Origin: a virus | Direction: 5' to 3' (one strand) | Length of the DNA stretch: 64,000 nt | Virus record (IMG/VR): IMGVR_UViG_3300032236_001645 | Coordinates: 1 to 64,000 of that record | Shown: piece after piece, positions 1-64,000 of the stretch | Numbering within the stretch: position 1 is the first letter of the stretch | Layout: the number at the start of each line of letters is the position of its first letter | Position numbers and translations under genes: made by a program | Notes under the pieces: model-generated | Database searches by the model: none | Told to the model about the DNA's origin: nothing | What the model saw: the letters and a program-made list of their open reading frames with translations, nothing else

Positions 1-1503
1 AAAACCTTGTGATTGTTCCAACAATAAATCATATTGTAGTTGGTTTACTTTAATGTCATTTTCAATATCTTCAATTTCCTTTTTAATCTTCTCAATTTCA
101 TCTGTATGATCAACCTCATCTAATGCTCTATTACAAGTTGGACAAACCGTTCCCTCTTCTAATTGTTTTATTAATTTTTCCCTTTGTGTTTTTTCATATC
201 TCAAGGCAACATCTATACCTTGTATATCACCCATTTGTCCTTTTAATTCTTTATGTTGTTGTTCATTATAGAATTGTGAAGGTTCAACAACGTTAACTCC
301 ATCTGCATTTGTTTGACTGGTATTTCTTTGAACTGTTAAGTCATCAATCTCTCTTTGTAATAAAGTTGGATTAGTATTAATAAGTTCCTTATCAACATCA
401 TTATTTCTTTTTAAGAATACCTCATCTCTCTTTTTCTCTAATTTTGTTAAATCTTTTTTAAACTTTTCTAATTGAATGGTAAGTTTTTCAATTTCACTTT
501 CTGAATTAGTTATACTTTCTTTATATGCCTCGTTATCAGATTCTAAACTTACTTTGTTAAATGTATTGGAGACTAATTTTTTACTCCAGTCATTAAACAT
601 CTCTTTAGCAATTTCTTCTTTTGCTTTAAGACTTTCTAATCCCATGAACTTAGTTAATATCTGTCCACGTGCTGTTGGTTTGGATTCAATTAACTCTTCT
701 AAGTTATAACCTGTTGTTAAAATTGTTGATAAAAAATCTTCTTGTGTACCAATTGCTGAAGATATAAATGCTTCAGTTTCTCTTCTTTGTTCACCAGATA
801 AATTTACAATAGTTCCATCTTCACTCTTTTTATAGAATTCTAATTCATTCTTAACTGTATAATCACCTGACTTACCCATCTTACGAGAAGTCTTTCTTTC
901 AATTACATAATCGTCCCCATCAATTGTTATTTCACCACGAACACTTACTTCATTCTTATCAGTAAACCTGTTAAAGATTTCCCCGTTAGTTTTTGTTTTC
1001 GTTGTTGCATTAAAAAATAAGAACATAAGTAAATCAACTGAAGATGTCGATTTACCTCCAAAGTTTTTAGGTGTGGATTCAATTACCGTAATGCCGTCCA
1101 AATTTGTAAAATCAATAACATTATTATCACCAAATGATAAAAAGTTTGAGAATTCAACTTTCTTGATGTACCATTTGTTATATCTGACTTTATTTTCATT
1201 TAACTTATCTATCTGTGTGTTGACTTTATTATCTAATCTTTCCATCAACTCCTCTTTGATAACTATATTGTTATCTCTTAGAAAATCTTTCATCAGTTTC
1301 TTTTGATACTGATGATCTAAAATATTATCAGACGCTTCTAACGATTCTAAACGTGTTTGATTAACATTACTTAATGTCTTTGTAATTACTTGAACAGTCT
1401 TTGCATTATATTTTTTCTCAAAATAAGATTTCACCCTTCTGATTTTCTCAGGGGTGAAATTCTCGGGAACATCTTCCCATGTTACTTTTATAAATGGGTT
1501 CAT
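1..1503 (-). CDS. sbcC: SbcC/Rad50/T4 gp46-like recombination ATPase (runs off the left edge; missing from the ORF track)
   Basis: Manual translation from ATG at 1503: MNPFIKVTWEDVP...WYIKKVEFSNFLSFGDNNVIDF...STPKNFGGKST (Walker A-like), long coiled coil, CPTC zinc hook near 135-146. The start overlaps the upstream stop (TAATG). Confidence 0.9.
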   Translation of the reverse strand, partial: MNPFIKVTWEDVPENFTPEKIRRVKSYFEKKYNAKTVQVITKTLSNVNQTRLESLEASDNILDHQYQKKLMKDFLRDNNIVIKEELMERLDNKVNTQIDKLNENKVRYNKWYIKKVEFSNFLSFGDNNVIDFTNLDGITVIESTPKNFGGKSTSSVDLLMFLFFNATTKTKTNGEIFNRFTDKNEVSVRGEITIDGDDYVIERKTSRKMGKSGDYTVKNELEFYKKSEDGTIVNLSGEQRRETEAFISSAIGTQEDFLSTILTTGYNLEELIESKPTARGQILTKFMGLESLKAKEEIAKEMFNDWSKKLVSNTFNKVSLESDNEAYKESITNSESEIEKLTIQLEKFKKDLTKLEKKRDEVFLKRNNDVDKELINTNPTLLQREIDDLTVQRNTSQTNADGVNVVEPSQFYNEQQHKELKGQMGDIQGIDVALRYEKTQREKLIKQLEEGTVCPTCNRALDEVDHTDEIEKIKKEIEDIENDIKVNQLQYDLLLEQSQGF

Positions 1504-1805
1504 TATTTTCTATTTTCTTCAAACCATTCAATTATACTGTTTGTACCCCACACGATACCAGCGGAAAACATACCATCCATAAATAAACAAACGTACCATG
1601 GAATATTAAAATAATGATTAGTTAAACCACCTAACACAACTGATAGAAAAAATCCTACCCAAGTTGCGGTACATAATGTACAACTTATTAAATTCCCAAA
1701 AAACTTAGAATGTTTTTTTATCCATGTTCTTAGGTTTTCAAAAATGGAACCCCATACCAATATTGATGTCATCCCATAAGAAATCATCCAAAACATTAAA
1801 ATCAT
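1503..1805 (-). CDS. small membrane protein, DUF1360-like
   Basis: Three hydrophobic segments and an LISCTLCTATWVG (CxxC...W) motif. Confidence 0.55.
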   Translation of the reverse strand: MILMFWMISYGMTSILVWGSIFENLRTWIKKHSKFFGNLISCTLCTATWVGFFLSVVLGGLTNHYFNIPWYVCLFMDGMFSAGIVWGTNSIIEWFEENRK

Positions 1806-2764
1806 AAATTATTATTTTCTTCTTTATTATTATTTTTTTCTTGTTCAGCTATTTTTTTTAACTCAATATTTTTTAATCTTGTTTCATTTCTACTATCTAA
1901 CATTTGTTGTTGAGTAACAATATACTGATTCTTTGGATTTGGATTCTCTTCAGTATATGGTGAAACATTTTCAATTCTTTTTTTGGACAATTCAACATAT
2001 TCTTCATTTATGTCAATTCCAATATAATTTCTATTATTAACCTTAGACATTTTTAATGTTGTTCCACTTCCACACATTGGATCAAGTACAATATCTCCTT
2101 CATTCGTCCAACTCAAAATATGATCTTCAGCTAAACTCTCAGGGAAGATTGCCGGATGTTGATGTGCAAATTCATCTTTAGATGAAAATCCCGAACCTGT
2201 ATTGATATACCAAACATTATATCTTGTTCCAAATTCACCTATTTTAAATTTATCAACCTTTACTAATTCACCTTCTTTAGTTCTTTTAGATGGATCACCA
2301 AAATTTGTATAACCCGCCCAACGATTAGGTTTATCTTTAATAAGATTTATTGTTTTAGGTTTTCCTTTAGAAAACACAAACATATATTCAAATACTTGTG
2401 AATATCTTCCTGACTCAGGAAATGGTGGTCCGTTCTTATGATAAATCATTGTATCATAAAGTGTAAAACCAATGTCCATGAATTTTAACGCTTGTCTAAA
2501 TGATGAACCAGTTTCACCACCTTTCTTAACCTGATCATTAACAACCCATACTACAACACCACCAACTTTAGTTACACGAAATAATTCTGTCGCCATCTCA
2601 ACAAATGGAAAACTAAATCCACCTTCATAAGAAACACCATCTTTAATCTTGTCATTATACGTCCTTAGATTATCATAAGGTGGTGATGTAACTGTTAAAT
2701 CAATTGTTTTGTCTTCAATTGTTTTTAATACGTCAATTGAATTTCCTAAATGTATACTATTCAT
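1802..2764 (-). CDS. DNA amino-methyltransferase (N4-cytosine/N6-adenine, beta class)
   Basis: TSPPY catalytic motif IV precedes DPMCGSGTT SAM-binding motif I; HPAIFP motif. Confidence 0.93.
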   Translation of the reverse strand: MNSIHLGNSIDVLKTIEDKTIDLTVTSPPYDNLRTYNDKIKDGVSYEGGFSFPFVEMATELFRVTKVGGVVVWVVNDQVKKGGETGSSFRQALKFMDIGFTLYDTMIYHKNGPPFPESGRYSQVFEYMFVFSKGKPKTINLIKDKPNRWAGYTNFGDPSKRTKEGELVKVDKFKIGEFGTRYNVWYINTGSGFSSKDEFAHQHPAIFPESLAEDHILSWTNEGDIVLDPMCGSGTTLKMSKVNNRNYIGIDINEEYVELSKKRIENVSPYTEENPNPKNQYIVTQQQMLDSRNETRLKNIELKKIAEQEKNNNKEENNNL

Positions 2765-3449
2765 AAATTATTTCTTCATATTTAAAACTTCCTCCGTAGT
2801 TAATATCTCCACAAATTAAATTTTCATTATCGTTTAATCTTAAAGAAGATCTACTATTATTGTCTTTTGGAGTTCCTCTCCATGCGTCAGGTGAAAATGA
2901 TTTCATTGCAACCATCATACCTTTCAAATAATTTTTTCCAATTTCTATTGGAGTTTCTCTATCAACATTTAATGCTATGAATATATAGTTATCTACTTTA
3001 TTTGGTGAATGAGTACTACCCATAAATTGATCTTTACTTTGAGTTACTTTTATTTCAATTGCTATAATTTCACCATCAATTTCAAAAACAACATCAAATG
3101 CTAAATTTTGAAAATCGTAATCTTTAATTTCTTTATAAGATAAAATTCTAATCTTAGCCTCTTTATAATTTTCTAAAAATTTATTTGCGTCATATGAAAA
3201 ATAAGATTTAACTCCTTCATATGATAATCTTACAGTAGATACAACTGTTTGTTGTGAACTAGCATCTTCAATAGTCTTTACCCATTCATTAATTGATATT
3301 TTTTCTCTTTCTGCTCTTGGGAAAATAGTTAATGGTATTTCACGATTGACTGACTTAGCCATGTCATAAAATATCTTAGAGTTCTTTAAATGATATCTTA
3401 ATTTATCAAATAAATTATCAAATTCTAATATGTCAATCTCGTTAACCAT
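2757..3449 (-). CDS. putative PD-(D/E)xK restriction-type endonuclease
   Basis: FDVVFEIDGEIIAIEIKVT motif; overlaps the MTase start by 8 bp. Confidence 0.55.
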   Translation of the reverse strand: MVNEIDILEFDNLFDKLRYHLKNSKIFYDMAKSVNREIPLTIFPRAEREKISINEWVKTIEDASSQQTVVSTVRLSYEGVKSYFSYDANKFLENYKEAKIRILSYKEIKDYDFQNLAFDVVFEIDGEIIAIEIKVTQSKDQFMGSTHSPNKVDNYIFIALNVDRETPIEIGKNYLKGMMVAMKSFSPDAWRGTPKDNNSRSSLRLNDNENLICGDINYGGSFKYEEIIYE

Positions 3450-3478
3450 TAAAATAAAATATACCTAAAAGAAACTGT

Positions 3479-3506
3479 AAAAAGAAATATGTTGCCGGAA
3501 ATTATT
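3479..3506. repeat. 28-bp perfect direct repeat, copy 1 (aaaaagaaatatgttgccggaaattatt)
   Basis: Identical to 4154-4181. Confidence 0.9.
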
Positions 3507-4125
3507 AGGATTTAGAATCTTTTTTTGTCTTTAAAAACTTATACAATTTTTTAGAAATAAAAGATGAGAACTTTTCAATATCATCTCTAATAAAAGTAAC
3601 TTTTACATTAGGAGAATTACTATCAATACAACTAAAACTAAAGTCGGCAGTTCTAACATATTTTGATGGTTGATCACCATTAGGTAAATGTTTATTAAGT
3701 AACTTTTCAAAACGAGAACTTAATTCAGAATATGAAATACTAATTATGTAAAGTAATTGTCCATCAACAAACCCCGCACTATGAATGATTGGATTATCTT
3801 TAACGTATTTGTTATGTCTTACATATGTCAAATCAGAATAATTACCAGTACAATTAAGGGTTTTATTATTTGATGAATCTACGTTTTTAGGTTTTACTTC
3901 ATCTGAAGAACCTTCAGAATCGTATCCTCTTTTTTTGGAACTAATATTCAAACCTAACACATTACAAGTTATGTATTCTCTTAATGTTGATGAATTTTTA
4001 TCTGTTAGATATGAAACTAATAAATCCCAATAGTTATCACTTTCATTTAATGGAAATGATTCTCTATTAAGAGTACCTTTTGAATATTCGGTGATTAAAT
4101 TAATATGTTCCTTAGTTAAATTCAA
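3505..4125 (-). CDS. putative PD-(D/E)xK nuclease / hypothetical protein
   Basis: GYD-x6-EVKPKN motif; TTG start; bracketed by the 28-bp direct repeats. Confidence 0.45.
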   Translation of the reverse strand: MNLTKEHINLITEYSKGTLNRESFPLNESDNYWDLLVSYLTDKNSSTLREYITCNVLGLNISSKKRGYDSEGSSDEVKPKNVDSSNNKTLNCTGNYSDLTYVRHNKYVKDNPIIHSAGFVDGQLLYIISISYSELSSRFEKLLNKHLPNGDQPSKYVRTADFSFSCIDSNSPNVKVTFIRDDIEKFSSFISKKLYKFLKTKKDSKS

Positions 4126-4153
4126 TAATTAAAATATAACTAAGGGATATGAC

Positions 4154-4181
4154 AAAAAGAAATATGTTGCCGGAAATTATT
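4154..4181. repeat. 28-bp perfect direct repeat, copy 2
   Basis: Identical to 3479-3506. Confidence 0.9.
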
Positions 4182-4722
4182 CGTCGTATAGTGAACCCAT
4201 ATCACTATTTTTCATAAGTCTTCCCTTACCTAATTTATCTAATGATGTTGTAATTTTATTCAAATCATTAGATAGTCTTTCGTTTTCTTTTGTTAGTCTT
4301 TCAATTTCATCATTATTCACAACTTCTTTAACAACCTCAACTATTCTTTCTACAGGTACTTCTTTAATAACTTCCTTTGTAATAGTTTTATTTTTACCCT
4401 TTTTTTCAACTATTACTTCTTTAATAACTTCCACCGGCACTTCCACTTTAACCTCCTTAATAATTTCCCTAATCACTTCTACAGGTACTTCTACAATACG
4501 TTCCACAACCTTTTCCACCATAACTTCTTTAATGATTTCTTTAGGGACTTCAACATATTCAATAATTTTATTACCTGTTGGAGTTTCACCATATTTTAAA
4601 ATTGTAAAACCTCTATTGAAAGTTTCTTGTGCCTTTTTTTCAATATTTGTGATATTATTCATTTCACAAAATTGTGTGAATTCATTATCCAAGGTTAACG
4701 TGTACTTCTTGTTCATTTTCAA
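4177..4722 (-). CDS. hypothetical protein with VEVP/EVIKEV repeats and a C-terminal coiled coil
   Basis: Repeated E(V/I)(I/P)(K/V)EV units in the translation. Confidence 0.7.
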   Translation of the reverse strand: MKMNKKYTLTLDNEFTQFCEMNNITNIEKKAQETFNRGFTILKYGETPTGNKIIEYVEVPKEIIKEVMVEKVVERIVEVPVEVIREIIKEVKVEVPVEVIKEVIVEKKGKNKTITKEVIKEVPVERIVEVVKEVVNNDEIERLTKENERLSNDLNKITTSLDKLGKGRLMKNSDMGSLYDE

Positions 4723-5488
4723 TGTCTTTAATGTCGTTTATTGAGAAATGAAGGAATGGTTGTTCATTTGGTAAATCATGAAATTCATAATTATCAGTTT
4801 CAACATCATATATTCCATAACCATGATGTTTAACCGTCTCACCAAAATTCTGTTGAATCATACTACCTACCATTATTGCATGTCCTCCATTAGGTAATGT
4901 GAATTGTTGTCTCTTATGTATATCGCCACATAGTAATAAATCTAAATCTACGAAATTAAGTTGATCATAAGCATCTTCAAACTCATAACCCAAGTCTGTT
5001 GATAACCCCATTATGGGTCCGTGAAATAATCCAACTGTTAATTTGGTTTCATCTTTAGTAAATTCAGGACGAGCATTATGTTGATATAAGGAATAAACAA
5101 TCCATTGGATATTGTCATCCATATATTCACCACTATCTTTATAATATTGAATATTACTATTGTCTAATAAATCTACAACTGGACTAATACTATCTAATCG
5201 TTGTGTATTGTTCTCTAAGAAATCATGATTGCCGGGTATAATAACAACCTGTCCAAGTTCAGTTAATGATTTAATGAACCAACTTGTTAACATTAATTGT
5301 TCGTTAGAAATATTAATTTTTTGATGTGCAATATCACCCGCAATTACTATTCTAGTTTCATCATAATTAGTATCTCCCAATTCAACAGTTAAATCTATTA
5401 ATAACTTTTCAAATTGTGTTTTATACAAATCGTGCATTTGAATTGTACGGATATGTAAATCTGCAATGTGTACTATTTTTTTGACCAT
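4685..5488 (-). CDS. sbcD: SbcD/Mre11/T4 gp47-like metallophosphoesterase nuclease
   Basis: DLH, GD, GNHD, FHG, GDIH phosphoesterase motifs and GSMIQQNFGE; sbcC lies downstream. Confidence 0.85.
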   Translation of the reverse strand: MVKKIVHIADLHIRTIQMHDLYKTQFEKLLIDLTVELGDTNYDETRIVIAGDIAHQKINISNEQLMLTSWFIKSLTELGQVVIIPGNHDFLENNTQRLDSISPVVDLLDNSNIQYYKDSGEYMDDNIQWIVYSLYQHNARPEFTKDETKLTVGLFHGPIMGLSTDLGYEFEDAYDQLNFVDLDLLLCGDIHKRQQFTLPNGGHAIMVGSMIQQNFGETVKHHGYGIYDVETDNYEFHDLPNEQPFLHFSINDIKDIENEQEVHVNLG

Positions 5489-6342
5489 CTTGAAATATAT
5501 TTTGATAAATCCATGTTAAGGATTGCATTATTAATTTGATGTGGAACTTTGTATTCCATAAATGTTCCGTCTTCTTTCAATAAAACAATAACATTACCCA
5601 ATAATTTTGTATCACTGTATTTTGTTCCTTCTAACATTTTACGCAACAATCTTCCATATAATGGCAACTGTAAATAATAATGTCCTAACGCATTGTCATG
5701 GTAATTGTTAAATGGTGGATATAACTTACCAGTGTAATGATGTACTTCAAAGTTTTTTGGTTGATTTGTTTTCCAATCTGTTATAACAAATCCAAAATTA
5801 TCTTTTTCTTTATTCATCATTAACCACACTTTATCAGGTTGTCCTGTGTATTGTTCTGTAGGATCACCTAATACAATTTCAGTATCTAACAAAACACCTC
5901 CTCGTTCCAACATTAAATCAAGAAATTCTTTTCCCGCTTTAATCATGTTGTCACTCTTACGTTGTTGTTCTTCATTGATAGTGAATATGGGTTGTCTAAC
6001 TTCTTTATAGTTATCAAATCTTCCTATCAATTCACTTTCTAATTCAAAGTGAACACGACTACCCATGTTTGTAGATAAGTCACCAGCTTTCTTCCATTCA
6101 GCAAGTAATTGTGCTTGTCCTTCAGGATCACCATTAGACATCTTAAGTGCCATACCTTCGGCATCAAATGGTTTATGAAATTTCTTAACGATTTTAGATA
6201 CAGATGGAAAATTCTTTTTTATTTCACCATCAACATCTTTCATATAATAGATATGTTCTTCTTCTATGAATGTTAATTCTAATTCTTTTCTTCTTTTTTC
6301 TAATAAGTCATTTATCTCTAACGAGATATCTTTTAAATTCAT
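5473..6342 (-). CDS. PD-(D/E)xK exonuclease (RecB/Cas4-like fold)
   Basis: SVS...GSRVH, E...GQPDKV...DWKT, QLPLY motifs. Confidence 0.8.
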   Translation of the reverse strand: MNLKDISLEINDLLEKRRKELELTFIEEEHIYYMKDVDGEIKKNFPSVSKIVKKFHKPFDAEGMALKMSNGDPEGQAQLLAEWKKAGDLSTNMGSRVHFELESELIGRFDNYKEVRQPIFTINEEQQRKSDNMIKAGKEFLDLMLERGGVLLDTEIVLGDPTEQYTGQPDKVWLMMNKEKDNFGFVITDWKTNQPKNFEVHHYTGKLYPPFNNYHDNALGHYYLQLPLYGRLLRKMLEGTKYSDTKLLGNVIVLLKEDGTFMEYKVPHQINNAILNMDLSKYISRWSKK

Positions 6343-6343
6343 T

Positions 6344-7285
6344 TTAATCTAATTGTTTCATTTTATATTCACTTAAGTTCCCTTGTAAATCAGCAATATC
6401 TTTGTTTCCCTCCAGTTTAATACTCCAAACTTTTCCCATTAACTTACCACAATTCAACCTATGAAATAATCTTTCTTGATCCGTCCACGCATCCGAATCT
6501 AACACTATAATAATTTTTTTTGCATTGTTGTAAAGTTTATCAAACAAATATTCACTCATAAATTTTCCTAACATTGGAATAGCGTTAGGAATGAATATAC
6601 TATCAAATGCACCTTCAACTATGTAAATTGGTTCATCCCAATTAATTAATTTTTCATTAAAAATAATTGTCTCCTTTTGTGCTTCGGGATTCATATATTT
6701 TCTTTTAGTTTTCACCAAATATGAACGGGCAACAAAATAATTTAATCTATTATTTTCATCATACGATGGTATGATAATTCTATTTTCATATAAACCAGTG
6801 TAACAAAATCCAATACTATAAATTTGTAACATCAAATCTGTGATGTTTCTTTTTTTAATGTAATTGTATGCCTGTTTATATTGTGGTGTCATTTTAAGCC
6901 CCATACTTGCATCTTTAAATGCAATGAATTCTTTTGGTAATTTGACAGGTTTGTAAACTCTTTTATTACCATCTTCGTCTTCTTCGGGTTTTAATAAAAG
7001 ATATTTTTTAAGTTGTTTTGGGTTACCAAATTTTTTAATCAATTTATAAATTGAACCATGTGTATCGTGTGATTCGGCACACACCCAACATTTATAAACA
7101 CCGTATTTGTAATTGATTTCTAAATTACCTTTACCATCACCTTTATCCAATCCTTTAATTTCATGTGAGCAAACAGGGCAGTCGAATGATACTTGATGAC
7201 GATAATCATTATGATTTTTATATTCACCAAAAATATCTTCTAATATTTCAAATACTGCAGAATAATCAACTTCTTGGGTGCTCAT
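6344..7285 (-). CDS. DNA primase (Zn finger + TOPRIM); likely start MSTQEV at 7285
   Basis: CPVC...CWVC, RIIIP, IVEGAFD, LDSDA, KDIAD. The longer ORF-track start runs through a terminator. Confidence 0.9.
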   Translation of the reverse strand: MSTQEVDYSAVFEILEDIFGEYKNHNDYRHQVSFDCPVCSHEIKGLDKGDGKGNLEINYKYGVYKCWVCAESHDTHGSIYKLIKKFGNPKQLKKYLLLKPEEDEDGNKRVYKPVKLPKEFIAFKDASMGLKMTPQYKQAYNYIKKRNITDLMLQIYSIGFCYTGLYENRIIIPSYDENNRLNYFVARSYLVKTKRKYMNPEAQKETIIFNEKLINWDEPIYIVEGAFDSIFIPNAIPMLGKFMSEYLFDKLYNNAKKIIIVLDSDAWTDQERLFHRLNCGKLMGKVWSIKLEGNKDIADLQGNLSEYKMKQLD

Positions 7286-7312
7286 GATTATAATATAATA
7301 AATAATTGTGAT

Positions 7313-7348
7313 AAAAAAAAATGGGAGCCAGACACCACCCTGACTCCC
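7313..7348 (-). terminator. Rho-independent terminator
   Basis: GGGAGTCAG-GGTGGTGT-CTGGCTCCC followed by A and a poly-T run. Confidence 0.75.
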
Positions 7349-7386
7349 TACCAACTAAACGAGGATTTTAACCCCCGTCCCGTCCT
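7313..7386 (-). ncRNA. candidate ~70-nt small RNA (hairpin plus intrinsic terminator)
   Basis: GC-rich island between a TATTTAT motif (7391-7397) and a GGGAGTCAG/CTGGCTCCC hairpin followed by a T-run. Confidence 0.4.
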
Positions 7387-7425
7387 ATTAATAAATATAA
7401 CCTATTATATTTCTAAAGTAAAATA

Positions 7426-8034
7426 TTAGTTGCCGGATTTATTCATGTTAATATATCCTATTACACATGTAACCGCATCCGCCATATCAAAATTTTCTTT
7501 TTTTAAATTTCCTGTCTTACCATATAACCATTGTATATCAGAACAAACATCATTCACATGATCCCAAATCACTTGTTTCTTATCAATATCTTTTGGATAT
7601 CCACCAAATAAAACATTACGTCCTTTATCATTCGGACCTACTAAATCAGGAAAGGCAAATTTTCTTGCATTATATGTTGAAATAAATGTTGGTACTATTC
7701 CAAATACATCGTATATGTTTTTACAAATCATTGTATTATATCTCAATAAAGTTCCAACAGTATAAACATTGTTTGAATTTAATAAAGGTTCTTCAATGAT
7801 AACACGAACAATACCCATATCTTTATATCCTTCCAAATGTTTTTTGAAAGCGTCGGCTTTCTTCATAAGTTCTTCTAACTTATCTTCAGGTTGTGGTTTA
7901 ATCTTAGGAGAAAAATGTGTTAACTCCAGTAATTTTGAACCTGTTAAATCAAATAAAGCAAAACCAATAGTTTTAGTGGATATATCTAATCCTAAAATCT
8001 TTGGTTTGTTCTTAAATTTTACATCTATACTCAT
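7426..8034 (-). CDS. RuvC-like Holliday junction resolvase
   Basis: ILGLDISTKTIG, IIEEP, DMADA acidic motifs. Confidence 0.85.
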   Translation of the reverse strand: MSIDVKFKNKPKILGLDISTKTIGFALFDLTGSKLLELTHFSPKIKPQPEDKLEELMKKADAFKKHLEGYKDMGIVRVIIEEPLLNSNNVYTVGTLLRYNTMICKNIYDVFGIVPTFISTYNARKFAFPDLVGPNDKGRNVLFGGYPKDIDKKQVIWDHVNDVCSDIQWLYGKTGNLKKENFDMADAVTCVIGYINMNKSGN

Positions 8035-8073
8035 AAAGTATAATATAATATAAACAAATTGAAATGTAAATGA

Positions 8074-10053
8074 TTAGAAATCAAGTTTAACTGCAAATAC
8101 TTGATCTCCTGTTCTTGTAATAGGTGTTGCAGTTTTACCCATAACTAAAACTTCTTTGTTTGAATCAAGTAATGCAACTTCAGTAACAACAGGATTTCCA
8201 CTAGCAAACGTAGGATTTTGTGATACATTAAACTTACCGCTCGGTAAATTAACTAAGAATTTCATTTCTTCAATTGTACTTTCTCTTGTAACTTTTACTG
8301 AACCTGCAAACGGTTGTCTTTCACCAAATTGTCCTGTATAACCAGTATATGAAAAACTTGTGTGTCCTGATAATGTAAATATTGAACTTGCTGCAGTGTC
8401 ATATTCTGCTCTTGTTATTGTAGCGACAAATCCATTCATACTTGCTGGTGTAATAAAACCACTATTAACAGGAGTTTTTTCAATCATTCTCCATGCTGTT
8501 GGAGATGGTTGTGTATTATTATCAGTAACCTGTACTAAAATATATAGTTTATCTGCAACCGTTCCACTTTTTAAATTTTCACCAGCAGATGTTTTTAAAA
8601 AATTAAAAGCCGTACTACCTGTAAATTTAATTGCAACATTTGTTGCTGTATTACTTTTTACTTTATTAATATAGTTACAAGGTAATGCATTTAATTTATT
8701 ATCACCACTATAATACAAAGCATAAGTAATATAAATTGTTTTACCTGAAGAACCATCATGAAGATAAGTTCCATCATTTGTATGTGTACTTTCTAATTTT
8801 GGTGATGGTAATGTATATTTTCTATTTGATTTATTATCTAATATTGCAACAATTTCTGGATCATCAAAAACCACAATTTTATTTTGTGGGAATACTTTAC
8901 CTACTGTATTATTTTGTTCGTCTAATAAATCATTGTAAAATATAGATGATTTCGTTGGATTTTTAGTTGAGACAATATGTTTAATAGCGGTTACCCCTGT
9001 TCCCATATGAAATTTAGCACCAATTGTAGTACCTGTATTTCTATGATAATACATAAATGGATTATAAATTTCAAAATATGTATCACCCGTTGTTAAATAA
9101 TCGTCATATTTAAAAAATCTATCAGGATCATTTATAATATCACCATTTTCAGTGTAATGTAAAATTGCAATTGCATTTTGTTCGTTTGGTAATACTTCTA
9201 TTTTTTCATTAAATGAATTTAAAAAATAACTACCTGTAATAGTGCCTCCTGTTACATCAGTAAATATTTGTCCACTATTTGAATTGTAACCTAAAAGTTC
9301 TTTAGTTCCTAATTTATTACCTCCATTAAATGATGTGTAACCTGTATAAGAATAACCTATTGGATTTTTACCCCATACGATACTAACTTTCCAAGGATCA
9401 TGTTGTGCAGTATGTAATGGCATCAATGGATAACAATCTGGATTAGGATCGTTTGGAAATTCATTTCTCCAATTGTTTGACACTACTAAAAAATTACCAG
9501 TTAATCCACTTAATACCGGCGTTTCTCTATCTAATGTCATAATTTCAGTAGTTGTATTACCACTATTACTTACAATTTTATACGTAAGATTATTACCATA
9601 TGAATTTATAGTATTACCAGTAATACCTGTTAAAACTAATGTAATATATTCTGAAAAATCAAATGATGTTCCACTTGGTTTTGTAACCGTAATGACATTT
9701 GTTCCCGTTAATGCTGAAAATGAACCCGTACCTATTACAGACGTAATTGTATTACCTGAAATAACACCAGCAGCACCCATTTGGTTTTGAATAACTTCAA
9801 ATGTTGATCCTGTCACAGCAATTCCATAAGATGTAGTACTTGTACTACTATCGTATTTAATTGGATATTTGATATTACTATCAACATCCATTGGTGCTAA
9901 AACATTTTGATATGAGTTACCACTATAATCGTATTCAGAATCGCCTATTGCAAAATAAGAAATATTGAAATTCCCATTGGCAATCGCCCTTCTTCCCCTT
10001 TGGGTTAATCTAGCTGAAATGTATTCTGAATTATTTTTATCTAAGAAACTCAT
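8074..10053 (-). CDS. virion structural protein, tail collar/fibre-attachment-like (DUF3751-like ends)
   Basis: N-terminal LTQRGRRAIA...YFAIGD and C-terminal VTEVALLDSNKEVLVMGK resemble the two halves of a tail-collar domain. Confidence 0.55.
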   Translation of the reverse strand: MSFLDKNNSEYISARLTQRGRRAIANGNFNISYFAIGDSEYDYSGNSYQNVLAPMDVDSNIKYPIKYDSSTSTTSYGIAVTGSTFEVIQNQMGAAGVISGNTITSVIGTGSFSALTGTNVITVTKPSGTSFDFSEYITLVLTGITGNTINSYGNNLTYKIVSNSGNTTTEIMTLDRETPVLSGLTGNFLVVSNNWRNEFPNDPNPDCYPLMPLHTAQHDPWKVSIVWGKNPIGYSYTGYTSFNGGNKLGTKELLGYNSNSGQIFTDVTGGTITGSYFLNSFNEKIEVLPNEQNAIAILHYTENGDIINDPDRFFKYDDYLTTGDTYFEIYNPFMYYHRNTGTTIGAKFHMGTGVTAIKHIVSTKNPTKSSIFYNDLLDEQNNTVGKVFPQNKIVVFDDPEIVAILDNKSNRKYTLPSPKLESTHTNDGTYLHDGSSGKTIYITYALYYSGDNKLNALPCNYINKVKSNTATNVAIKFTGSTAFNFLKTSAGENLKSGTVADKLYILVQVTDNNTQPSPTAWRMIEKTPVNSGFITPASMNGFVATITRAEYDTAASSIFTLSGHTSFSYTGYTGQFGERQPFAGSVKVTRESTIEEMKFLVNLPSGKFNVSQNPTFASGNPVVTEVALLDSNKEVLVMGKTATPITRTGDQVFAVKLDF

Positions 10054-10079
10054 ATGTTATAAATATTGTTTTTTTATTT

Positions 10080-10982
10080 TTATAATGGACATGCTGTGGC
10101 TACTCCTGATGAATTTGCAACTACACTTGGGCTTGGTGTTCCGTCTAAGATAAATTTTTTCCAATAGAATCCACCACCACCTCCGACTCTAGCTTTAACC
10201 CAAAATTGTTGGTTATCACTAAAATATGAAAGTAATTCAGATGGTAAGTTAATAATTGCAGAAGCATTTTGTATGTTACTACCGTAAATTATTAATGTAT
10301 AAAATTGTGATAAATCAACATCTCCACCATTACATGCATCATCTCCACTTACTGTACTAACAATTGCATTCACAACAGTACCAGTCAATGGTGTTGGTGT
10401 TGGACATATTGTGTGAGCGTCGTATTTTCTTCCTTCACTATCACTAACATAATAAACAGTATTATAATCAGATGAATAATAATAAATTATATGTGAATTA
10501 GAACCAGGTGCTGGTGTTAATAAAGTTGAATCCGTATAAATTTGTTTTCCATCATATCCAAAACTAGGTATTGTAGGTGGATTAGGAGTTTGATAATAGT
10601 ATGTTTGTGTGGCACCAGTACATGCATTTCCAACTGTGGTACCACTTGATAATAATATTGAACTTACTCCCGCAGCACCACTCGGTGTTGGTGTCATAGT
10701 TGGTGTTACAGTTGGTGTTTGTGTTAGTGCTGGTACACCTTGGAATTGTACTATTTTATAAGTTCCGTTGCAAGCTCCTGTATTTGCGTTTATTTTAATA
10801 TATTGAGTACCATCAGGTATGATATTAGTTTGATATCCTGAAACTAAACTATCTTTAGTAACATTTGTTTCAAAGGCAGTACCACTACATGAACTATTAC
10901 TTGACGTACTACAAGAATACAAATCAAAAGTTGTCATATTTGATGCTACCGATGTTAATGTTATTGTTCCTGATAAAGACAT
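10080..10982 (-). CDS. virion accessory/fibre protein with TPT linker and two Cys-bracketed modules
   Basis: Its C-terminal modules are paralogous to the C-terminus of 11015-15634. Confidence 0.6.
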   Translation of the reverse strand: MSLSGTITLTSVASNMTTFDLYSCSTSSNSSCSGTAFETNVTKDSLVSGYQTNIIPDGTQYIKINANTGACNGTYKIVQFQGVPALTQTPTVTPTMTPTPSGAAGVSSILLSSGTTVGNACTGATQTYYYQTPNPPTIPSFGYDGKQIYTDSTLLTPAPGSNSHIIYYYSSDYNTVYYVSDSEGRKYDAHTICPTPTPLTGTVVNAIVSTVSGDDACNGGDVDLSQFYTLIIYGSNIQNASAIINLPSELLSYFSDNQQFWVKARVGGGGGFYWKKFILDGTPSPSVVANSSGVATACPL

Positions 10983-11014
10983 ATTTTTTTATTTTTTTAT
11001 TTTTTAATTTTTAA

Positions 11015-14000
11015 TTAGCAAGTACCACAATTTTGATAATCAATTAATGGTGATGCTGTCTGTCCTGTACCTGGCGTTCCATCTAATTGGAATTTTCTCC
11101 ATATTATTCCTGTTTGTTTAGTACCTTGTCTAACATAAAATACTTCATTATCACTCAAATTTGACATCACAGTTGTTGGTATGTCAAATAAACTTGTTGC
11201 GTCTTTTAAAGATGAACCATAAACAGTTACTTGTTGTCCTGTGTATTCTGGATTACAACATACTGTATCTCCTGAGTCATCTATAGTTAAATCTATCGCA
11301 ACAGTTATTGATGCTGTTGCTGGTGTTGGTGTTGGACATACATAAGAAGATTGATGATATAGACGTCCATCGCTACCATTTATATAATAGATTGTATTTC
11401 CATCCACATAATAATAGTAAATTCCATAACTATTTGAACCTGGAGCTTCATTTTGTAATCCATTATCCGCCCATAATATTGTTCCATTTGTTAAACTTCC
11501 TTGATAATAGAATGGATGAGTGTCTCCATTATCACCATTCGTACATGCAATAGGTATTGTATGTCCTGTTGCCATATAAATCGTTGTAAAGTTGAGTGTA
11601 ACCGAAGGTGTTGGTGTAACTGTTTGAGTTTGTGTCGGTAAAGGTGGAGGTACCGCATTACAATCTGCCCATTCAGACAAGTAACCTGTTGAATCAATAT
11701 ATGCAACATATAATACTGTAGAACCTGAACCATTTATTATAATAGCGCAATATTTTCCAGGTCCTGTTACTTTAGTGTTATCACCTAAAGTATGTGTAGT
11801 ATATAATTGATATGATGTGTTAAAATCAAAAGACGAGTCATCAATCCAACCACCATTAGATGTATATCCTGAAGTACTAAGTTCTGAAGGATCTTTCCCA
11901 CACGCTTGTGCAATAACTTGAGATGACGTCATACTACTACCTGATGGTATCCAAAAACTGATTGATTTTGTTCTATAAGTTGGTGGTGTATACTGTCCTG
12001 CCGGAGTATCCGCACAACTATTGTATCCTCTTGTGTTTTTATTACCTGGTATTGTTCCTCCTTGATCTGTTATACTATAGTTTATAACTTGATAAAAACC
12101 AGTTAATTCGCCTGAGCCTGAATCAAATATATCACCGACTTTACATTCTGATTGTAAATATCTATTCATTGTCCATCCTGTATTTGTACCAGGAGGTGTT
12201 GCGGTACCACACATTTGTAATTGCAAATAATATTTGGGTAAAGGTGTTGGTGTTTGGGTTTGTGTTGATGTAACTGTAGTTGTAGGTGTAGGTGTACTAC
12301 CATTTGTACTATCAGGAGTACTCGCTGGTGTTCCTGTTACTGTTGGGGTTGGGGTTTGTGTAACAAATGGTACTGCACTATAAACCGCATTACCATCTAA
12401 TGAACATGCATATGTTGGTGTTGGTGTAGTGGTAGGTGTAACCGTGGTTGTTGGTGTAAGTGTAGGTGTTTGACTTGGTGTTTGGGTTTGTGTTTGAGTT
12501 TGAGTTGGTGTTTGAGTTTGAGTTTGAGTTGGTGTCACAGTAGTTGTAGGTGTAGGTGTTGGAGTTGCGTCAAGAGCAATTGCGCCATATCCAACTTTAA
12601 ATTCAAAAGACTCCATAACACTACAACTATGTAAACTATATTTGTAAGATTTAAATCTAACATATTCATTGTTATCAGTATTACCTGTAAATGGTAAAAA
12701 TTCACAAGAAAGTCTTGGTAAACTTATTGTGGTTGTAGTTGTACTACCTGATGTTGAATAACCAACATAATTTGTATTACCTGTATAAGGAAAATAATGA
12801 TTTATATAATTTACTGTATCAATAATTGCTCTTTTCCATAATTTTCTTAATTCTGTATAATCAGGATTAAAATTATTATTTGTTCCATTACCATCATATA
12901 ATTTTGCACTTATATTTGGGTTTGTTGTTTTACCACTTAACAATGCATAAGTAATACCTGTATAACCTTGAAATGCTTCGTAGTTTTCAGGATCGAATAA
13001 TTTATTTTGTGATAACGTTGGTGTTGGAACCGGATTATTATAGAATGATATTAAATTTGTTACATTTGTTGAATTAGCAAAATAAGGAGCATTATATCCG
13101 TATTCAGTATTAACTGGTATAGGTATAAAAATAGGATCAGTCGATCCCGAATATGTTACACCATCAATTACAAATACAGGAAAAAATTGTAAATAACCAT
13201 CATAATTTAAATCATTGTCACTATTAAAATAATCTTGGAATTGAAAAATTTCTTCTTGAAAATGATGATTTCCTTCATGTGGTGTTGGGAAAGCCGGTTC
13301 TAAAATATCAAAAACTTGACATTGTTTTCTATATCTATATTTTGATCTATGAAATAAACCATTTTCAATCAAATTACCACCTGTCCATAAAGTTGTTGCA
13401 GGAATGAATTGCTCAATTACTTTAACCCAATAAGGACTCATTTTTTCTATGAATTCATTTACTTTTAAAAAATCATATGGTGTTGCAACGTTAGAAACAT
13501 AATCTTGATAAACTTTTTCTAAATCAATATATGTGTTTTTATATTTTACTAAATTAGATTGTTTAATTGATTCACTTAATGCTACATCCAAATATTCCGC
13601 AAAAGTGTATCCTGTTTGTGGAATTAATGTTCCGAAAGATAAACTTAAATTTCTTGATTGTCTGTATATATCATAATCTATTGCTCTTGAAGCTGAAAGA
13701 TATATACTAATATTTTTTCTATTTAATGTTAATTTTTCTAAACCTTCATTAGTTGTAACACTAACTTTTTCATTATCTATTCTAGATGATAAATCAAATC
13801 CATAATCTAATCCAGATAATTTTCTAAAACTATCAAAATATTCTTCTCCGTATGTAAATGTTTTTGGTTTAGTTTTGATTGTTTTTGTTTTACCTGTAAG
13901 TACTGAATTTTCAGTGTCAATTATATCAGAAGATCTATGATCGGTTGTCATTTCATACCAACCAGCACCTTTTTGAAAATAAATGTCATCTTTTGTATTG

Positions 14001-15634
14001 GTTACTTTTCTTGGTAAACCGTTACTATCTATCGGATATTCTGCTCTTGATAAATTTGTTGTACTTGTAGTTGTACCACTTGTATATGTAATTCCTGATG
14101 AACTAAATGTATAACCTGTGATTACAACATCTTTTTTTGTACCTTGTATTACATTAAAAATATCTAATTCAAAATTACCTTCAGGTAATGACACTACATC
14201 ATAAACATATTCATCAATTTTAATTAATGGCTCAGGAGCACCTAAAAATCTTAAAAAGAATTCAATTGATTTTCTTGTTCCTTTTGATTTAAATAAATGT
14301 GCAAGATTTACCAATAATCTTCTGTAAAATTCATATTCAGCTTCAATCAAATTCATTCCATGATCTAAACCAGTATATGAATTTGGTTGTCTTGTGTATA
14401 AAATATCTTGAATACTTTTTTCATCAAATAAATTAACAGTTGATAAACCTAATGTTTGTGAAAGATTTTTTAACAACAAATCAGGAATATTATTAATTCC
14501 ATCATAACTTACGTTTCTCATAAACGCAATGTTGTCAATATATTTTTTTACACTATCAAAAGCCTGTCCATATAATTGGAAAACTGATTGTGCTTTTTGA
14601 TCTATCGTATCAAATTCATATAATTGTGGTGCAGTCATAAATCTAACAACTAAGTTAGATTTATAATCATCAATTTCAGTTGCTAATGAACTTAATTTAT
14701 TTATGTAATTACTGTAATCTAATCCAACGATTTGTAAATTCCATCCATCTCTTGATATCGGCCAATTTACATTAACAGATATAACTTCAGTTTTTGACGT
14801 ATCTAAACTTTCTCTTGGTACTTTAAAACTTGCTTGATATTTTGGATTAGTTTCTCTGTTTAATAATAAACTTTCCAAATCATCTGTACTACCAAAAAAT
14901 TCTTCAACCATACCATCGTTAGGTCTAATTAAAATATTATCCGAAGATGTTGTACCTGAAAATGGTTTTCCTTTAATTTTTAATTTTATAAAATTATTAA
15001 CATCAGGTTTAGTAAATGTCAATATATCATATGTTACTTTGTTGTAATCAATAACATATTTTTTATAATTTGTATAAAAATTTCTTAAATCATTATTTGT
15101 TTGTGGTGGTGTATTACTAACAAGTGGAACAATTGTAATGTCAAATGGATTGTATATTATTGACTTATTAAAAGTTACATCAGTTGTATCTGTATTTTTA
15201 TTATATGTAATATTCGTTAAAGAATATGAAGTAAGGTTTGATGGACTTTTAGTATCAATATAAAATCCCGCAGGAAATTTTGTGATAATATTAGTAATTG
15301 CAACTTCTAATCTTAAGTTCAACGAACCAAATAAAGATCTACCAGCATCATCGGTACCACCTTTAAATCTAATTTTTTCTTTTTTTTGTATACTACCATC
15401 TTGTGTAGATGGTGCTGTTGTTTCTTCTTTTAAACTATCTAAATTTAAAAAATCAGAAAAAGGAGCGGTACTAAAATTCTTATTATCTTTATCAGGAATA
15501 ACTTTATCAAAGGCAAAGTTTGCATTAGTCAATTGACTAGTACCGTCAGTAATTTGATTACCAACCACATTGTCGGCGAAGGTTTGTGCACCACTCGCAG
15601 CCTGACTTGGTATCTTGTATTTAACTACTGTCAT
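11015..15634 (-). CDS. large baseplate wedge protein (gp7/P2 gpI-like core) with TPT linkers and four C-terminal modules
   Basis: DLLLKNLSQTLG...LFKSKGTRKSIEFFLRFLG motif; structural gene context. Confidence 0.65.
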   Translation of the reverse strand: MTVVKYKIPSQAASGAQTFADNVVGNQITDGTSQLTNANFAFDKVIPDKDNKNFSTAPFSDFLNLDSLKEETTAPSTQDGSIQKKEKIRFKGGTDDAGRSLFGSLNLRLEVAITNIITKFPAGFYIDTKSPSNLTSYSLTNITYNKNTDTTDVTFNKSIIYNPFDITIVPLVSNTPPQTNNDLRNFYTNYKKYVIDYNKVTYDILTFTKPDVNNFIKLKIKGKPFSGTTSSDNILIRPNDGMVEEFFGSTDDLESLLLNRETNPKYQASFKVPRESLDTSKTEVISVNVNWPISRDGWNLQIVGLDYSNYINKLSSLATEIDDYKSNLVVRFMTAPQLYEFDTIDQKAQSVFQLYGQAFDSVKKYIDNIAFMRNVSYDGINNIPDLLLKNLSQTLGLSTVNLFDEKSIQDILYTRQPNSYTGLDHGMNLIEAEYEFYRRLLVNLAHLFKSKGTRKSIEFFLRFLGAPEPLIKIDEYVYDVVSLPEGNFELDIFNVIQGTKKDVVITGYTFSSSGITYTSGTTTSTTNLSRAEYPIDSNGLPRKVTNTKDDIYFQKGAGWYEMTTDHRSSDIIDTENSVLTGKTKTIKTKPKTFTYGEEYFDSFRKLSGLDYGFDLSSRIDNEKVSVTTNEGLEKLTLNRKNISIYLSASRAIDYDIYRQSRNLSLSFGTLIPQTGYTFAEYLDVALSESIKQSNLVKYKNTYIDLEKVYQDYVSNVATPYDFLKVNEFIEKMSPYWVKVIEQFIPATTLWTGGNLIENGLFHRSKYRYRKQCQVFDILEPAFPTPHEGNHHFQEEIFQFQDYFNSDNDLNYDGYLQFFPVFVIDGVTYSGSTDPIFIPIPVNTEYGYNAPYFANSTNVTNLISFYNNPVPTPTLSQNKLFDPENYEAFQGYTGITYALLSGKTTNPNISAKLYDGNGTNNNFNPDYTELRKLWKRAIIDTVNYINHYFPYTGNTNYVGYSTSGSTTTTTISLPRLSCEFLPFTGNTDNNEYVRFKSYKYSLHSCSVMESFEFKVGYGAIALDATPTPTPTTTVTPTQTQTQTPTQTQTQTQTPSQTPTLTPTTTVTPTTTPTPTYACSLDGNAVYSAVPFVTQTPTPTVTGTPASTPDSTNGSTPTPTTTVTSTQTQTPTPLPKYYLQLQMCGTATPPGTNTGWTMNRYLQSECKVGDIFDSGSGELTGFYQVINYSITDQGGTIPGNKNTRGYNSCADTPAGQYTPPTYRTKSISFWIPSGSSMTSSQVIAQACGKDPSELSTSGYTSNGGWIDDSSFDFNTSYQLYTTHTLGDNTKVTGPGKYCAIIINGSGSTVLYVAYIDSTGYLSEWADCNAVPPPLPTQTQTVTPTPSVTLNFTTIYMATGHTIPIACTNGDNGDTHPFYYQGSLTNGTILWADNGLQNEAPGSNSYGIYYYYVDGNTIYYINGSDGRLYHQSSYVCPTPTPATASITVAIDLTIDDSGDTVCCNPEYTGQQVTVYGSSLKDATSLFDIPTTVMSNLSDNEVFYVRQGTKQTGIIWRKFQLDGTPGTGQTASPLIDYQNCGTC

Positions 15635-16566
15635 TATCCTGTTATGTTAGTAAGATTTAAAGTTTCATCAATAGTTTTTCTTTCTTCACGAACTTCATAT
15701 AATGTATCATTATATTGATCTTTAATTTCGTAAAGATTGTATTGTTTATAGATGTTATTGTTACTATCGTAAATTGTGTATATACCTGGAGAAACCGCCT
15801 TAGTTTGATTACCGTAAAGTGCGTGTGCCAATGTAGAAGAATCATGTTCAACCATTTCAATTTCAACTGTTGTTGGATTAAAATAAGTGTTTGTTAATAT
15901 AATACTTTGTCCAGGTTCGCCAATAAATGGAACCACATTAGCACGACTTGATGGTGCGGATGATGGTGTTACAGTTAAGAACATAAAACTTGTTGCAGCA
16001 TCCGAATATTGATATCTAATTGATTTATCTGTTGTATTAGATAAATTTGATAAAATTGGTGTACAATAAAAAGATGATGTTACCAATCTATAAAAGTTTG
16101 GTACTTTTTGATTATTAGCTGTGTTTAAATATTCAATTCTATATCCTACTAATCCTTGTGGTGTAAATTTTGCTTGATCTTCTGCTGGTACGTTATTTAA
16201 ATCAATAACTAATCCTCTAACTGAAGATAAAGAAGCTAAGATTCCACAATCTGTAATTGATGTTACAATTTGTTTAGGTCTAATATGTAAAGTGTATATT
16301 CCTAATTCAGAAAATTGACTTGCAGATAATTTTAAATTATATAAACCACCCAACATCTCATTACTTGGGTTTGATTTATTTGGTGATTTTACTGCTGTTA
16401 ATGTATCCGCATTATGATATATCGGTGTTAATACCGCAGTTGAATCTAATTTAGTTAATGTTACTGTAGCCGCAGTAGTTCTATTTGGTGTATAGTGATA
16501 AAGTATCTCAGCATCTGCTGGTGATACGTCTGCGGGTCTTGTTATGCCATATGCTCCTACTGCCAT
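15634..16566 (-). CDS. virion structural protein (baseplate region), function unknown
   Basis: Long ORF coupled to the downstream gene; TATTTAT motif upstream. Confidence 0.55.
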   Translation of the reverse strand: MAVGAYGITRPADVSPADAEILYHYTPNRTTAATVTLTKLDSTAVLTPIYHNADTLTAVKSPNKSNPSNEMLGGLYNLKLSASQFSELGIYTLHIRPKQIVTSITDCGILASLSSVRGLVIDLNNVPAEDQAKFTPQGLVGYRIEYLNTANNQKVPNFYRLVTSSFYCTPILSNLSNTTDKSIRYQYSDAATSFMFLTVTPSSAPSSRANVVPFIGEPGQSIILTNTYFNPTTVEIEMVEHDSSTLAHALYGNQTKAVSPGIYTIYDSNNNIYKQYNLYEIKDQYNDTLYEVREERKTIDETLNLTNITG

Positions 16567-16591
16567 TTTCTTTTATTAATAAATATAAATC

Positions 16592-17128
16592 TTATTGTTT
16601 TTTAACTTTAAAATATCCATTTCCATATATATCCAATTCTCCCGTATTTTCAATCTCACCCAATTTAAAGTTTCTTTCCATAACCCCTAATTTTCCTCTG
16701 TTTACAAAAACATCTGAATATATTTGTGGTTGTTCTACAAATCCTAAAAAATGTTCATTTCTTGTTAACATATAATTTATTACTTCTTCCTTAGTAAAAC
16801 CTGTTGTAGAACCACTTATAATTGTTGTTCCATCGGATAAATCATAATATTGTAAAACAGTAGAACCTGTAGTATTGTGTGTATATGTGAATGTATAACC
16901 TGTTGTATTTAAACCCTCAATAACAGGATGTGTTAAGGTTTGTGTATATCCAGTGGAACCGTACTTTTTTAATTCCGACAATCTACTACTTCCTAATCCT
17001 CTATAATTTAAAGATGTGTAACCCGTTGGTGGATTATATTCATAATCATTCAAATAACTTTGATTACCAGTTGTGTTGGTATAGGGTATAGTAAATCCTG
17101 AAATTGTTCCAAAGTAATGGGTTGACAT
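16592..17128 (-). CDS. structural protein rich in [ST]GxT
   Basis: ORF with upstream TATTTAT motif; seven [ST]GxT motifs in 178 aa. Confidence 0.55.
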   Translation of the reverse strand: MSTHYFGTISGFTIPYTNTTGNQSYLNDYEYNPPTGYTSLNYRGLGSSRLSELKKYGSTGYTQTLTHPVIEGLNTTGYTFTYTHNTTGSTVLQYYDLSDGTTIISGSTTGFTKEEVINYMLTRNEHFLGFVEQPQIYSDVFVNRGKLGVMERNFKLGEIENTGELDIYGNGYFKVKKQ

Positions 17129-17217
17129 AAAAAAAATTACACTTATAAATATCTTTACAAGAGTTTATCTAATATAAAGAATCTATAAGTGTAAATAAAG
17201 ATTAAGATTTTATATTC

Positions 17218-18105
17218 TTAACTATTATTTATGAAATATGCCCTTACGTATTTATTTGCGGTATTTGAAACATTACTTGTTGAAACCGATAATTTCAGTG
17301 TCCATAATCCTCGATGAATACCTATTGAATTATTTGGTAAATAATCAAATATTTTTGTATAATGTTGATTAGATGGATTTGATGGTGTACCATCTACTCC
17401 TGAGAAATTACCCGAATTACTTCTATCAAATGTGATCTGCATTTGATCGGTATATGTTGTTGTTGTACCTGTACCTCCCGTTACATAAGTAACACCTGTT
17501 AAACTTAATGTTGCGGTTACTGTATCTCCTGAAGCAGAATTAAGAAAATTAGTGTTAAATGCTCTTAATACAATTGCTGGTGGCATAAAATAACCTTGAG
17601 AATCAATTGAACTAACTTGACTAATATCTTGGTGAGTATATGCAGTGTAATTTAAACCTGAACCGGTATAACCTGATGCCACAGATGTAAATGAACCATC
17701 TCCATTTATAACTGCAACTTGTGAAGGTATAACTGATGTTACTTCACCGTATACTTCAGTTGTACACATTCCTGATGTTGTAATTTGAATAGCACCAACA
17801 CCATTTACCGCTGACACTGGATAATTTTGTCCATTAAAATTAGAATAACTTAAATTGTTAGTATAATTTTGAGAATACAAATTATCATATAATCCATATG
17901 TCCATGTTATGTAATTATCATTTCCCGCACCACCATAAATTACATCATATCCAGTACTATCCCAAACTGAATATGAAGTATTACCTGTATATATTAAATT
18001 TTTTCCTGAAGAATTGTATGATAGTAAGTTTACCTTAAATGCACTTGTGTTTAAGTTTGTCATTAATGTATTATTACTAAAATTCAAGTATAAATCTCTA
18101 GCCAT
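17218..18105 (-). CDS. S/T/G/N-rich putative virion accessory protein
   Basis: Beta-rich composition; TATTTAT motif upstream. Confidence 0.5.
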   Translation of the reverse strand: MARDLYLNFSNNTLMTNLNTSAFKVNLLSYNSSGKNLIYTGNTSYSVWDSTGYDVIYGGAGNDNYITWTYGLYDNLYSQNYTNNLSYSNFNGQNYPVSAVNGVGAIQITTSGMCTTEVYGEVTSVIPSQVAVINGDGSFTSVASGYTGSGLNYTAYTHQDISQVSSIDSQGYFMPPAIVLRAFNTNFLNSASGDTVTATLSLTGVTYVTGGTGTTTTYTDQMQITFDRSNSGNFSGVDGTPSNPSNQHYTKIFDYLPNNSIGIHRGLWTLKLSVSTSNVSNTANKYVRAYFINNS

Positions 18106-18166
18106 GTTTTGTTGTTTTTATATAAATATATCGTTTATTGTTTATTTTTTATAGTGTTAATCATTC

Positions 18167-21100
18167 TTAACAATGTGCTATTAGTGTAAATAATCCATTT
18201 GAATCAAATGTACCATAGTTTGTTTTATCTGACCACCTTGCAGCGGCAGGACCTGTGAACGGTGTCACACCATCAGATTGATAATAGTTTTTACCGTTTA
18301 TTAATGTATTCACTCCAAGATATGCATAAACTACACTGTATGCAGTTGGGTTATTACTACATGCAATTGTACTTGTAGAACCACCTTGAATTGTGAAGCT
18401 GGTTAAAGGACATACTATTTGATATTCTATTGTTTGTGCTGTACAACCATTACTATCAATTACATATAACCAATAGTAACCACAACTTAATCCTGTTACT
18501 GTTACATAGTTATTACTAGCAAGGTTACTAGTTACACCTGTTGTGAATACTTGATTATCAGTTGGGTAATCATTATATGGTGTTGCATTATCCTTATACA
18601 ACTTCATAGTTCTTGTACCTGAACCACCAGAACATGTAATTCTTAATGAACCATTTCCACCCGCACCTGTTTCGTTAACAACTTGATCTATGTAACCATA
18701 TAATGCGTCAGGTGATGTAATTGTTTGTGAGTATGATTGAACACAACCTGAACTATCTTTAATATAGATTGTGTAATTACCCATAGATAAACTACTAAAT
18801 GTCTTAGGTAAAGCATAGTAAGTTGAATTATCTGTAGATGCACTATATCCTGAACCTGAACCACCTGAACCACCACTTACTGCGATACTACCATTATTAC
18901 TTGTAGCACAAGTTATATTTGTAACTGATATTGTTGCATTTGGTGCTGTTACCGCAAATGTAGTTGAAGAAGATGTTGCAGTACAACCATTACTATCTTT
19001 AACTGTAACACTATAAGTACCATTACCTAAACCTGTAAATGAATTACTTGATTGGTATGTTCCACCATTTAATGAATATGTATAACCACCAGTTCCGCCA
19101 CCCGCAGTTGCTGTAACACTACCATTAGTACCGTTATAACATGTAGGTGCCGTTCCTGAAATTGAACTTGTAACCTGTGTTCTTGCAAGGTTTCCAACTG
19201 AAACTGACACAACAGTTCCATTTCTACCACTATTTCTTACATAACCTGTATATGTTCCACCTGCTAATGAACTGAACGTTGCACTTGACTGCCAGTTTAC
19301 ATTATCTTTAGAATATTCATATGCCGCACCATTACCACCACTTGCACTTAATGTAAATGCTGCAGTTGTATCACCATAACATGTTTGTATTGTTGAACTT
19401 GCTACTGACAATGATAATGCAGGTAACGAAGGTGTTTGTGTCTGTGTTGCCGTTTGTGACGGTGTAATATTTGGTGTTGGTGTTTGAGTCGTTGTTTGAG
19501 TTGGGGTAGGTGTTTGTGTAACACAAGGAGTACATAAACCATTTAATGTTGCGGTAGTTCCTGATACCGATTTTGTTGCACTTCTATAACTTCCGTTTAG
19601 AGCAATATAAAAATTACCAATTGGTACTGTTACAATATTTGTTGAAGATATTGACGTCGCATCACATAAACTAATGCCACCCGTTAAAGTTACTTTACCT
19701 AATTGTATACCATTATAACAAGCACTGTACGCATCTGCACCCCAAGTATATGGAGGTTGTGTTGGTGTCGGCGTTTGTGTCATAGTTGGTGTAACACTTG
19801 GTGTTTGAGTTTGTGTTGGCGTTTGAGTTTGCGTACCCGTTTGAGTTTGAGTTTGAGTTGGTGTAATAGTATTTGTTGGTGTTACTGTTTGTGTTTGAGT
19901 TGGTGTAATAGTATTTGTTGGTGTTACTGATGGTGTTGATGTAACAGTTTGTGTGATAGTTGTGGTTGGTGTAATAGTATTTGTTGGCGTAACAGTATTT
20001 GTTGGTGTTACTGTTTGAGTCGGAGTTTGAGTTTGAGTTGCAGTCACCGATGGAGTAATTGTATTTGTTGGTGTAACTGTTTGTGTTGGCGTTGGACTTG
20101 GAGCTAACACGCTTACATTGATTCCAAAGAAACACTGGATTGTTGGGGTTGGTGTTTGTGTTGTGGTAGGAGTTACTGTAGTAGTTGGTGTAATTGTATT
20201 CGTAGGTGTAACTGTTGGTGTAACAGTCTTTGTCGGTGTTTGCGTTTGTGTTGATGTTGGCGTTTGGGTAGTTGTTGGTGTGATAGTGTTTGTAGCGGTA
20301 ATTGTTTGTGTAATAGTTGTGGTAGGTGTAATAGTATTTGTTGGTGTAACAGTATTTGTTGGTGTTTGTGTATTTGTAGGTGTAATAGTATTTGTTGGTG
20401 TAACTGATGGAGTTATAGTGTTTGTTGCTGTAACTGTTTGTGTTGGTGTTGGGCTTGGTGCCAATACAGATACGTTGATTCCGAAGAAACATTGGATCGT
20501 AGGAGTAGGTGTTTGCGTTGTTGTCGGTGTAACCGTTGTTGTAGGTGTAACTGTTTGAGTTGGTGTTACAGTAGGTGTACTTGTTCTTGTTTGTGTATTT
20601 GTTGGTGTAACTGTTGTCGTTGGTGTAACAGTTTGTGTAATAGTTGTTGTAGGTGTAATAGTATTTGTTGGCGTTATTGTATTTGTAGGCGTTTGAGTAG
20701 TTGTTGGTGTAATAGTCTGTGTCGCTGTTACTGATGGAGTAATTGTATTTGTTGGAGTAATAGTTTGTGTTGGAGTTGGTGATGGGGCAAGTACCGAAAC
20801 GTTTATACCAAAGAAACATTGAATTGTTGGAGTTGGTGTTTGCGTCGTTGTTGGTGTAACGGTAGTCGTAGGTGTTATAGTATTTGTTGGTGTAACAGTT
20901 GGTGTAATTGTGGTAGTAGGTGTGATTGTATTTGTCGGAGTAACGCTTGGTGTTGACGTATTTGTTGCAGTAATTGTTTGTGTTGGAGTAATAGTAGTTG
21001 TTGGTGTAATAGTTTGTGTTGCTGTTACTGATGGTGTAATAGTATTTGTTGGGGTTATAGTTTGAGTTGGTGTCGGACTTGGAGCAAGTACTGAAACATT

Positions 21101-24100
21101 AATACCAAAGAAGCACTGTATAGTCGGAGTCGGCGTTTGTGTCGTAGTAGGTGTAACAGTTGTAGTTGGTGTAATAGTATTTGTTGGGGTGACAGTTGGC
21201 GTATGAGTCGTAGTTGGTGTAACCGTTGTTGTAGGTGTAACTGTTTGTGTTGGTGTCACAGTTGTAGTTGGCGTAACAGTACTTGTTGGTGTAATTGTTT
21301 GTGATGCTGTTACTGATGGTGTAATAGTATTTGTTGGCGTAACCGTATTTGTTGGCGTAGGTGATGGTGCGAGAACAGAAACATTTATTCCAAAGAAACA
21401 CTGAATTGTTGGTGTTGGCGTTTGTGTTGCAGTTGAAGTAACCGTGGTTGTCGGTGTGATAGTTGTAGTTGGAGTAACAGTCTGTGTATGTGTTGTAGTA
21501 GGTGTAACCGTAGTTGTTGGTGTTACAGTTTGGGTGGAAGTTACTGTTGTTGTTGGGGTAACTGTTGTAGTTGGAGTAATAGTGTTCGTTGGAGTTACAG
21601 TTGGGGTAACTGTGGTTGTCGGTGTAATAGTTGTAGTTGGAGTAGGGCTTGGTGCCAACACACTCACATTGATTCCGAAGAAACATTGGATAGTAGGTGT
21701 TGGTGTTTGCGTGGTAGTTGGTGTAACAGTCGTTGTTGGTGTAATTGTATATGTTGGGGTTACAGTAGGTGTAATAGTATTTGTTGGTGTAACCGTATTT
21801 GTTGGTGTAGGTGAAGGTGCCAATACGCTTACATCTATACCAAAGAAACACTGTATGGTTGGTGTAGGTGTTTGGGTAGTCGTTGGTGTAACAGTTGTAG
21901 TTGGTGTAATTGTTGTTGTCGGTGTAACTGTTTGTGTTTGAGTTGTAGTTGGCGTAACTGTTTGTGTTTGAGTAACAGTTGGTGTTTGAGTTGGAGTTTC
22001 TGTGTTTGATGGTGTAACAGTTTGGGTAGGTGTTGGTGAAGGTGCAAGAACAGATACATTGATTCCGAAGAAACATTGGATTGTAGGTGTAGGTGTTTGC
22101 GTCGTTGTTGGAGTAACGGTAGTGGTTGGTGTAATAGTAGTAGTAGGAGTAACTGTAGTAGTTGGTGTAACTGTTGGGGTTACTGTTGGTGTTAAAGTTG
22201 TAGTTGGAGTTTGTGTAGGTGTTTCCGTATTTGATGGTGTTATCGTTTGCGTTGGTGTAGGGCTTGGAGCTAGTACACTTACATCTATACCAAAGTAACA
22301 CTGAATAGTCGGAGTTGGCGTTTGTGTGGTAGTTGGCGTAACGGTAGTAGTTGGTGTAATAGTAGTGGTTGGAGTAACTGTTGGAGTTTGTGTAACAGTC
22401 GGCGTTTGAGTTGGTGTCTCCGTATTTGAAGGTGTAATAGTTTGTGTTGGAGTAGGTGATGGGGCAAGTACTGATACGTCAATACCAAAGAAACATTGAA
22501 TTGTTGGTGTTGGCGTTTGAGTCGTGGTAGTTGTTGGTGTTATTGTATTCGTAGGCGTCACAGTTGGGGTAACCGGTGGTGTGGATGTTACTGTTTGAGT
22601 CGGAGTTGGTGACGGAGCAAGAACCGATACATTTATACCAAAGAAACATTGAATTGTTGGTGTTGGTGTCTGTGTTGCAGTTGTAGTTGGTGTAATAGTT
22701 GTAGTAGGTGTTACACTTGGAGTAACCGGTGGAGTGGATGTTGTGGTTGTTGTAGGTGTTGGTGATGGTGCAAGTACTGATACGTCAATACCAAAATAAC
22801 ATTGAACTGTTGGTGTTGGCGTTTGAGTTGAAGTTACTGTTGGTGTAATCGTAGTAGTAGGTGTTACCGTAGGTGTTGGTGGCATAGTACTAGTGACAGT
22901 TGGCGTTGGAGTTGAAGTAGGTGCCAATACACTTACATTGATTCCGAAGAAGCATTGAATTGTAGGTGTAGGTGTTTGAGTAGCGGTAGGAGATGGTGTT
23001 GGTGGCATAGTACCGGTAACAGTAGGTGTTGGGGTAGTTGTTGGTGCCAAAACACTTACATCAATACCAAAGAAACATTGAATTGTTGGAGTTGGTGTCT
23101 GTGTAGTGGTTGATGTAACACTAGGGGTTACTGTTGTTGTTGATGTAACACTCGGAGTAACTGTTTGTGTATTTGTATTTGTTGGTGTATTTGTATTTGT
23201 TGGTGTAACAGTCGTTGTTGGTGTAACTGTGGGTGTTTCAGTCGGATTTGGAGTACCTGTATTAGTTGATGTAACACTTGGAGTAATTGTATTGGTAGGT
23301 GTTAAAGTTGGTGTTGATGTATTTGTTACCGTAGCAGTTTGAGTTGTAGTTGGCGTTTGTGTAACAGTTGGAGTGATAGTTGTAGTTGCTGTAACTGTTT
23401 GTGTCAGTGTTTGAGTTTGCGTATTAGTAGGTGTAACTGTTGTTGTTGATGTAACAGTTGGTGTTTGTGTAAGAGTTTGGGTAGGTGTTACTGTAGCAGT
23501 AACTGTATTTGTTGGTGTTACAGTTGTGGTAGAAGTTGGTGTTTGTGTTGGTGGTAATGTTTGTGTTGGTGTGGTAGTTGGTGTTTGAGATATAACAAAA
23601 ACATCATCAATATCATCATACCATATAATTTCATAAGAATTACCAGATGCTGCAGGTGTTGGTAAATTAAATGTAAATGACTCATTTAAATAATCAACTA
23701 CATTTCCACCATAAGGTATTAATCTTGTGGTGTTGTTATATTTTGTATCAATAAGTGAACCATTTTTCCATAATTCAACTCTAGTTGTATGTACATAAAC
23801 AGAATATAAATTATCATTATGATACATTATTCTTTGTGCACTTATTGTTGTTTGTCCAACACACACATCACTATTAACATAGTCTGATGTAAAATACCAT
23901 GGTGCTGGTGGTTCATTACTATCATTTGTAACTAAATCTGAAAGTAATGCCGATGGACACGTAGAGTCCAAATATGATTTAACAGTTGGTACATAAACAT
24001 TAATACCACCAGATTTTACATTATTAAGTTGTTCATATGTAATCTTAACTTCAAGTGAAGTTTTAGTTGTTGTAGGTGTAACTGTAGCGGTAACAGTTGG

Positions 24101-24853
24101 TGTTGGTGTATATGATGCGGTATTTGATGGTGTTAAAGGTATATACGTTGACGTTGGTGTTGTTGTAATAGTAGTGGTTGGTGTTACAGTAGGTGTAACC
24201 GTAACAGTCGGTGTGATAGAAGGTGTAACTGTTGGTTGTACTCCACATAAATTAACAACTTTTAAAACTTGATTACTTATGTATGGTGAATCTAATAATA
24301 TGTTGATTATTTTTTCACCAGGTGTTGAATAATATTTAGTTGTTGAACCATTAAGTGTTATTCCTGACGATGTACCATCTCCCCAATTAATAGTAAAGAC
24401 AGGTGATATATCAGGATTTGCATTAATTTTATCAACGACTTGATACGTTGTTGTATTATAAATTGTAATTGTATCACACGTGGCAGTATACATGAAGTTT
24501 GCTGTGATGTAATTGTGTTCAATTTTACCATCAAAATCAACCATTATACCTTGTTCATCAACTTTTGATTCTAAATAAACTGGTATTTGATAATCGCCAT
24601 AAACTTTTTGTTTTACATCTCCTGAAATTTGTTCCCAAAAATCACCAGTATATTTGTAATAACCTTCAACTAAACTTCCTGTAACATTTGTATTATATAT
24701 AATTGAACCTGTATCAGGTGCACATAAATTTACCGAACCTGAAAACCATGGAACTAAACTACCTGATGAATCTAACCAAGAATGGGCATTAGTTGATACT
24801 AACGAACCCGTCAGTATATTTTTCTGCCTAATTGAATATCTTGTTTTTTTCAC
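18167..24853 (-). CDS. giant mucin-like virion adhesin/fibre (PKD-like N-terminus, ~1300-aa Thr/Pro region with 14 conserved peptides, SprB-like repeats, Cys modules)
   Basis: FTINWGDG PKD-like motif; TCYNGTNGSVTATAGGGTGGYTYSLNG...FTGLGNGTYSVTVKDSNGC SprB-type repeats. Confidence 0.75.
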   Translation of the reverse strand: MKKTRYSIRQKNILTGSLVSTNAHSWLDSSGSLVPWFSGSVNLCAPDTGSIIYNTNVTGSLVEGYYKYTGDFWEQISGDVKQKVYGDYQIPVYLESKVDEQGIMVDFDGKIEHNYITANFMYTATCDTITIYNTTTYQVVDKINANPDISPVFTINWGDGTSSGITLNGSTTKYYSTPGEKIINILLDSPYISNQVLKVVNLCGVQPTVTPSITPTVTVTPTVTPTTTITTTPTSTYIPLTPSNTASYTPTPTVTATVTPTTTKTSLEVKITYEQLNNVKSGGINVYVPTVKSYLDSTCPSALLSDLVTNDSNEPPAPWYFTSDYVNSDVCVGQTTISAQRIMYHNDNLYSVYVHTTRVELWKNGSLIDTKYNNTTRLIPYGGNVVDYLNESFTFNLPTPAASGNSYEIIWYDDIDDVFVISQTPTTTPTQTLPPTQTPTSTTTVTPTNTVTATVTPTQTLTQTPTVTSTTTVTPTNTQTQTLTQTVTATTTITPTVTQTPTTTQTATVTNTSTPTLTPTNTITPSVTSTNTGTPNPTETPTVTPTTTVTPTNTNTPTNTNTQTVTPSVTSTTTVTPSVTSTTTQTPTPTIQCFFGIDVSVLAPTTTPTPTVTGTMPPTPSPTATQTPTPTIQCFFGINVSVLAPTSTPTPTVTSTMPPTPTVTPTTTITPTVTSTQTPTPTVQCYFGIDVSVLAPSPTPTTTTTSTPPVTPSVTPTTTITPTTTATQTPTPTIQCFFGINVSVLAPSPTPTQTVTSTPPVTPTVTPTNTITPTTTTTQTPTPTIQCFFGIDVSVLAPSPTPTQTITPSNTETPTQTPTVTQTPTVTPTTTITPTTTVTPTTTQTPTPTIQCYFGIDVSVLAPSPTPTQTITPSNTETPTQTPTTTLTPTVTPTVTPTTTVTPTTTITPTTTVTPTTTQTPTPTIQCFFGINVSVLAPSPTPTQTVTPSNTETPTQTPTVTQTQTVTPTTTQTQTVTPTTTITPTTTVTPTTTQTPTPTIQCFFGIDVSVLAPSPTPTNTVTPTNTITPTVTPTYTITPTTTVTPTTTQTPTPTIQCFFGINVSVLAPSPTPTTTITPTTTVTPTVTPTNTITPTTTVTPTTTVTSTQTVTPTTTVTPTTTHTQTVTPTTTITPTTTVTSTATQTPTPTIQCFFGINVSVLAPSPTPTNTVTPTNTITPSVTASQTITPTSTVTPTTTVTPTQTVTPTTTVTPTTTHTPTVTPTNTITPTTTVTPTTTQTPTPTIQCFFGINVSVLAPSPTPTQTITPTNTITPSVTATQTITPTTTITPTQTITATNTSTPSVTPTNTITPTTTITPTVTPTNTITPTTTVTPTTTQTPTPTIQCFFGINVSVLAPSPTPTQTITPTNTITPSVTATQTITPTTTQTPTNTITPTNTITPTTTITQTVTPTTTVTPTNTQTRTSTPTVTPTQTVTPTTTVTPTTTQTPTPTIQCFFGINVSVLAPSPTPTQTVTATNTITPSVTPTNTITPTNTQTPTNTVTPTNTITPTTTITQTITATNTITPTTTQTPTSTQTQTPTKTVTPTVTPTNTITPTTTVTPTTTQTPTPTIQCFFGINVSVLAPSPTPTQTVTPTNTITPSVTATQTQTPTQTVTPTNTVTPTNTITPTTTITQTVTSTPSVTPTNTITPTQTQTVTPTNTITPTQTQTQTGTQTQTPTQTQTPSVTPTMTQTPTPTQPPYTWGADAYSACYNGIQLGKVTLTGGISLCDATSISSTNIVTVPIGNFYIALNGSYRSATKSVSGTTATLNGLCTPCVTQTPTPTQTTTQTPTPNITPSQTATQTQTPSLPALSLSVASSTIQTCYGDTTAAFTLSASGGNGAAYEYSKDNVNWQSSATFSSLAGGTYTGYVRNSGRNGTVVSVSVGNLARTQVTSSISGTAPTCYNGTNGSVTATAGGGTGGYTYSLNGGTYQSSNSFTGLGNGTYSVTVKDSNGCTATSSSTTFAVTAPNATISVTNITCATSNNGSIAVSGGSGGSGSGYSASTDNSTYYALPKTFSSLSMGNYTIYIKDSSGCVQSYSQTITSPDALYGYIDQVVNETGAGGNGSLRITCSGGSGTRTMKLYKDNATPYNDYPTDNQVFTTGVTSNLASNNYVTVTGLSCGYYWLYVIDSNGCTAQTIEYQIVCPLTSFTIQGGSTSTIACSNNPTAYSVVYAYLGVNTLINGKNYYQSDGVTPFTGPAAARWSDKTNYGTFDSNGLFTLIAHC
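19750..23590 (-). repeat. low-complexity Thr/Pro coding repeat with 14 copies of QC(F/Y)FGI(N/D)VSVLAP
   Basis: Copies near 20100, 20460, 20785, 21080, 21366, 21651, 21817, 22040, 22265, 22461, 22611, 22767, 22921, 23043. Confidence 0.95.
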
Positions 24854-24884
24854 TTACTATAAATAACTTACTTTAATTTTTATG

Positions 24885-26519
24885 TTAAGGATAATGTATT
24901 AAATTACCTGTGGCACAATCATACCATCCCCCAATTAAACCATGATCAATATATACGATATGTGTAAATACGTTACTTGTTCCAAGTGCCGCCGCCCAAT
25001 AGTGACCCTCATTTGCAATTATTGGTAAAGAAGTAACCGGTGTACCATCTGTACTTCCACTATATAATGCGTTGTATGCAACACCTGGTGTTGGTGTTGT
25101 ACCTGTAACACTAACATCAAAATAAACACCATAGACTGTGTTTCCCGTATATGAATATGCTTGGTAAATGTTTTTGTTACACAAATTAGTTTTATAATCA
25201 TTTACGGAAGTAAATCCGGTAACATTCGCAATTGTCATATGTGCGGTACGATAAGTTGCTCCCCTATAATGTGTCGGATCTTGTCCACAGTTTAATGCAT
25301 ATGGAGCTACACTCTTACTACCTTCAATAGTTCCGTTAGGATCAGTTAATAATAAATCAATAACTGTATAATAGAAAAATCCTGCAGGTGGAGATCCAGG
25401 TAAACCATTTGAACCACCTCTAAACAAATCACCTCTTTGTATTGAATTGTTTAAAAATGCATTCTTTGAATAGTGATAAATATTAAGTGAAGGATCTTCA
25501 TCACATCTAGTCATTTTTAACCAATAATATACGGTTGTTGGTGTTGGTGTTGGTGTCGGAGTTGGAGTTTGAGTTGTTAGAATAGTTGCTCGTGTTGGTG
25601 TAGGTGTAGGTGTTTGAGGGCAATTTAAATTTGGTATAGATGGTGGTGCCATAGCACCTCCTCTTTCAAAAAAAACAACAGGATTATTTATTGTTCCAAC
25701 TTTTTTACCTTTAGTTCCCTTATATAAATAAACTTTATATGTGTGATATATTTTATCAATATCAATTTGATAATACATATCATTACTCTCATTAATACCT
25801 ATTGTATTTGTATAAACACTTGTATATGATGTATTTGTAAAATCTGTTATACTTCCATCTTCAGCGTTGTAAAATTTAGCAGTCATGAAGAAAGTATTAC
25901 CAGTTGTTGTTCCACTTAAATTACTATTTTCTAAAACACTTTCATCTTCAAACCAATAGAAATACATATTTTCTTTTTTCTCGTAATTTGAACCTTTGAA
26001 AATTGGTAAATGTATGTATCCATTTAATGGTTGATAAAAATATTTTTCTCCATTGGGTAATGATAAATTTTTTGCAAAAATTAATTTTCTATTTGTTCTT
26101 GTAGGTGGTTGGTATCCTATTACATTACCATTTATATCTGTTATATTTGGTGTTTTAAAAAATTCTAATCTAAAGAAACTTTTAGTTACTTGTTTTAACA
26201 TATGTTCATTTTCCGTGTAACTTAATCCAGTAGGATTATAATCCGTAACATATGTTCCTCCTGTGCTAATAAAATAAAAATAAAACCATATGTCTGTTTG
26301 TGATAAATTTTCACTTTCTAATATGTTACAATCAACAAACATAGAGTAAGGTTCATGAATATACCTTATTGTTTCATAATTAATAATTGGATTAATGATA
26401 TCAATTAACGCTTCTTCTTCATATTGAACCAAATTTTCTTCCCAACCAAGATTAGTTTGGAAATCAGTTTCAGCATTTAATATTAAATTAATATCTTGAT
26501 TTGTTCTTATGATTTCCAT
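24885..26519 (-). CDS. virion structural protein with TPT linker and two C-terminal Cys modules
   Basis: Modules are paralogous to those in 11015-15634. Confidence 0.6.
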   Translation of the reverse strand: MEIIRTNQDINLILNAETDFQTNLGWEENLVQYEEEALIDIINPIINYETIRYIHEPYSMFVDCNILESENLSQTDIWFYFYFISTGGTYVTDYNPTGLSYTENEHMLKQVTKSFFRLEFFKTPNITDINGNVIGYQPPTRTNRKLIFAKNLSLPNGEKYFYQPLNGYIHLPIFKGSNYEKKENMYFYWFEDESVLENSNLSGTTTGNTFFMTAKFYNAEDGSITDFTNTSYTSVYTNTIGINESNDMYYQIDIDKIYHTYKVYLYKGTKGKKVGTINNPVVFFERGGAMAPPSIPNLNCPQTPTPTPTRATILTTQTPTPTPTPTPTTVYYWLKMTRCDEDPSLNIYHYSKNAFLNNSIQRGDLFRGGSNGLPGSPPAGFFYYTVIDLLLTDPNGTIEGSKSVAPYALNCGQDPTHYRGATYRTAHMTIANVTGFTSVNDYKTNLCNKNIYQAYSYTGNTVYGVYFDVSVTGTTPTPGVAYNALYSGSTDGTPVTSLPIIANEGHYWAAALGTSNVFTHIVYIDHGLIGGWYDCATGNLIHYP

Positions 26520-28348
26520 TAACAGTTTAGTAAATTTTTATTTCTATTATTATTTTTATCATTAAAGTCTATTACTCCATCTTGTTTGTTTGTAAAATAC
26601 ATTTCATTTCTTAAATAAAAATTAATATCGGCTTTAACATAATGATTACCATTTACAAACGGAAAATTTGTACCATATCCTTCTGTATCAACAAATCCAT
26701 GATCATATAAATCTCTCCATCTCCAAACATTTTCATCTGTATAATACTTCGCATTTTCAGGTAAATTATAAATGTCTTTAACTTTAGACACTTCAATATA
26801 TGGTGACAATTGTCTTAACATTATTTTATGATGTGCCTTATAATATAATCCAACAGGATTTGTTATACTTGCACCACTAAATAAAGTTCCATCAGGAAAT
26901 GAAATAGGTGAACTTGTTTGTCCATAATCAATTATACCTGTACTTTGTGTTATTTTATGGAAGGTTTCACTAATTGTTCTTTCTTTTAATTCCCTTGGAT
27001 TGTATTCAATGTAATCACCAATTAATGTTGTACCTGTTGTTATACCTGTACCGCCAGTAAATGTTTCAAAACCACTTTCAGGAACATTTGGTGAAAAAGT
27101 GTATGTAAATCCTGTCATGTTTTTTTCTATGGATGTTGAACCATCAAAAACATTATCAATCCACGTATCATGAAAATTAAATTTATATCCTATTTTAGAT
27201 GGATAATTAAATAAACCATTACCGTTTCTAAAAATTGTTGTAACATAAACTTCCGTTGGTGTAATATTAAAATTATTTGTTATTCCACTTAATTGAAATG
27301 GTTTTTTAAAATCATATAAAACCGATTCCATTCTATTTCTTTCAACTAACACATCATTTACTCCTGCACTGTTTTCAAATAATAATTTTTTCTCATCTTC
27401 AAATATTGGATTTTCAAAACCAATGGTATCCATAATATACCCATGACTATCAGTTAATGTTTTATGTTTATGTACATAATATTGTGAAGTTGTTCCACTT
27501 ATATTTGTATAATCTAAACATCTTTTACCAGTTAATAATGTTGAAAATGTTACACCACTTGGTATTTGTGTTTTTAAAATATTAATGACATATTTTTCTG
27601 AATTAAAAACTTCATTACCAACTGACGCAATTTGAAAAGTTCTACCTGATACTGTTGTACTTGTTAATGTACTACCTGATAAAGTAACAAATTCACCTTC
27701 ATTCATTCCGTGTTCTACAGGACTTGTTAATTCATAATATGTTGCACCTGTTTCAACTAAACCAAACGATACTCTAAATGGAATTCCGTCACCAGAAGTG
27801 AATGACATTTGTGTGTTTCCCGTTAAAGTGTATTTCATCGGGTATGTGGCATCGGAACCACTAACGTATGTTAAATATAAATTCCAATTTGTATATGGAG
27901 CTTCTATTGGTGAAATGTTTTTATGTTTACTATAACCAGTTGTAGATGAAGTATATCCATTAAAATCTGTTAAACTACCTGATTGTGGTATAGTAATTTG
28001 TCTATATACATCTTTTCTTAAAAACGCAAATTCATCATATGGAACATAACCATTAAAATTATAATCACTACCATCACCAACTAAAAATAACTTTTCTTCA
28101 AGTGCAGTATAATCTGCTGTACCTTCAAAAAGATTACGAAATATCATTCTTATCTTACCGTATATTTTATAATTGACACTTTCATTTCTTTCTTTGTCAT
28201 ATAACTGATCAATATCAAGAACAATATCTCTATCACCAATTCTCATTAATGATTCAGAAGTGTCCAAACTAAGTGGCATGTTCAAATCAGAATCATTCGC
28301 CTTTGCGTATTCTTTACTTGGTAATAATATTTGTTTGTTTTCTTCCAC
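26519..28348 (-). CDS. virion structural protein, function unknown
   Basis: Long ORF in the baseplate operon; [ST]GxT-rich. Confidence 0.55.
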   Translation of the reverse strand: MEENKQILLPSKEYAKANDSDLNMPLSLDTSESLMRIGDRDIVLDIDQLYDKERNESVNYKIYGKIRMIFRNLFEGTADYTALEEKLFLVGDGSDYNFNGYVPYDEFAFLRKDVYRQITIPQSGSLTDFNGYTSSTTGYSKHKNISPIEAPYTNWNLYLTYVSGSDATYPMKYTLTGNTQMSFTSGDGIPFRVSFGLVETGATYYELTSPVEHGMNEGEFVTLSGSTLTSTTVSGRTFQIASVGNEVFNSEKYVINILKTQIPSGVTFSTLLTGKRCLDYTNISGTTSQYYVHKHKTLTDSHGYIMDTIGFENPIFEDEKKLLFENSAGVNDVLVERNRMESVLYDFKKPFQLSGITNNFNITPTEVYVTTIFRNGNGLFNYPSKIGYKFNFHDTWIDNVFDGSTSIEKNMTGFTYTFSPNVPESGFETFTGGTGITTGTTLIGDYIEYNPRELKERTISETFHKITQSTGIIDYGQTSSPISFPDGTLFSGASITNPVGLYYKAHHKIMLRQLSPYIEVSKVKDIYNLPENAKYYTDENVWRWRDLYDHGFVDTEGYGTNFPFVNGNHYVKADINFYLRNEMYFTNKQDGVIDFNDKNNNRNKNLLNC

Positions 28349-28362
28349 TTTTTATATTTTTA

Positions 28363-31300
28363 TTAAGTAGTTGTTGGTGATGGTGTATTAGTTGGTGTTG
28401 GTGTTACATTTGGCGTTGGTGTTGGTGTTGTTGTTCCTTGCATGGTTGGTGTTGGTGTTGGTGAAACTCCTATAGAACTATATTCCAAATATGTATAAAC
28501 TTCAGTTGGTTCAACAAACGCACCCTTAGGTCCGAACGCATCAATAAATTTATCCAAACCAGTTTTACCATGTCTTAAACCAAAATAAAATTGGAATGGT
28601 GTTGATAATATTTGTTTAGTAACTCCACTATAATAATCCATTCTTTGTGGTAAAATAAAATCAACATTATTATCCCAATAGATTGATTGCCAACCTGTCG
28701 CACCTGACATAGGATCTGATGTATCATTACCTGCGGGACCGACTCTTATAAACAATCTACCTGAGGTTGGTGAGGTTTGTGTTCCACCAGTAACATACAA
28801 ATATGTAAATCCAGGGTATTCTGAATTATGTGCAGTATATCCACTACTTATTGATATAACATCAAATTCAAGCACATCGGTTAAATTAAGATTATTAATT
28901 GTAATACCACTAAAATCATCTGTAAATGGTAATAACAAATATTTGTCACTATCATCATCATACATTCCATTATAAGTATACCCATAAGTTGTGCCTGATA
29001 TATATGTTGTCATACCTTGTAATGGTTGTACTCTTATTGTACTAAAATCCCAAGATTGATCATCGGATGTTGCTGCGGATGTTCCACCAAACCCAGTACC
29101 TTTTTTATCCCAATAAAAAAATGGTACAGGTTGTGATGATTCTGTTAATCTACCTTGAACAAGGTTTCCATAATAATCATAATGTGTTGGTTCATTTAAA
29201 CAAGATCTAACTCTATCACCGTCATGACTTAATTCAAATGTTACAGGTAAAGGACCCCAATAACCTGAAGTGCCACCTGAATAATTCTTTTTGAAAAATT
29301 GGGGATAAAATGTTGGATCTAAATATTCAAAATCATAACCAACATATTTTGGACTTTGTAAATCAAATTCTTCAATACCAGTTTCACAGTTAATTGAAAT
29401 TGATTGTAATAAATCACCATCAAAAACATTTTCAAATCCGGCAGATTTAAAACTACCACCATTTGTAAAAAAGTCATCTAAACCAAAACTAAGATCAGAT
29501 TGCATTCTATAATTAATTGCTAATCCCAATAATTCACCAAAATTTTGATGTGATGTTGGTCCAATTGATCGAGATACTGAACAGTTCGGATCTAAAGATT
29601 CGTCAATACAAATTTCTTTAATGAATTCATCTCTCGGTCCTAAGTCGACAAATGTTGTTGGATGTGTAATACCAAGAAAAGTATTTGTTGTTGCATTGAA
29701 TGGTGCCGATCTATAATAAAATCTACTTTGTCCATCAACATATCTAACAAGATCTCTACAGTATTTAATTAAATTTTCAGCTCCTTTAGTTATTCTTCTA
29801 ACTTTAAATTGGAAAAAATATAATGAACCTGAAAGCCAGTTATCTATAAATCCATAATTAACAATACCACCACAAAACATTTTACCAACTCTTTTTCTTC
29901 TATAATATTCTAATAAAATTCCATTTAATCTTCCGCTACTTTGAGTACCTGGTACAATATAGTAAACACCATTTCTAAATTCACTCATAGGATTACCATT
30001 CGGCAAACCAAATTTGTATTGAGAACAGTTAATTTTTCTAACGTCTTTCATATCCGTAAATGCGGTATTTGTTCCACTACCATAAATTGCGGTTGAAATT
30101 AATTTACCATCAATATTAGGGTCATATGTTGCTACGTATCTTCTAAAAGGTTGTCCACGTTCGGTTATTACAGTTTGATATACATCCGTTGTATGACAAC
30201 TAACTGGTGGATATACACCAGTTGCTGATTCAACATAATATCCATGAATAAGACTTGTATCGTAAACTTTATCATACATATCACAACCTGATTCTGTATT
30301 AGTGGTACTACCAGTATTACTACTATTAATAGAATTAGGATCAATTATTTTAACAGTATAAGTTGTATTAGTATCAGTAAAATATTTCTGTCCATCAAGA
30401 AAATAATAATTACCACTATAATTAAAAACCGCAACTGATTGATCATCATACGCACCATTGTTAAGATACATAAATGAATTATTAAGATTTACAACGGCAT
30501 ATACATCCTGTCTAGCAATTAAATCGTGTATATCAGTAATAGTTGTACCAGTTGCACCACAATCTGTATCGTTATATATAGTGAAATTACTTATCTGTTT
30601 TAATGAATTGGTACTTCCCGTAATCTGAAAAGTTGCCATAATACAACTTATACCTCCACCACTTATACCTACCGGTTGACTTTCCGATGAACATTCGCTA
30701 CAATCTGGATAATTTATTAAACTTAGTTTTGTTGTATTTTCTCTTTGTACTGAACTTAACCAGTTTTGTAATTGATGTCCCATTTGATTTGCCCAACCAA
30801 TATTTGTACCTTCTAAAAAATCACCAATACCACCCAAAAGAAAAATCATTGTATTTAAAAACATTAATGTAAGCCATTTAAATACAAAATCTAAAATCAA
30901 TAAAAAATCAGCAATTAATAATGTAAATGTATAATTTTTTGTTGCAAAATTTACCGGTGGAATTAAATTATCACAATCTTCTTCTTCAGGTGGAACCAAT
31001 TCTTTTAACCCAACATATTGATTTTTACCAAATAATGTTGCTCCGATTGCTGCACCTGCGGGACCACCAACCGCACCACCTATAAGTGCACCTGTGTAAT
31101 CTTGTTTAATGTAATGACTTTGAAATGAAGAAAGAGTATATACTTTATTATAATTAAATCTATAGAAATAATCTTTAGGATAATATTCTCCATTTTCAGA
31201 ATATAAAATACCTTTACTTGAATCATTACTTACTGCCGGTATTGGATAATCATTCCAATCAGTAGAAAAGGCATAAGATTTGTCATCTATTGTTGAACCT

Positions 31301-32463
31301 GAAATGTATTCTCTAATATTTGGAATTAAGTAATCAGCATTAGCACGAACTCTTGATAAACCATTATCATCAATATTAATTCTAATACGATAACACGCAG
31401 ATGTTGCAATACCTTTATTCGGATCATTTGTAATTACAATGTCACCAAACTCATCGGTATAAACATAATCCATGTTCATAGGTAATGGCATCATAAAACC
31501 ACCATCTTCTGATATATCTTCATGTAAATCATATTCTTCTAAATAAGGTCTGTGGTTTTCATCTTTTTGTGGGGTAAATCTTATCGCCTCAATCTTTGCG
31601 GATTTTGTTACTAAATCACATTTTCTACCCATTTTCTTTCTTGGTGTACAGTTTTTATTAACTGAATTTTTACCATTATCAGTAAAAACACCACCAATCA
31701 AATATGCTTTAGGTTCTATTTTAACACCTTTATCAGATAAGTCAAAGTCTGCTCTACTAATACCAATTTCACAATAATCTTCACTTCCCCAAAATGGATA
31801 AACTTCAATTGATTTATCAAATGTAACAATTTGAGGTAACGAAGTTAAATCTTCAGATGCTTTAAATTTATATTTGTTTTTAAAATTATCAACTCCTTTA
31901 CCTTGTCTTATAAAATCGTAAGGTCTTAATGAAAAACAACCAATATCAGATAAGTCAACATCTACGTGTAAAGTTTGTGTACCCAATGGAACTCCCCAAA
32001 TCATAAAGTCACCCGCCATATTAGTTTTAACGGTATATGTGTAATAATTTTCATATACTTCTAATATCGCTTCTTGAGTTAAAATATCTTCCTGATCAGG
32101 AAAAGTACCTGTTGGTTGATGTCCACTATGTTGTTGTCTTTTTGGTAATAAATTGTAACGATAATTGTTATCGTCTTTGTCTGAAATTGTCTTATATGGG
32201 TATAAACTTGAAATTACGGGATCATTAATATGTTCCTCCTTTAGGGGTACAAAAATAGAAACCCTTGCATTTGGAACACCAAAACCATTGTTTACTGAAA
32301 TTCTTCCACAAACCACCCCGTAATCCGCACAAAATGATGAATATGTCTGTTGTTGACTAAATTTTAGAGATAAGATTTCTAATAAGTCAAAATCTTGTTT
32401 TAACTCAACTTTAATAAGTTGATCTTTACCAATCTCCGTTGAAATTCTGTGTTTTTGTACCAT
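28363..32463 (-). CDS. large virion protein with prealbumin/carboxypeptidase-regulatory-like N-terminus, glycine zipper and hydrophobic helices, terminal TPT tail
   Basis: GRISVNNGFGVPNARVSIF...TNMAGDFMIWGVPLG; GALIGGAVGGPAGAAIG; 35-aa hydrophobic stretch. Confidence 0.55.
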   Translation of the reverse strand: MVQKHRISTEIGKDQLIKVELKQDFDLLEILSLKFSQQQTYSSFCADYGVVCGRISVNNGFGVPNARVSIFVPLKEEHINDPVISSLYPYKTISDKDDNNYRYNLLPKRQQHSGHQPTGTFPDQEDILTQEAILEVYENYYTYTVKTNMAGDFMIWGVPLGTQTLHVDVDLSDIGCFSLRPYDFIRQGKGVDNFKNKYKFKASEDLTSLPQIVTFDKSIEVYPFWGSEDYCEIGISRADFDLSDKGVKIEPKAYLIGGVFTDNGKNSVNKNCTPRKKMGRKCDLVTKSAKIEAIRFTPQKDENHRPYLEEYDLHEDISEDGGFMMPLPMNMDYVYTDEFGDIVITNDPNKGIATSACYRIRINIDDNGLSRVRANADYLIPNIREYISGSTIDDKSYAFSTDWNDYPIPAVSNDSSKGILYSENGEYYPKDYFYRFNYNKVYTLSSFQSHYIKQDYTGALIGGAVGGPAGAAIGATLFGKNQYVGLKELVPPEEEDCDNLIPPVNFATKNYTFTLLIADFLLILDFVFKWLTLMFLNTMIFLLGGIGDFLEGTNIGWANQMGHQLQNWLSSVQRENTTKLSLINYPDCSECSSESQPVGISGGGISCIMATFQITGSTNSLKQISNFTIYNDTDCGATGTTITDIHDLIARQDVYAVVNLNNSFMYLNNGAYDDQSVAVFNYSGNYYFLDGQKYFTDTNTTYTVKIIDPNSINSSNTGSTTNTESGCDMYDKVYDTSLIHGYYVESATGVYPPVSCHTTDVYQTVITERGQPFRRYVATYDPNIDGKLISTAIYGSGTNTAFTDMKDVRKINCSQYKFGLPNGNPMSEFRNGVYYIVPGTQSSGRLNGILLEYYRRKRVGKMFCGGIVNYGFIDNWLSGSLYFFQFKVRRITKGAENLIKYCRDLVRYVDGQSRFYYRSAPFNATTNTFLGITHPTTFVDLGPRDEFIKEICIDESLDPNCSVSRSIGPTSHQNFGELLGLAINYRMQSDLSFGLDDFFTNGGSFKSAGFENVFDGDLLQSISINCETGIEEFDLQSPKYVGYDFEYLDPTFYPQFFKKNYSGGTSGYWGPLPVTFELSHDGDRVRSCLNEPTHYDYYGNLVQGRLTESSQPVPFFYWDKKGTGFGGTSAATSDDQSWDFSTIRVQPLQGMTTYISGTTYGYTYNGMYDDDSDKYLLLPFTDDFSGITINNLNLTDVLEFDVISISSGYTAHNSEYPGFTYLYVTGGTQTSPTSGRLFIRVGPAGNDTSDPMSGATGWQSIYWDNNVDFILPQRMDYYSGVTKQILSTPFQFYFGLRHGKTGLDKFIDAFGPKGAFVEPTEVYTYLEYSSIGVSPTPTPTMQGTTTPTPTPNVTPTPTNTPSPTTT

Positions 32464-32517
32464 TCTTATAATAAATAGAAAAAATGAAATTTTCTACTAT
32501 TATAAACTAAAAAACTT

Positions 32518-34350
32518 TTAGTATGTAGTCGTTCCTAATGATTTGGTTCTCACTAAAATATCAATATTCGGGAATCTAATTTGAAAAATTTGATTTGACT
32601 TCATATAAATGATATGATCCGATTGTTGTATTTCTTTTGTTGTACTATCAACATATGGCATCACCGTTTCTGCGGACGAATATAATCCACCTATTTTATT
32701 GTAAACTCTAATATCTACCACATTAACGACACCAGGTATTGCTCCAATTGAATGGATTAAATCTCCAATAAACAATGGATCTCCCATTTTTCTTTTTGTC
32801 ACATCAAAAAATTGAGTTGCTCCACTTATTGTTGATTTTATAACATCTGTTGGTTTTTCGTTTTTGTCAATAACCAAATCAATCTGTAATGATAAGTCTA
32901 TTACCTCTCCTGTTGCAATATCAATATAATCATTAATCATTCTAAACTCAGAAAGATATTCTACAATATTACTAGCCAAAGTATTAGAAACCGTATCAGT
33001 TAAATTACCTTGATCGTCATAGGATAAAATTTTAATTCTAACTTTATTATCTTCTTCCATGACGTTAACTTTTGCGGGCGCACCATATGTACCTGGCATT
33101 GTTTCAATTAATGATTTATAATCATTTAAAGTAACCGCTCTATCTTGTGCCGCAAAATTATAAGAAATCATATTTCTTAATTCTTCAATACTAGGTTGAT
33201 CAGAACCACCTATTGCTGGTGTAACATTTACAACTCTTAAAGATTGTATAGTTTGTGTGTTCAAATTACTAACAGGACCGTTAACATTGAACTCAACATT
33301 CTCTACGCTGTTAATCACATTAACACCTAAGTTACTATCTTTACCACCACCAACTCTATATTTTACAAACAATGTTGAATTACTCTTTGGTATTGCACCC
33401 AATGATGTATTATTAAGATAACTTGCCAAATTTACTTTCAAAGAATCTGTCATGTAGTTGTCTAAATTACTCATCGGATCAACATTACCTGAACCAAATG
33501 TTAATGAAATATAACCTTCAGGTGTGTATTCAGTTACAAACTTATTTGTAACATTCATATATGTTCCTGATTTAAAATTATTTCTATCAGATACTGAAGT
33601 TGGATCCGGTACAAAAACTTTATCTTGAATTAATGAATTTACTTCGTACCATTTATTTGTGGAACTCGCAAATTCTGAAGATGTTGGATTCGCACCATAG
33701 TTTGTACCATCTTTATGTATAACAGTTGTAACTCCTAAAACATCTTGTTCAGGTAGATATAATTTTAAAAATGGTTTCTGATCTAAATCTGTAATTACTC
33801 TTCTGTATATTCTTGTAACACCATTAACAACCGCTTCTCTTTTAGTAATTGTATATGATACTAATGTATTTGTTGCATCAAAATTTGGTATTTTTAATCT
33901 ATTTGGTTCACCTTTACTATTAAATGGATTTGAAAAATCAATATCCTCTACTGTTTCAAAAACTTGTCCGCCACCTGAAACTTGTGCTCCCGCTTTTAAT
34001 ATACCCAAATATCTTTCATCTTCCTTATCACCTCTTGGTATTACATTTATTGAAAAATCACATAATGCAACTGAAGGACGATTACCTGGTATTTTCATAC
34101 CATAGGTTTTTGCAATATGAAATAAAGATTGTCTTTGTTGAGCAAAATCTAAAATTGTTTCTTGCCAAACTCTATCAATATGGAAGTGTAAGTTATCCGC
34201 AACCGCAGCATTTAAATCTAACAATACTGAATAAATTGAGGCGTCATTTGTATTCTTGATTAAATCAGGGTAATATTGTGTTGTTAAATTAACTAACTCT
34301 TGTCTAAGTCCCGCAAAGTCTCTTGTTGCGTATGATATTTTTTTACTCAT
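32518..34350 (-). CDS. baseplate wedge subunit (T4 gp6 / baseplate J-like)
   Basis: RDFAGLRQEL, AQQRQSLFHIAKTYG, FGSG, YRVGGG, GGSD...AQDRAVTLNDY. Confidence 0.88.
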   Translation of the reverse strand: MSKKISYATRDFAGLRQELVNLTTQYYPDLIKNTNDASIYSVLLDLNAAVADNLHFHIDRVWQETILDFAQQRQSLFHIAKTYGMKIPGNRPSVALCDFSINVIPRGDKEDERYLGILKAGAQVSGGGQVFETVEDIDFSNPFNSKGEPNRLKIPNFDATNTLVSYTITKREAVVNGVTRIYRRVITDLDQKPFLKLYLPEQDVLGVTTVIHKDGTNYGANPTSSEFASSTNKWYEVNSLIQDKVFVPDPTSVSDRNNFKSGTYMNVTNKFVTEYTPEGYISLTFGSGNVDPMSNLDNYMTDSLKVNLASYLNNTSLGAIPKSNSTLFVKYRVGGGKDSNLGVNVINSVENVEFNVNGPVSNLNTQTIQSLRVVNVTPAIGGSDQPSIEELRNMISYNFAAQDRAVTLNDYKSLIETMPGTYGAPAKVNVMEEDNKVRIKILSYDDQGNLTDTVSNTLASNIVEYLSEFRMINDYIDIATGEVIDLSLQIDLVIDKNEKPTDVIKSTISGATQFFDVTKRKMGDPLFIGDLIHSIGAIPGVVNVVDIRVYNKIGGLYSSAETVMPYVDSTTKEIQQSDHIIYMKSNQIFQIRFPNIDILVRTKSLGTTTY

Positions 34351-34351
34351 T

Positions 34352-34804
34352 TTAAATGTTTAAGATTACAAAATCCGAAGATGTAAATGCTCCGTTATTG
34401 ACATTATATTCTATTTTTACAACTGCAGTATATGGTTTAGCGGAATTATCTGAAATTCTAAAAAGTCGATTATCCTCATTTTCCGCAGGTGATCTAAATT
34501 GTGACGGATCATCTTCGGCAGACATTATATTAATTGATGTAATATCTAAATTAGGAATGTATTTTTTAACCGATTCTCTAATTTCACTTTCAATTAAACC
34601 ATAGGTTACCGCATCATTCTGATCAAAAATAAATTGATATAATCTAGTTCCAAAATCAGGTAAAAAGTACCTACTTCCTTTTCTTGTTAATAACAAGTGG
34701 ATTAAATTTGCTCTAATCTCTCTTTCGGGAGTTGGAGTCATTTTTAGAAATTTACCTTCTAAACTGTCACTAAACGGAAAATCTACACCGTATGATACTG
34801 CCAT
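34352..34804 (-). CDS. baseplate wedge gp25-like protein
   Basis: NLIHLLLTRKGSRYFLPDFGTRLYQFIFD motif. Confidence 0.9.
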   Translation of the reverse strand: MAVSYGVDFPFSDSLEGKFLKMTPTPEREIRANLIHLLLTRKGSRYFLPDFGTRLYQFIFDQNDAVTYGLIESEIRESVKKYIPNLDITSINIMSAEDDPSQFRSPAENEDNRLFRISDNSAKPYTAVVKIEYNVNNGAFTSSDFVILNI

Positions 34805-34834
34805 ATTGTATAAATATAATCAATAGTAAAATGG

Positions 34835-35002
34835 TTATGTATCTTCTTCTGTATTTGTATTTCCTTTTTGATGTGGGGGTAGATATGGACATTCAGAACA
34901 TTTATTACCACAACAATAACCTCTCTTTAACAAAAAAAGAGAAGTCAGAACCATAAGTCCTGACTCCTCATCTATTGTATAATCAACACCCTCTATTAAC
35001 AT
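34835..35002 (-). CDS. small Cys-rich protein, DUF5522-like (55 aa; missing from the ORF track)
   Basis: MLIEGVDYTIDEESGLMVLTSLFLLKRGYCCGNKCSECPYLPPHQKGNTNTEEDT; TAATG overlap with the RNR stop. Confidence 0.8.
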   Translation of the reverse strand: MLIEGVDYTIDEESGLMVLTSLFLLKRGYCCGNKCSECPYLPPHQKGNTNTEEDT

Positions 35003-37263
35003 TAGATACTTGTTACATCACATTGTGCCCCACTACAACTTTGTGCTGCAAAGTCTGAAATGTTCTTGTATTGTGGTTTATCCAAAATTTCACCAAAGTT
35101 TACTTCTTTAAATTGACGAGTAATGGTTTCCCACTTATAAAATAAGTGAACGTCTTTTAAACAATAAACCATTTTCTTTAAATCGTTTTTGAAATAATTC
35201 TTAGCAAATTTCTTCGCTCTTTGTAACCAATATTCTTTTAGTAATACTTGTTCTCTCGTTCCTGTTAAAGGAATACTTCTATCTAATAAAGTATCACAAG
35301 CTAACCATAAATTTTGTCCAAAGTAATGTAATCCATCAATAATTAAACCTGAAGCAAGTATTGAACCTTTACCATATGTTTCAACAATTTCATCAAGATT
35401 CAACACCGATGTAAATGGTGCTTGGTTGAAGTCTTTATCACCATAATCGGAAATAAAACTTACCGCTGTAAAGAAATCTCTTTGTTCCCAAATATAATCA
35501 ACAATCGCATCTTTATTATCAATAATAACGGTACATGATGTATTATGATTAACTGGCATATATGTACACAATTCAGGATTAGTTCCAGCATTTACCCAAT
35601 GTTGTTGTACCAATTTAATCAATTCAAGGTGTTTAATTCCTTTCATATCTTTTTTGAATAAACCGTTCTTTGGATTTTCAACAGGAACAAATACAACATA
35701 ATCACTCTTAGTTGAACTCCATACACTTTCTTCTAATAAGAATGGCATATTTTCAGTCAACCATTTTGCAGTATTACTTTCTTTATTCAACTGCATAATA
35801 CGGAAATATTTCTCAGAATGTTCAGGATGTATACCTGATGCAGTACCTAATACAACTGATGCATTACCCGATGGTTTAACACAAGTAGTTCTTGCCGCTT
35901 GATTAATATTAATAACCGCAGCAACTTCTTTGTTTGTGTCTTTAACCATTTGTGCACCCTCTTCTAACAATTCAGCATTAAATAATTTAGGGTTATTCAT
36001 CCAACCTGTAATACTAACACCTAATAAAGCTTCTCTTTCAAAAATTGCTTTACTAACAGGTCCTAAATAAGGAAACTCAGTGTAACCAGCTTGTAAAGTA
36101 CCTAAAATAGATGCGTCTCTACATGCTCTTAAAAATTTATCTTTTGTTAAACATTTTTCTGCATTAATTTCAGTTAAGTTACAACCTTGTATACCAAATT
36201 TTTCTTTATTATTTTTTACATAATCTTCAACATCATCATAATGTATCTTTCCAAAATCAATATTATCTAATACAGGTATTTTTAAAATTTCAAAACATGG
36301 ATTGAACATATCAAACCAACTATTTGCAAATACAAATCCAATATCGTTTGCTCCATCATTCAATTGTACTAAGTAATTAAATTGTTCTTTTTCAACTTCA
36401 CTTCTTAATAATAAAACTGAGTTATTACTTCTACCTCTTTGTGGGTTTTCCATTCTCCAATTACCAGTCTTAGCGTGAATCATTTCAGTATCGTTAGGAT
36501 CGACAATCATATTTAATGCTGAACGTCTAACACCTCCTGATAACACCGCATCTGCTGAATGACAAATAATATCAAATGCTAAAATTGGACGAATTTTATT
36601 ACCTTCAGTTGTAATCCATTTTTCAATTAATTGTTCAATTTTTTCCAATGATTGTTTTAAACCATCTGCACCTGGTGCTTTAAATCCACCACTAATAAAT
36701 GCACCTTTTTCTCTAATATAAGAATAATCAAATTTAATTTCATAACCAGCATATTCAGGGAATGGTTGATTATCCGCAAAATATGAAGACAATAATACAC
36801 CTAATGAATCTGCCCAACCCTCAATACTATCTTCAATATAAAATGTTTTAGTACCTAAAGTTCTTTTTTGTAATTTACTCAAATTGTTAACGAAAGGAAT
36901 TAACAATCCACCACCAAATCCACAACCAGACAATGCTAAATAGAAAATTTCTTGGAATACTCTATTACGTGCAATATGTCCTGAAGTACAGTTAAACATT
37001 CTCGTATTATGTTTCATGATTTGTTCATGTCTGTACTGTAAATTTCTTTGTGATGCTAACACAGCTTGATCTTTCATACTTTCAACCGCCGATTGTAAAT
37101 AAGGTTCAACCTTATCAGCAAATTTTTTGTATTTGATTCTATGTCCATCAATTATGTTCTCACATGCGTCTTCCCATGTTTCGTACCTTTGTTCGTCTTC
37201 TTTCCATTTAAAATAATCCGAGTGTAACTTCAAGTCACTCAGAAATTTTTTACCTTTCTGCAT
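35002..37263 (-). CDS. nrdJ: class II (adenosylcobalamin-dependent) ribonucleotide reductase
   Basis: FNC, GGVRRSA, NPCFEI (catalytic NxCxE), GCNLTEIN, TCVKPSG, C-terminal CSGAQC; no beta-subunit gene adjacent. Confidence 0.85.
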   Translation of the reverse strand: MQKGKKFLSDLKLHSDYFKWKEDEQRYETWEDACENIIDGHRIKYKKFADKVEPYLQSAVESMKDQAVLASQRNLQYRHEQIMKHNTRMFNCTSGHIARNRVFQEIFYLALSGCGFGGGLLIPFVNNLSKLQKRTLGTKTFYIEDSIEGWADSLGVLLSSYFADNQPFPEYAGYEIKFDYSYIREKGAFISGGFKAPGADGLKQSLEKIEQLIEKWITTEGNKIRPILAFDIICHSADAVLSGGVRRSALNMIVDPNDTEMIHAKTGNWRMENPQRGRSNNSVLLLRSEVEKEQFNYLVQLNDGANDIGFVFANSWFDMFNPCFEILKIPVLDNIDFGKIHYDDVEDYVKNNKEKFGIQGCNLTEINAEKCLTKDKFLRACRDASILGTLQAGYTEFPYLGPVSKAIFEREALLGVSITGWMNNPKLFNAELLEEGAQMVKDTNKEVAAVININQAARTTCVKPSGNASVVLGTASGIHPEHSEKYFRIMQLNKESNTAKWLTENMPFLLEESVWSSTKSDYVVFVPVENPKNGLFKKDMKGIKHLELIKLVQQHWVNAGTNPELCTYMPVNHNTSCTVIIDNKDAIVDYIWEQRDFFTAVSFISDYGDKDFNQAPFTSVLNLDEIVETYGKGSILASGLIIDGLHYFGQNLWLACDTLLDRSIPLTGTREQVLLKEYWLQRAKKFAKNYFKNDLKKMVYCLKDVHLFYKWETITRQFKEVNFGEILDKPQYKNISDFAAQSCSGAQCDVTSI

Positions 37264-37284
37264 TTGTTTCCTAATTTTATGTTT

Positions 37285-38661
37285 TTATTTATTTAATAAT
37301 TCTTGTCTCTTTTTGTAAGCTTCAGCAGCTCTATTCACGTTCTTTTGAGCTTGTTGCTCTTCATGCCCCAATAATGTATTTTGGGATTCGGTATCAATAA
37401 CAAGGAACTCATTATTGAATTTACAGTTTTGGAATACAACACCATCTCTACCTATACGAGATTTTAATAAAGTAAGTGTTGCCAAATTATTGTCTTTTTG
37501 TTCTAAAGTCTTACCGATAGATAATATAACGTGTGCAATTTGTGCCTTTTTGATTGAACCACCCATTTGATCTCCTGTTACAACTTCACTTGAAATAGAT
37601 TCACGATTACCTTGTGTTGCCGTCCATATTGCCATTTCAAATTCACTTGTCATTGATTCTAAACTTCTCATAATTGAACCTTCTCCTTTCCATTCTTCAC
37701 CAAATGTACTTCTTTCAGGTGAAATACAATCCACATAGTCGATTACTAATAAATCAACTTTAGTAGGATTTTCTGAATTCATTTTTCTGATTTTATTTTT
37801 AATTTCAGAAATAGTAACATTATCACTAGCCAATTTTAATAATTTCAAACTTCCTTTAGAACGAGCCTGAGCTTCTTCTACTTTTTGTTTTACTTCATCC
37901 TTAAATTCAGGTTGTGAATCAGGTGCAATTTCAGTCCAAATTGTATAGTGTTTTCTTTTAATATTACCTGGATTATCTTCAAAGAAAATCTGAACGACAT
38001 TGTAACCTAAGTTATATGCTGTATTAGCAAATTTAGTTAATAAGGTTGTTTTACCAGTACCAGTTGGTGCCAATACAACCCCTAATTCTCCGATTCCTAA
38101 TCCACCTTTAAGTAAGTTATCAATTCCCACAATACCTGTCGGTAATGGGTGTCTAAAGTCCTTTTCTAACGCTCCATCTATATCATGAAATACATCCGTT
38201 GCTTCATCACTTGTTATACCAACTTGTAACGCTTTTTGAATGATTTCTTCAATCTTACTATAAGCCTCAAATTCACCACTATCTATAATACTTTGTACAC
38301 TTTTCAATTCTCTTTTTAAATTCTGTTGTTTACAGAAATTCATTGCAGTATCTTTAACATACTCAATTTGTTGTTCGTTATTTTTAATTGCATCAAGTGT
38401 ATCAGTATGTACTTTAGAAGAAGATGTGTTACCATTTTCAGCCATTATTTTCTGTGCAATTGTATTGTAATCGGGAATTTTATTATAATTCTTATATAAC
38501 TCTTTCATGTTTTCCATGATGAATCTAAATGAATTATTTTCAAAATATTTGCTTTCTAATACGTCAATAATTGTCTCACCGTATTTTTTGTCTTCAATGA
38601 TTGCCTTTAGTAATGATTGTTGAAATGAGAAACCTAAGTATCCAAAGTTTTTTTCTTCCAT
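37285..38661 (-). CDS. dnaB: replicative DnaB/gp41-like helicase
   Basis: APTGTGKTT Walker A, VIDYVD Walker B, TATQGNR, KSRIG. Confidence 0.92.
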   Translation of the reverse strand: MEEKNFGYLGFSFQQSLLKAIIEDKKYGETIIDVLESKYFENNSFRFIMENMKELYKNYNKIPDYNTIAQKIMAENGNTSSSKVHTDTLDAIKNNEQQIEYVKDTAMNFCKQQNLKRELKSVQSIIDSGEFEAYSKIEEIIQKALQVGITSDEATDVFHDIDGALEKDFRHPLPTGIVGIDNLLKGGLGIGELGVVLAPTGTGKTTLLTKFANTAYNLGYNVVQIFFEDNPGNIKRKHYTIWTEIAPDSQPEFKDEVKQKVEEAQARSKGSLKLLKLASDNVTISEIKNKIRKMNSENPTKVDLLVIDYVDCISPERSTFGEEWKGEGSIMRSLESMTSEFEMAIWTATQGNRESISSEVVTGDQMGGSIKKAQIAHVILSIGKTLEQKDNNLATLTLLKSRIGRDGVVFQNCKFNNEFLVIDTESQNTLLGHEEQQAQKNVNRAAEAYKKRQELLNK

Positions 38662-38690
38662 AGTAGTATTAATATATAGTTGTTTTTAAA

Positions 38691-39137
38691 TTATAGTTCA
38701 TATTGTAGATAAGATGTTTCCAATTCTTCAGATGATAAAATGTCAGTTAAGTCTGACAAAATACGCTTAAGTCTTGGACGAATATCTACAGTATATCTAA
38801 CCTTTGGATGGTAAAGATATGCTGGGAATATTCTTTGAATAAATACATCTTCTCCTAGCTTAATTTCCAATAAAAAGTGCTCTTTTTGCCCGTCATTTAA
38901 ATCTTCCACATTCTCAGAATTCAGGATATAGTTTTGATTTTCACATAGATAATTGGAACTTTTTATTTTCAAATCGTAAGAAATATCTTCACAAATATTT
39001 TTTACATAATAATGTAAATCCATAGAACGTCTTGCTTGATCTACATGATCTTTTACATTAAAAAATCTTTGACAGATGATGTTACCTTCTAAAGTTAAAA
39101 GGAATTCAAATTTGGTAATGTCTTGTTGATTACTCAT
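38691..39137 (-). CDS. hypothetical protein in the replication block
   Basis: ORF overlapping the exonuclease stop. Confidence 0.65.
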   Translation of the reverse strand: MSNQQDITKFEFLLTLEGNIICQRFFNVKDHVDQARRSMDLHYYVKNICEDISYDLKIKSSNYLCENQNYILNSENVEDLNDGQKEHFLLEIKLGEDVFIQRIFPAYLYHPKVRYTVDIRPRLKRILSDLTDILSSEELETSYLQYEL

Positions 39138-40164
39138 AGGTTTTAATTTTGATTATTTTTTTGTTATTGTTTTTATTATTTTTTTCTATTCTTGTTAACC
39201 GCATAAAAGGATTTAAAAAATTTATCCAAGCGTCTTCTGATTTTGGTAATATGTTGAATAACCCATCTTCCATCATCATTTTCATAGTGTTCTTATAAGA
39301 TCTACCTTCAGGATCTAATGGTTCGTTTATTAGAAGATTAATATTTTCTTTTACTTCATCAGTTAGGAATGGTTCTTCTAAACTAACGATACGACTGTTA
39401 ACCTCGAAGAACTCTTCACCGAATACACCAAATTTGGTGACTCCTGTAAGTAAATTGGCTAGTAACTTATTATGTTTATTCTGTTCAAATAAAACATTAC
39501 ATTTACCTTTGATTTGTTCAACAGAAAGATGTTCTGTTTTAAGTTCAGGAAAAAATGATAAAAATCTTTTTAATCCCATTCCTTTAATACCTGCGATGTT
39601 GTCGGAACTATCACCACATAACATCTTAACCAATTTCACATTTTCAATTAAGATTTCCTCGTGGTCATAAACAATCGTATCGTTTTGTTTATAAAGTTTT
39701 TGATGACTTGGATTATATACTTGCGTGTTTTCTGATAAAAGTTGCAATAAATCTCCATCTGATGAATAAATGATTTTATTTTCATTTGGTGAGTTTTGAA
39801 CATAATAAGCTATGTTATCATCTGTTTCACAAAACTCATATTCACCTTGTCTAACAAATAATTCTTCTAAATACTGTTTAACCCTATCTCTTTGATATGA
39901 ATAAGAATGTAAATCTTCTTCTGTACGTAATCTTGAACGTCGATTTTCCTTGTAGTGAACATAAATTTTTCGTCTATTTTGTGAACCGTTTTCACCGTCC
40001 CAAAAAACAACAATTTTTTCTAAATGATACGTCTCAAATGCTCTTCTAAGAATATTAAGGAAATGATAGATTCCTCCAATATGTGTCCCTTTATGAAAGG
40101 CGTTTTTAACACCATAGTAACCAATCGTAAGTAAATTATCTCCATCAACAAGTAAAACCGACAT
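39130..40164 (-). CDS. 5'-3' exonuclease / T4 RNase H-like flap endonuclease
   Basis: LLVDGDNL, FWDG, YKENR, ETDD, SSDGDLLQL, GDSSDNIAGIKGMG. Confidence 0.92.
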   Translation of the reverse strand: MSVLLVDGDNLLTIGYYGVKNAFHKGTHIGGIYHFLNILRRAFETYHLEKIVVFWDGENGSQNRRKIYVHYKENRRSRLRTEEDLHSYSYQRDRVKQYLEELFVRQGEYEFCETDDNIAYYVQNSPNENKIIYSSDGDLLQLLSENTQVYNPSHQKLYKQNDTIVYDHEEILIENVKLVKMLCGDSSDNIAGIKGMGLKRFLSFFPELKTEHLSVEQIKGKCNVLFEQNKHNKLLANLLTGVTKFGVFGEEFFEVNSRIVSLEEPFLTDEVKENINLLINEPLDPEGRSYKNTMKMMMEDGLFNILPKSEDAWINFLNPFMRLTRIEKNNKNNNKKIIKIKTYE

Positions 40165-40173
40165 TAAAAATTT

Positions 40174-41154
40174 TTATAGATCTGTGTCTTCTGTTACAAC
40201 TTCTAAATCTGTCGCGTCTGTAACATTAACGCCTAACATCTTACTGATGTAATCACCACATTCTTTTTTATAATCCTCAATAGATTTCTTCTCTTCAGAA
40301 TCTTCTCTACCTGGCATAAATCCGTGTGATGTAACCAAGATACGTCCATCTTCATATCCTAAACCATTGATATGGTTTTTCATGATAGAGATTTTTGTTC
40401 TTGTTGCTATTTTAACTTTTCTCTTATCTTTAGTGATGGAGATTTTTGTTGTTCCTGCTCCTTTTTGATTACCAAATAAGAATACAACACTTGAGTTTAA
40501 CCAAATTGCTTCCCCACCTTTTGCTTTAATCTTTGGTTGTCCAAAAGGATTGTCAGGTAATTCTACCCAAGGTTGGTTAACAATGATTAAAGTGTTTGTA
40601 TAAGGTTTATCTGTTCTTCTTGAACCTGAAATACGTTGGTTGATACCCATACCAATTTTGTCAGCTAAAACCGACGCATTGTGTTGTTTACCACCTTTAC
40701 CATCGTATGTCATTTTACATGGAACTGAACCTACAGAATCCCATAAGATTAATAAATCGTGAGGTAAATCTCCTTTCTCTTGTGCGTCCAATAATTCATT
40801 GATATAATCTGTGATTTGTTCTATGTATTCAAAATCACTATTGAAAAGATAATCTCCGTCTTTATTAAATCCCATTAATTCCGCATGTTCCCAACTCCAT
40901 TTTTGTTCTGTAATGATAAACACAGGGATAACTCCTTTCTTTTGTGCATCCACCGCCGATTTCACAAGGGCAGTTGTTTTACCCGTATCACTATGTCCCA
41001 ATAACATATTGATGTGCCCCATTGCAGGACCCGGAATACCACAAGCATCCAAGAAAGCGTCACCCAAATCAAAGAAACGATCTGGTTTATATTCTGCCTC
41101 TTTTGAGAACTTCTTTTTTATTGCTGAAAAATCAGTCTTTTTTATACCTGCCAT
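40174..41154 (-). CDS. RecA/UvsX-like recombinase
   Basis: GHSDTGKTT Walker A, WDSVG, IIVNQ, KGGEA. Confidence 0.88.
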   Translation of the reverse strand: MAGIKKTDFSAIKKKFSKEAEYKPDRFFDLGDAFLDACGIPGPAMGHINMLLGHSDTGKTTALVKSAVDAQKKGVIPVFIITEQKWSWEHAELMGFNKDGDYLFNSDFEYIEQITDYINELLDAQEKGDLPHDLLILWDSVGSVPCKMTYDGKGGKQHNASVLADKIGMGINQRISGSRRTDKPYTNTLIIVNQPWVELPDNPFGQPKIKAKGGEAIWLNSSVVFLFGNQKGAGTTKISITKDKRKVKIATRTKISIMKNHINGLGYEDGRILVTSHGFMPGREDSEEKKSIEDYKKECGDYISKMLGVNVTDATDLEVVTEDTDL

Positions 41155-41209
41155 AGAATTGTTTTTAAAAATGGGGTTTCTGACGTTATCTCCACCCCTC
41201 CATTAATAA

Positions 41210-42052
41210 TTAGAACGGTAAATCAGAATCTGCTTCATCGTCTTCTTGTGGGTCAACTACAGGGGTAGATGACTTTGGTGCTGCGATTGTTTCTTCACTT
41301 GTTGAAGATGATACATATTTTTTCTGTGCATCATCCCAACGTGGTGCCTCTCCTCTTGCAACTAAGTCAAGATAATCTTCACCTTTTTTAGAATAAACAT
41401 CTGACCATGTTAATTCGTCTTCCATCCATTTTTTAGCAACATCTGCATCTGCATGTAATGGACTTGGATCGTCGTTAAGAACTGAATTGATTACTGTGTA
41501 CTCTTTACCTGTTCCCGCTTTTGTTAAAGATAAAGAAAGGATTAAGTCACGTCCTGTTTCAGGATTGGTAACATCTCCTTTGTTACGGAAAATTGGAAAG
41601 ATTTTGTCAATAACACCATCACCTTTGTGATTATGTTTAAATCTCCAAAATTTAGGACCGTCAGCTTCGTGATCACGGTCAATCACTTTTACAATATAAA
41701 ATTTACGAGAACGATAGTTACGAGCTAATTCTTTATCAGAATCAACACCCGTCATCATTAATCCATCATAAACCTCATTTAATGGTGAACGTTTTCCTTC
41801 TTGTGCTGGGTCATATAATTTTACCCATTTACCATCCACTTGAACTTCGTGGAATTTTACTTCTACAAATGGTGATGAACCATCTTTTGTAGGTAAGATA
41901 CGAATACGTCTTTCTTCACCTTTACTACCTTTAGGTAATACAGTTGTAAAATAACGTTTCATTCTGTCTTCTGAAGACATTTTGTTGGAATTGCCACTTG
42001 TGGCGTTTTTGTTTTTTTCGTACTGAGCAAGTACTGCGTCAAATGTAGACAT
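41210..42052 (-). CDS. single-stranded DNA-binding protein (gp32-like)
   Basis: RIRILP...PF, DVTNPETGRDL, acidic tail ending DSDLPF. Confidence 0.8.
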   Translation of the reverse strand: MSTFDAVLAQYEKNKNATSGNSNKMSSEDRMKRYFTTVLPKGSKGEERRIRILPTKDGSSPFVEVKFHEVQVDGKWVKLYDPAQEGKRSPLNEVYDGLMMTGVDSDKELARNYRSRKFYIVKVIDRDHEADGPKFWRFKHNHKGDGVIDKIFPIFRNKGDVTNPETGRDLILSLSLTKAGTGKEYTVINSVLNDDPSPLHADADVAKKWMEDELTWSDVYSKKGEDYLDLVARGEAPRWDDAQKKYVSSSTSEETIAAPKSSTPVVDPQEDDEADSDLPF

Positions 42053-42092
42053 AATTTAAAATTTTTAATTAATCATTAATACTAAAATATAC

Positions 42093-42124
42093 AAAAAAAA
42101 AGCCGAATTGTGAAATCCGGCTTT
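42093..42124 (-). terminator. Rho-independent terminator
   Basis: AAAGCCGGATT-TCAC-AATTCGGCTTT followed by a T-run. Confidence 0.75.
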
Positions 42125-42145
42125 AACTATTTTTATTTATTTTTT

Positions 42146-42517
42146 TTACTCTAACGTAATCAAATATTTTAATTTGTTAAACAATCCTAACATCTCATCT
42201 CTTATGTTTAAGAGATTAGTATCAGTTTCTTCAAATTGATCAGTATACTGAATTAAAGCATCACAAACAGTATCAATCATTCCTTTTACATCTATATCAG
42301 ATAGATTAGAAAGTTTAATTGTTTTGTCTTTATCTTCTAATTCAAATCTACCGTATTTTCCCATTGCTTCTTCAACAAAAGAATCTACTAAATCATATAG
42401 TTCATCTAATGTTTCATCAAAAGCTTTATGTCTAGCATAACCAACAGTTTGCCAGTGCATAATTTTAATTTGAGATTGTAACCCCAAAAAGAAATTTATG
42501 TTAGAACTTATATTCAT
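42146..42517 (-). CDS. ferritin/Dps-like four-helix protein (DUF5856-like)
   Basis: HWQT...HKAFD...DSFVE and NIRDEMLG...KYL motifs. Confidence 0.7.
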   Translation of the reverse strand: MNISSNINFFLGLQSQIKIMHWQTVGYARHKAFDETLDELYDLVDSFVEEAMGKYGRFELEDKDKTIKLSNLSDIDVKGMIDTVCDALIQYTDQFEETDTNLLNIRDEMLGLFNKLKYLITLE

Positions 42518-43157
42518 CTACTTCCTCCTCTCCTTCTGGGTTAAATGTGTTCTTTATATCCACAGGATAGTTTTCAACTTCATCTTTAGTTAGTACATAT
42601 TCGTTCTTACCACTTTTTTGCATTTCACCCATTTTGTGATCAAAAAACTCTTGTGGTTTTTCGTTAAAAGGATATGAATCTAAAGATCTCATTTCTAATT
42701 TTTCAACAGGTGTTTCAGGTTTTAATTGTTCAATTCTTGTTCCTAATTGATCAATCTTAGCAACTAACTGATCCATTTCAGCTAATTTAGTTTCCAATTC
42801 ACCAAGTTTACTAAATACATCATCCATTTTACCAATTACAGCTGAATTATCTTGGGTATGATTTTCTAAATCTTTTTTTATACTTTTTGTCATATCCACT
42901 AAATCCGTAATATCAATTTCTTGTGTGTCTTCCCCACCTGGTGCCGCTCCGCCCATATCTGGTGCTGGTGGTGCATCAATTGGTGCTGCGTCAGTTGGAG
43001 GTGCTCCTGCTGGTGGAACATCAGGAGTTGCAGTTTCATCTCCTGCCGGTGGTGGAGGTGGAGGAGGAGGTGCCGCTTGTTCCATAATCATCGTTTTACC
43101 ATATTTGTTAATGGCTTTGTAACGATTTAATTCTTCTTGTAATTTTTGTTCTAACAT
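42501..43157 (-). CDS. acidic Pro-rich coiled-coil protein, possible head/scaffold-associated protein
   Basis: LQEELNRYK N-terminus, poly-Pro run, heptad region. Confidence 0.45.
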   Translation of the reverse strand: MLEQKLQEELNRYKAINKYGKTMIMEQAAPPPPPPPPAGDETATPDVPPAGAPPTDAAPIDAPPAPDMGGAAPGGEDTQEIDITDLVDMTKSIKKDLENHTQDNSAVIGKMDDVFSKLGELETKLAEMDQLVAKIDQLGTRIEQLKPETPVEKLEMRSLDSYPFNEKPQEFFDHKMGEMQKSGKNEYVLTKDEVENYPVDIKNTFNPEGEEEVDEYKF

Positions 43158-43160
43158 GGC

Positions 43161-43364
43161 TTAATCTTGTAATAGTTGTCTACCGTCATTTGTGACGTAT
43201 TTTTTATTAATTCTTTCTACAATTCCGTCTTTTTCTCTAATTGTGTAACATTCTCCTGTTACTAAATCACATTCTTCTCTTTCCATACCATCATTTGATA
43301 TATTTCTTACCTTTTTAGGGTTCAAAAATTTATCTACGGTATTTTTTAATTTAATCTGTTCCAT
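43161..43364 (-). CDS. small hypothetical protein (CDLVTGEC)
   Basis: ORF with upstream TATTTAT motif. Confidence 0.6.
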   Translation of the reverse strand: MEQIKLKNTVDKFLNPKKVRNISNDGMEREECDLVTGECYTIREKDGIVERINKKYVTNDGRQLLQD

Positions 43365-43404
43365 ATCGGTTTTTTATATAAATATCCCAAAAAAGTTATT
43401 ATTC

Positions 43405-46400
43405 CTATTTTAACATAAAATACACTACATCACCGTCTTTTAATCCTAAAGATAACATTAATGCTTTGGATAATCCCATACCATAACCAGGTATAACAGG
43501 CCCATAATTAATAGGTCCTTTAATATTGTCTTTAGTCATAGTTGATTCTGAAAAAGGTTCCACATCTACCATAACATTTGTTAATGGATTTTTAAATGTT
43601 GTTTTAGCAGAAATAATTTTATTTGCTGAAGCAACATCTAATTGGAAATGTGTTGAGTAAAAATAATTATCAGTATTACTACTAATTTCACCCCATGTCA
43701 TTGGTAATGGTGTTACTGTAAGTTTATTTAAACCCGAAGTATCCGATGGATTAAAATTGTGGACAGTTACATTGTTTAATAAACTCATAGTAATTGAGTC
43801 TTCAATTTTATATGTACCACCTCCCATCTCTGCAACAATTGCCCTATACCAAGTACCATTATTAACTAACTGTATATTTTCCTCATTGTTATATCCATTA
43901 TATGGTATACCAAATTGATCGACACCTGTTTTTAATGTTATTGATTCATTTGGAATATTTTTATTTGCTGGACCCATATCTACAGTTACTGAACCCGCAT
44001 CAGTTGTTATAACTTTACCATTACCCGTAACTTCACTACCTAATTTCTTTTTAGCTTGTGCCGATTGCATGATAGAATCAAATAAAATTCTATAACTTGT
44101 AAAGAAACTATCTTTAGGATCAGGTAACGCTCTATATGGTATCCTTGAACCTTTAAATGATGTTGTAATTCTATTTTCTCTAATTGAATGACTAACTTCT
44201 GTTATCCAATATGAACCTCTAAATAAAGGGACGTTTTTAAGATAAAAATACATAGTAGGTTGTATCATTACATTACCCATCATTGTAACTTCACAAGTAT
44301 AAGACGCTTGTCTATATATGTCAAATAATCCAATATCGACATTCATTGCACCTGCTCCACTTTCAGAACGCCCCATACCTTCATAAACACTAAATGATTC
44401 AGTTGTATTTCTAATTGATGTCTGATCTAATTGTACACTTTTAAAGATTCCTTGATCTTGATCTCCCACACTAACTTCAAATGAAACTACTTTGTTTGAT
44501 TTTGCTAAATCACCTGTGGCAAACACATCGGGTATTGTTACAAGTAACGGACTATTTTGTCCATTAAACAAATTACCACTATCATTTTTAAATTTATACT
44601 TTTCACTAATATCTGAAACCTCTAAATGATGTGAATTAGGACCAAGATATTGTAATATAATTTTAGGTGAAGCATCTTGATAGTCAACTTCTAAAAATGT
44701 TCCAAATATACTTTTAGCAACTTCTCTAGATGGTAATACTTTTGATTTACCAGAAAAATTTGTACCATAAAAGTTAACATATGCCGGTAATGCTCTCATA
44801 TCAAAATTAGTACCTGCAATTAACATAGAAATTGCGCTATACAAGTTTGATTTATCGTTTCTTGGATCTTCAAATTGTATTAACTTTTTTAAGTCAATGA
44901 AAACTTTATCACCAATATCTCTATTTGCTTTATCTAAAAATAAAAATTCTTCAATTAAATTCCTTTGTCCAATAGAATTACCCGATGTCCATTTATCGTT
45001 GAATGATTTAAAGAAACTATAAGTTTCAAGTTTTAATAATGGATCATTATAACCTGATGTTGGCGTAACCTTATCATTTGACACTCCTTTAGGTTGAAAC
45101 TCGGATGAATTAATCTTGAATATTAATTGATTTAAAAACTTAGATTGTCTATTTTGAGCTGGTAATAATACATTATCGTAAATATATTGTTGGAAAGCCG
45201 GTTTGGTGGTGAATTTATTATCTTTTAAACCTCCCGCAAATAAATAAACTAAAGATCTAAAATTTAATACATTCTCCTCTGTTACATTTATATTATTACT
45301 TTCAAAGAATTGTTGATACAATGATTCAATATCTTCTCCTATGTAAAGTTCAATATATTTTTTATTCGCCAAATAATTAGACGAAGTGAATTCATCATAT
45401 CGGAAATTATTTGTGGTATTAATCTGAGCAAATCCATCCCAAACATTTAGATTAATTTCTTTTGGGTTACCTAATGTAATTTTTATAACATTATCTGTAC
45501 TTAATAATTTAGATGTAATAGTTTTTAAATTTTCAGATTGTAAATTTTTTAAATCTGTGATAATGTTTTTAATTTCTGTTGATGTAACTTTAGTCTTATC
45601 AATTGTTACTATATCTTTTAATAAATCTTGGAAATTACTATATCTTACTTTATGTACCGTTCCATTAGTATCTGTATATGTTGGGAAAGATGAATATGGA
45701 AATTCAACATTTACTCTTTCTGTTGCAAAATCTAAGAAATATGATTCAAACTTATCTAAAATATTTGGATTAAATGTTGCAATTAAATCAATAACTTTTT
45801 TAAAACCTGAATCATTTAAAGTTGTAATATTATTTGTTAATCCTCTATTATATTCTTTATATGTATTGAATGTGTAACCTGTAAATGTATCTTTTACAAC
45901 TTCGTTTTGCCAAATAACTCTATAGTTTGATTGTTGTGTATTTTCAAATCTATTTGTTATGTTAAGGTAGTCTTCAAAATTTGCACCATCACATGGTAAT
46001 AATGTATAATAACTATCTTTTGCAACCATTTTAGAGTTATCAACAAAAGATGTGAAATATATGTTATTATCATAACCATTAATTCTATTTCTTGTATTAA
46101 TAACACCCGAATCAACTTGTGATTTATATGAGTTAGTTCCTCCTGTTATATCATAATGAGAATAACCATTAATAATTTGATGGAATACCGCGTCATAAAA
46201 TGGGTGTATACCTACATCACCTCCACTACCCGGTGTTGTTTCACCATATTTTACTGTGACACCGTTAGTTCCCATAGTAAATCCTGTATAAGTAGAACCA
46301 GTTAAATTATCATTAAAGAATAAATGATTATCAATAACACTACCTAAACCATTTTCAATAAATCCTAAACTATTTCCACCGACATTAGCTAAAATATCAA

Positions 46401-49209
46401 CACCTTCTAAAATGTATTTTTTATATCTATGATATATTGAACCCCATTTCAAAATTAGATGATACGGAACATATTGTGAACCTGACATTTCTCTAAACAA
46501 AGAAGACATTCTAACTGTTGTAGGATTTACAAATAATGAAGAATTTTCATTTAACGTCATGTTGTCTTGTAAATCATAAAATGGTAATGAATTTAATAAA
46601 AGATATGCTGAACCAACGTATTTTCCACTAATTTGTTCTTTATTAAAATCTAAAAATAATTGTTTATGGAAAAAAGGTGTGTTTAAAATATTAACTGATG
46701 AATCACCAAATTGTAAATTTTGTGAAAACATATTACTAACATAATCACTCTTAACCCACCCTTTAATATCATTAGGTGTCCTAATAAATCCTTCAGTTGT
46801 GTCAATTTGGAATGTATTAAGAAATGTTAAACTATTTTCAAAACTTGTTTCATTTATATAATTTAAATAAGTCAACGAATTGAATGGATATATATTTTTT
46901 CTCCAATTTTCAACTGTGTAATTTTTTAAATCGGCAGTGATACTTAAATATTGATTAGTAAAATCAACTTTTTTTGAATTACCATAATATTGAATTATAT
47001 CAAAAGGGAATTCATCCACATTTTTAATATAGTTTGTAGTTGGTATTTTATCATTATAATATGGATATTTCTCAAAAGGAGAAAATGCACTTAAATATTC
47101 AACTAATTTAGTTGTACCTGAAATTGATTTTATTAAATCAAATATATCATAATCCTCTTCAAAAGATTTTAATACATTGTAAAATTCAAAGTTAGCCAAA
47201 TCTTTCATTGAATTTTCTAAATTATCATATAACGAAACTTCAACGGATCTTTCATATATCTCATAAAAAATTGAAGAAATTGATTTATCTACATATGGTA
47301 ATGTTGGTGATAAATTTAAAATATTTGATATAGGTTTAATATCATTTTCAGATATGTCTTTACCAAAAATAAAACTAACGTTACCAACTCCACCTTCTTT
47401 TTCTGCCAAAGTATCTATTCTTTTTGTTGATACACCCACATAGTTCTCAACAAAATCAACTTCGGGCCATAATATCTTATCGTTACTGTTTAATTTATTT
47501 TGTAAATCAGGATCACCAGGATATGCTGCAATTTTTTTCTTATCTGAACCACTCAATTTAAGAACTTGAGGCCAAGGATATATCGCATCATTTTTTGGTG
47601 TTTCGTCAGTGAAACCTTGTAACAAACCTTTTCTAATTAAACCTTGATCAAAAGCTTGTTTATGAACGTCCTTTAATAATCTAACATAAGTTTCTGCGTT
47701 AGCTAAAACTACCGCAAAGATATTTTTTATTGTAGGTTCAAAACCAATACCGAATCCACCAGTTGATGCGTCAGATTTAATAATGGTGTTCATTTTTTCT
47801 TCCACAACTTTTTCTAATTTATCTCTTTCTGCCGCAAATGAACTTTCAATATTATAAATGTCAGTTAATAATGCCTTTTTGGAAACAACATAGTTTCCCC
47901 CTAATGTTGTGTAATATTTTTTAATTTCCTTAATACTATTAACAAAATTTAACGTTTGTTTCTTAAATGAAACATCTCTATCTCCTTTTATTACTTCTTC
48001 GGTGAATAATTGTAAAGATCTTAATTGTTTTGGGTATTCAGTGATTATTTGTTCTAAATTACCGGTGGTTTTATTTCCTTCAATGTTATCCAAAGAATCT
48101 TTCTTTTGTCCACTTAAATAATTGTATTCCACGCCATTTATTGTAACAACCTCATTACTTAAATAATGTGTACACCATGAAGTAACAGCATTTTCAAATG
48201 CTATAGTTTTTTCTTCAAATTCTTTAATACCATTAAAAACTTTAAAGTTTACAACTTCGTTAAATATTTTTCTTTCTAATAATTTGTCTAATGATTTAGC
48301 AATAGCGATAACCTCTCTTAATGTTTTAACAGGAAAATCTTTGGCAATAAAACCTTTCGCCTTATATTCATCATAGATTGTTTTTAGTACTGAATAACCT
48401 TTTGATGATTTTGAAATCTTTTTTTCATATATACCTGTTGACGTATTAAAACTTGTGTTTGCTTCAGATTCAATATAAAACATATAAGGTGCGTTTAAAA
48501 TACCATCTAAAGGGATGTCATTTAAATACGCATATGTAGATCCAACGAAGGCGGTTGTAATGTCAAAATTACCATTGCTTTCATTATACTTAGAACTAAA
48601 TTTTGTCATATGAAGACGATATCTAATCGCCTTACCGTAGTAACCTTTTACAGTTAAATAAAATATCGGCCAAGGTAAATGAAAAAACGCTGCATATGGT
48701 GAATTTTGTTGTCCTTCAAATAACGTCTTACCTCTTACATCTGTAAAATTAATTGAAATTGTAGGTATGTAATTTGTACCTTTAACAATAATATTAATAC
48801 TTTCAATACCAAAAGATTGTCCTGAAGCGTCAAATGAATTTTGACTAGTTAAATTAGGATTTATAGCCTTTAATGATGATTGTGCAAATGGATCTGTTGC
48901 GTTTGGTGTATATGTTTCAGTCCAAGATGTTGTATAATCTTTACCGTCATGATTTTGTAAAAAATTTAAAGTTCCTTTTGCAATTGAAACTAATTGTCCA
49001 GTATTTGATTGATTACCATCTGATGTTAAAATACTTCTTGGAACCAAATCAGCTTCCAAATTTACGTACATGACGAGGTTCTCTTGTTGTATGTTTCTTT
49101 GTTCAACAACAAGTCCGTTTTGAACACTATTAGGGTCGATAAATATTAAATTATTTTCATCAACCTTAACAAGTATATTTTCTGTTCCATTTAAATTATT
49201 GTTCGCCAT
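43405..49209 (-). CDS. giant baseplate hub protein (gp27/gpD-like ends)
   Basis: FGIESINI...ISINFTDVRG near the N-terminus; YTCEVTMMGNVMIQPTMYFYL...GSYWITEVSHSI...TTSFKG near the C-terminus. Confidence 0.7.
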   Translation of the reverse strand: MANNNLNGTENILVKVDENNLIFIDPNSVQNGLVVEQRNIQQENLVMYVNLEADLVPRSILTSDGNQSNTGQLVSIAKGTLNFLQNHDGKDYTTSWTETYTPNATDPFAQSSLKAINPNLTSQNSFDASGQSFGIESINIIVKGTNYIPTISINFTDVRGKTLFEGQQNSPYAAFFHLPWPIFYLTVKGYYGKAIRYRLHMTKFSSKYNESNGNFDITTAFVGSTYAYLNDIPLDGILNAPYMFYIESEANTSFNTSTGIYEKKISKSSKGYSVLKTIYDEYKAKGFIAKDFPVKTLREVIAIAKSLDKLLERKIFNEVVNFKVFNGIKEFEEKTIAFENAVTSWCTHYLSNEVVTINGVEYNYLSGQKKDSLDNIEGNKTTGNLEQIITEYPKQLRSLQLFTEEVIKGDRDVSFKKQTLNFVNSIKEIKKYYTTLGGNYVVSKKALLTDIYNIESSFAAERDKLEKVVEEKMNTIIKSDASTGGFGIGFEPTIKNIFAVVLANAETYVRLLKDVHKQAFDQGLIRKGLLQGFTDETPKNDAIYPWPQVLKLSGSDKKKIAAYPGDPDLQNKLNSNDKILWPEVDFVENYVGVSTKRIDTLAEKEGGVGNVSFIFGKDISENDIKPISNILNLSPTLPYVDKSISSIFYEIYERSVEVSLYDNLENSMKDLANFEFYNVLKSFEEDYDIFDLIKSISGTTKLVEYLSAFSPFEKYPYYNDKIPTTNYIKNVDEFPFDIIQYYGNSKKVDFTNQYLSITADLKNYTVENWRKNIYPFNSLTYLNYINETSFENSLTFLNTFQIDTTEGFIRTPNDIKGWVKSDYVSNMFSQNLQFGDSSVNILNTPFFHKQLFLDFNKEQISGKYVGSAYLLLNSLPFYDLQDNMTLNENSSLFVNPTTVRMSSLFREMSGSQYVPYHLILKWGSIYHRYKKYILEGVDILANVGGNSLGFIENGLGSVIDNHLFFNDNLTGSTYTGFTMGTNGVTVKYGETTPGSGGDVGIHPFYDAVFHQIINGYSHYDITGGTNSYKSQVDSGVINTRNRINGYDNNIYFTSFVDNSKMVAKDSYYTLLPCDGANFEDYLNITNRFENTQQSNYRVIWQNEVVKDTFTGYTFNTYKEYNRGLTNNITTLNDSGFKKVIDLIATFNPNILDKFESYFLDFATERVNVEFPYSSFPTYTDTNGTVHKVRYSNFQDLLKDIVTIDKTKVTSTEIKNIITDLKNLQSENLKTITSKLLSTDNVIKITLGNPKEINLNVWDGFAQINTTNNFRYDEFTSSNYLANKKYIELYIGEDIESLYQQFFESNNINVTEENVLNFRSLVYLFAGGLKDNKFTTKPAFQQYIYDNVLLPAQNRQSKFLNQLIFKINSSEFQPKGVSNDKVTPTSGYNDPLLKLETYSFFKSFNDKWTSGNSIGQRNLIEEFLFLDKANRDIGDKVFIDLKKLIQFEDPRNDKSNLYSAISMLIAGTNFDMRALPAYVNFYGTNFSGKSKVLPSREVAKSIFGTFLEVDYQDASPKIILQYLGPNSHHLEVSDISEKYKFKNDSGNLFNGQNSPLLVTIPDVFATGDLAKSNKVVSFEVSVGDQDQGIFKSVQLDQTSIRNTTESFSVYEGMGRSESGAGAMNVDIGLFDIYRQASYTCEVTMMGNVMIQPTMYFYLKNVPLFRGSYWITEVSHSIRENRITTSFKGSRIPYRALPDPKDSFFTSYRILFDSIMQSAQAKKKLGSEVTGNGKVITTDAGSVTVDMGPANKNIPNESITLKTGVDQFGIPYNGYNNEENIQLVNNGTWYRAIVAEMGGGTYKIEDSITMSLLNNVTVHNFNPSDTSGLNKLTVTPLPMTWGEISSNTDNYFYSTHFQLDVASANKIISAKTTFKNPLTNVMVDVEPFSESTMTKDNIKGPINYGPVIPGYGMGLSKALMLSLGLKDGDVVYFMLK

Positions 49210-49522
49210 AGTATAATGTATACAAGTCTACACCAGTTTTATAATCTTGTAAAGAGGTTATTAAAGGAAATGGTATCCTTAAATAGAAATTATCAGGTAT
49301 TGTAAATTCTATACTACCAGCTAAAGGGTTAGCTTGTAATATTAACCAACCAAATAATGGTGTATTATAATATTGTTGTGAAATAACGTCTAATCTATCT
49401 TTACCCTTCTTATATTGAATATATTTGTCAGTAGATTTAATAGGTATTTCAATGCCAGGGACTATTCTAAATTTTCCGTCAGTTAAAAAATATTGATATC
49501 TATCTAAGTACTCTCTACTCAT
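49196..49522 (-). CDS. LysM/gpX/gp53-like baseplate protein
   Basis: KGKDRLDVISQQYYNTPLFGWLILQANP...LRIP. Confidence 0.8.
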   Translation of the reverse strand: MSREYLDRYQYFLTDGKFRIVPGIEIPIKSTDKYIQYKKGKDRLDVISQQYYNTPLFGWLILQANPLAGSIEFTIPDNFYLRIPFPLITSLQDYKTGVDLYTLYYGEQ

Positions 49523-52500
49523 GGTTTATAAAAATTTAATTTTGAACCTATATTAATATATTTTGTGGCGTTTATTTTGAATATATCATCAGATTTTGCA
49601 TTATCTTGAGTTATAGTTGTATTGTTATTTGATGCAACATAACTAATTGTATTACTATTAGATCTTATAGGTGTTTTTGGTAAATTGACAGATGTTGTCG
49701 GTAGATTACTTATAAATGTATCAAATATGTTATAAAAATTTTGTGTAATGGGGGATAATAAATCATCTCCATAATTTAAATGAACTAATGGATCAACAAT
49801 ATCTTTTTTGTCATTAACTAAAAGATATTTTAAAACAGATGTCAAATGTTCGGTATCAATTAATCCTCCTGAACCAAAATTATTATAATCAAAATTTGAA
49901 TCGTAACAATCGGTTATTACTGTATGAGTTGCATTTAAAAAATCTAAACCATTTTTATACTCATTTACAAAGTCAGAATTTACAAAAGATGACAATTGGA
50001 TTTTATTTATAGTTGTACCGGTAATTTTAGCGTCATAACCAGAATATATATAATTTAATTTATCTATAGTTGAGATTAATTCGTTTCTTGTTTTTTCAAC
50101 ATCATTAACTGATACTGCAGTTGTCAAATCGGTTATGTGCTTATTTATTAAATCTGTTACTATTGGTTTTAAAGTTTCTTCATATAAATTATTCAAATCA
50201 GAACTACCTAAATCAAAACCAAAAATACTCATTAAATCATTATTGGTTATTGCGTCCTCCATTTCAAATATTAATCTTCTACTATAAGTTGGAATGTCAT
50301 TTAATCCACTATATAACCCTAATAAATTAATTGTTGCATATCCTTGTACGTCAATTTCATTTATTGTTCTATAAGCATCGGAGAAAAACATACCATTAAT
50401 TTCAGGACCATATGTTTTGTAAATGTTCTCATATGATGATTTATATGATGTTGTATAATTTACTACTTTATTGAAAAAATCATCAATAAGAGTTGTATAA
50501 TCTAAACTATTTCCGCTACCTAAACCTATGTAATTACCCTCTACTTGTCCTTGAGCACCATTTGCATTAATAGGACTTTTTTGTTTATCAAAATCTTTTT
50601 GTAATGATTCAAGGAAACTTTTTGTAAATTTATCTTTATTTTGATCGGCAATATTACCATCTGTTGGTATACTTCTTTCATCATACATTTCGGTGTTTGC
50701 AAAGAAATTGGATGATAATGCGTTTTGTAATTTTTCAACAGGTTTATCCAAACCTTGTCCACCAATAAAACTAACTTGTAAAGTCACATTTGCAATCATT
50801 GGTTGTACGCCAATTCCTTCAGGATTTAAATCCCATACTCCATCTTCATAAGTTATATTAACATCTTTAATTATAATTTTTGAGTGATAAAAATCACCAA
50901 TTCTCAACACACAAATAGGTGGAGGACCGAATGATGTATTTCTCGCATTCAAATCATTTACATCATTAATTCCTTTAACAGGAATAGTATCACCAGGTCT
51001 CACACATTGTAATAAGAATGTCAAACGACTATTCAAACCTTCAGGTGTTGTTGAGTGGAAACCAGGGTGAAAATATTTTAATTTTTCAGTTAAACTTTTA
51101 AATTGTACCGGTGATGTTTCTTCAAGTTTCTTAAAATAAAAACATTCAGATAATGTTTTCATAATAATTCTTTTCATAACATCAATGTTAGGTTTTTGAT
51201 TCGTTATTGAAACACTATCTTTTGATATTTGTATTTTCGGTACTTGAATATTTTGAGGATCTTTTTTCTTTTCACCATCAAGGATAGGTGTATAATTAAT
51301 ATTAACTTTTCCTTCTCTACAATAAAATGCTTGTGGAGCGGTTATTTTTAAACTTGGTGTATTAAATTTTTTACTACAATCAACAGTTACCAAATCTCCC
51401 ACATTACTTAATTTAGCATTCTCTCCCCAAGTTGTTAAATTAAAAATAACATTACCATCCATTTCATAACCAAAATCTCTAAATGATGCTTGGTAAGTTC
51501 CTAATTGAAATGCCGTTGATGATTTTACACCATCTAATACTGATTGATCAGTTGGTTTGAACCAAGTAGAATTTGGTGTTTTACCATTAGAAATTTTATC
51601 AATAATATATTTGAATATAGCATGTAATCTTCTAATTCCTAAAAAGAAATTTTTAGATTCATCACCAGCTTCTGAAGTTGTTGTAAAAATAGTTATTGTA
51701 ACATCACCACCTATTGTTTTACCACTAAGATGATTTACAAGTTCATTCAAAGAATCATTAAATGCGGTAAATCCCGTTGATAATTCATTAAAACCATTAT
51801 TAATATTATCTACTAATTGTTGAACACTTTCAGGTACATATGTTAATAATCCTCCAAATAATATTTCAATATCAGACGCATCACTTAAACCGTTGTTTGA
51901 TACTGTATTAGTAAATGTTGACACAAAAGTAGATTGTTGTCCAGAATAATTTGATATTATTGAAAGTAAATCTTCAGTAGCTTCCGTATCAGTTCCAGAT
52001 GGTATATCATTAGGAAAATATATAGTTTCAGTATTATCTATTGGTGGTAATGAATTATTTGCGTCTGATTGATTTTTATTTTCAACTGTTACAGGTGTTG
52101 AAGTGTACTTATAAGTTGTAATTACATCTTTTACAGTACCCGCATTAAGATATTGTTGTATTAATTTAACATCATTAGGATCTAATGTTGTGTATGTTTG
52201 AACTAATGAATAAAAATCTAAATCTTGTACTCCCGCAAAAAATGCATTTATGTAGTTGTCAGCTTCTTCATCTGACATTCCTTTAAAATGTTCTCTAACT
52301 AATAAATTAATTACACTAGGATGATCTACCACCACTTTAAAAGAAACTTGTCCAGTTCTTTCTGTATATTGATAAGTGTAAATTGGTTCAGGTCTTCCAA
52401 TAAATTTATTACCATCCCAACTCGCATTGTTTTGTTCTGAAACTTTTAAATCATATGGAGGAAACCACATAACTCTACCTCCATTATTACCTCTTTCGCA

Positions 52501-54288
52501 AGCCGGTAAATCTGCAACTGTAAAGTTATTGGTGTTGGACGTTTTCCATGCTAAGTTCTCAATTGAAAACATATATTTTTTAGCATAAAAATCACCTTGT
52601 CCTTTATTTTTCTCTTGTATATTTGTTGAAGTATCAAATGATTTTTTACCATCAGACATTGGTGCAATATTCAAATTCCAAGTGTTATCTAATACACTTG
52701 AATTAAACCTTCTGATATTTGAACGACGATATTTTCTTGCGGATGATTTATAAACTTTTCCTTGTTTTGCCTCTTTTGAATTTTCAGCAAGTGGTTGAAC
52801 ATCATTGTAAGTTAAATAAGGACGATCTTTAGTCCACACTCTAGCATATTCAACACCACTTTCTTGTCCTGTGAATTTGTCTGTATATTTAACCGCAGAA
52901 CCTCTTGAAATACTAACATCTCCCTCTCTAAAAACTCTACTTGTCTGATCTATCACATTTGCAACGTGTGAACGTGCAGCACCACCATCATGTGGCATAC
53001 TTTGTAATAATTCTTGAGTTAATCCTAATATTGAATCTCTTCTATATTTTGTATTTGTGGATAATGTTTGATTAAATGTAGATGCATTAGATTGCCAACT
53101 TTGATTATTTGCACCTAATGTATTTCTTGAATTTTTACTAATCCAAGTTAATCCACCTTCATATTTTCCACCATCCGAATAATTCTTATCACTATGAAAA
53201 TACCTTGTTGCATCAGCGTCAAACATTAAACTTAGATAATAACTACTTCTAACTTGTCTATCCCAAAAATCTGATATTGAATATTTTACATCGTCATATT
53301 TGTCATCACCAATATAAACCGAACCAGGTAATTGAATACCTGAATTTAATTGTATTCCATTTTGTAAAAAATTTTGTATCTCATTTCCTAAAGTATAATT
53401 TGGTGAATACTTTGAATAACTTAACAAATCAAATAATCTACTTTTTTGTCCTTGCCCCATATATTGTATTAATATATCTGAAGGTCTTGGGCTTATACTT
53501 GGTTTTCCTTGTAAACCAAACATAGATGATACTACGTTAGTTGCGTCATTTAATAATGTACCAATTTGTAATGGATTTTGAGCATTATAATTTAACGGAT
53601 TTGCTGGATTACTTAAATAATCACCTGGTATAATACTATAAGGAACTGAAGTTCCATTTACCGCAGTTAAAAAATCAGTAGGTATACCACTTGCATTATT
53701 TGGATCTACAGTAATTGAATTATTAGCTTCAACTAAAGGTTCTCTACCTGTAATAATATTTAATGCGGCTGCAGTATTACCATTTAAAGCATCTAACAAC
53801 CTATTTTTACCTAAAGTAGATTTTGCAACGTTTTGTGCAATTCTTGAAAAAACAGGACCTTTATTGTCTGTCTTTATATAGTTTGATGCAAATTTAATTA
53901 ATTCAGATTCGTTATTATAATTTGAATTGTTTATAACACTAACCAAATTATAATCTCTCCAAGAATCTAATACATTATTTGTAAGTCCATAATCGGACGA
54001 TTTAAAATAGGGATATAGACTTAAGTTTGACTTTCTTGGTAATGTATCAATTGTATCATTGATAAAATATTCTTCGGGTTTATATGTATTTTTAGTACTA
54101 GCAACCAATAAATCATTAGTTCTATTACTATCAACATTACCCTGTTTTATATTAGCAAAATTATTTAAATTTTGTTCAGGATATGAAGTACTATTAAAAG
54201 TTTGAGGACCATTAGGTTTTTGTAATGTTTTACCTAATATAAAGTCTCTAAACTTTTTGGTTGAATCAAAATCTAAATTACTCGGCAT
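49519..54288 (-). CDS. large baseplate/tube-initiator protein with an inserted OmpA-like segment
   Basis: SEQNNASWDGNKFIGRPEPIYTYQYTERTGQVSF...PPICVLRIGDFY tube-initiator-like motifs. Confidence 0.6.
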   Translation of the reverse strand: MPSNLDFDSTKKFRDFILGKTLQKPNGPQTFNSTSYPEQNLNNFANIKQGNVDSNRTNDLLVASTKNTYKPEEYFINDTIDTLPRKSNLSLYPYFKSSDYGLTNNVLDSWRDYNLVSVINNSNYNNESELIKFASNYIKTDNKGPVFSRIAQNVAKSTLGKNRLLDALNGNTAAALNIITGREPLVEANNSITVDPNNASGIPTDFLTAVNGTSVPYSIIPGDYLSNPANPLNYNAQNPLQIGTLLNDATNVVSSMFGLQGKPSISPRPSDILIQYMGQGQKSRLFDLLSYSKYSPNYTLGNEIQNFLQNGIQLNSGIQLPGSVYIGDDKYDDVKYSISDFWDRQVRSSYYLSLMFDADATRYFHSDKNYSDGGKYEGGLTWISKNSRNTLGANNQSWQSNASTFNQTLSTNTKYRRDSILGLTQELLQSMPHDGGAARSHVANVIDQTSRVFREGDVSISRGSAVKYTDKFTGQESGVEYARVWTKDRPYLTYNDVQPLAENSKEAKQGKVYKSSARKYRRSNIRRFNSSVLDNTWNLNIAPMSDGKKSFDTSTNIQEKNKGQGDFYAKKYMFSIENLAWKTSNTNNFTVADLPACERGNNGGRVMWFPPYDLKVSEQNNASWDGNKFIGRPEPIYTYQYTERTGQVSFKVVVDHPSVINLLVREHFKGMSDEEADNYINAFFAGVQDLDFYSLVQTYTTLDPNDVKLIQQYLNAGTVKDVITTYKYTSTPVTVENKNQSDANNSLPPIDNTETIYFPNDIPSGTDTEATEDLLSIISNYSGQQSTFVSTFTNTVSNNGLSDASDIEILFGGLLTYVPESVQQLVDNINNGFNELSTGFTAFNDSLNELVNHLSGKTIGGDVTITIFTTTSEAGDESKNFFLGIRRLHAIFKYIIDKISNGKTPNSTWFKPTDQSVLDGVKSSTAFQLGTYQASFRDFGYEMDGNVIFNLTTWGENAKLSNVGDLVTVDCSKKFNTPSLKITAPQAFYCREGKVNINYTPILDGEKKKDPQNIQVPKIQISKDSVSITNQKPNIDVMKRIIMKTLSECFYFKKLEETSPVQFKSLTEKLKYFHPGFHSTTPEGLNSRLTFLLQCVRPGDTIPVKGINDVNDLNARNTSFGPPPICVLRIGDFYHSKIIIKDVNITYEDGVWDLNPEGIGVQPMIANVTLQVSFIGGQGLDKPVEKLQNALSSNFFANTEMYDERSIPTDGNIADQNKDKFTKSFLESLQKDFDKQKSPINANGAQGQVEGNYIGLGSGNSLDYTTLIDDFFNKVVNYTTSYKSSYENIYKTYGPEINGMFFSDAYRTINEIDVQGYATINLLGLYSGLNDIPTYSRRLIFEMEDAITNNDLMSIFGFDLGSSDLNNLYEETLKPIVTDLINKHITDLTTAVSVNDVEKTRNELISTIDKLNYIYSGYDAKITGTTINKIQLSSFVNSDFVNEYKNGLDFLNATHTVITDCYDSNFDYNNFGSGGLIDTEHLTSVLKYLLVNDKKDIVDPLVHLNYGDDLLSPITQNFYNIFDTFISNLPTTSVNLPKTPIRSNSNTISYVASNNNTTITQDNAKSDDIFKINATKYINIGSKLNFYKP

Positions 54289-54312
54289 TTTATTTTATTA
54301 TAAATAGTTTTT

Positions 54313-56217
54313 TTATTTTTTTGGTGGACTTGTATATTCACCCAAATTTCTTTCCGCCCATTTATCAAACACATGTGTATTTCTTATTATATCTCTATTT
54401 AATGGTTCCATTACGTTATTTGATGTAAGTTGTATAGTATGGTTAACATTCACTGTTTGAGCCGTTTGATTTGTTGTTTGTGGTTGTTCAACAGGTTTCA
54501 AAGCCTCCATCATTTTTTCAAAATTATCATTAATGAATTTATTATTTGTTAAATCAAAAGGAGTTTTTTCTTTTGTATAATTTAACGCATCATCTTTAAA
54601 TTTTGTTAAAAATTTGGAAACATCACCATTACTTTCTTTAAAAGTATTAAGAAAATAATCTTTTGTACTTTGTGCTGTTTGCTTAACTTCTTTACCTAGA
54701 GAACCTTCTTGTAATCTATTACCGGCCTGTAGATACATTGCGGTTAAAATATCTTTAATTTGTGTAACTTCATTGTATTGTTGTCTAGCAATGTCTTCAG
54801 GTTTTTCATCCGCTAATTCTTGTTCAATTTTTGCCAATTGTTCTAATTGACTTCCGTTTAAACTATCTAACGCAACAAATCCTTGTTTTATACCACCTCC
54901 TAATTTAGCGGCAACATCTTTTGGTAAATCAATCCCAATTTTACCATCTTTCATTGTTGCAATATTTGAAACAAATTCTTTTTGTTCAGGACTAATATTT
55001 GGAAACATGTCAATTTTAGACATCGCTTCAAGTTTGTTTGCTCCTCTAACCGCCATATTTGTCAAGTCACCCACACTTACTCCTAACGCATCCGCCATTG
55101 CTCTTGCCTTTCTTAAATTAACACCAGTAATTTCAAATCTACCTTGTTCTGCATTATATGTTGCCAAACTTCTCGCAGCATCAACTAAACTTGTTTGTAA
55201 TGCCTCCACATTATTAGTCGCATCGTACATCGCTTTTAATGGATTAGCAAAATCACCTACAGCACCGCCAATTACTTGTAAATTAGCCGCCATGTCTATC
55301 GCTTTATCGGGATCAATTAATCTTTCCGCAACATCAAATGCTGATTGCATGTTAATATTTAAAGATTGAGATTCTTGTACCATTTTACCTAAACCATCAA
55401 TACCATTTTTGAATCCATAAAGATTCATTTTATCTAAATTTTTCATTAAGGTTTCACTAGCTTGTCTAGCATTTAAACCTAACGCATATGATCTATTTCC
55501 TATCCTTTCAATTGCAGCTGCGGCATCTCCCAAACCAATACCGACTCTTCTAAAATTTTCAGCATTATCTAATAAATCTCTTGATGTTTTTGTATATGCC
55601 TGTGACGCTTTAAATGCTGAATCTATGGTGTCTTTACTATATAACGCCATTCTACCTGAATCAGTCATTAAAGTTTTAGTAGCGTCTATATAATCATTTA
55701 CTGATACACCTAAGGCAACGGCTTCTGGTAAAGCTTCTCTTAATTCTTTAGCCATAGCACTACCTAAATCTCCTATCATACCTGCTTGTCCTTTAACATT
55801 CAAATTAAATTGATTGTTTAAAGACGCCATGTCCGCAAGAACTTCTGTGGCTTTTGTAACTCCAAAACTAACAAAATTCGTTAATAAAGTAATTGGATTA
55901 AGACTTAAAGTATCTGCTGCGTCTCCCATGAATTTTAATAAATCCGCCCTTATTTGATCGTTTTGTCTTGTATCAATAACAGATTTACTTAAACCACTAA
56001 TTGCATTACTAAAAATTCCTTTTGTACCCGTAGCGGCAGAAGATACCGCACCTGAAGCCATACCTGCAACTTTACTTATTGCGTTGTTTATGGTATTCAA
56101 AGCATTTGTTGCCTCAGTTGAACCCAAACCAAAACCCTTGGTTTTATCTTGGAAAAATCCTAATAATTTGTCACCCTGAGCACCTGTAAATCCACCACTA
56201 CCAAAAATTCCTTGCAT
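54313..56217 (-). CDS. tape measure protein (probable)
   Basis: Ala/Leu/Met-rich helical protein directly after tube and chaperone. Confidence 0.7.
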   Translation of the reverse strand: MQGIFGSGGFTGAQGDKLLGFFQDKTKGFGLGSTEATNALNTINNAISKVAGMASGAVSSAATGTKGIFSNAISGLSKSVIDTRQNDQIRADLLKFMGDAADTLSLNPITLLTNFVSFGVTKATEVLADMASLNNQFNLNVKGQAGMIGDLGSAMAKELREALPEAVALGVSVNDYIDATKTLMTDSGRMALYSKDTIDSAFKASQAYTKTSRDLLDNAENFRRVGIGLGDAAAAIERIGNRSYALGLNARQASETLMKNLDKMNLYGFKNGIDGLGKMVQESQSLNINMQSAFDVAERLIDPDKAIDMAANLQVIGGAVGDFANPLKAMYDATNNVEALQTSLVDAARSLATYNAEQGRFEITGVNLRKARAMADALGVSVGDLTNMAVRGANKLEAMSKIDMFPNISPEQKEFVSNIATMKDGKIGIDLPKDVAAKLGGGIKQGFVALDSLNGSQLEQLAKIEQELADEKPEDIARQQYNEVTQIKDILTAMYLQAGNRLQEGSLGKEVKQTAQSTKDYFLNTFKESNGDVSKFLTKFKDDALNYTKEKTPFDLTNNKFINDNFEKMMEALKPVEQPQTTNQTAQTVNVNHTIQLTSNNVMEPLNRDIIRNTHVFDKWAERNLGEYTSPPKK

Positions 56218-56248
56218 TGTGTTATATTACCTTTATGTAATAAATAGT

Positions 56249-56410
56249 TTATTCCATATTTTCTGTGAGAATGTTAATGATGTTTCTCCTTTCGTGAATA
56301 GGTAATATCAATACGTCTTTATAAGTAAAACCTTTACTTAAAAGAAATAAAATTTCAAATATTTGGGTTCTTTTATATTCCGTAGAAAGGACGAAAAAAT
56401 TCAACCCCAA
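56249..56410 (-). CDS. tail chaperone second segment (+1 frame; frameshift extension or TTG-start ORF)
   Basis: +1 frame reads ..FFVLSTEYKRTQIFEILFLLSKGFTYKDVLILPIHERRNIINILTENME*; no ATG start. Confidence 0.7.
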   Translation of the reverse strand: MGLNFFVLSTEYKRTQIFEILFLLSKGFTYKDVLILPIHERRNIINILTENME

Positions 56411-57119
56411 AGTCCACGTAAACTGGGACTACTTCTCCTGATGGGGCTGTTACTTCAACTAATAAATCTAAACCTGGTTTATTTTCACTAACAAATTTTT
56501 TGAATTCTTGTGAATCTTTAATTGGGAGATTTTGAATAAATTGATATATTGCCATCATTTCCCTATTACCGTCAATTTGTTTAATCATCATTTCAAGTCT
56601 TTTAGTCTGAATTGGTACAACGGCACTTGTAGATGATTCTCTAATTTTTTCTAATTCTTTTTCTTGTAAATTGTTTAAAAATTTAAATTTAATTGGTTTT
56701 TTACTAATTGGTAAATAAAATTCATATTCACCATTAGCATCGGCTTTCAAATTAAAATCTTTAACTTTTAAAACTGATAAATCTAAATTAGTTTCAAATT
56801 CTTTATTTGTTGCAGGATCAGTCAATTTAACAGTATAATCTGAACCAAACGCGGTATTTCTTAAAAATATTAAAATCGCTTGTCTATCTTCAATTACTAA
56901 CTCATCTAAATTGAAATCTTTATCTAATATTTTTCTTTTTAATAATTCATCTAATACACTATCACTTTGTATTAAATTTTGTGAGGTAAGAATATTCTCA
57001 TCGGATGCCGTTAAATAAGCAATTCTCAATGATTTTCTATTATTACTATAATGTACTCCTTTACTTGGTAGTTCAACTACGTCGTAGGCAATTGTTGGAT
57101 CTATTCTATTATCTTCCAT
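56373..57119 (-). CDS. tail assembly chaperone / baseplate hub assembly protein (T4 gp26-like)
   Basis: VVELPSKG, YLTASDENIL, DRQAILIFLRNTAFG, ending EFFRP; lies between tube and tape measure. Confidence 0.8.
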   Translation of the reverse strand: MEDNRIDPTIAYDVVELPSKGVHYSNNRKSLRIAYLTASDENILTSQNLIQSDSVLDELLKRKILDKDFNLDELVIEDRQAILIFLRNTAFGSDYTVKLTDPATNKEFETNLDLSVLKVKDFNLKADANGEYEFYLPISKKPIKFKFLNNLQEKELEKIRESSTSAVVPIQTKRLEMMIKQIDGNREMMAIYQFIQNLPIKDSQEFKKFVSENKPGLDLLVEVTAPSGEVVPVYVDFGVEFFRPFYGI

Positions 57120-57163
57120 AATATAAGTTTATACTATAACTATGATAAAGTAAAGATTTAAAT

Positions 57164-57197
57164 AAAAAAACCGACACCCATTACTGGTATGTCGGTT
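57164..57197 (-). terminator. Rho-independent terminator after the tail tube gene
   Basis: AACCGACA...TGTCGGTT followed by a T-run. Confidence 0.8.
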
Positions 57198-57219
57198 CAT
57201 ATAGTATTTTATTTTAATA

Positions 57220-57708
57220 TTAGTATACTAAGATACATCTATCAGGTCTCAAAGAACAAGTGATAGTTGCTAACGCATCGTTGTTGTAGTCTAATTCTTG
57301 GAAGTCAAGGTTAGTTAAGAAAGTACCTTGTAAAATCCATTTTTCAACAACCACACCTGTCGGATCTAACATTTCTAATTCAATATCTTTTTTGTAACCA
57401 GCAGCATATCCCATACGTCCTGTAACTGATTCTGCATGTAAACGGAACCATTCCATTAAAGCTTGAGAAGCTGAAGGACCGATTGGATCTTTGAATGTTA
57501 CTCTAATCTCTTCCCATTCAAATCTACCAGCAACATATGTTGAAGTGTTTAAAAACGGAATAGGCACTGAATTGATTTTAGCAGCGGGTCTTTTAGTTGA
57601 AGTCACATACCATTCATTTATACCCAAAGTTGATGGGAATCTTAAGATGAATCGGTTGACTCTTTTCGGTTCGTAAGGAACCGGCATTTTCATTAGTAAA
57701 TCTGCCAT
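57220..57708 (-). CDS. tail tube protein (gp19-like)
   Basis: EPKRVNRF, AGRFEWEEIRVTFKDPI, ALMEW, YKKDIELEMLDPTGVVVEKW. Confidence 0.9.
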   Translation of the reverse strand: MADLLMKMPVPYEPKRVNRFILRFPSTLGINEWYVTSTKRPAAKINSVPIPFLNTSTYVAGRFEWEEIRVTFKDPIGPSASQALMEWFRLHAESVTGRMGYAAGYKKDIELEMLDPTGVVVEKWILQGTFLTNLDFQELDYNNDALATITCSLRPDRCILVY

Positions 57709-57837
57709 GTTGTATTTGTTAAGTTTTTTAAGTTATTTACTTTCTTATAAATATATCAGTATTGGAAAATAATTTTTTTAAAAATTTTTATTCGGAATAC
57801 TTGATAATGTCAAATATTTTTCGTAGTTTTTTACAGG

Positions 57838-57933
57838 CTCCAGTATCTAGTTCCAGAATAAATCACTAATATAAAATATCTAGTTAATAAATATATTAAA
57901 ACTAGTTCTAGAATATACTAGATAATACTGGGC
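57838..57933. repeat. CTAG-rich direct/inverted repeat cluster, candidate replication origin
   Basis: Five CTAG in ~75 bp; TATCTAGTT twice; CCAGTATCTAGT...ACTAGATAATACTGG imperfect inverted repeat. Confidence 0.4.
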
Positions 57934-57957
57934 AACATTATAATTTTTTTTAATTTG

Positions 57958-57973
57958 TGTTCCACGTGGAACG
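57958..57973. promoter_or_regulatory. parS: parS-like centromere site TGTTCCACGTGGAACG
   Basis: 14-bp perfect palindrome GTTCCACGTGGAAC matching the bacterial parS consensus TGTTNCACGTGNAACA at 15/16; intergenic. Confidence 0.7.
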
Positions 57974-57981
57974 TTCTACAA

Positions 57982-58014
57982 TAAAAAAAGGAAGGTATCA
58001 CTTACCCTCCTTTT
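57982..58014 (-). terminator. Rho-independent terminator after the sheath gene
   Basis: AAAAGGAGGGTA-AGTGA-TACCTTCCTTTT followed by Ts. Confidence 0.75.
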
Positions 58015-58037
58015 CCTTTTTTATATCTCCTTTTAGA

Positions 58038-64000: not shown

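Follow-up and report, generated by a model that had tools for sequence, protein, structure and literature searches.

Architecture of the fibre gene and its surroundings

The window, i.e., the whole stretch of 64,000 nucleotides analysed here, belongs to an IMG/VR record that is 26% complete. Its minus strand carries a frame that translates into 2,228 aa without encountering a stop. The gene is located four genes downstream of a baseplate J/gp6-like gene (32518-34350), within a structural module encoded on one strand. Its product, P0001, is a fibre of the baseplate module in an uncultured jumbo myophage, a contractile-tailed phage whose host is probably a member of the Bacteroidota. A conserved N-terminal anchor of 200 residues is followed by a Thr/Pro stalk and an SprB-repeat tip:

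18167..24853, minus strand: whole gene, baseplate-module fibre protein P0001 (open frame, structural-module setting)
24254..24853, minus strand: N-terminal anchor domain, aa 1-200, common to a conserved 370-378-aa protein in related phages
23504..24091, minus strand: globular insert between two Thr/Pro tracts, approximately aa 263-445 (translation)
19754..23518, minus strand: Thr/Pro stalk, aa 446-1700, 1,255 aa (composition)
19454..19786, minus strand: small Cys-containing module after the stalk, approximately aa 1700-1790 (translation)
18170..19381, minus strand: distal tip with SprB repeats (Pfam PF13573)
17218..18105, minus strand: conserved 295-aa gene directly downstream of the fibre (homologues in the related phage G001 and the metagenome fragment L018)
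16592..17128, minus strand: 178-aa protein, putative C-terminal half of an ancestral 375-aa protein (sequence match)

The anchor domain has no match in Pfam or PDB, and domains resembling it (39-52% identical) begin 16 other proteins or loci, among them stalkless short forms (P0014, P0021-23 and L013:10004-11140). The C-terminal sequence of the 178-aa protein matches the C-termini of L013:10004-11140 and P0014/P0021, and the protein has a homologue in G001 (E 9.5e-49). Judging from the sequences, the N-terminal half of the ancestral 375-aa protein now begins P0001. The globular insert yielded no matches in Pfam and none to the 1,064-aa protein of G001.

The stalk is composed of 44% Thr and 16% Pro and is nearly uncharged (one Lys, one Arg, four Glu and five Asp). 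Thr occupies every second position, such that for 84% of the Thr residues position i+2 is also Thr, and at the DNA level sub-repeats of 18, 12 and 30 nt are found. At 0.3 nm per residue, the contour length would be approximately 380 nm.

The small Cys-containing module has no Pfam match, and the same module is found at the same place in L018. The tip scores 30.9 bits against PF13573 (cut-off 28) in three stretches and shares 51% identity over 318 aa with that of a 1,999-aa protein of G001. In G001 a homologue of the downstream gene (58% identical) directly follows the SprB-tipped gene, and this arrangement is seen in all three SprB-tipped contexts, the window, G001 and L018. The only other context with whole neighbours, the 1.6-kb contig L017, contains two motif-bearing genes and no such homologue. 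The gene thus tracks the SprB tip rather than the motif described below, albeit in few contexts, and its product, which has no PHROG match and a Pfam match below threshold only, is a candidate tip chaperone or accessory. The preliminary description had proposed it as a partner of the motif, a role that its company with the tip and its absence beside the motif genes of L017 speak against.

Fourteen copies of one peptide

Scattered along the stalk is the peptide for which this gene was singled out. The 14 copies initially counted were all recovered as exact matches to the regular expression QC[FY]FGI[ND]VSVLAP, between aa 592 and 1585 (20099-23080 of the window):

23042..23080, minus strand: copy 1, QCFFGIDVSVLAP, aa 592-604
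22919..22957, minus strand: copy 2, QCFFGINVSVLAP, aa 633-645
22766..22804, minus strand: copy 3, QCYFGIDVSVLAP, aa 684-696, with V rather than I before it
22613..22651, minus strand: copy 4, QCFFGINVSVLAP, aa 735-747
22460..22498, minus strand: copy 5, QCFFGIDVSVLAP, aa 786-798
22265..22303, minus strand: copy 6, QCYFGIDVSVLAP, aa 851-863
22040..22078, minus strand: copy 7, QCFFGINVSVLAP, aa 926-938
21815..21853, minus strand: copy 8, QCFFGIDVSVLAP, aa 1001-1013
21650..21688, minus strand: copy 9, QCFFGINVSVLAP, aa 1056-1068
21365..21403, minus strand: copy 10, QCFFGINVSVLAP, aa 1151-1163
21080..21118, minus strand: copy 11, QCFFGINVSVLAP, aa 1246-1258
20783..20821, minus strand: copy 12, QCFFGINVSVLAP, aa 1345-1357
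20456..20494, minus strand: copy 13, QCFFGINVSVLAP, aa 1454-1466
20099..20137, minus strand: copy 14, QCFFGINVSVLAP, aa 1573-1585

The back-translated degenerate DNA pattern likewise matches 14 times, always on the minus strand, and never in 100 dinucleotide shuffles. The conserved unit extends beyond the 13-aa core to 27 aa (TQTPTPT-[IV]QC..LAP-[ST][PTS]TPT). The motifs hold all of the stalk's 14 Cys, 26 Phe and five Asp and are its sole hydrophobic, Pro-free runs. The gaps between successive cores measure 28, 38, 38, 38, 52, 62, 62, 42, 82, 82, 86, 96 and 106 aa; the variability noted earlier is real, with a range of 28-106 aa in place of the estimated 25-110, and the nearer a gap lies to the tip, the wider it tends to be (tau 0.89).

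Selection acts on the peptide

Across the 14 copies the core, taken as 14 aa, is 94% identical, and two to five codons are used per core position, in agreement with the codon differences described before; Ser, for example, is encoded by AGT (4), AGC (2), TCA (3), TCG (2) and TCT (3). At the DNA level, the cores of two copies are on average 77% identical (range 64-92%), with third-position identity down to 0.49, and whole repeat units are 60-82% identical. Where two copies share a residue, the codons agree at a frequency of 0.476, compared to 0.535 expected from the codon usage of the gene; relative to G001, codon identity (0.48-0.49) likewise does not exceed the random expectation (0.50-0.51). 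The Nei-Gojobori (NG86) estimates among copies are dN 0.088 and dS of approximately 1.5, the latter undefined in 40 of the 91 copy pairs. Saturated synonymous sites and the divergence of the units imply that the target of selection is the peptide rather than a recent DNA repeat, as the preliminary description had argued: the motif peptide is under purifying selection.

Accordingly, the notion that the copies lack a function and reflect recent slippage or a chance low-complexity pattern deserves virtually no credence. The region is indeed rich in short tandem sub-repeats (18, 12 and 30 nt), yet this notion is refuted by the divergence of the units and the saturation of their synonymous sites, by the shuffles without a match, and by the conservation of the motif in about 20 other protein clusters.

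A motif family in uncultured phages

A search among 1.84 billion representatives matched 23 clusters, about 20 of which are real. On this sequence evidence the motif defines an unnamed family confined to proteins of uncultured phages, with the shared core C-x-F-x-[IV]-x-[VLI]-x-V-[VIL]. Far from being absent or unconserved in homologues, the motif recurs in G001 (four and three copies in two genes) and in P0002 (five copies), and variants are present in the approximately 20 clusters. Three proteins harbour a single copy (P0008, P0013 and P0036), and odd and even copy numbers are equally frequent. The motif always resides in-line between anchor and tip; at least four unrelated N-terminal regions precede it, and the tips that follow it are of several kinds. 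Identity between proteins is 42%, as opposed to near-identity among the 14 copies of P0001. In one copy pair, DNA-level exchange has occurred between the two G001 genes.

In 26 non-redundant proteins with 110 instances, the odd core positions are hydrophobic and of low entropy (C in 26/26, F in 25/26, then I/V, V and V), whereas the even positions are polar and variable (1.9-2.9 bits); the position of N/D in the core is occupied by D, N, S, E or G. The hydrophobic moment is maximal at 180 degrees (2.55, versus 0.78 at 100 degrees), consistent with the amphipathic, one-Cys β-strand pattern initially described, which holds for the whole family. Among 155 instances aligned by a hidden Markov model (HMM), Cys stands at model position 11 in 145; nine of the other ten belong to an unrelated repeat (P0031, P0037) and one to a truncated alignment, leaving the Cys invariant in 145 of 145 real instances.

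The fibre shaft has no sequence relative in PDB, Pfam, NCBIfam or the named PHROGs, and in PDB the motif profile resembles just one entry, a tailspike stretch (3riq_A, residues 272-290), at chance level (E 0.32). The relatives P0025, P0027, P0028 and P0030 display a regular 23-aa period. P0002 contains motifs of two classes, arranged as two blocks of five; the second class, HCELGGDATYIPP, also occurs in L011. A doubtful relative of this second class lies in the window:

12380..12412, minus strand: YACSLDGNAVY island between Thr/Pro tracts of the protein encoded at 11015

By eye, five of ten positions match HCELGGDATYIPP. However, the second-class HMM did not list the 11015 frame among the window's reading frames at E up to about 20, and the element is missing from the G001 homologue of this protein, so that its description as a possible diverged motif copy is not confirmed.

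Possible roles of the motif

We tentatively favour the view that the motifs are self-associating staples, which would hold the chains of the fibre in register and might be locked by their Cys. The 200-aa N-terminal domain would anchor the fibre in the baseplate, and the thread is broken 14 times by 14-residue amphipathic β-strands exposing Ile, Cys, Phe, Ile, Val and Val on one face. At every node, the corresponding strands of parallel chains in an oligomeric fibre would zip into a small β-sheet with the hydrophobic face buried; after the virion has left the cell, the invariant Cys may lock the node through a disulfide or a metal. Since proteins with a single copy exist, the strand cannot depend on another copy in the same chain for pairing; since the other Cys of P0008 (six) and P0036 (ten) are even in number, the motif Cys would be left without a partner in cis. 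The in-line position behind varied N-terminal regions and in front of varied tips is as expected for a part of the stalk itself. Yet, if copy i pairs with copy i of a sister chain, there is no reason for 14 copies to be alike. A common partner or mutual stacking would account for this likeness more readily, although it is explained as well by strong purifying selection after the copies arose by duplication. Moreover, the three Cys of a trimeric node cannot all pair. The spacing gradient is accommodated by speculation only: dense nodes might stiffen the base and sparse nodes leave the tip floppier.

The main rival, which we consider rather unlikely, regards the strands as plug-in sites for a domain of another virion protein, inserted by donor-strand or edge-strand complementation and possibly secured by a Cys-Cys lock; with up to 14 side branches per chain, the result would be a branched apparatus for host recognition. 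The five alternating hydrophobic residues, all on the same face, correspond to the design of pilus donor strands, and 14 near-identical copies, against 42% identity between proteins, are expected if one common partner binds them all. The same variant on two different G001 proteins would likewise follow from a shared partner, but the exchange in one copy pair explains this finding more simply; the two blocks of P0002 would suit a rack for two plug types. The window encodes a protein with a small N-terminal domain followed by a Thr/Pro linker (10080-10982), which contains an odd number of Cys (seven, counted manually). However, this protein has no significant similarity to P0034, and the small N-terminal domain of P0034/P0008 is unmatched in the records G000 and G001 (22-26% complete). 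Proteins with such domains themselves bear motifs (P0003, P0008, P0034, P0040), no acceptor was found, the other reading frames of the window contain no strand resembling the motif (E up to 10), the annotated neighbours include no pilus-type chaperone or usher, and the 17218-like gene follows the tip.

That the copies of one chain instead stack into a β-sandwich or a bead resembling a solenoid, from which the Thr/Pro spacers would loop out, appears distinctly improbable. In-register stacking would suit near-identical copies, with ladders of Cys, Phe and aliphatic residues opposite a face of Asn/Asp/Ser; the 23-aa period of the four relatives equals a β-helix rung (about 23 aa), the chance-level look-alike is a tailspike, and graded loop lengths could grade closure and release. 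The bead would store "hidden length", released or reeled in under load, and would serve a fibre grabbing a moving target on a gliding cell as its shock absorber or reel. Against it stand the single-copy proteins, the lack of parity or a minimum copy number, and loops of 28-106 aa between neighbouring strands, compared to which all solenoid turns known to us are far shorter. Very little probability remains for a recognition or processing signal, be it for a protease, a glycosyltransferase coating the spacers or a Cys-modifying enzyme, or as a boundary mark of a modified segment. The regular flanks of the unit (TQTPTPT before, SPTPT after) and the N-x-S sequon N-V-S in nine of 14 copies would suit such a signal, but five copies read D-V-S and the family varies at this site. 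No protease, glycosyltransferase or maturase family was detected in the subset of frames scanned (20 window proteins and 10 others of this partial record), and cutting at 14 sites would part the tip from the anchor, which argues against the processing site proposed earlier. Overall, the preliminary description is partly borne out, in peptide selection, β-strand pattern and conservation, and is not supported for the 17218 partner, processing and the YACSLDGNAVY copy.

Parallels to known systems

Like modular receptor-binding fibres of phages, such as the long and short fibres of T4 or branched tailspike complexes, P0001 is encoded in a baseplate gene block, its conserved anchor is joined to different stalks and tips in relatives, and a small conserved gene follows the tip. 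Its shaft, however, is no folded β-helix, β-spiral or coiled coil but a Thr/Pro thread of 1,255 aa, into which 14 isolated strands of 14 residues each are set. The tip resembles the SprB-repeat adhesins of Bacteroidota above the Pfam threshold, as do the relatives P0002 and P0029; this likeness covers the tip and not the motif, and in P0001 it is a phage fibre that carries the repeats. In chaperone-usher pili, which assemble by donor-strand complementation, the donor is a 10-12-residue strand in which about five hydrophobic side chains alternate and point to the same side, a design similar to that of the motif. Yet the pilus donor is an N-terminal extension while the strand of P0001 is internal and repeated. 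Searches of the window and of G000/G001 found no strand-lacking acceptor domain, and the annotated neighbours include neither chaperone nor usher.

Long Pro/Thr-rich regions with spaced, Cys-containing hydrophobic elements also characterize gel-forming mucins, whose PTS regions are interrupted by CysD domains, and P0001 may share their self-association. CysD domains are folded, about 100 aa long and rich in Cys, whereas the P0001 element comprises 13-14 aa and one Cys, and the phage proteins scanned include no glycosyltransferase. Plant extensins alternate rod-like Ser-Hyp modules with short Tyr cross-link motifs. P0001 resembles them in its extended Pro-rich rod and short periodic hydrophobic motifs; a Cys/Phe strand takes the place of Tyr-x-Tyr, such that the chemistry differs and there is no homology. 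By analogy, extensins may nevertheless be the nearest guide to how this fibre could work: if the motifs do cross-link as staples, they would bind loose threads together as one registered cable.

Genomic context of the fibre gene

The range of cells that a phage can locate and infect is set by its tail fibres. The virus record analysed here totals 79,750 bp, with the window covering its first 64 kb, and its CheckV completeness of 26% points to a full genome of about 300 kb. The minus strand carries nearly all genes in the window. PHROG and Pfam scans identified DNA-metabolism genes as well as a baseplate/tail module, which encodes the 2,228-amino acid fibre protein P0001: the gp25-like, baseplate J/gp6-like and sheath genes all lie on its strand, and the fibre gene is the fourth downstream of baseplate J. 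The closest named relatives of the baseplate J protein come from Flavobacterium phages and an uncultured 484-kb phage (27-29% identity). The gene order around P0001 is kept in the related IMG/VR phage record G001 and in the related locus L013.

Table. Features of the baseplate/tail module and of the fibre protein P0001
58038-60467, minus strand: tail sheath (PHROG and Pfam scans)
34352-34804, minus strand: gp25-like wedge protein (PHROG and Pfam scans)
32518-34350, minus strand: baseplate J/gp6-like protein (PHROG and Pfam scans)
18167-24853, minus strand: P0001, whole open reading frame, 2,228 aa (translation)
aa 1-200 (24254-24853), minus strand: anchor domain of P0001, which also begins a conserved 370-378-aa protein of related phages
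aa ~263-445, minus strand: globular insert within P0001, function not assigned
aa 446-1700, minus strand: Thr/Pro stalk (composition)
directly after the stalk, minus strand: small Cys module within P0001
aa 1825-2228, minus strand: SprB-repeat tip (PF13573; score 30.9 bits, gathering score cut-off 28)

Two further proteins of the same phage are worth recording. Beyond the window (71519-73801 of the record, contig position L020:9520-11802) lies the gene for a further fibre-like protein, 760 aa long and containing collagen triple-helix repeats (PF01391, 81 bits). The 300-aa product of 10080-10982 begins with an 85-aa domain, continues with a Thr/Pro linker and has two modules bracketed by Cys. 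Of its seven Cys, one in the N-terminal domain lacks an obvious partner.

Architecture of the stalk

The stalk of P0001 consists of 44% Thr and 16% Pro, carries almost no charge and has Thr at every second position. We infer a thread length of up to about 380 nm. All Cys (14), Phe (26) and Asp (5) residues of the stalk fall inside copies of one peptide, QC[FY]FGI[ND]VSVLAP, and these copies are also its only Pro-free hydrophobic runs. The peptide occurs 14 times at aa 592-1585 (window 20099-23080), separated by gaps of 28-106 aa, and forms the core of a conserved 27-aa unit of the form TQTPTPT + [IV]QC..LAP + [ST]PTPT.

Searches of Pfam, PHROGs and NCBIfam with the whole of P0001 and with pieces of it returned the SprB tip and a Thr/Pro match to phrog_15511, and nothing else. 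The latter family, which has no assigned function, aligns exclusively to the first Thr/Pro tract (aa 199-274); since it also matches Thr/Pro tracts of the proteins P0003, P0004 and P0017, this is probably a low-complexity match. The PDB gave no significant match by sequence or by profile. The sole PDB match of the motif profile was a tailspike stretch, residues 272-290 of 3riq_A (TIQCYYDGIDVNADTGSPT), at chance level (E 0.32); by eye the stretch is closely motif-like.

The peptide is conserved, its DNA is not

The preliminary description held that selection acts on the peptide and not on the DNA repeat, and the comparison of the 14 copies bears this out. Codons encoding the same residue agree between copies in 47.6% of cases, compared with 53.5% expected from the codon usage of the gene itself, and third-position identity is 0.49. 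By the NG86 method, dN between copies is 0.088 and dS about 1.5, the latter undefined for 40 of the 91 pairs. Near-identity of the copies in DNA, named beforehand as the observation that would contradict the idea, was not found: core identity averages 77% (range 64-92%) and that of whole repeat units is 60-82%. Given the synonymous saturation and the unit identities, the copies are old in terms of their DNA, and selection has kept the peptide.

Recent slippage or tandem expansion, or a chance pattern, is thereby ruled out, as the back-translated degenerate pattern gave 14 matches in the window and none in any of 100 shuffles, and long-period matches found by TRF reach 64-90%. A conserved DNA or RNA element beneath the repeat was likewise rejected, because each core position is encoded by two to five codons, with Ser drawn from both AGY and TCN.

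The N/D position of the motif reads D,N,D,N,D,D,N,D,N from base to tip, followed by five N. In a 1,064-aa fibre protein of G001 the four copies alternate as (Q,D),(L,N),(Q,D),(L,N), and together the two patterns hint at an older two-unit super-repeat.

The distance between copies increases along P0001. From base to tip the Cys-to-Cys periods are 41, 51, 51, 51, 65, 75, 75, 55, 95, 95, 99, 109 and 119 aa (Kendall tau 0.89, p = 3.6e-5), and the related protein P0002 widens in the same way over both of its motif classes (tau 0.87, p = 0.001). Among the other relatives, several show weak widening, some have constant spacing and a few follow the opposite trend; since all these proteins are related, their trends do not represent independent cases. 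The increments in P0001 are mostly 10 aa, made of sub-repeats of 18 nt and 12 nt. The DNA identity of the units changes little from one end of the gene to the other, and thus no age gradient is seen.

A family of Cys-led strands

A search with a 41-aa unit against longer proteins found seven proteins, each with between one and ten copies of the motif or of a variant. A family profile built from 24 units was then searched against 1.84 billion representative proteins (E <= 0.001) and yielded 23 matches. Three of these are false positives, namely P0038, which contains Olduvai domains, and P0031 and P0037, two short proteins in which a different repeat (TDTPTPTIIAYRGISRSA, four to five times), unrelated to the Cys-led strand, occurs in a similar Thr/Pro context. 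The 73-aa fragment P0041 was excluded from the statistics. The remaining matches all fit the motif pattern except P0043, whose seven copies appear in the HMM alignment. The family thus defined comprises about 20 protein clusters, all without an assigned name, and its members belong to uncultured giant phages that probably infect Bacteroidota.

At the DNA level, the exact degenerate pattern had no match in 185,579 prokaryote species genomes, where a profile-derived scan gave 42 pattern matches and no confirmed one. Metagenome contigs likewise contained no exact match; the profile-derived scan of these contigs gave 76 pattern matches, four of them confirmed, including one (L019) judged a false positive on account of its 67% GC and lack of a motif-bearing frame. 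Within IMG/VR, the motif variant of P0001 is shared with G001 only.

Family members have the core C-x-F-x-[IV]-x-[VLI]-x-V-[VIL] between TPTPT flanks, at periods from 20-23 aa up to 119 aa. In 26 non-redundant proteins (P0009, P0024, P0011, P0013, P0018, P0020, P0028 and P0035 removed as near-duplicates) hydrophobic, almost invariant residues occupy the odd core positions (C in 26/26, F in 25/26), while the even ones are polar and variable. Motif positions 9, 11, 13, 15, 17 and 19 are hydrophobic, the even positions polar, and the hydrophobic moment peaks at 180 degrees. Cys occupies the key position in 145 of 155 HMM-aligned instances, the other ten coming from an unrelated repeat and from a single truncated alignment. 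The same hydrophobic/polar alternation is seen in a second class, P[IV]HCELGGDATYIPP; it forms a block of five ahead of five ordinary copies in P0002 and also occurs in the related locus L011. The open reading frame at 11015 was not among the matches of an HMM of this class run against the window.

The motif is found behind at least four unrelated N-terminal regions and ahead of several kinds of tip. Two giant proteins, P0029 (2,360 aa) and P0035 (2,420 aa), combine two to three Cys-led strands with SprB repeats and are relatives of a 1,999-aa protein of G001; a Pfam scan of P0029 returned cadherin domains (PF00028, 72.8 bits) and SprB (77.7 bits). The Cys-led element has no named entry in Pfam, NCBIfam or the PDB, the only PHROG match is the unnamed family on the Thr/Pro tract, and full-text literature searches turned up nothing about it. 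None of the libraries and papers searched gives a name to a Cys-led strand borne on a Thr/Pro thread.

Origin of the gene and its relatives

The N-terminal 200 aa of P0001 recur with 39-52% identity in four loci and 12 proteins, which have different stalks and tips or none; a phage genome collection searched with this anchor domain gave no match. In L013 and the proteins P0014 and P0021-23, the anchor domain is joined directly to a C-terminal half that the window encodes as a separate 178-aa gene (16592-17128). Both parts thus make up one 370-378-aa protein in related phages (e.g., L013:10004-11140). From these fused halves and the kept gene order, an ancestral baseplate-region gene of about 375 aa appears to have been split at a point now occupied by the stalk, the tip and gene 17218.

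G001 (67.9 kb, 22% complete) has two genes at the equivalent place. One (L015:8888-12082) encodes the 1,064-aa protein, composed of the anchor, four motifs and a different tip; the other (L015:12393-18392) encodes the 1,999-aa protein with three motifs and an SprB tip that is 51% identical to that of P0001. Homologues of 17218 (58% identity) and 16592 come after both. The last unit of the former gene and the first unit of the latter are nearly identical in DNA, the other copies are saturated, and codon identity inside the 1,999-aa gene is 0.74 compared with 0.55 expected. Judged by sequence comparison, this suggests a recent exchange between the two stalks.

The 17218-like protein is 295-320 aa long and conserves a GGAGNDN stretch as well as one Cys. 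Its gene comes straight after an SprB-tipped fibre gene in all three contexts: the window (17218-18105), G001 (54376-55263) and the fragment L018 (nt 1784 onward), where the fibre part consists of a motif, a small Cys module and an SprB tip. The window protein has no PHROG match and a sub-threshold Pfam match only, and is a candidate tip chaperone or accessory.

Comparison with known systems

Viewed overall, P0001 is a modular phage fibre of a known kind, in agreement with its baseplate/tail-module location and its conserved N-terminal anchor with variable distal modules. Phage baseplate fibres and receptor-binding proteins are oligomeric, usually trimeric, components of the virion. Folded shafts such as the triple beta-helix or triple beta-spiral are built from contiguous short repeats with continuous beta structure, whereas the strands of P0001 lie 28-106 aa apart in a Pro-rich thread. 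The nearest putative analogues in function are mucin PTS regions containing CysD domains, extensin rods that carry Tyr cross-link motifs, and the donor strands of pili; P0001 belongs to none of these families. With mucins it shares a Pro/Thr-rich extended region, yet the interrupting CysD is a folded multi-Cys domain of ~100 aa and the element in P0001 a single-Cys peptide of 13-14 aa; no glycosyltransferase family was detected among the proteins scanned from a record covering 26% of the genome. An alternating hydrophobic strand of the donor type is present in the motif, and no chaperone/usher family was found among 20 window proteins (PHROGs; 10 also Pfam) of the incomplete record.

Possible functions of the strands

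The strands could be self-association staples within the stalk, a tentative reading that we favour since the strand invariably forms part of the line of the stalk, occurs as a single copy in P0008 and P0036, where its Cys has no partner in cis, and follows no parity rule in copy number across the family. The main competing idea, possible though doubtful, is that they dock other proteins. All 14 copies of a chain would then each act as the socket or plug of a strand-complementation system and capture a domain of another virion protein, perhaps locked by a disulfide, and the Thr/Pro thread would be the scaffold of a many-branched tree of swappable adhesins with a branch density graded from base to tip. 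Docking better explains why the 14 copies are 94% identical when the family average between proteins is 42%, and it also accounts for a motif variant common to two proteins of one phage. However, one G001 copy pair shows exchange between both genes at the DNA level (the remaining pairs are saturated), and sequence searches gave no acceptor candidate. The 17218 product, earlier proposed as a partner of the motif, was rejected as a universal partner, as in the few contexts available its gene accompanies the SprB tip rather than the motif.

Stacking of the copies within one chain, which would store hidden length, is unlikely, and a role of the motif as an enzyme signal more improbable still. An N-glycosylation sequon does not fit, because D replaces N in five of the 14 copies and the position varies across the family; nor does D-V-S conform to the Bacteroidota O-glycosylation motif, D-(S/T)-(A/I/L/V/M/T). 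The scanned neighbours of P0001 belong to tail, baseplate or DNA-metabolism families or to no family. A polyprotein cleaved at the motif was rejected on this gene context, and cutting would separate the tip from the anchor. A RiPP-like multi-core precursor was discarded, given that the copies lie inside a 2,228-aa fibre with anchor and tip; such precursors have their repeated cores beside maturation enzymes and outside structural proteins.

Implications for phage host recognition

To our knowledge, known fibre shafts are folded rods. P0001 instead presents a mucin-like uncharged thread, the sole ordered element of which is a short peptide under very strong selection. If the strands are self-association staples, they would provide a minimal route by which disordered chains are bundled to form a cable; if they serve for docking, they would represent a new principle for the assembly of branched phage adhesins, and a docking tree would be an undescribed way to build a phage host-recognition organ. 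Under either reading, the 13-residue peptide lends itself to an easy bench test, and it could act as a small self-associating or docking tag.
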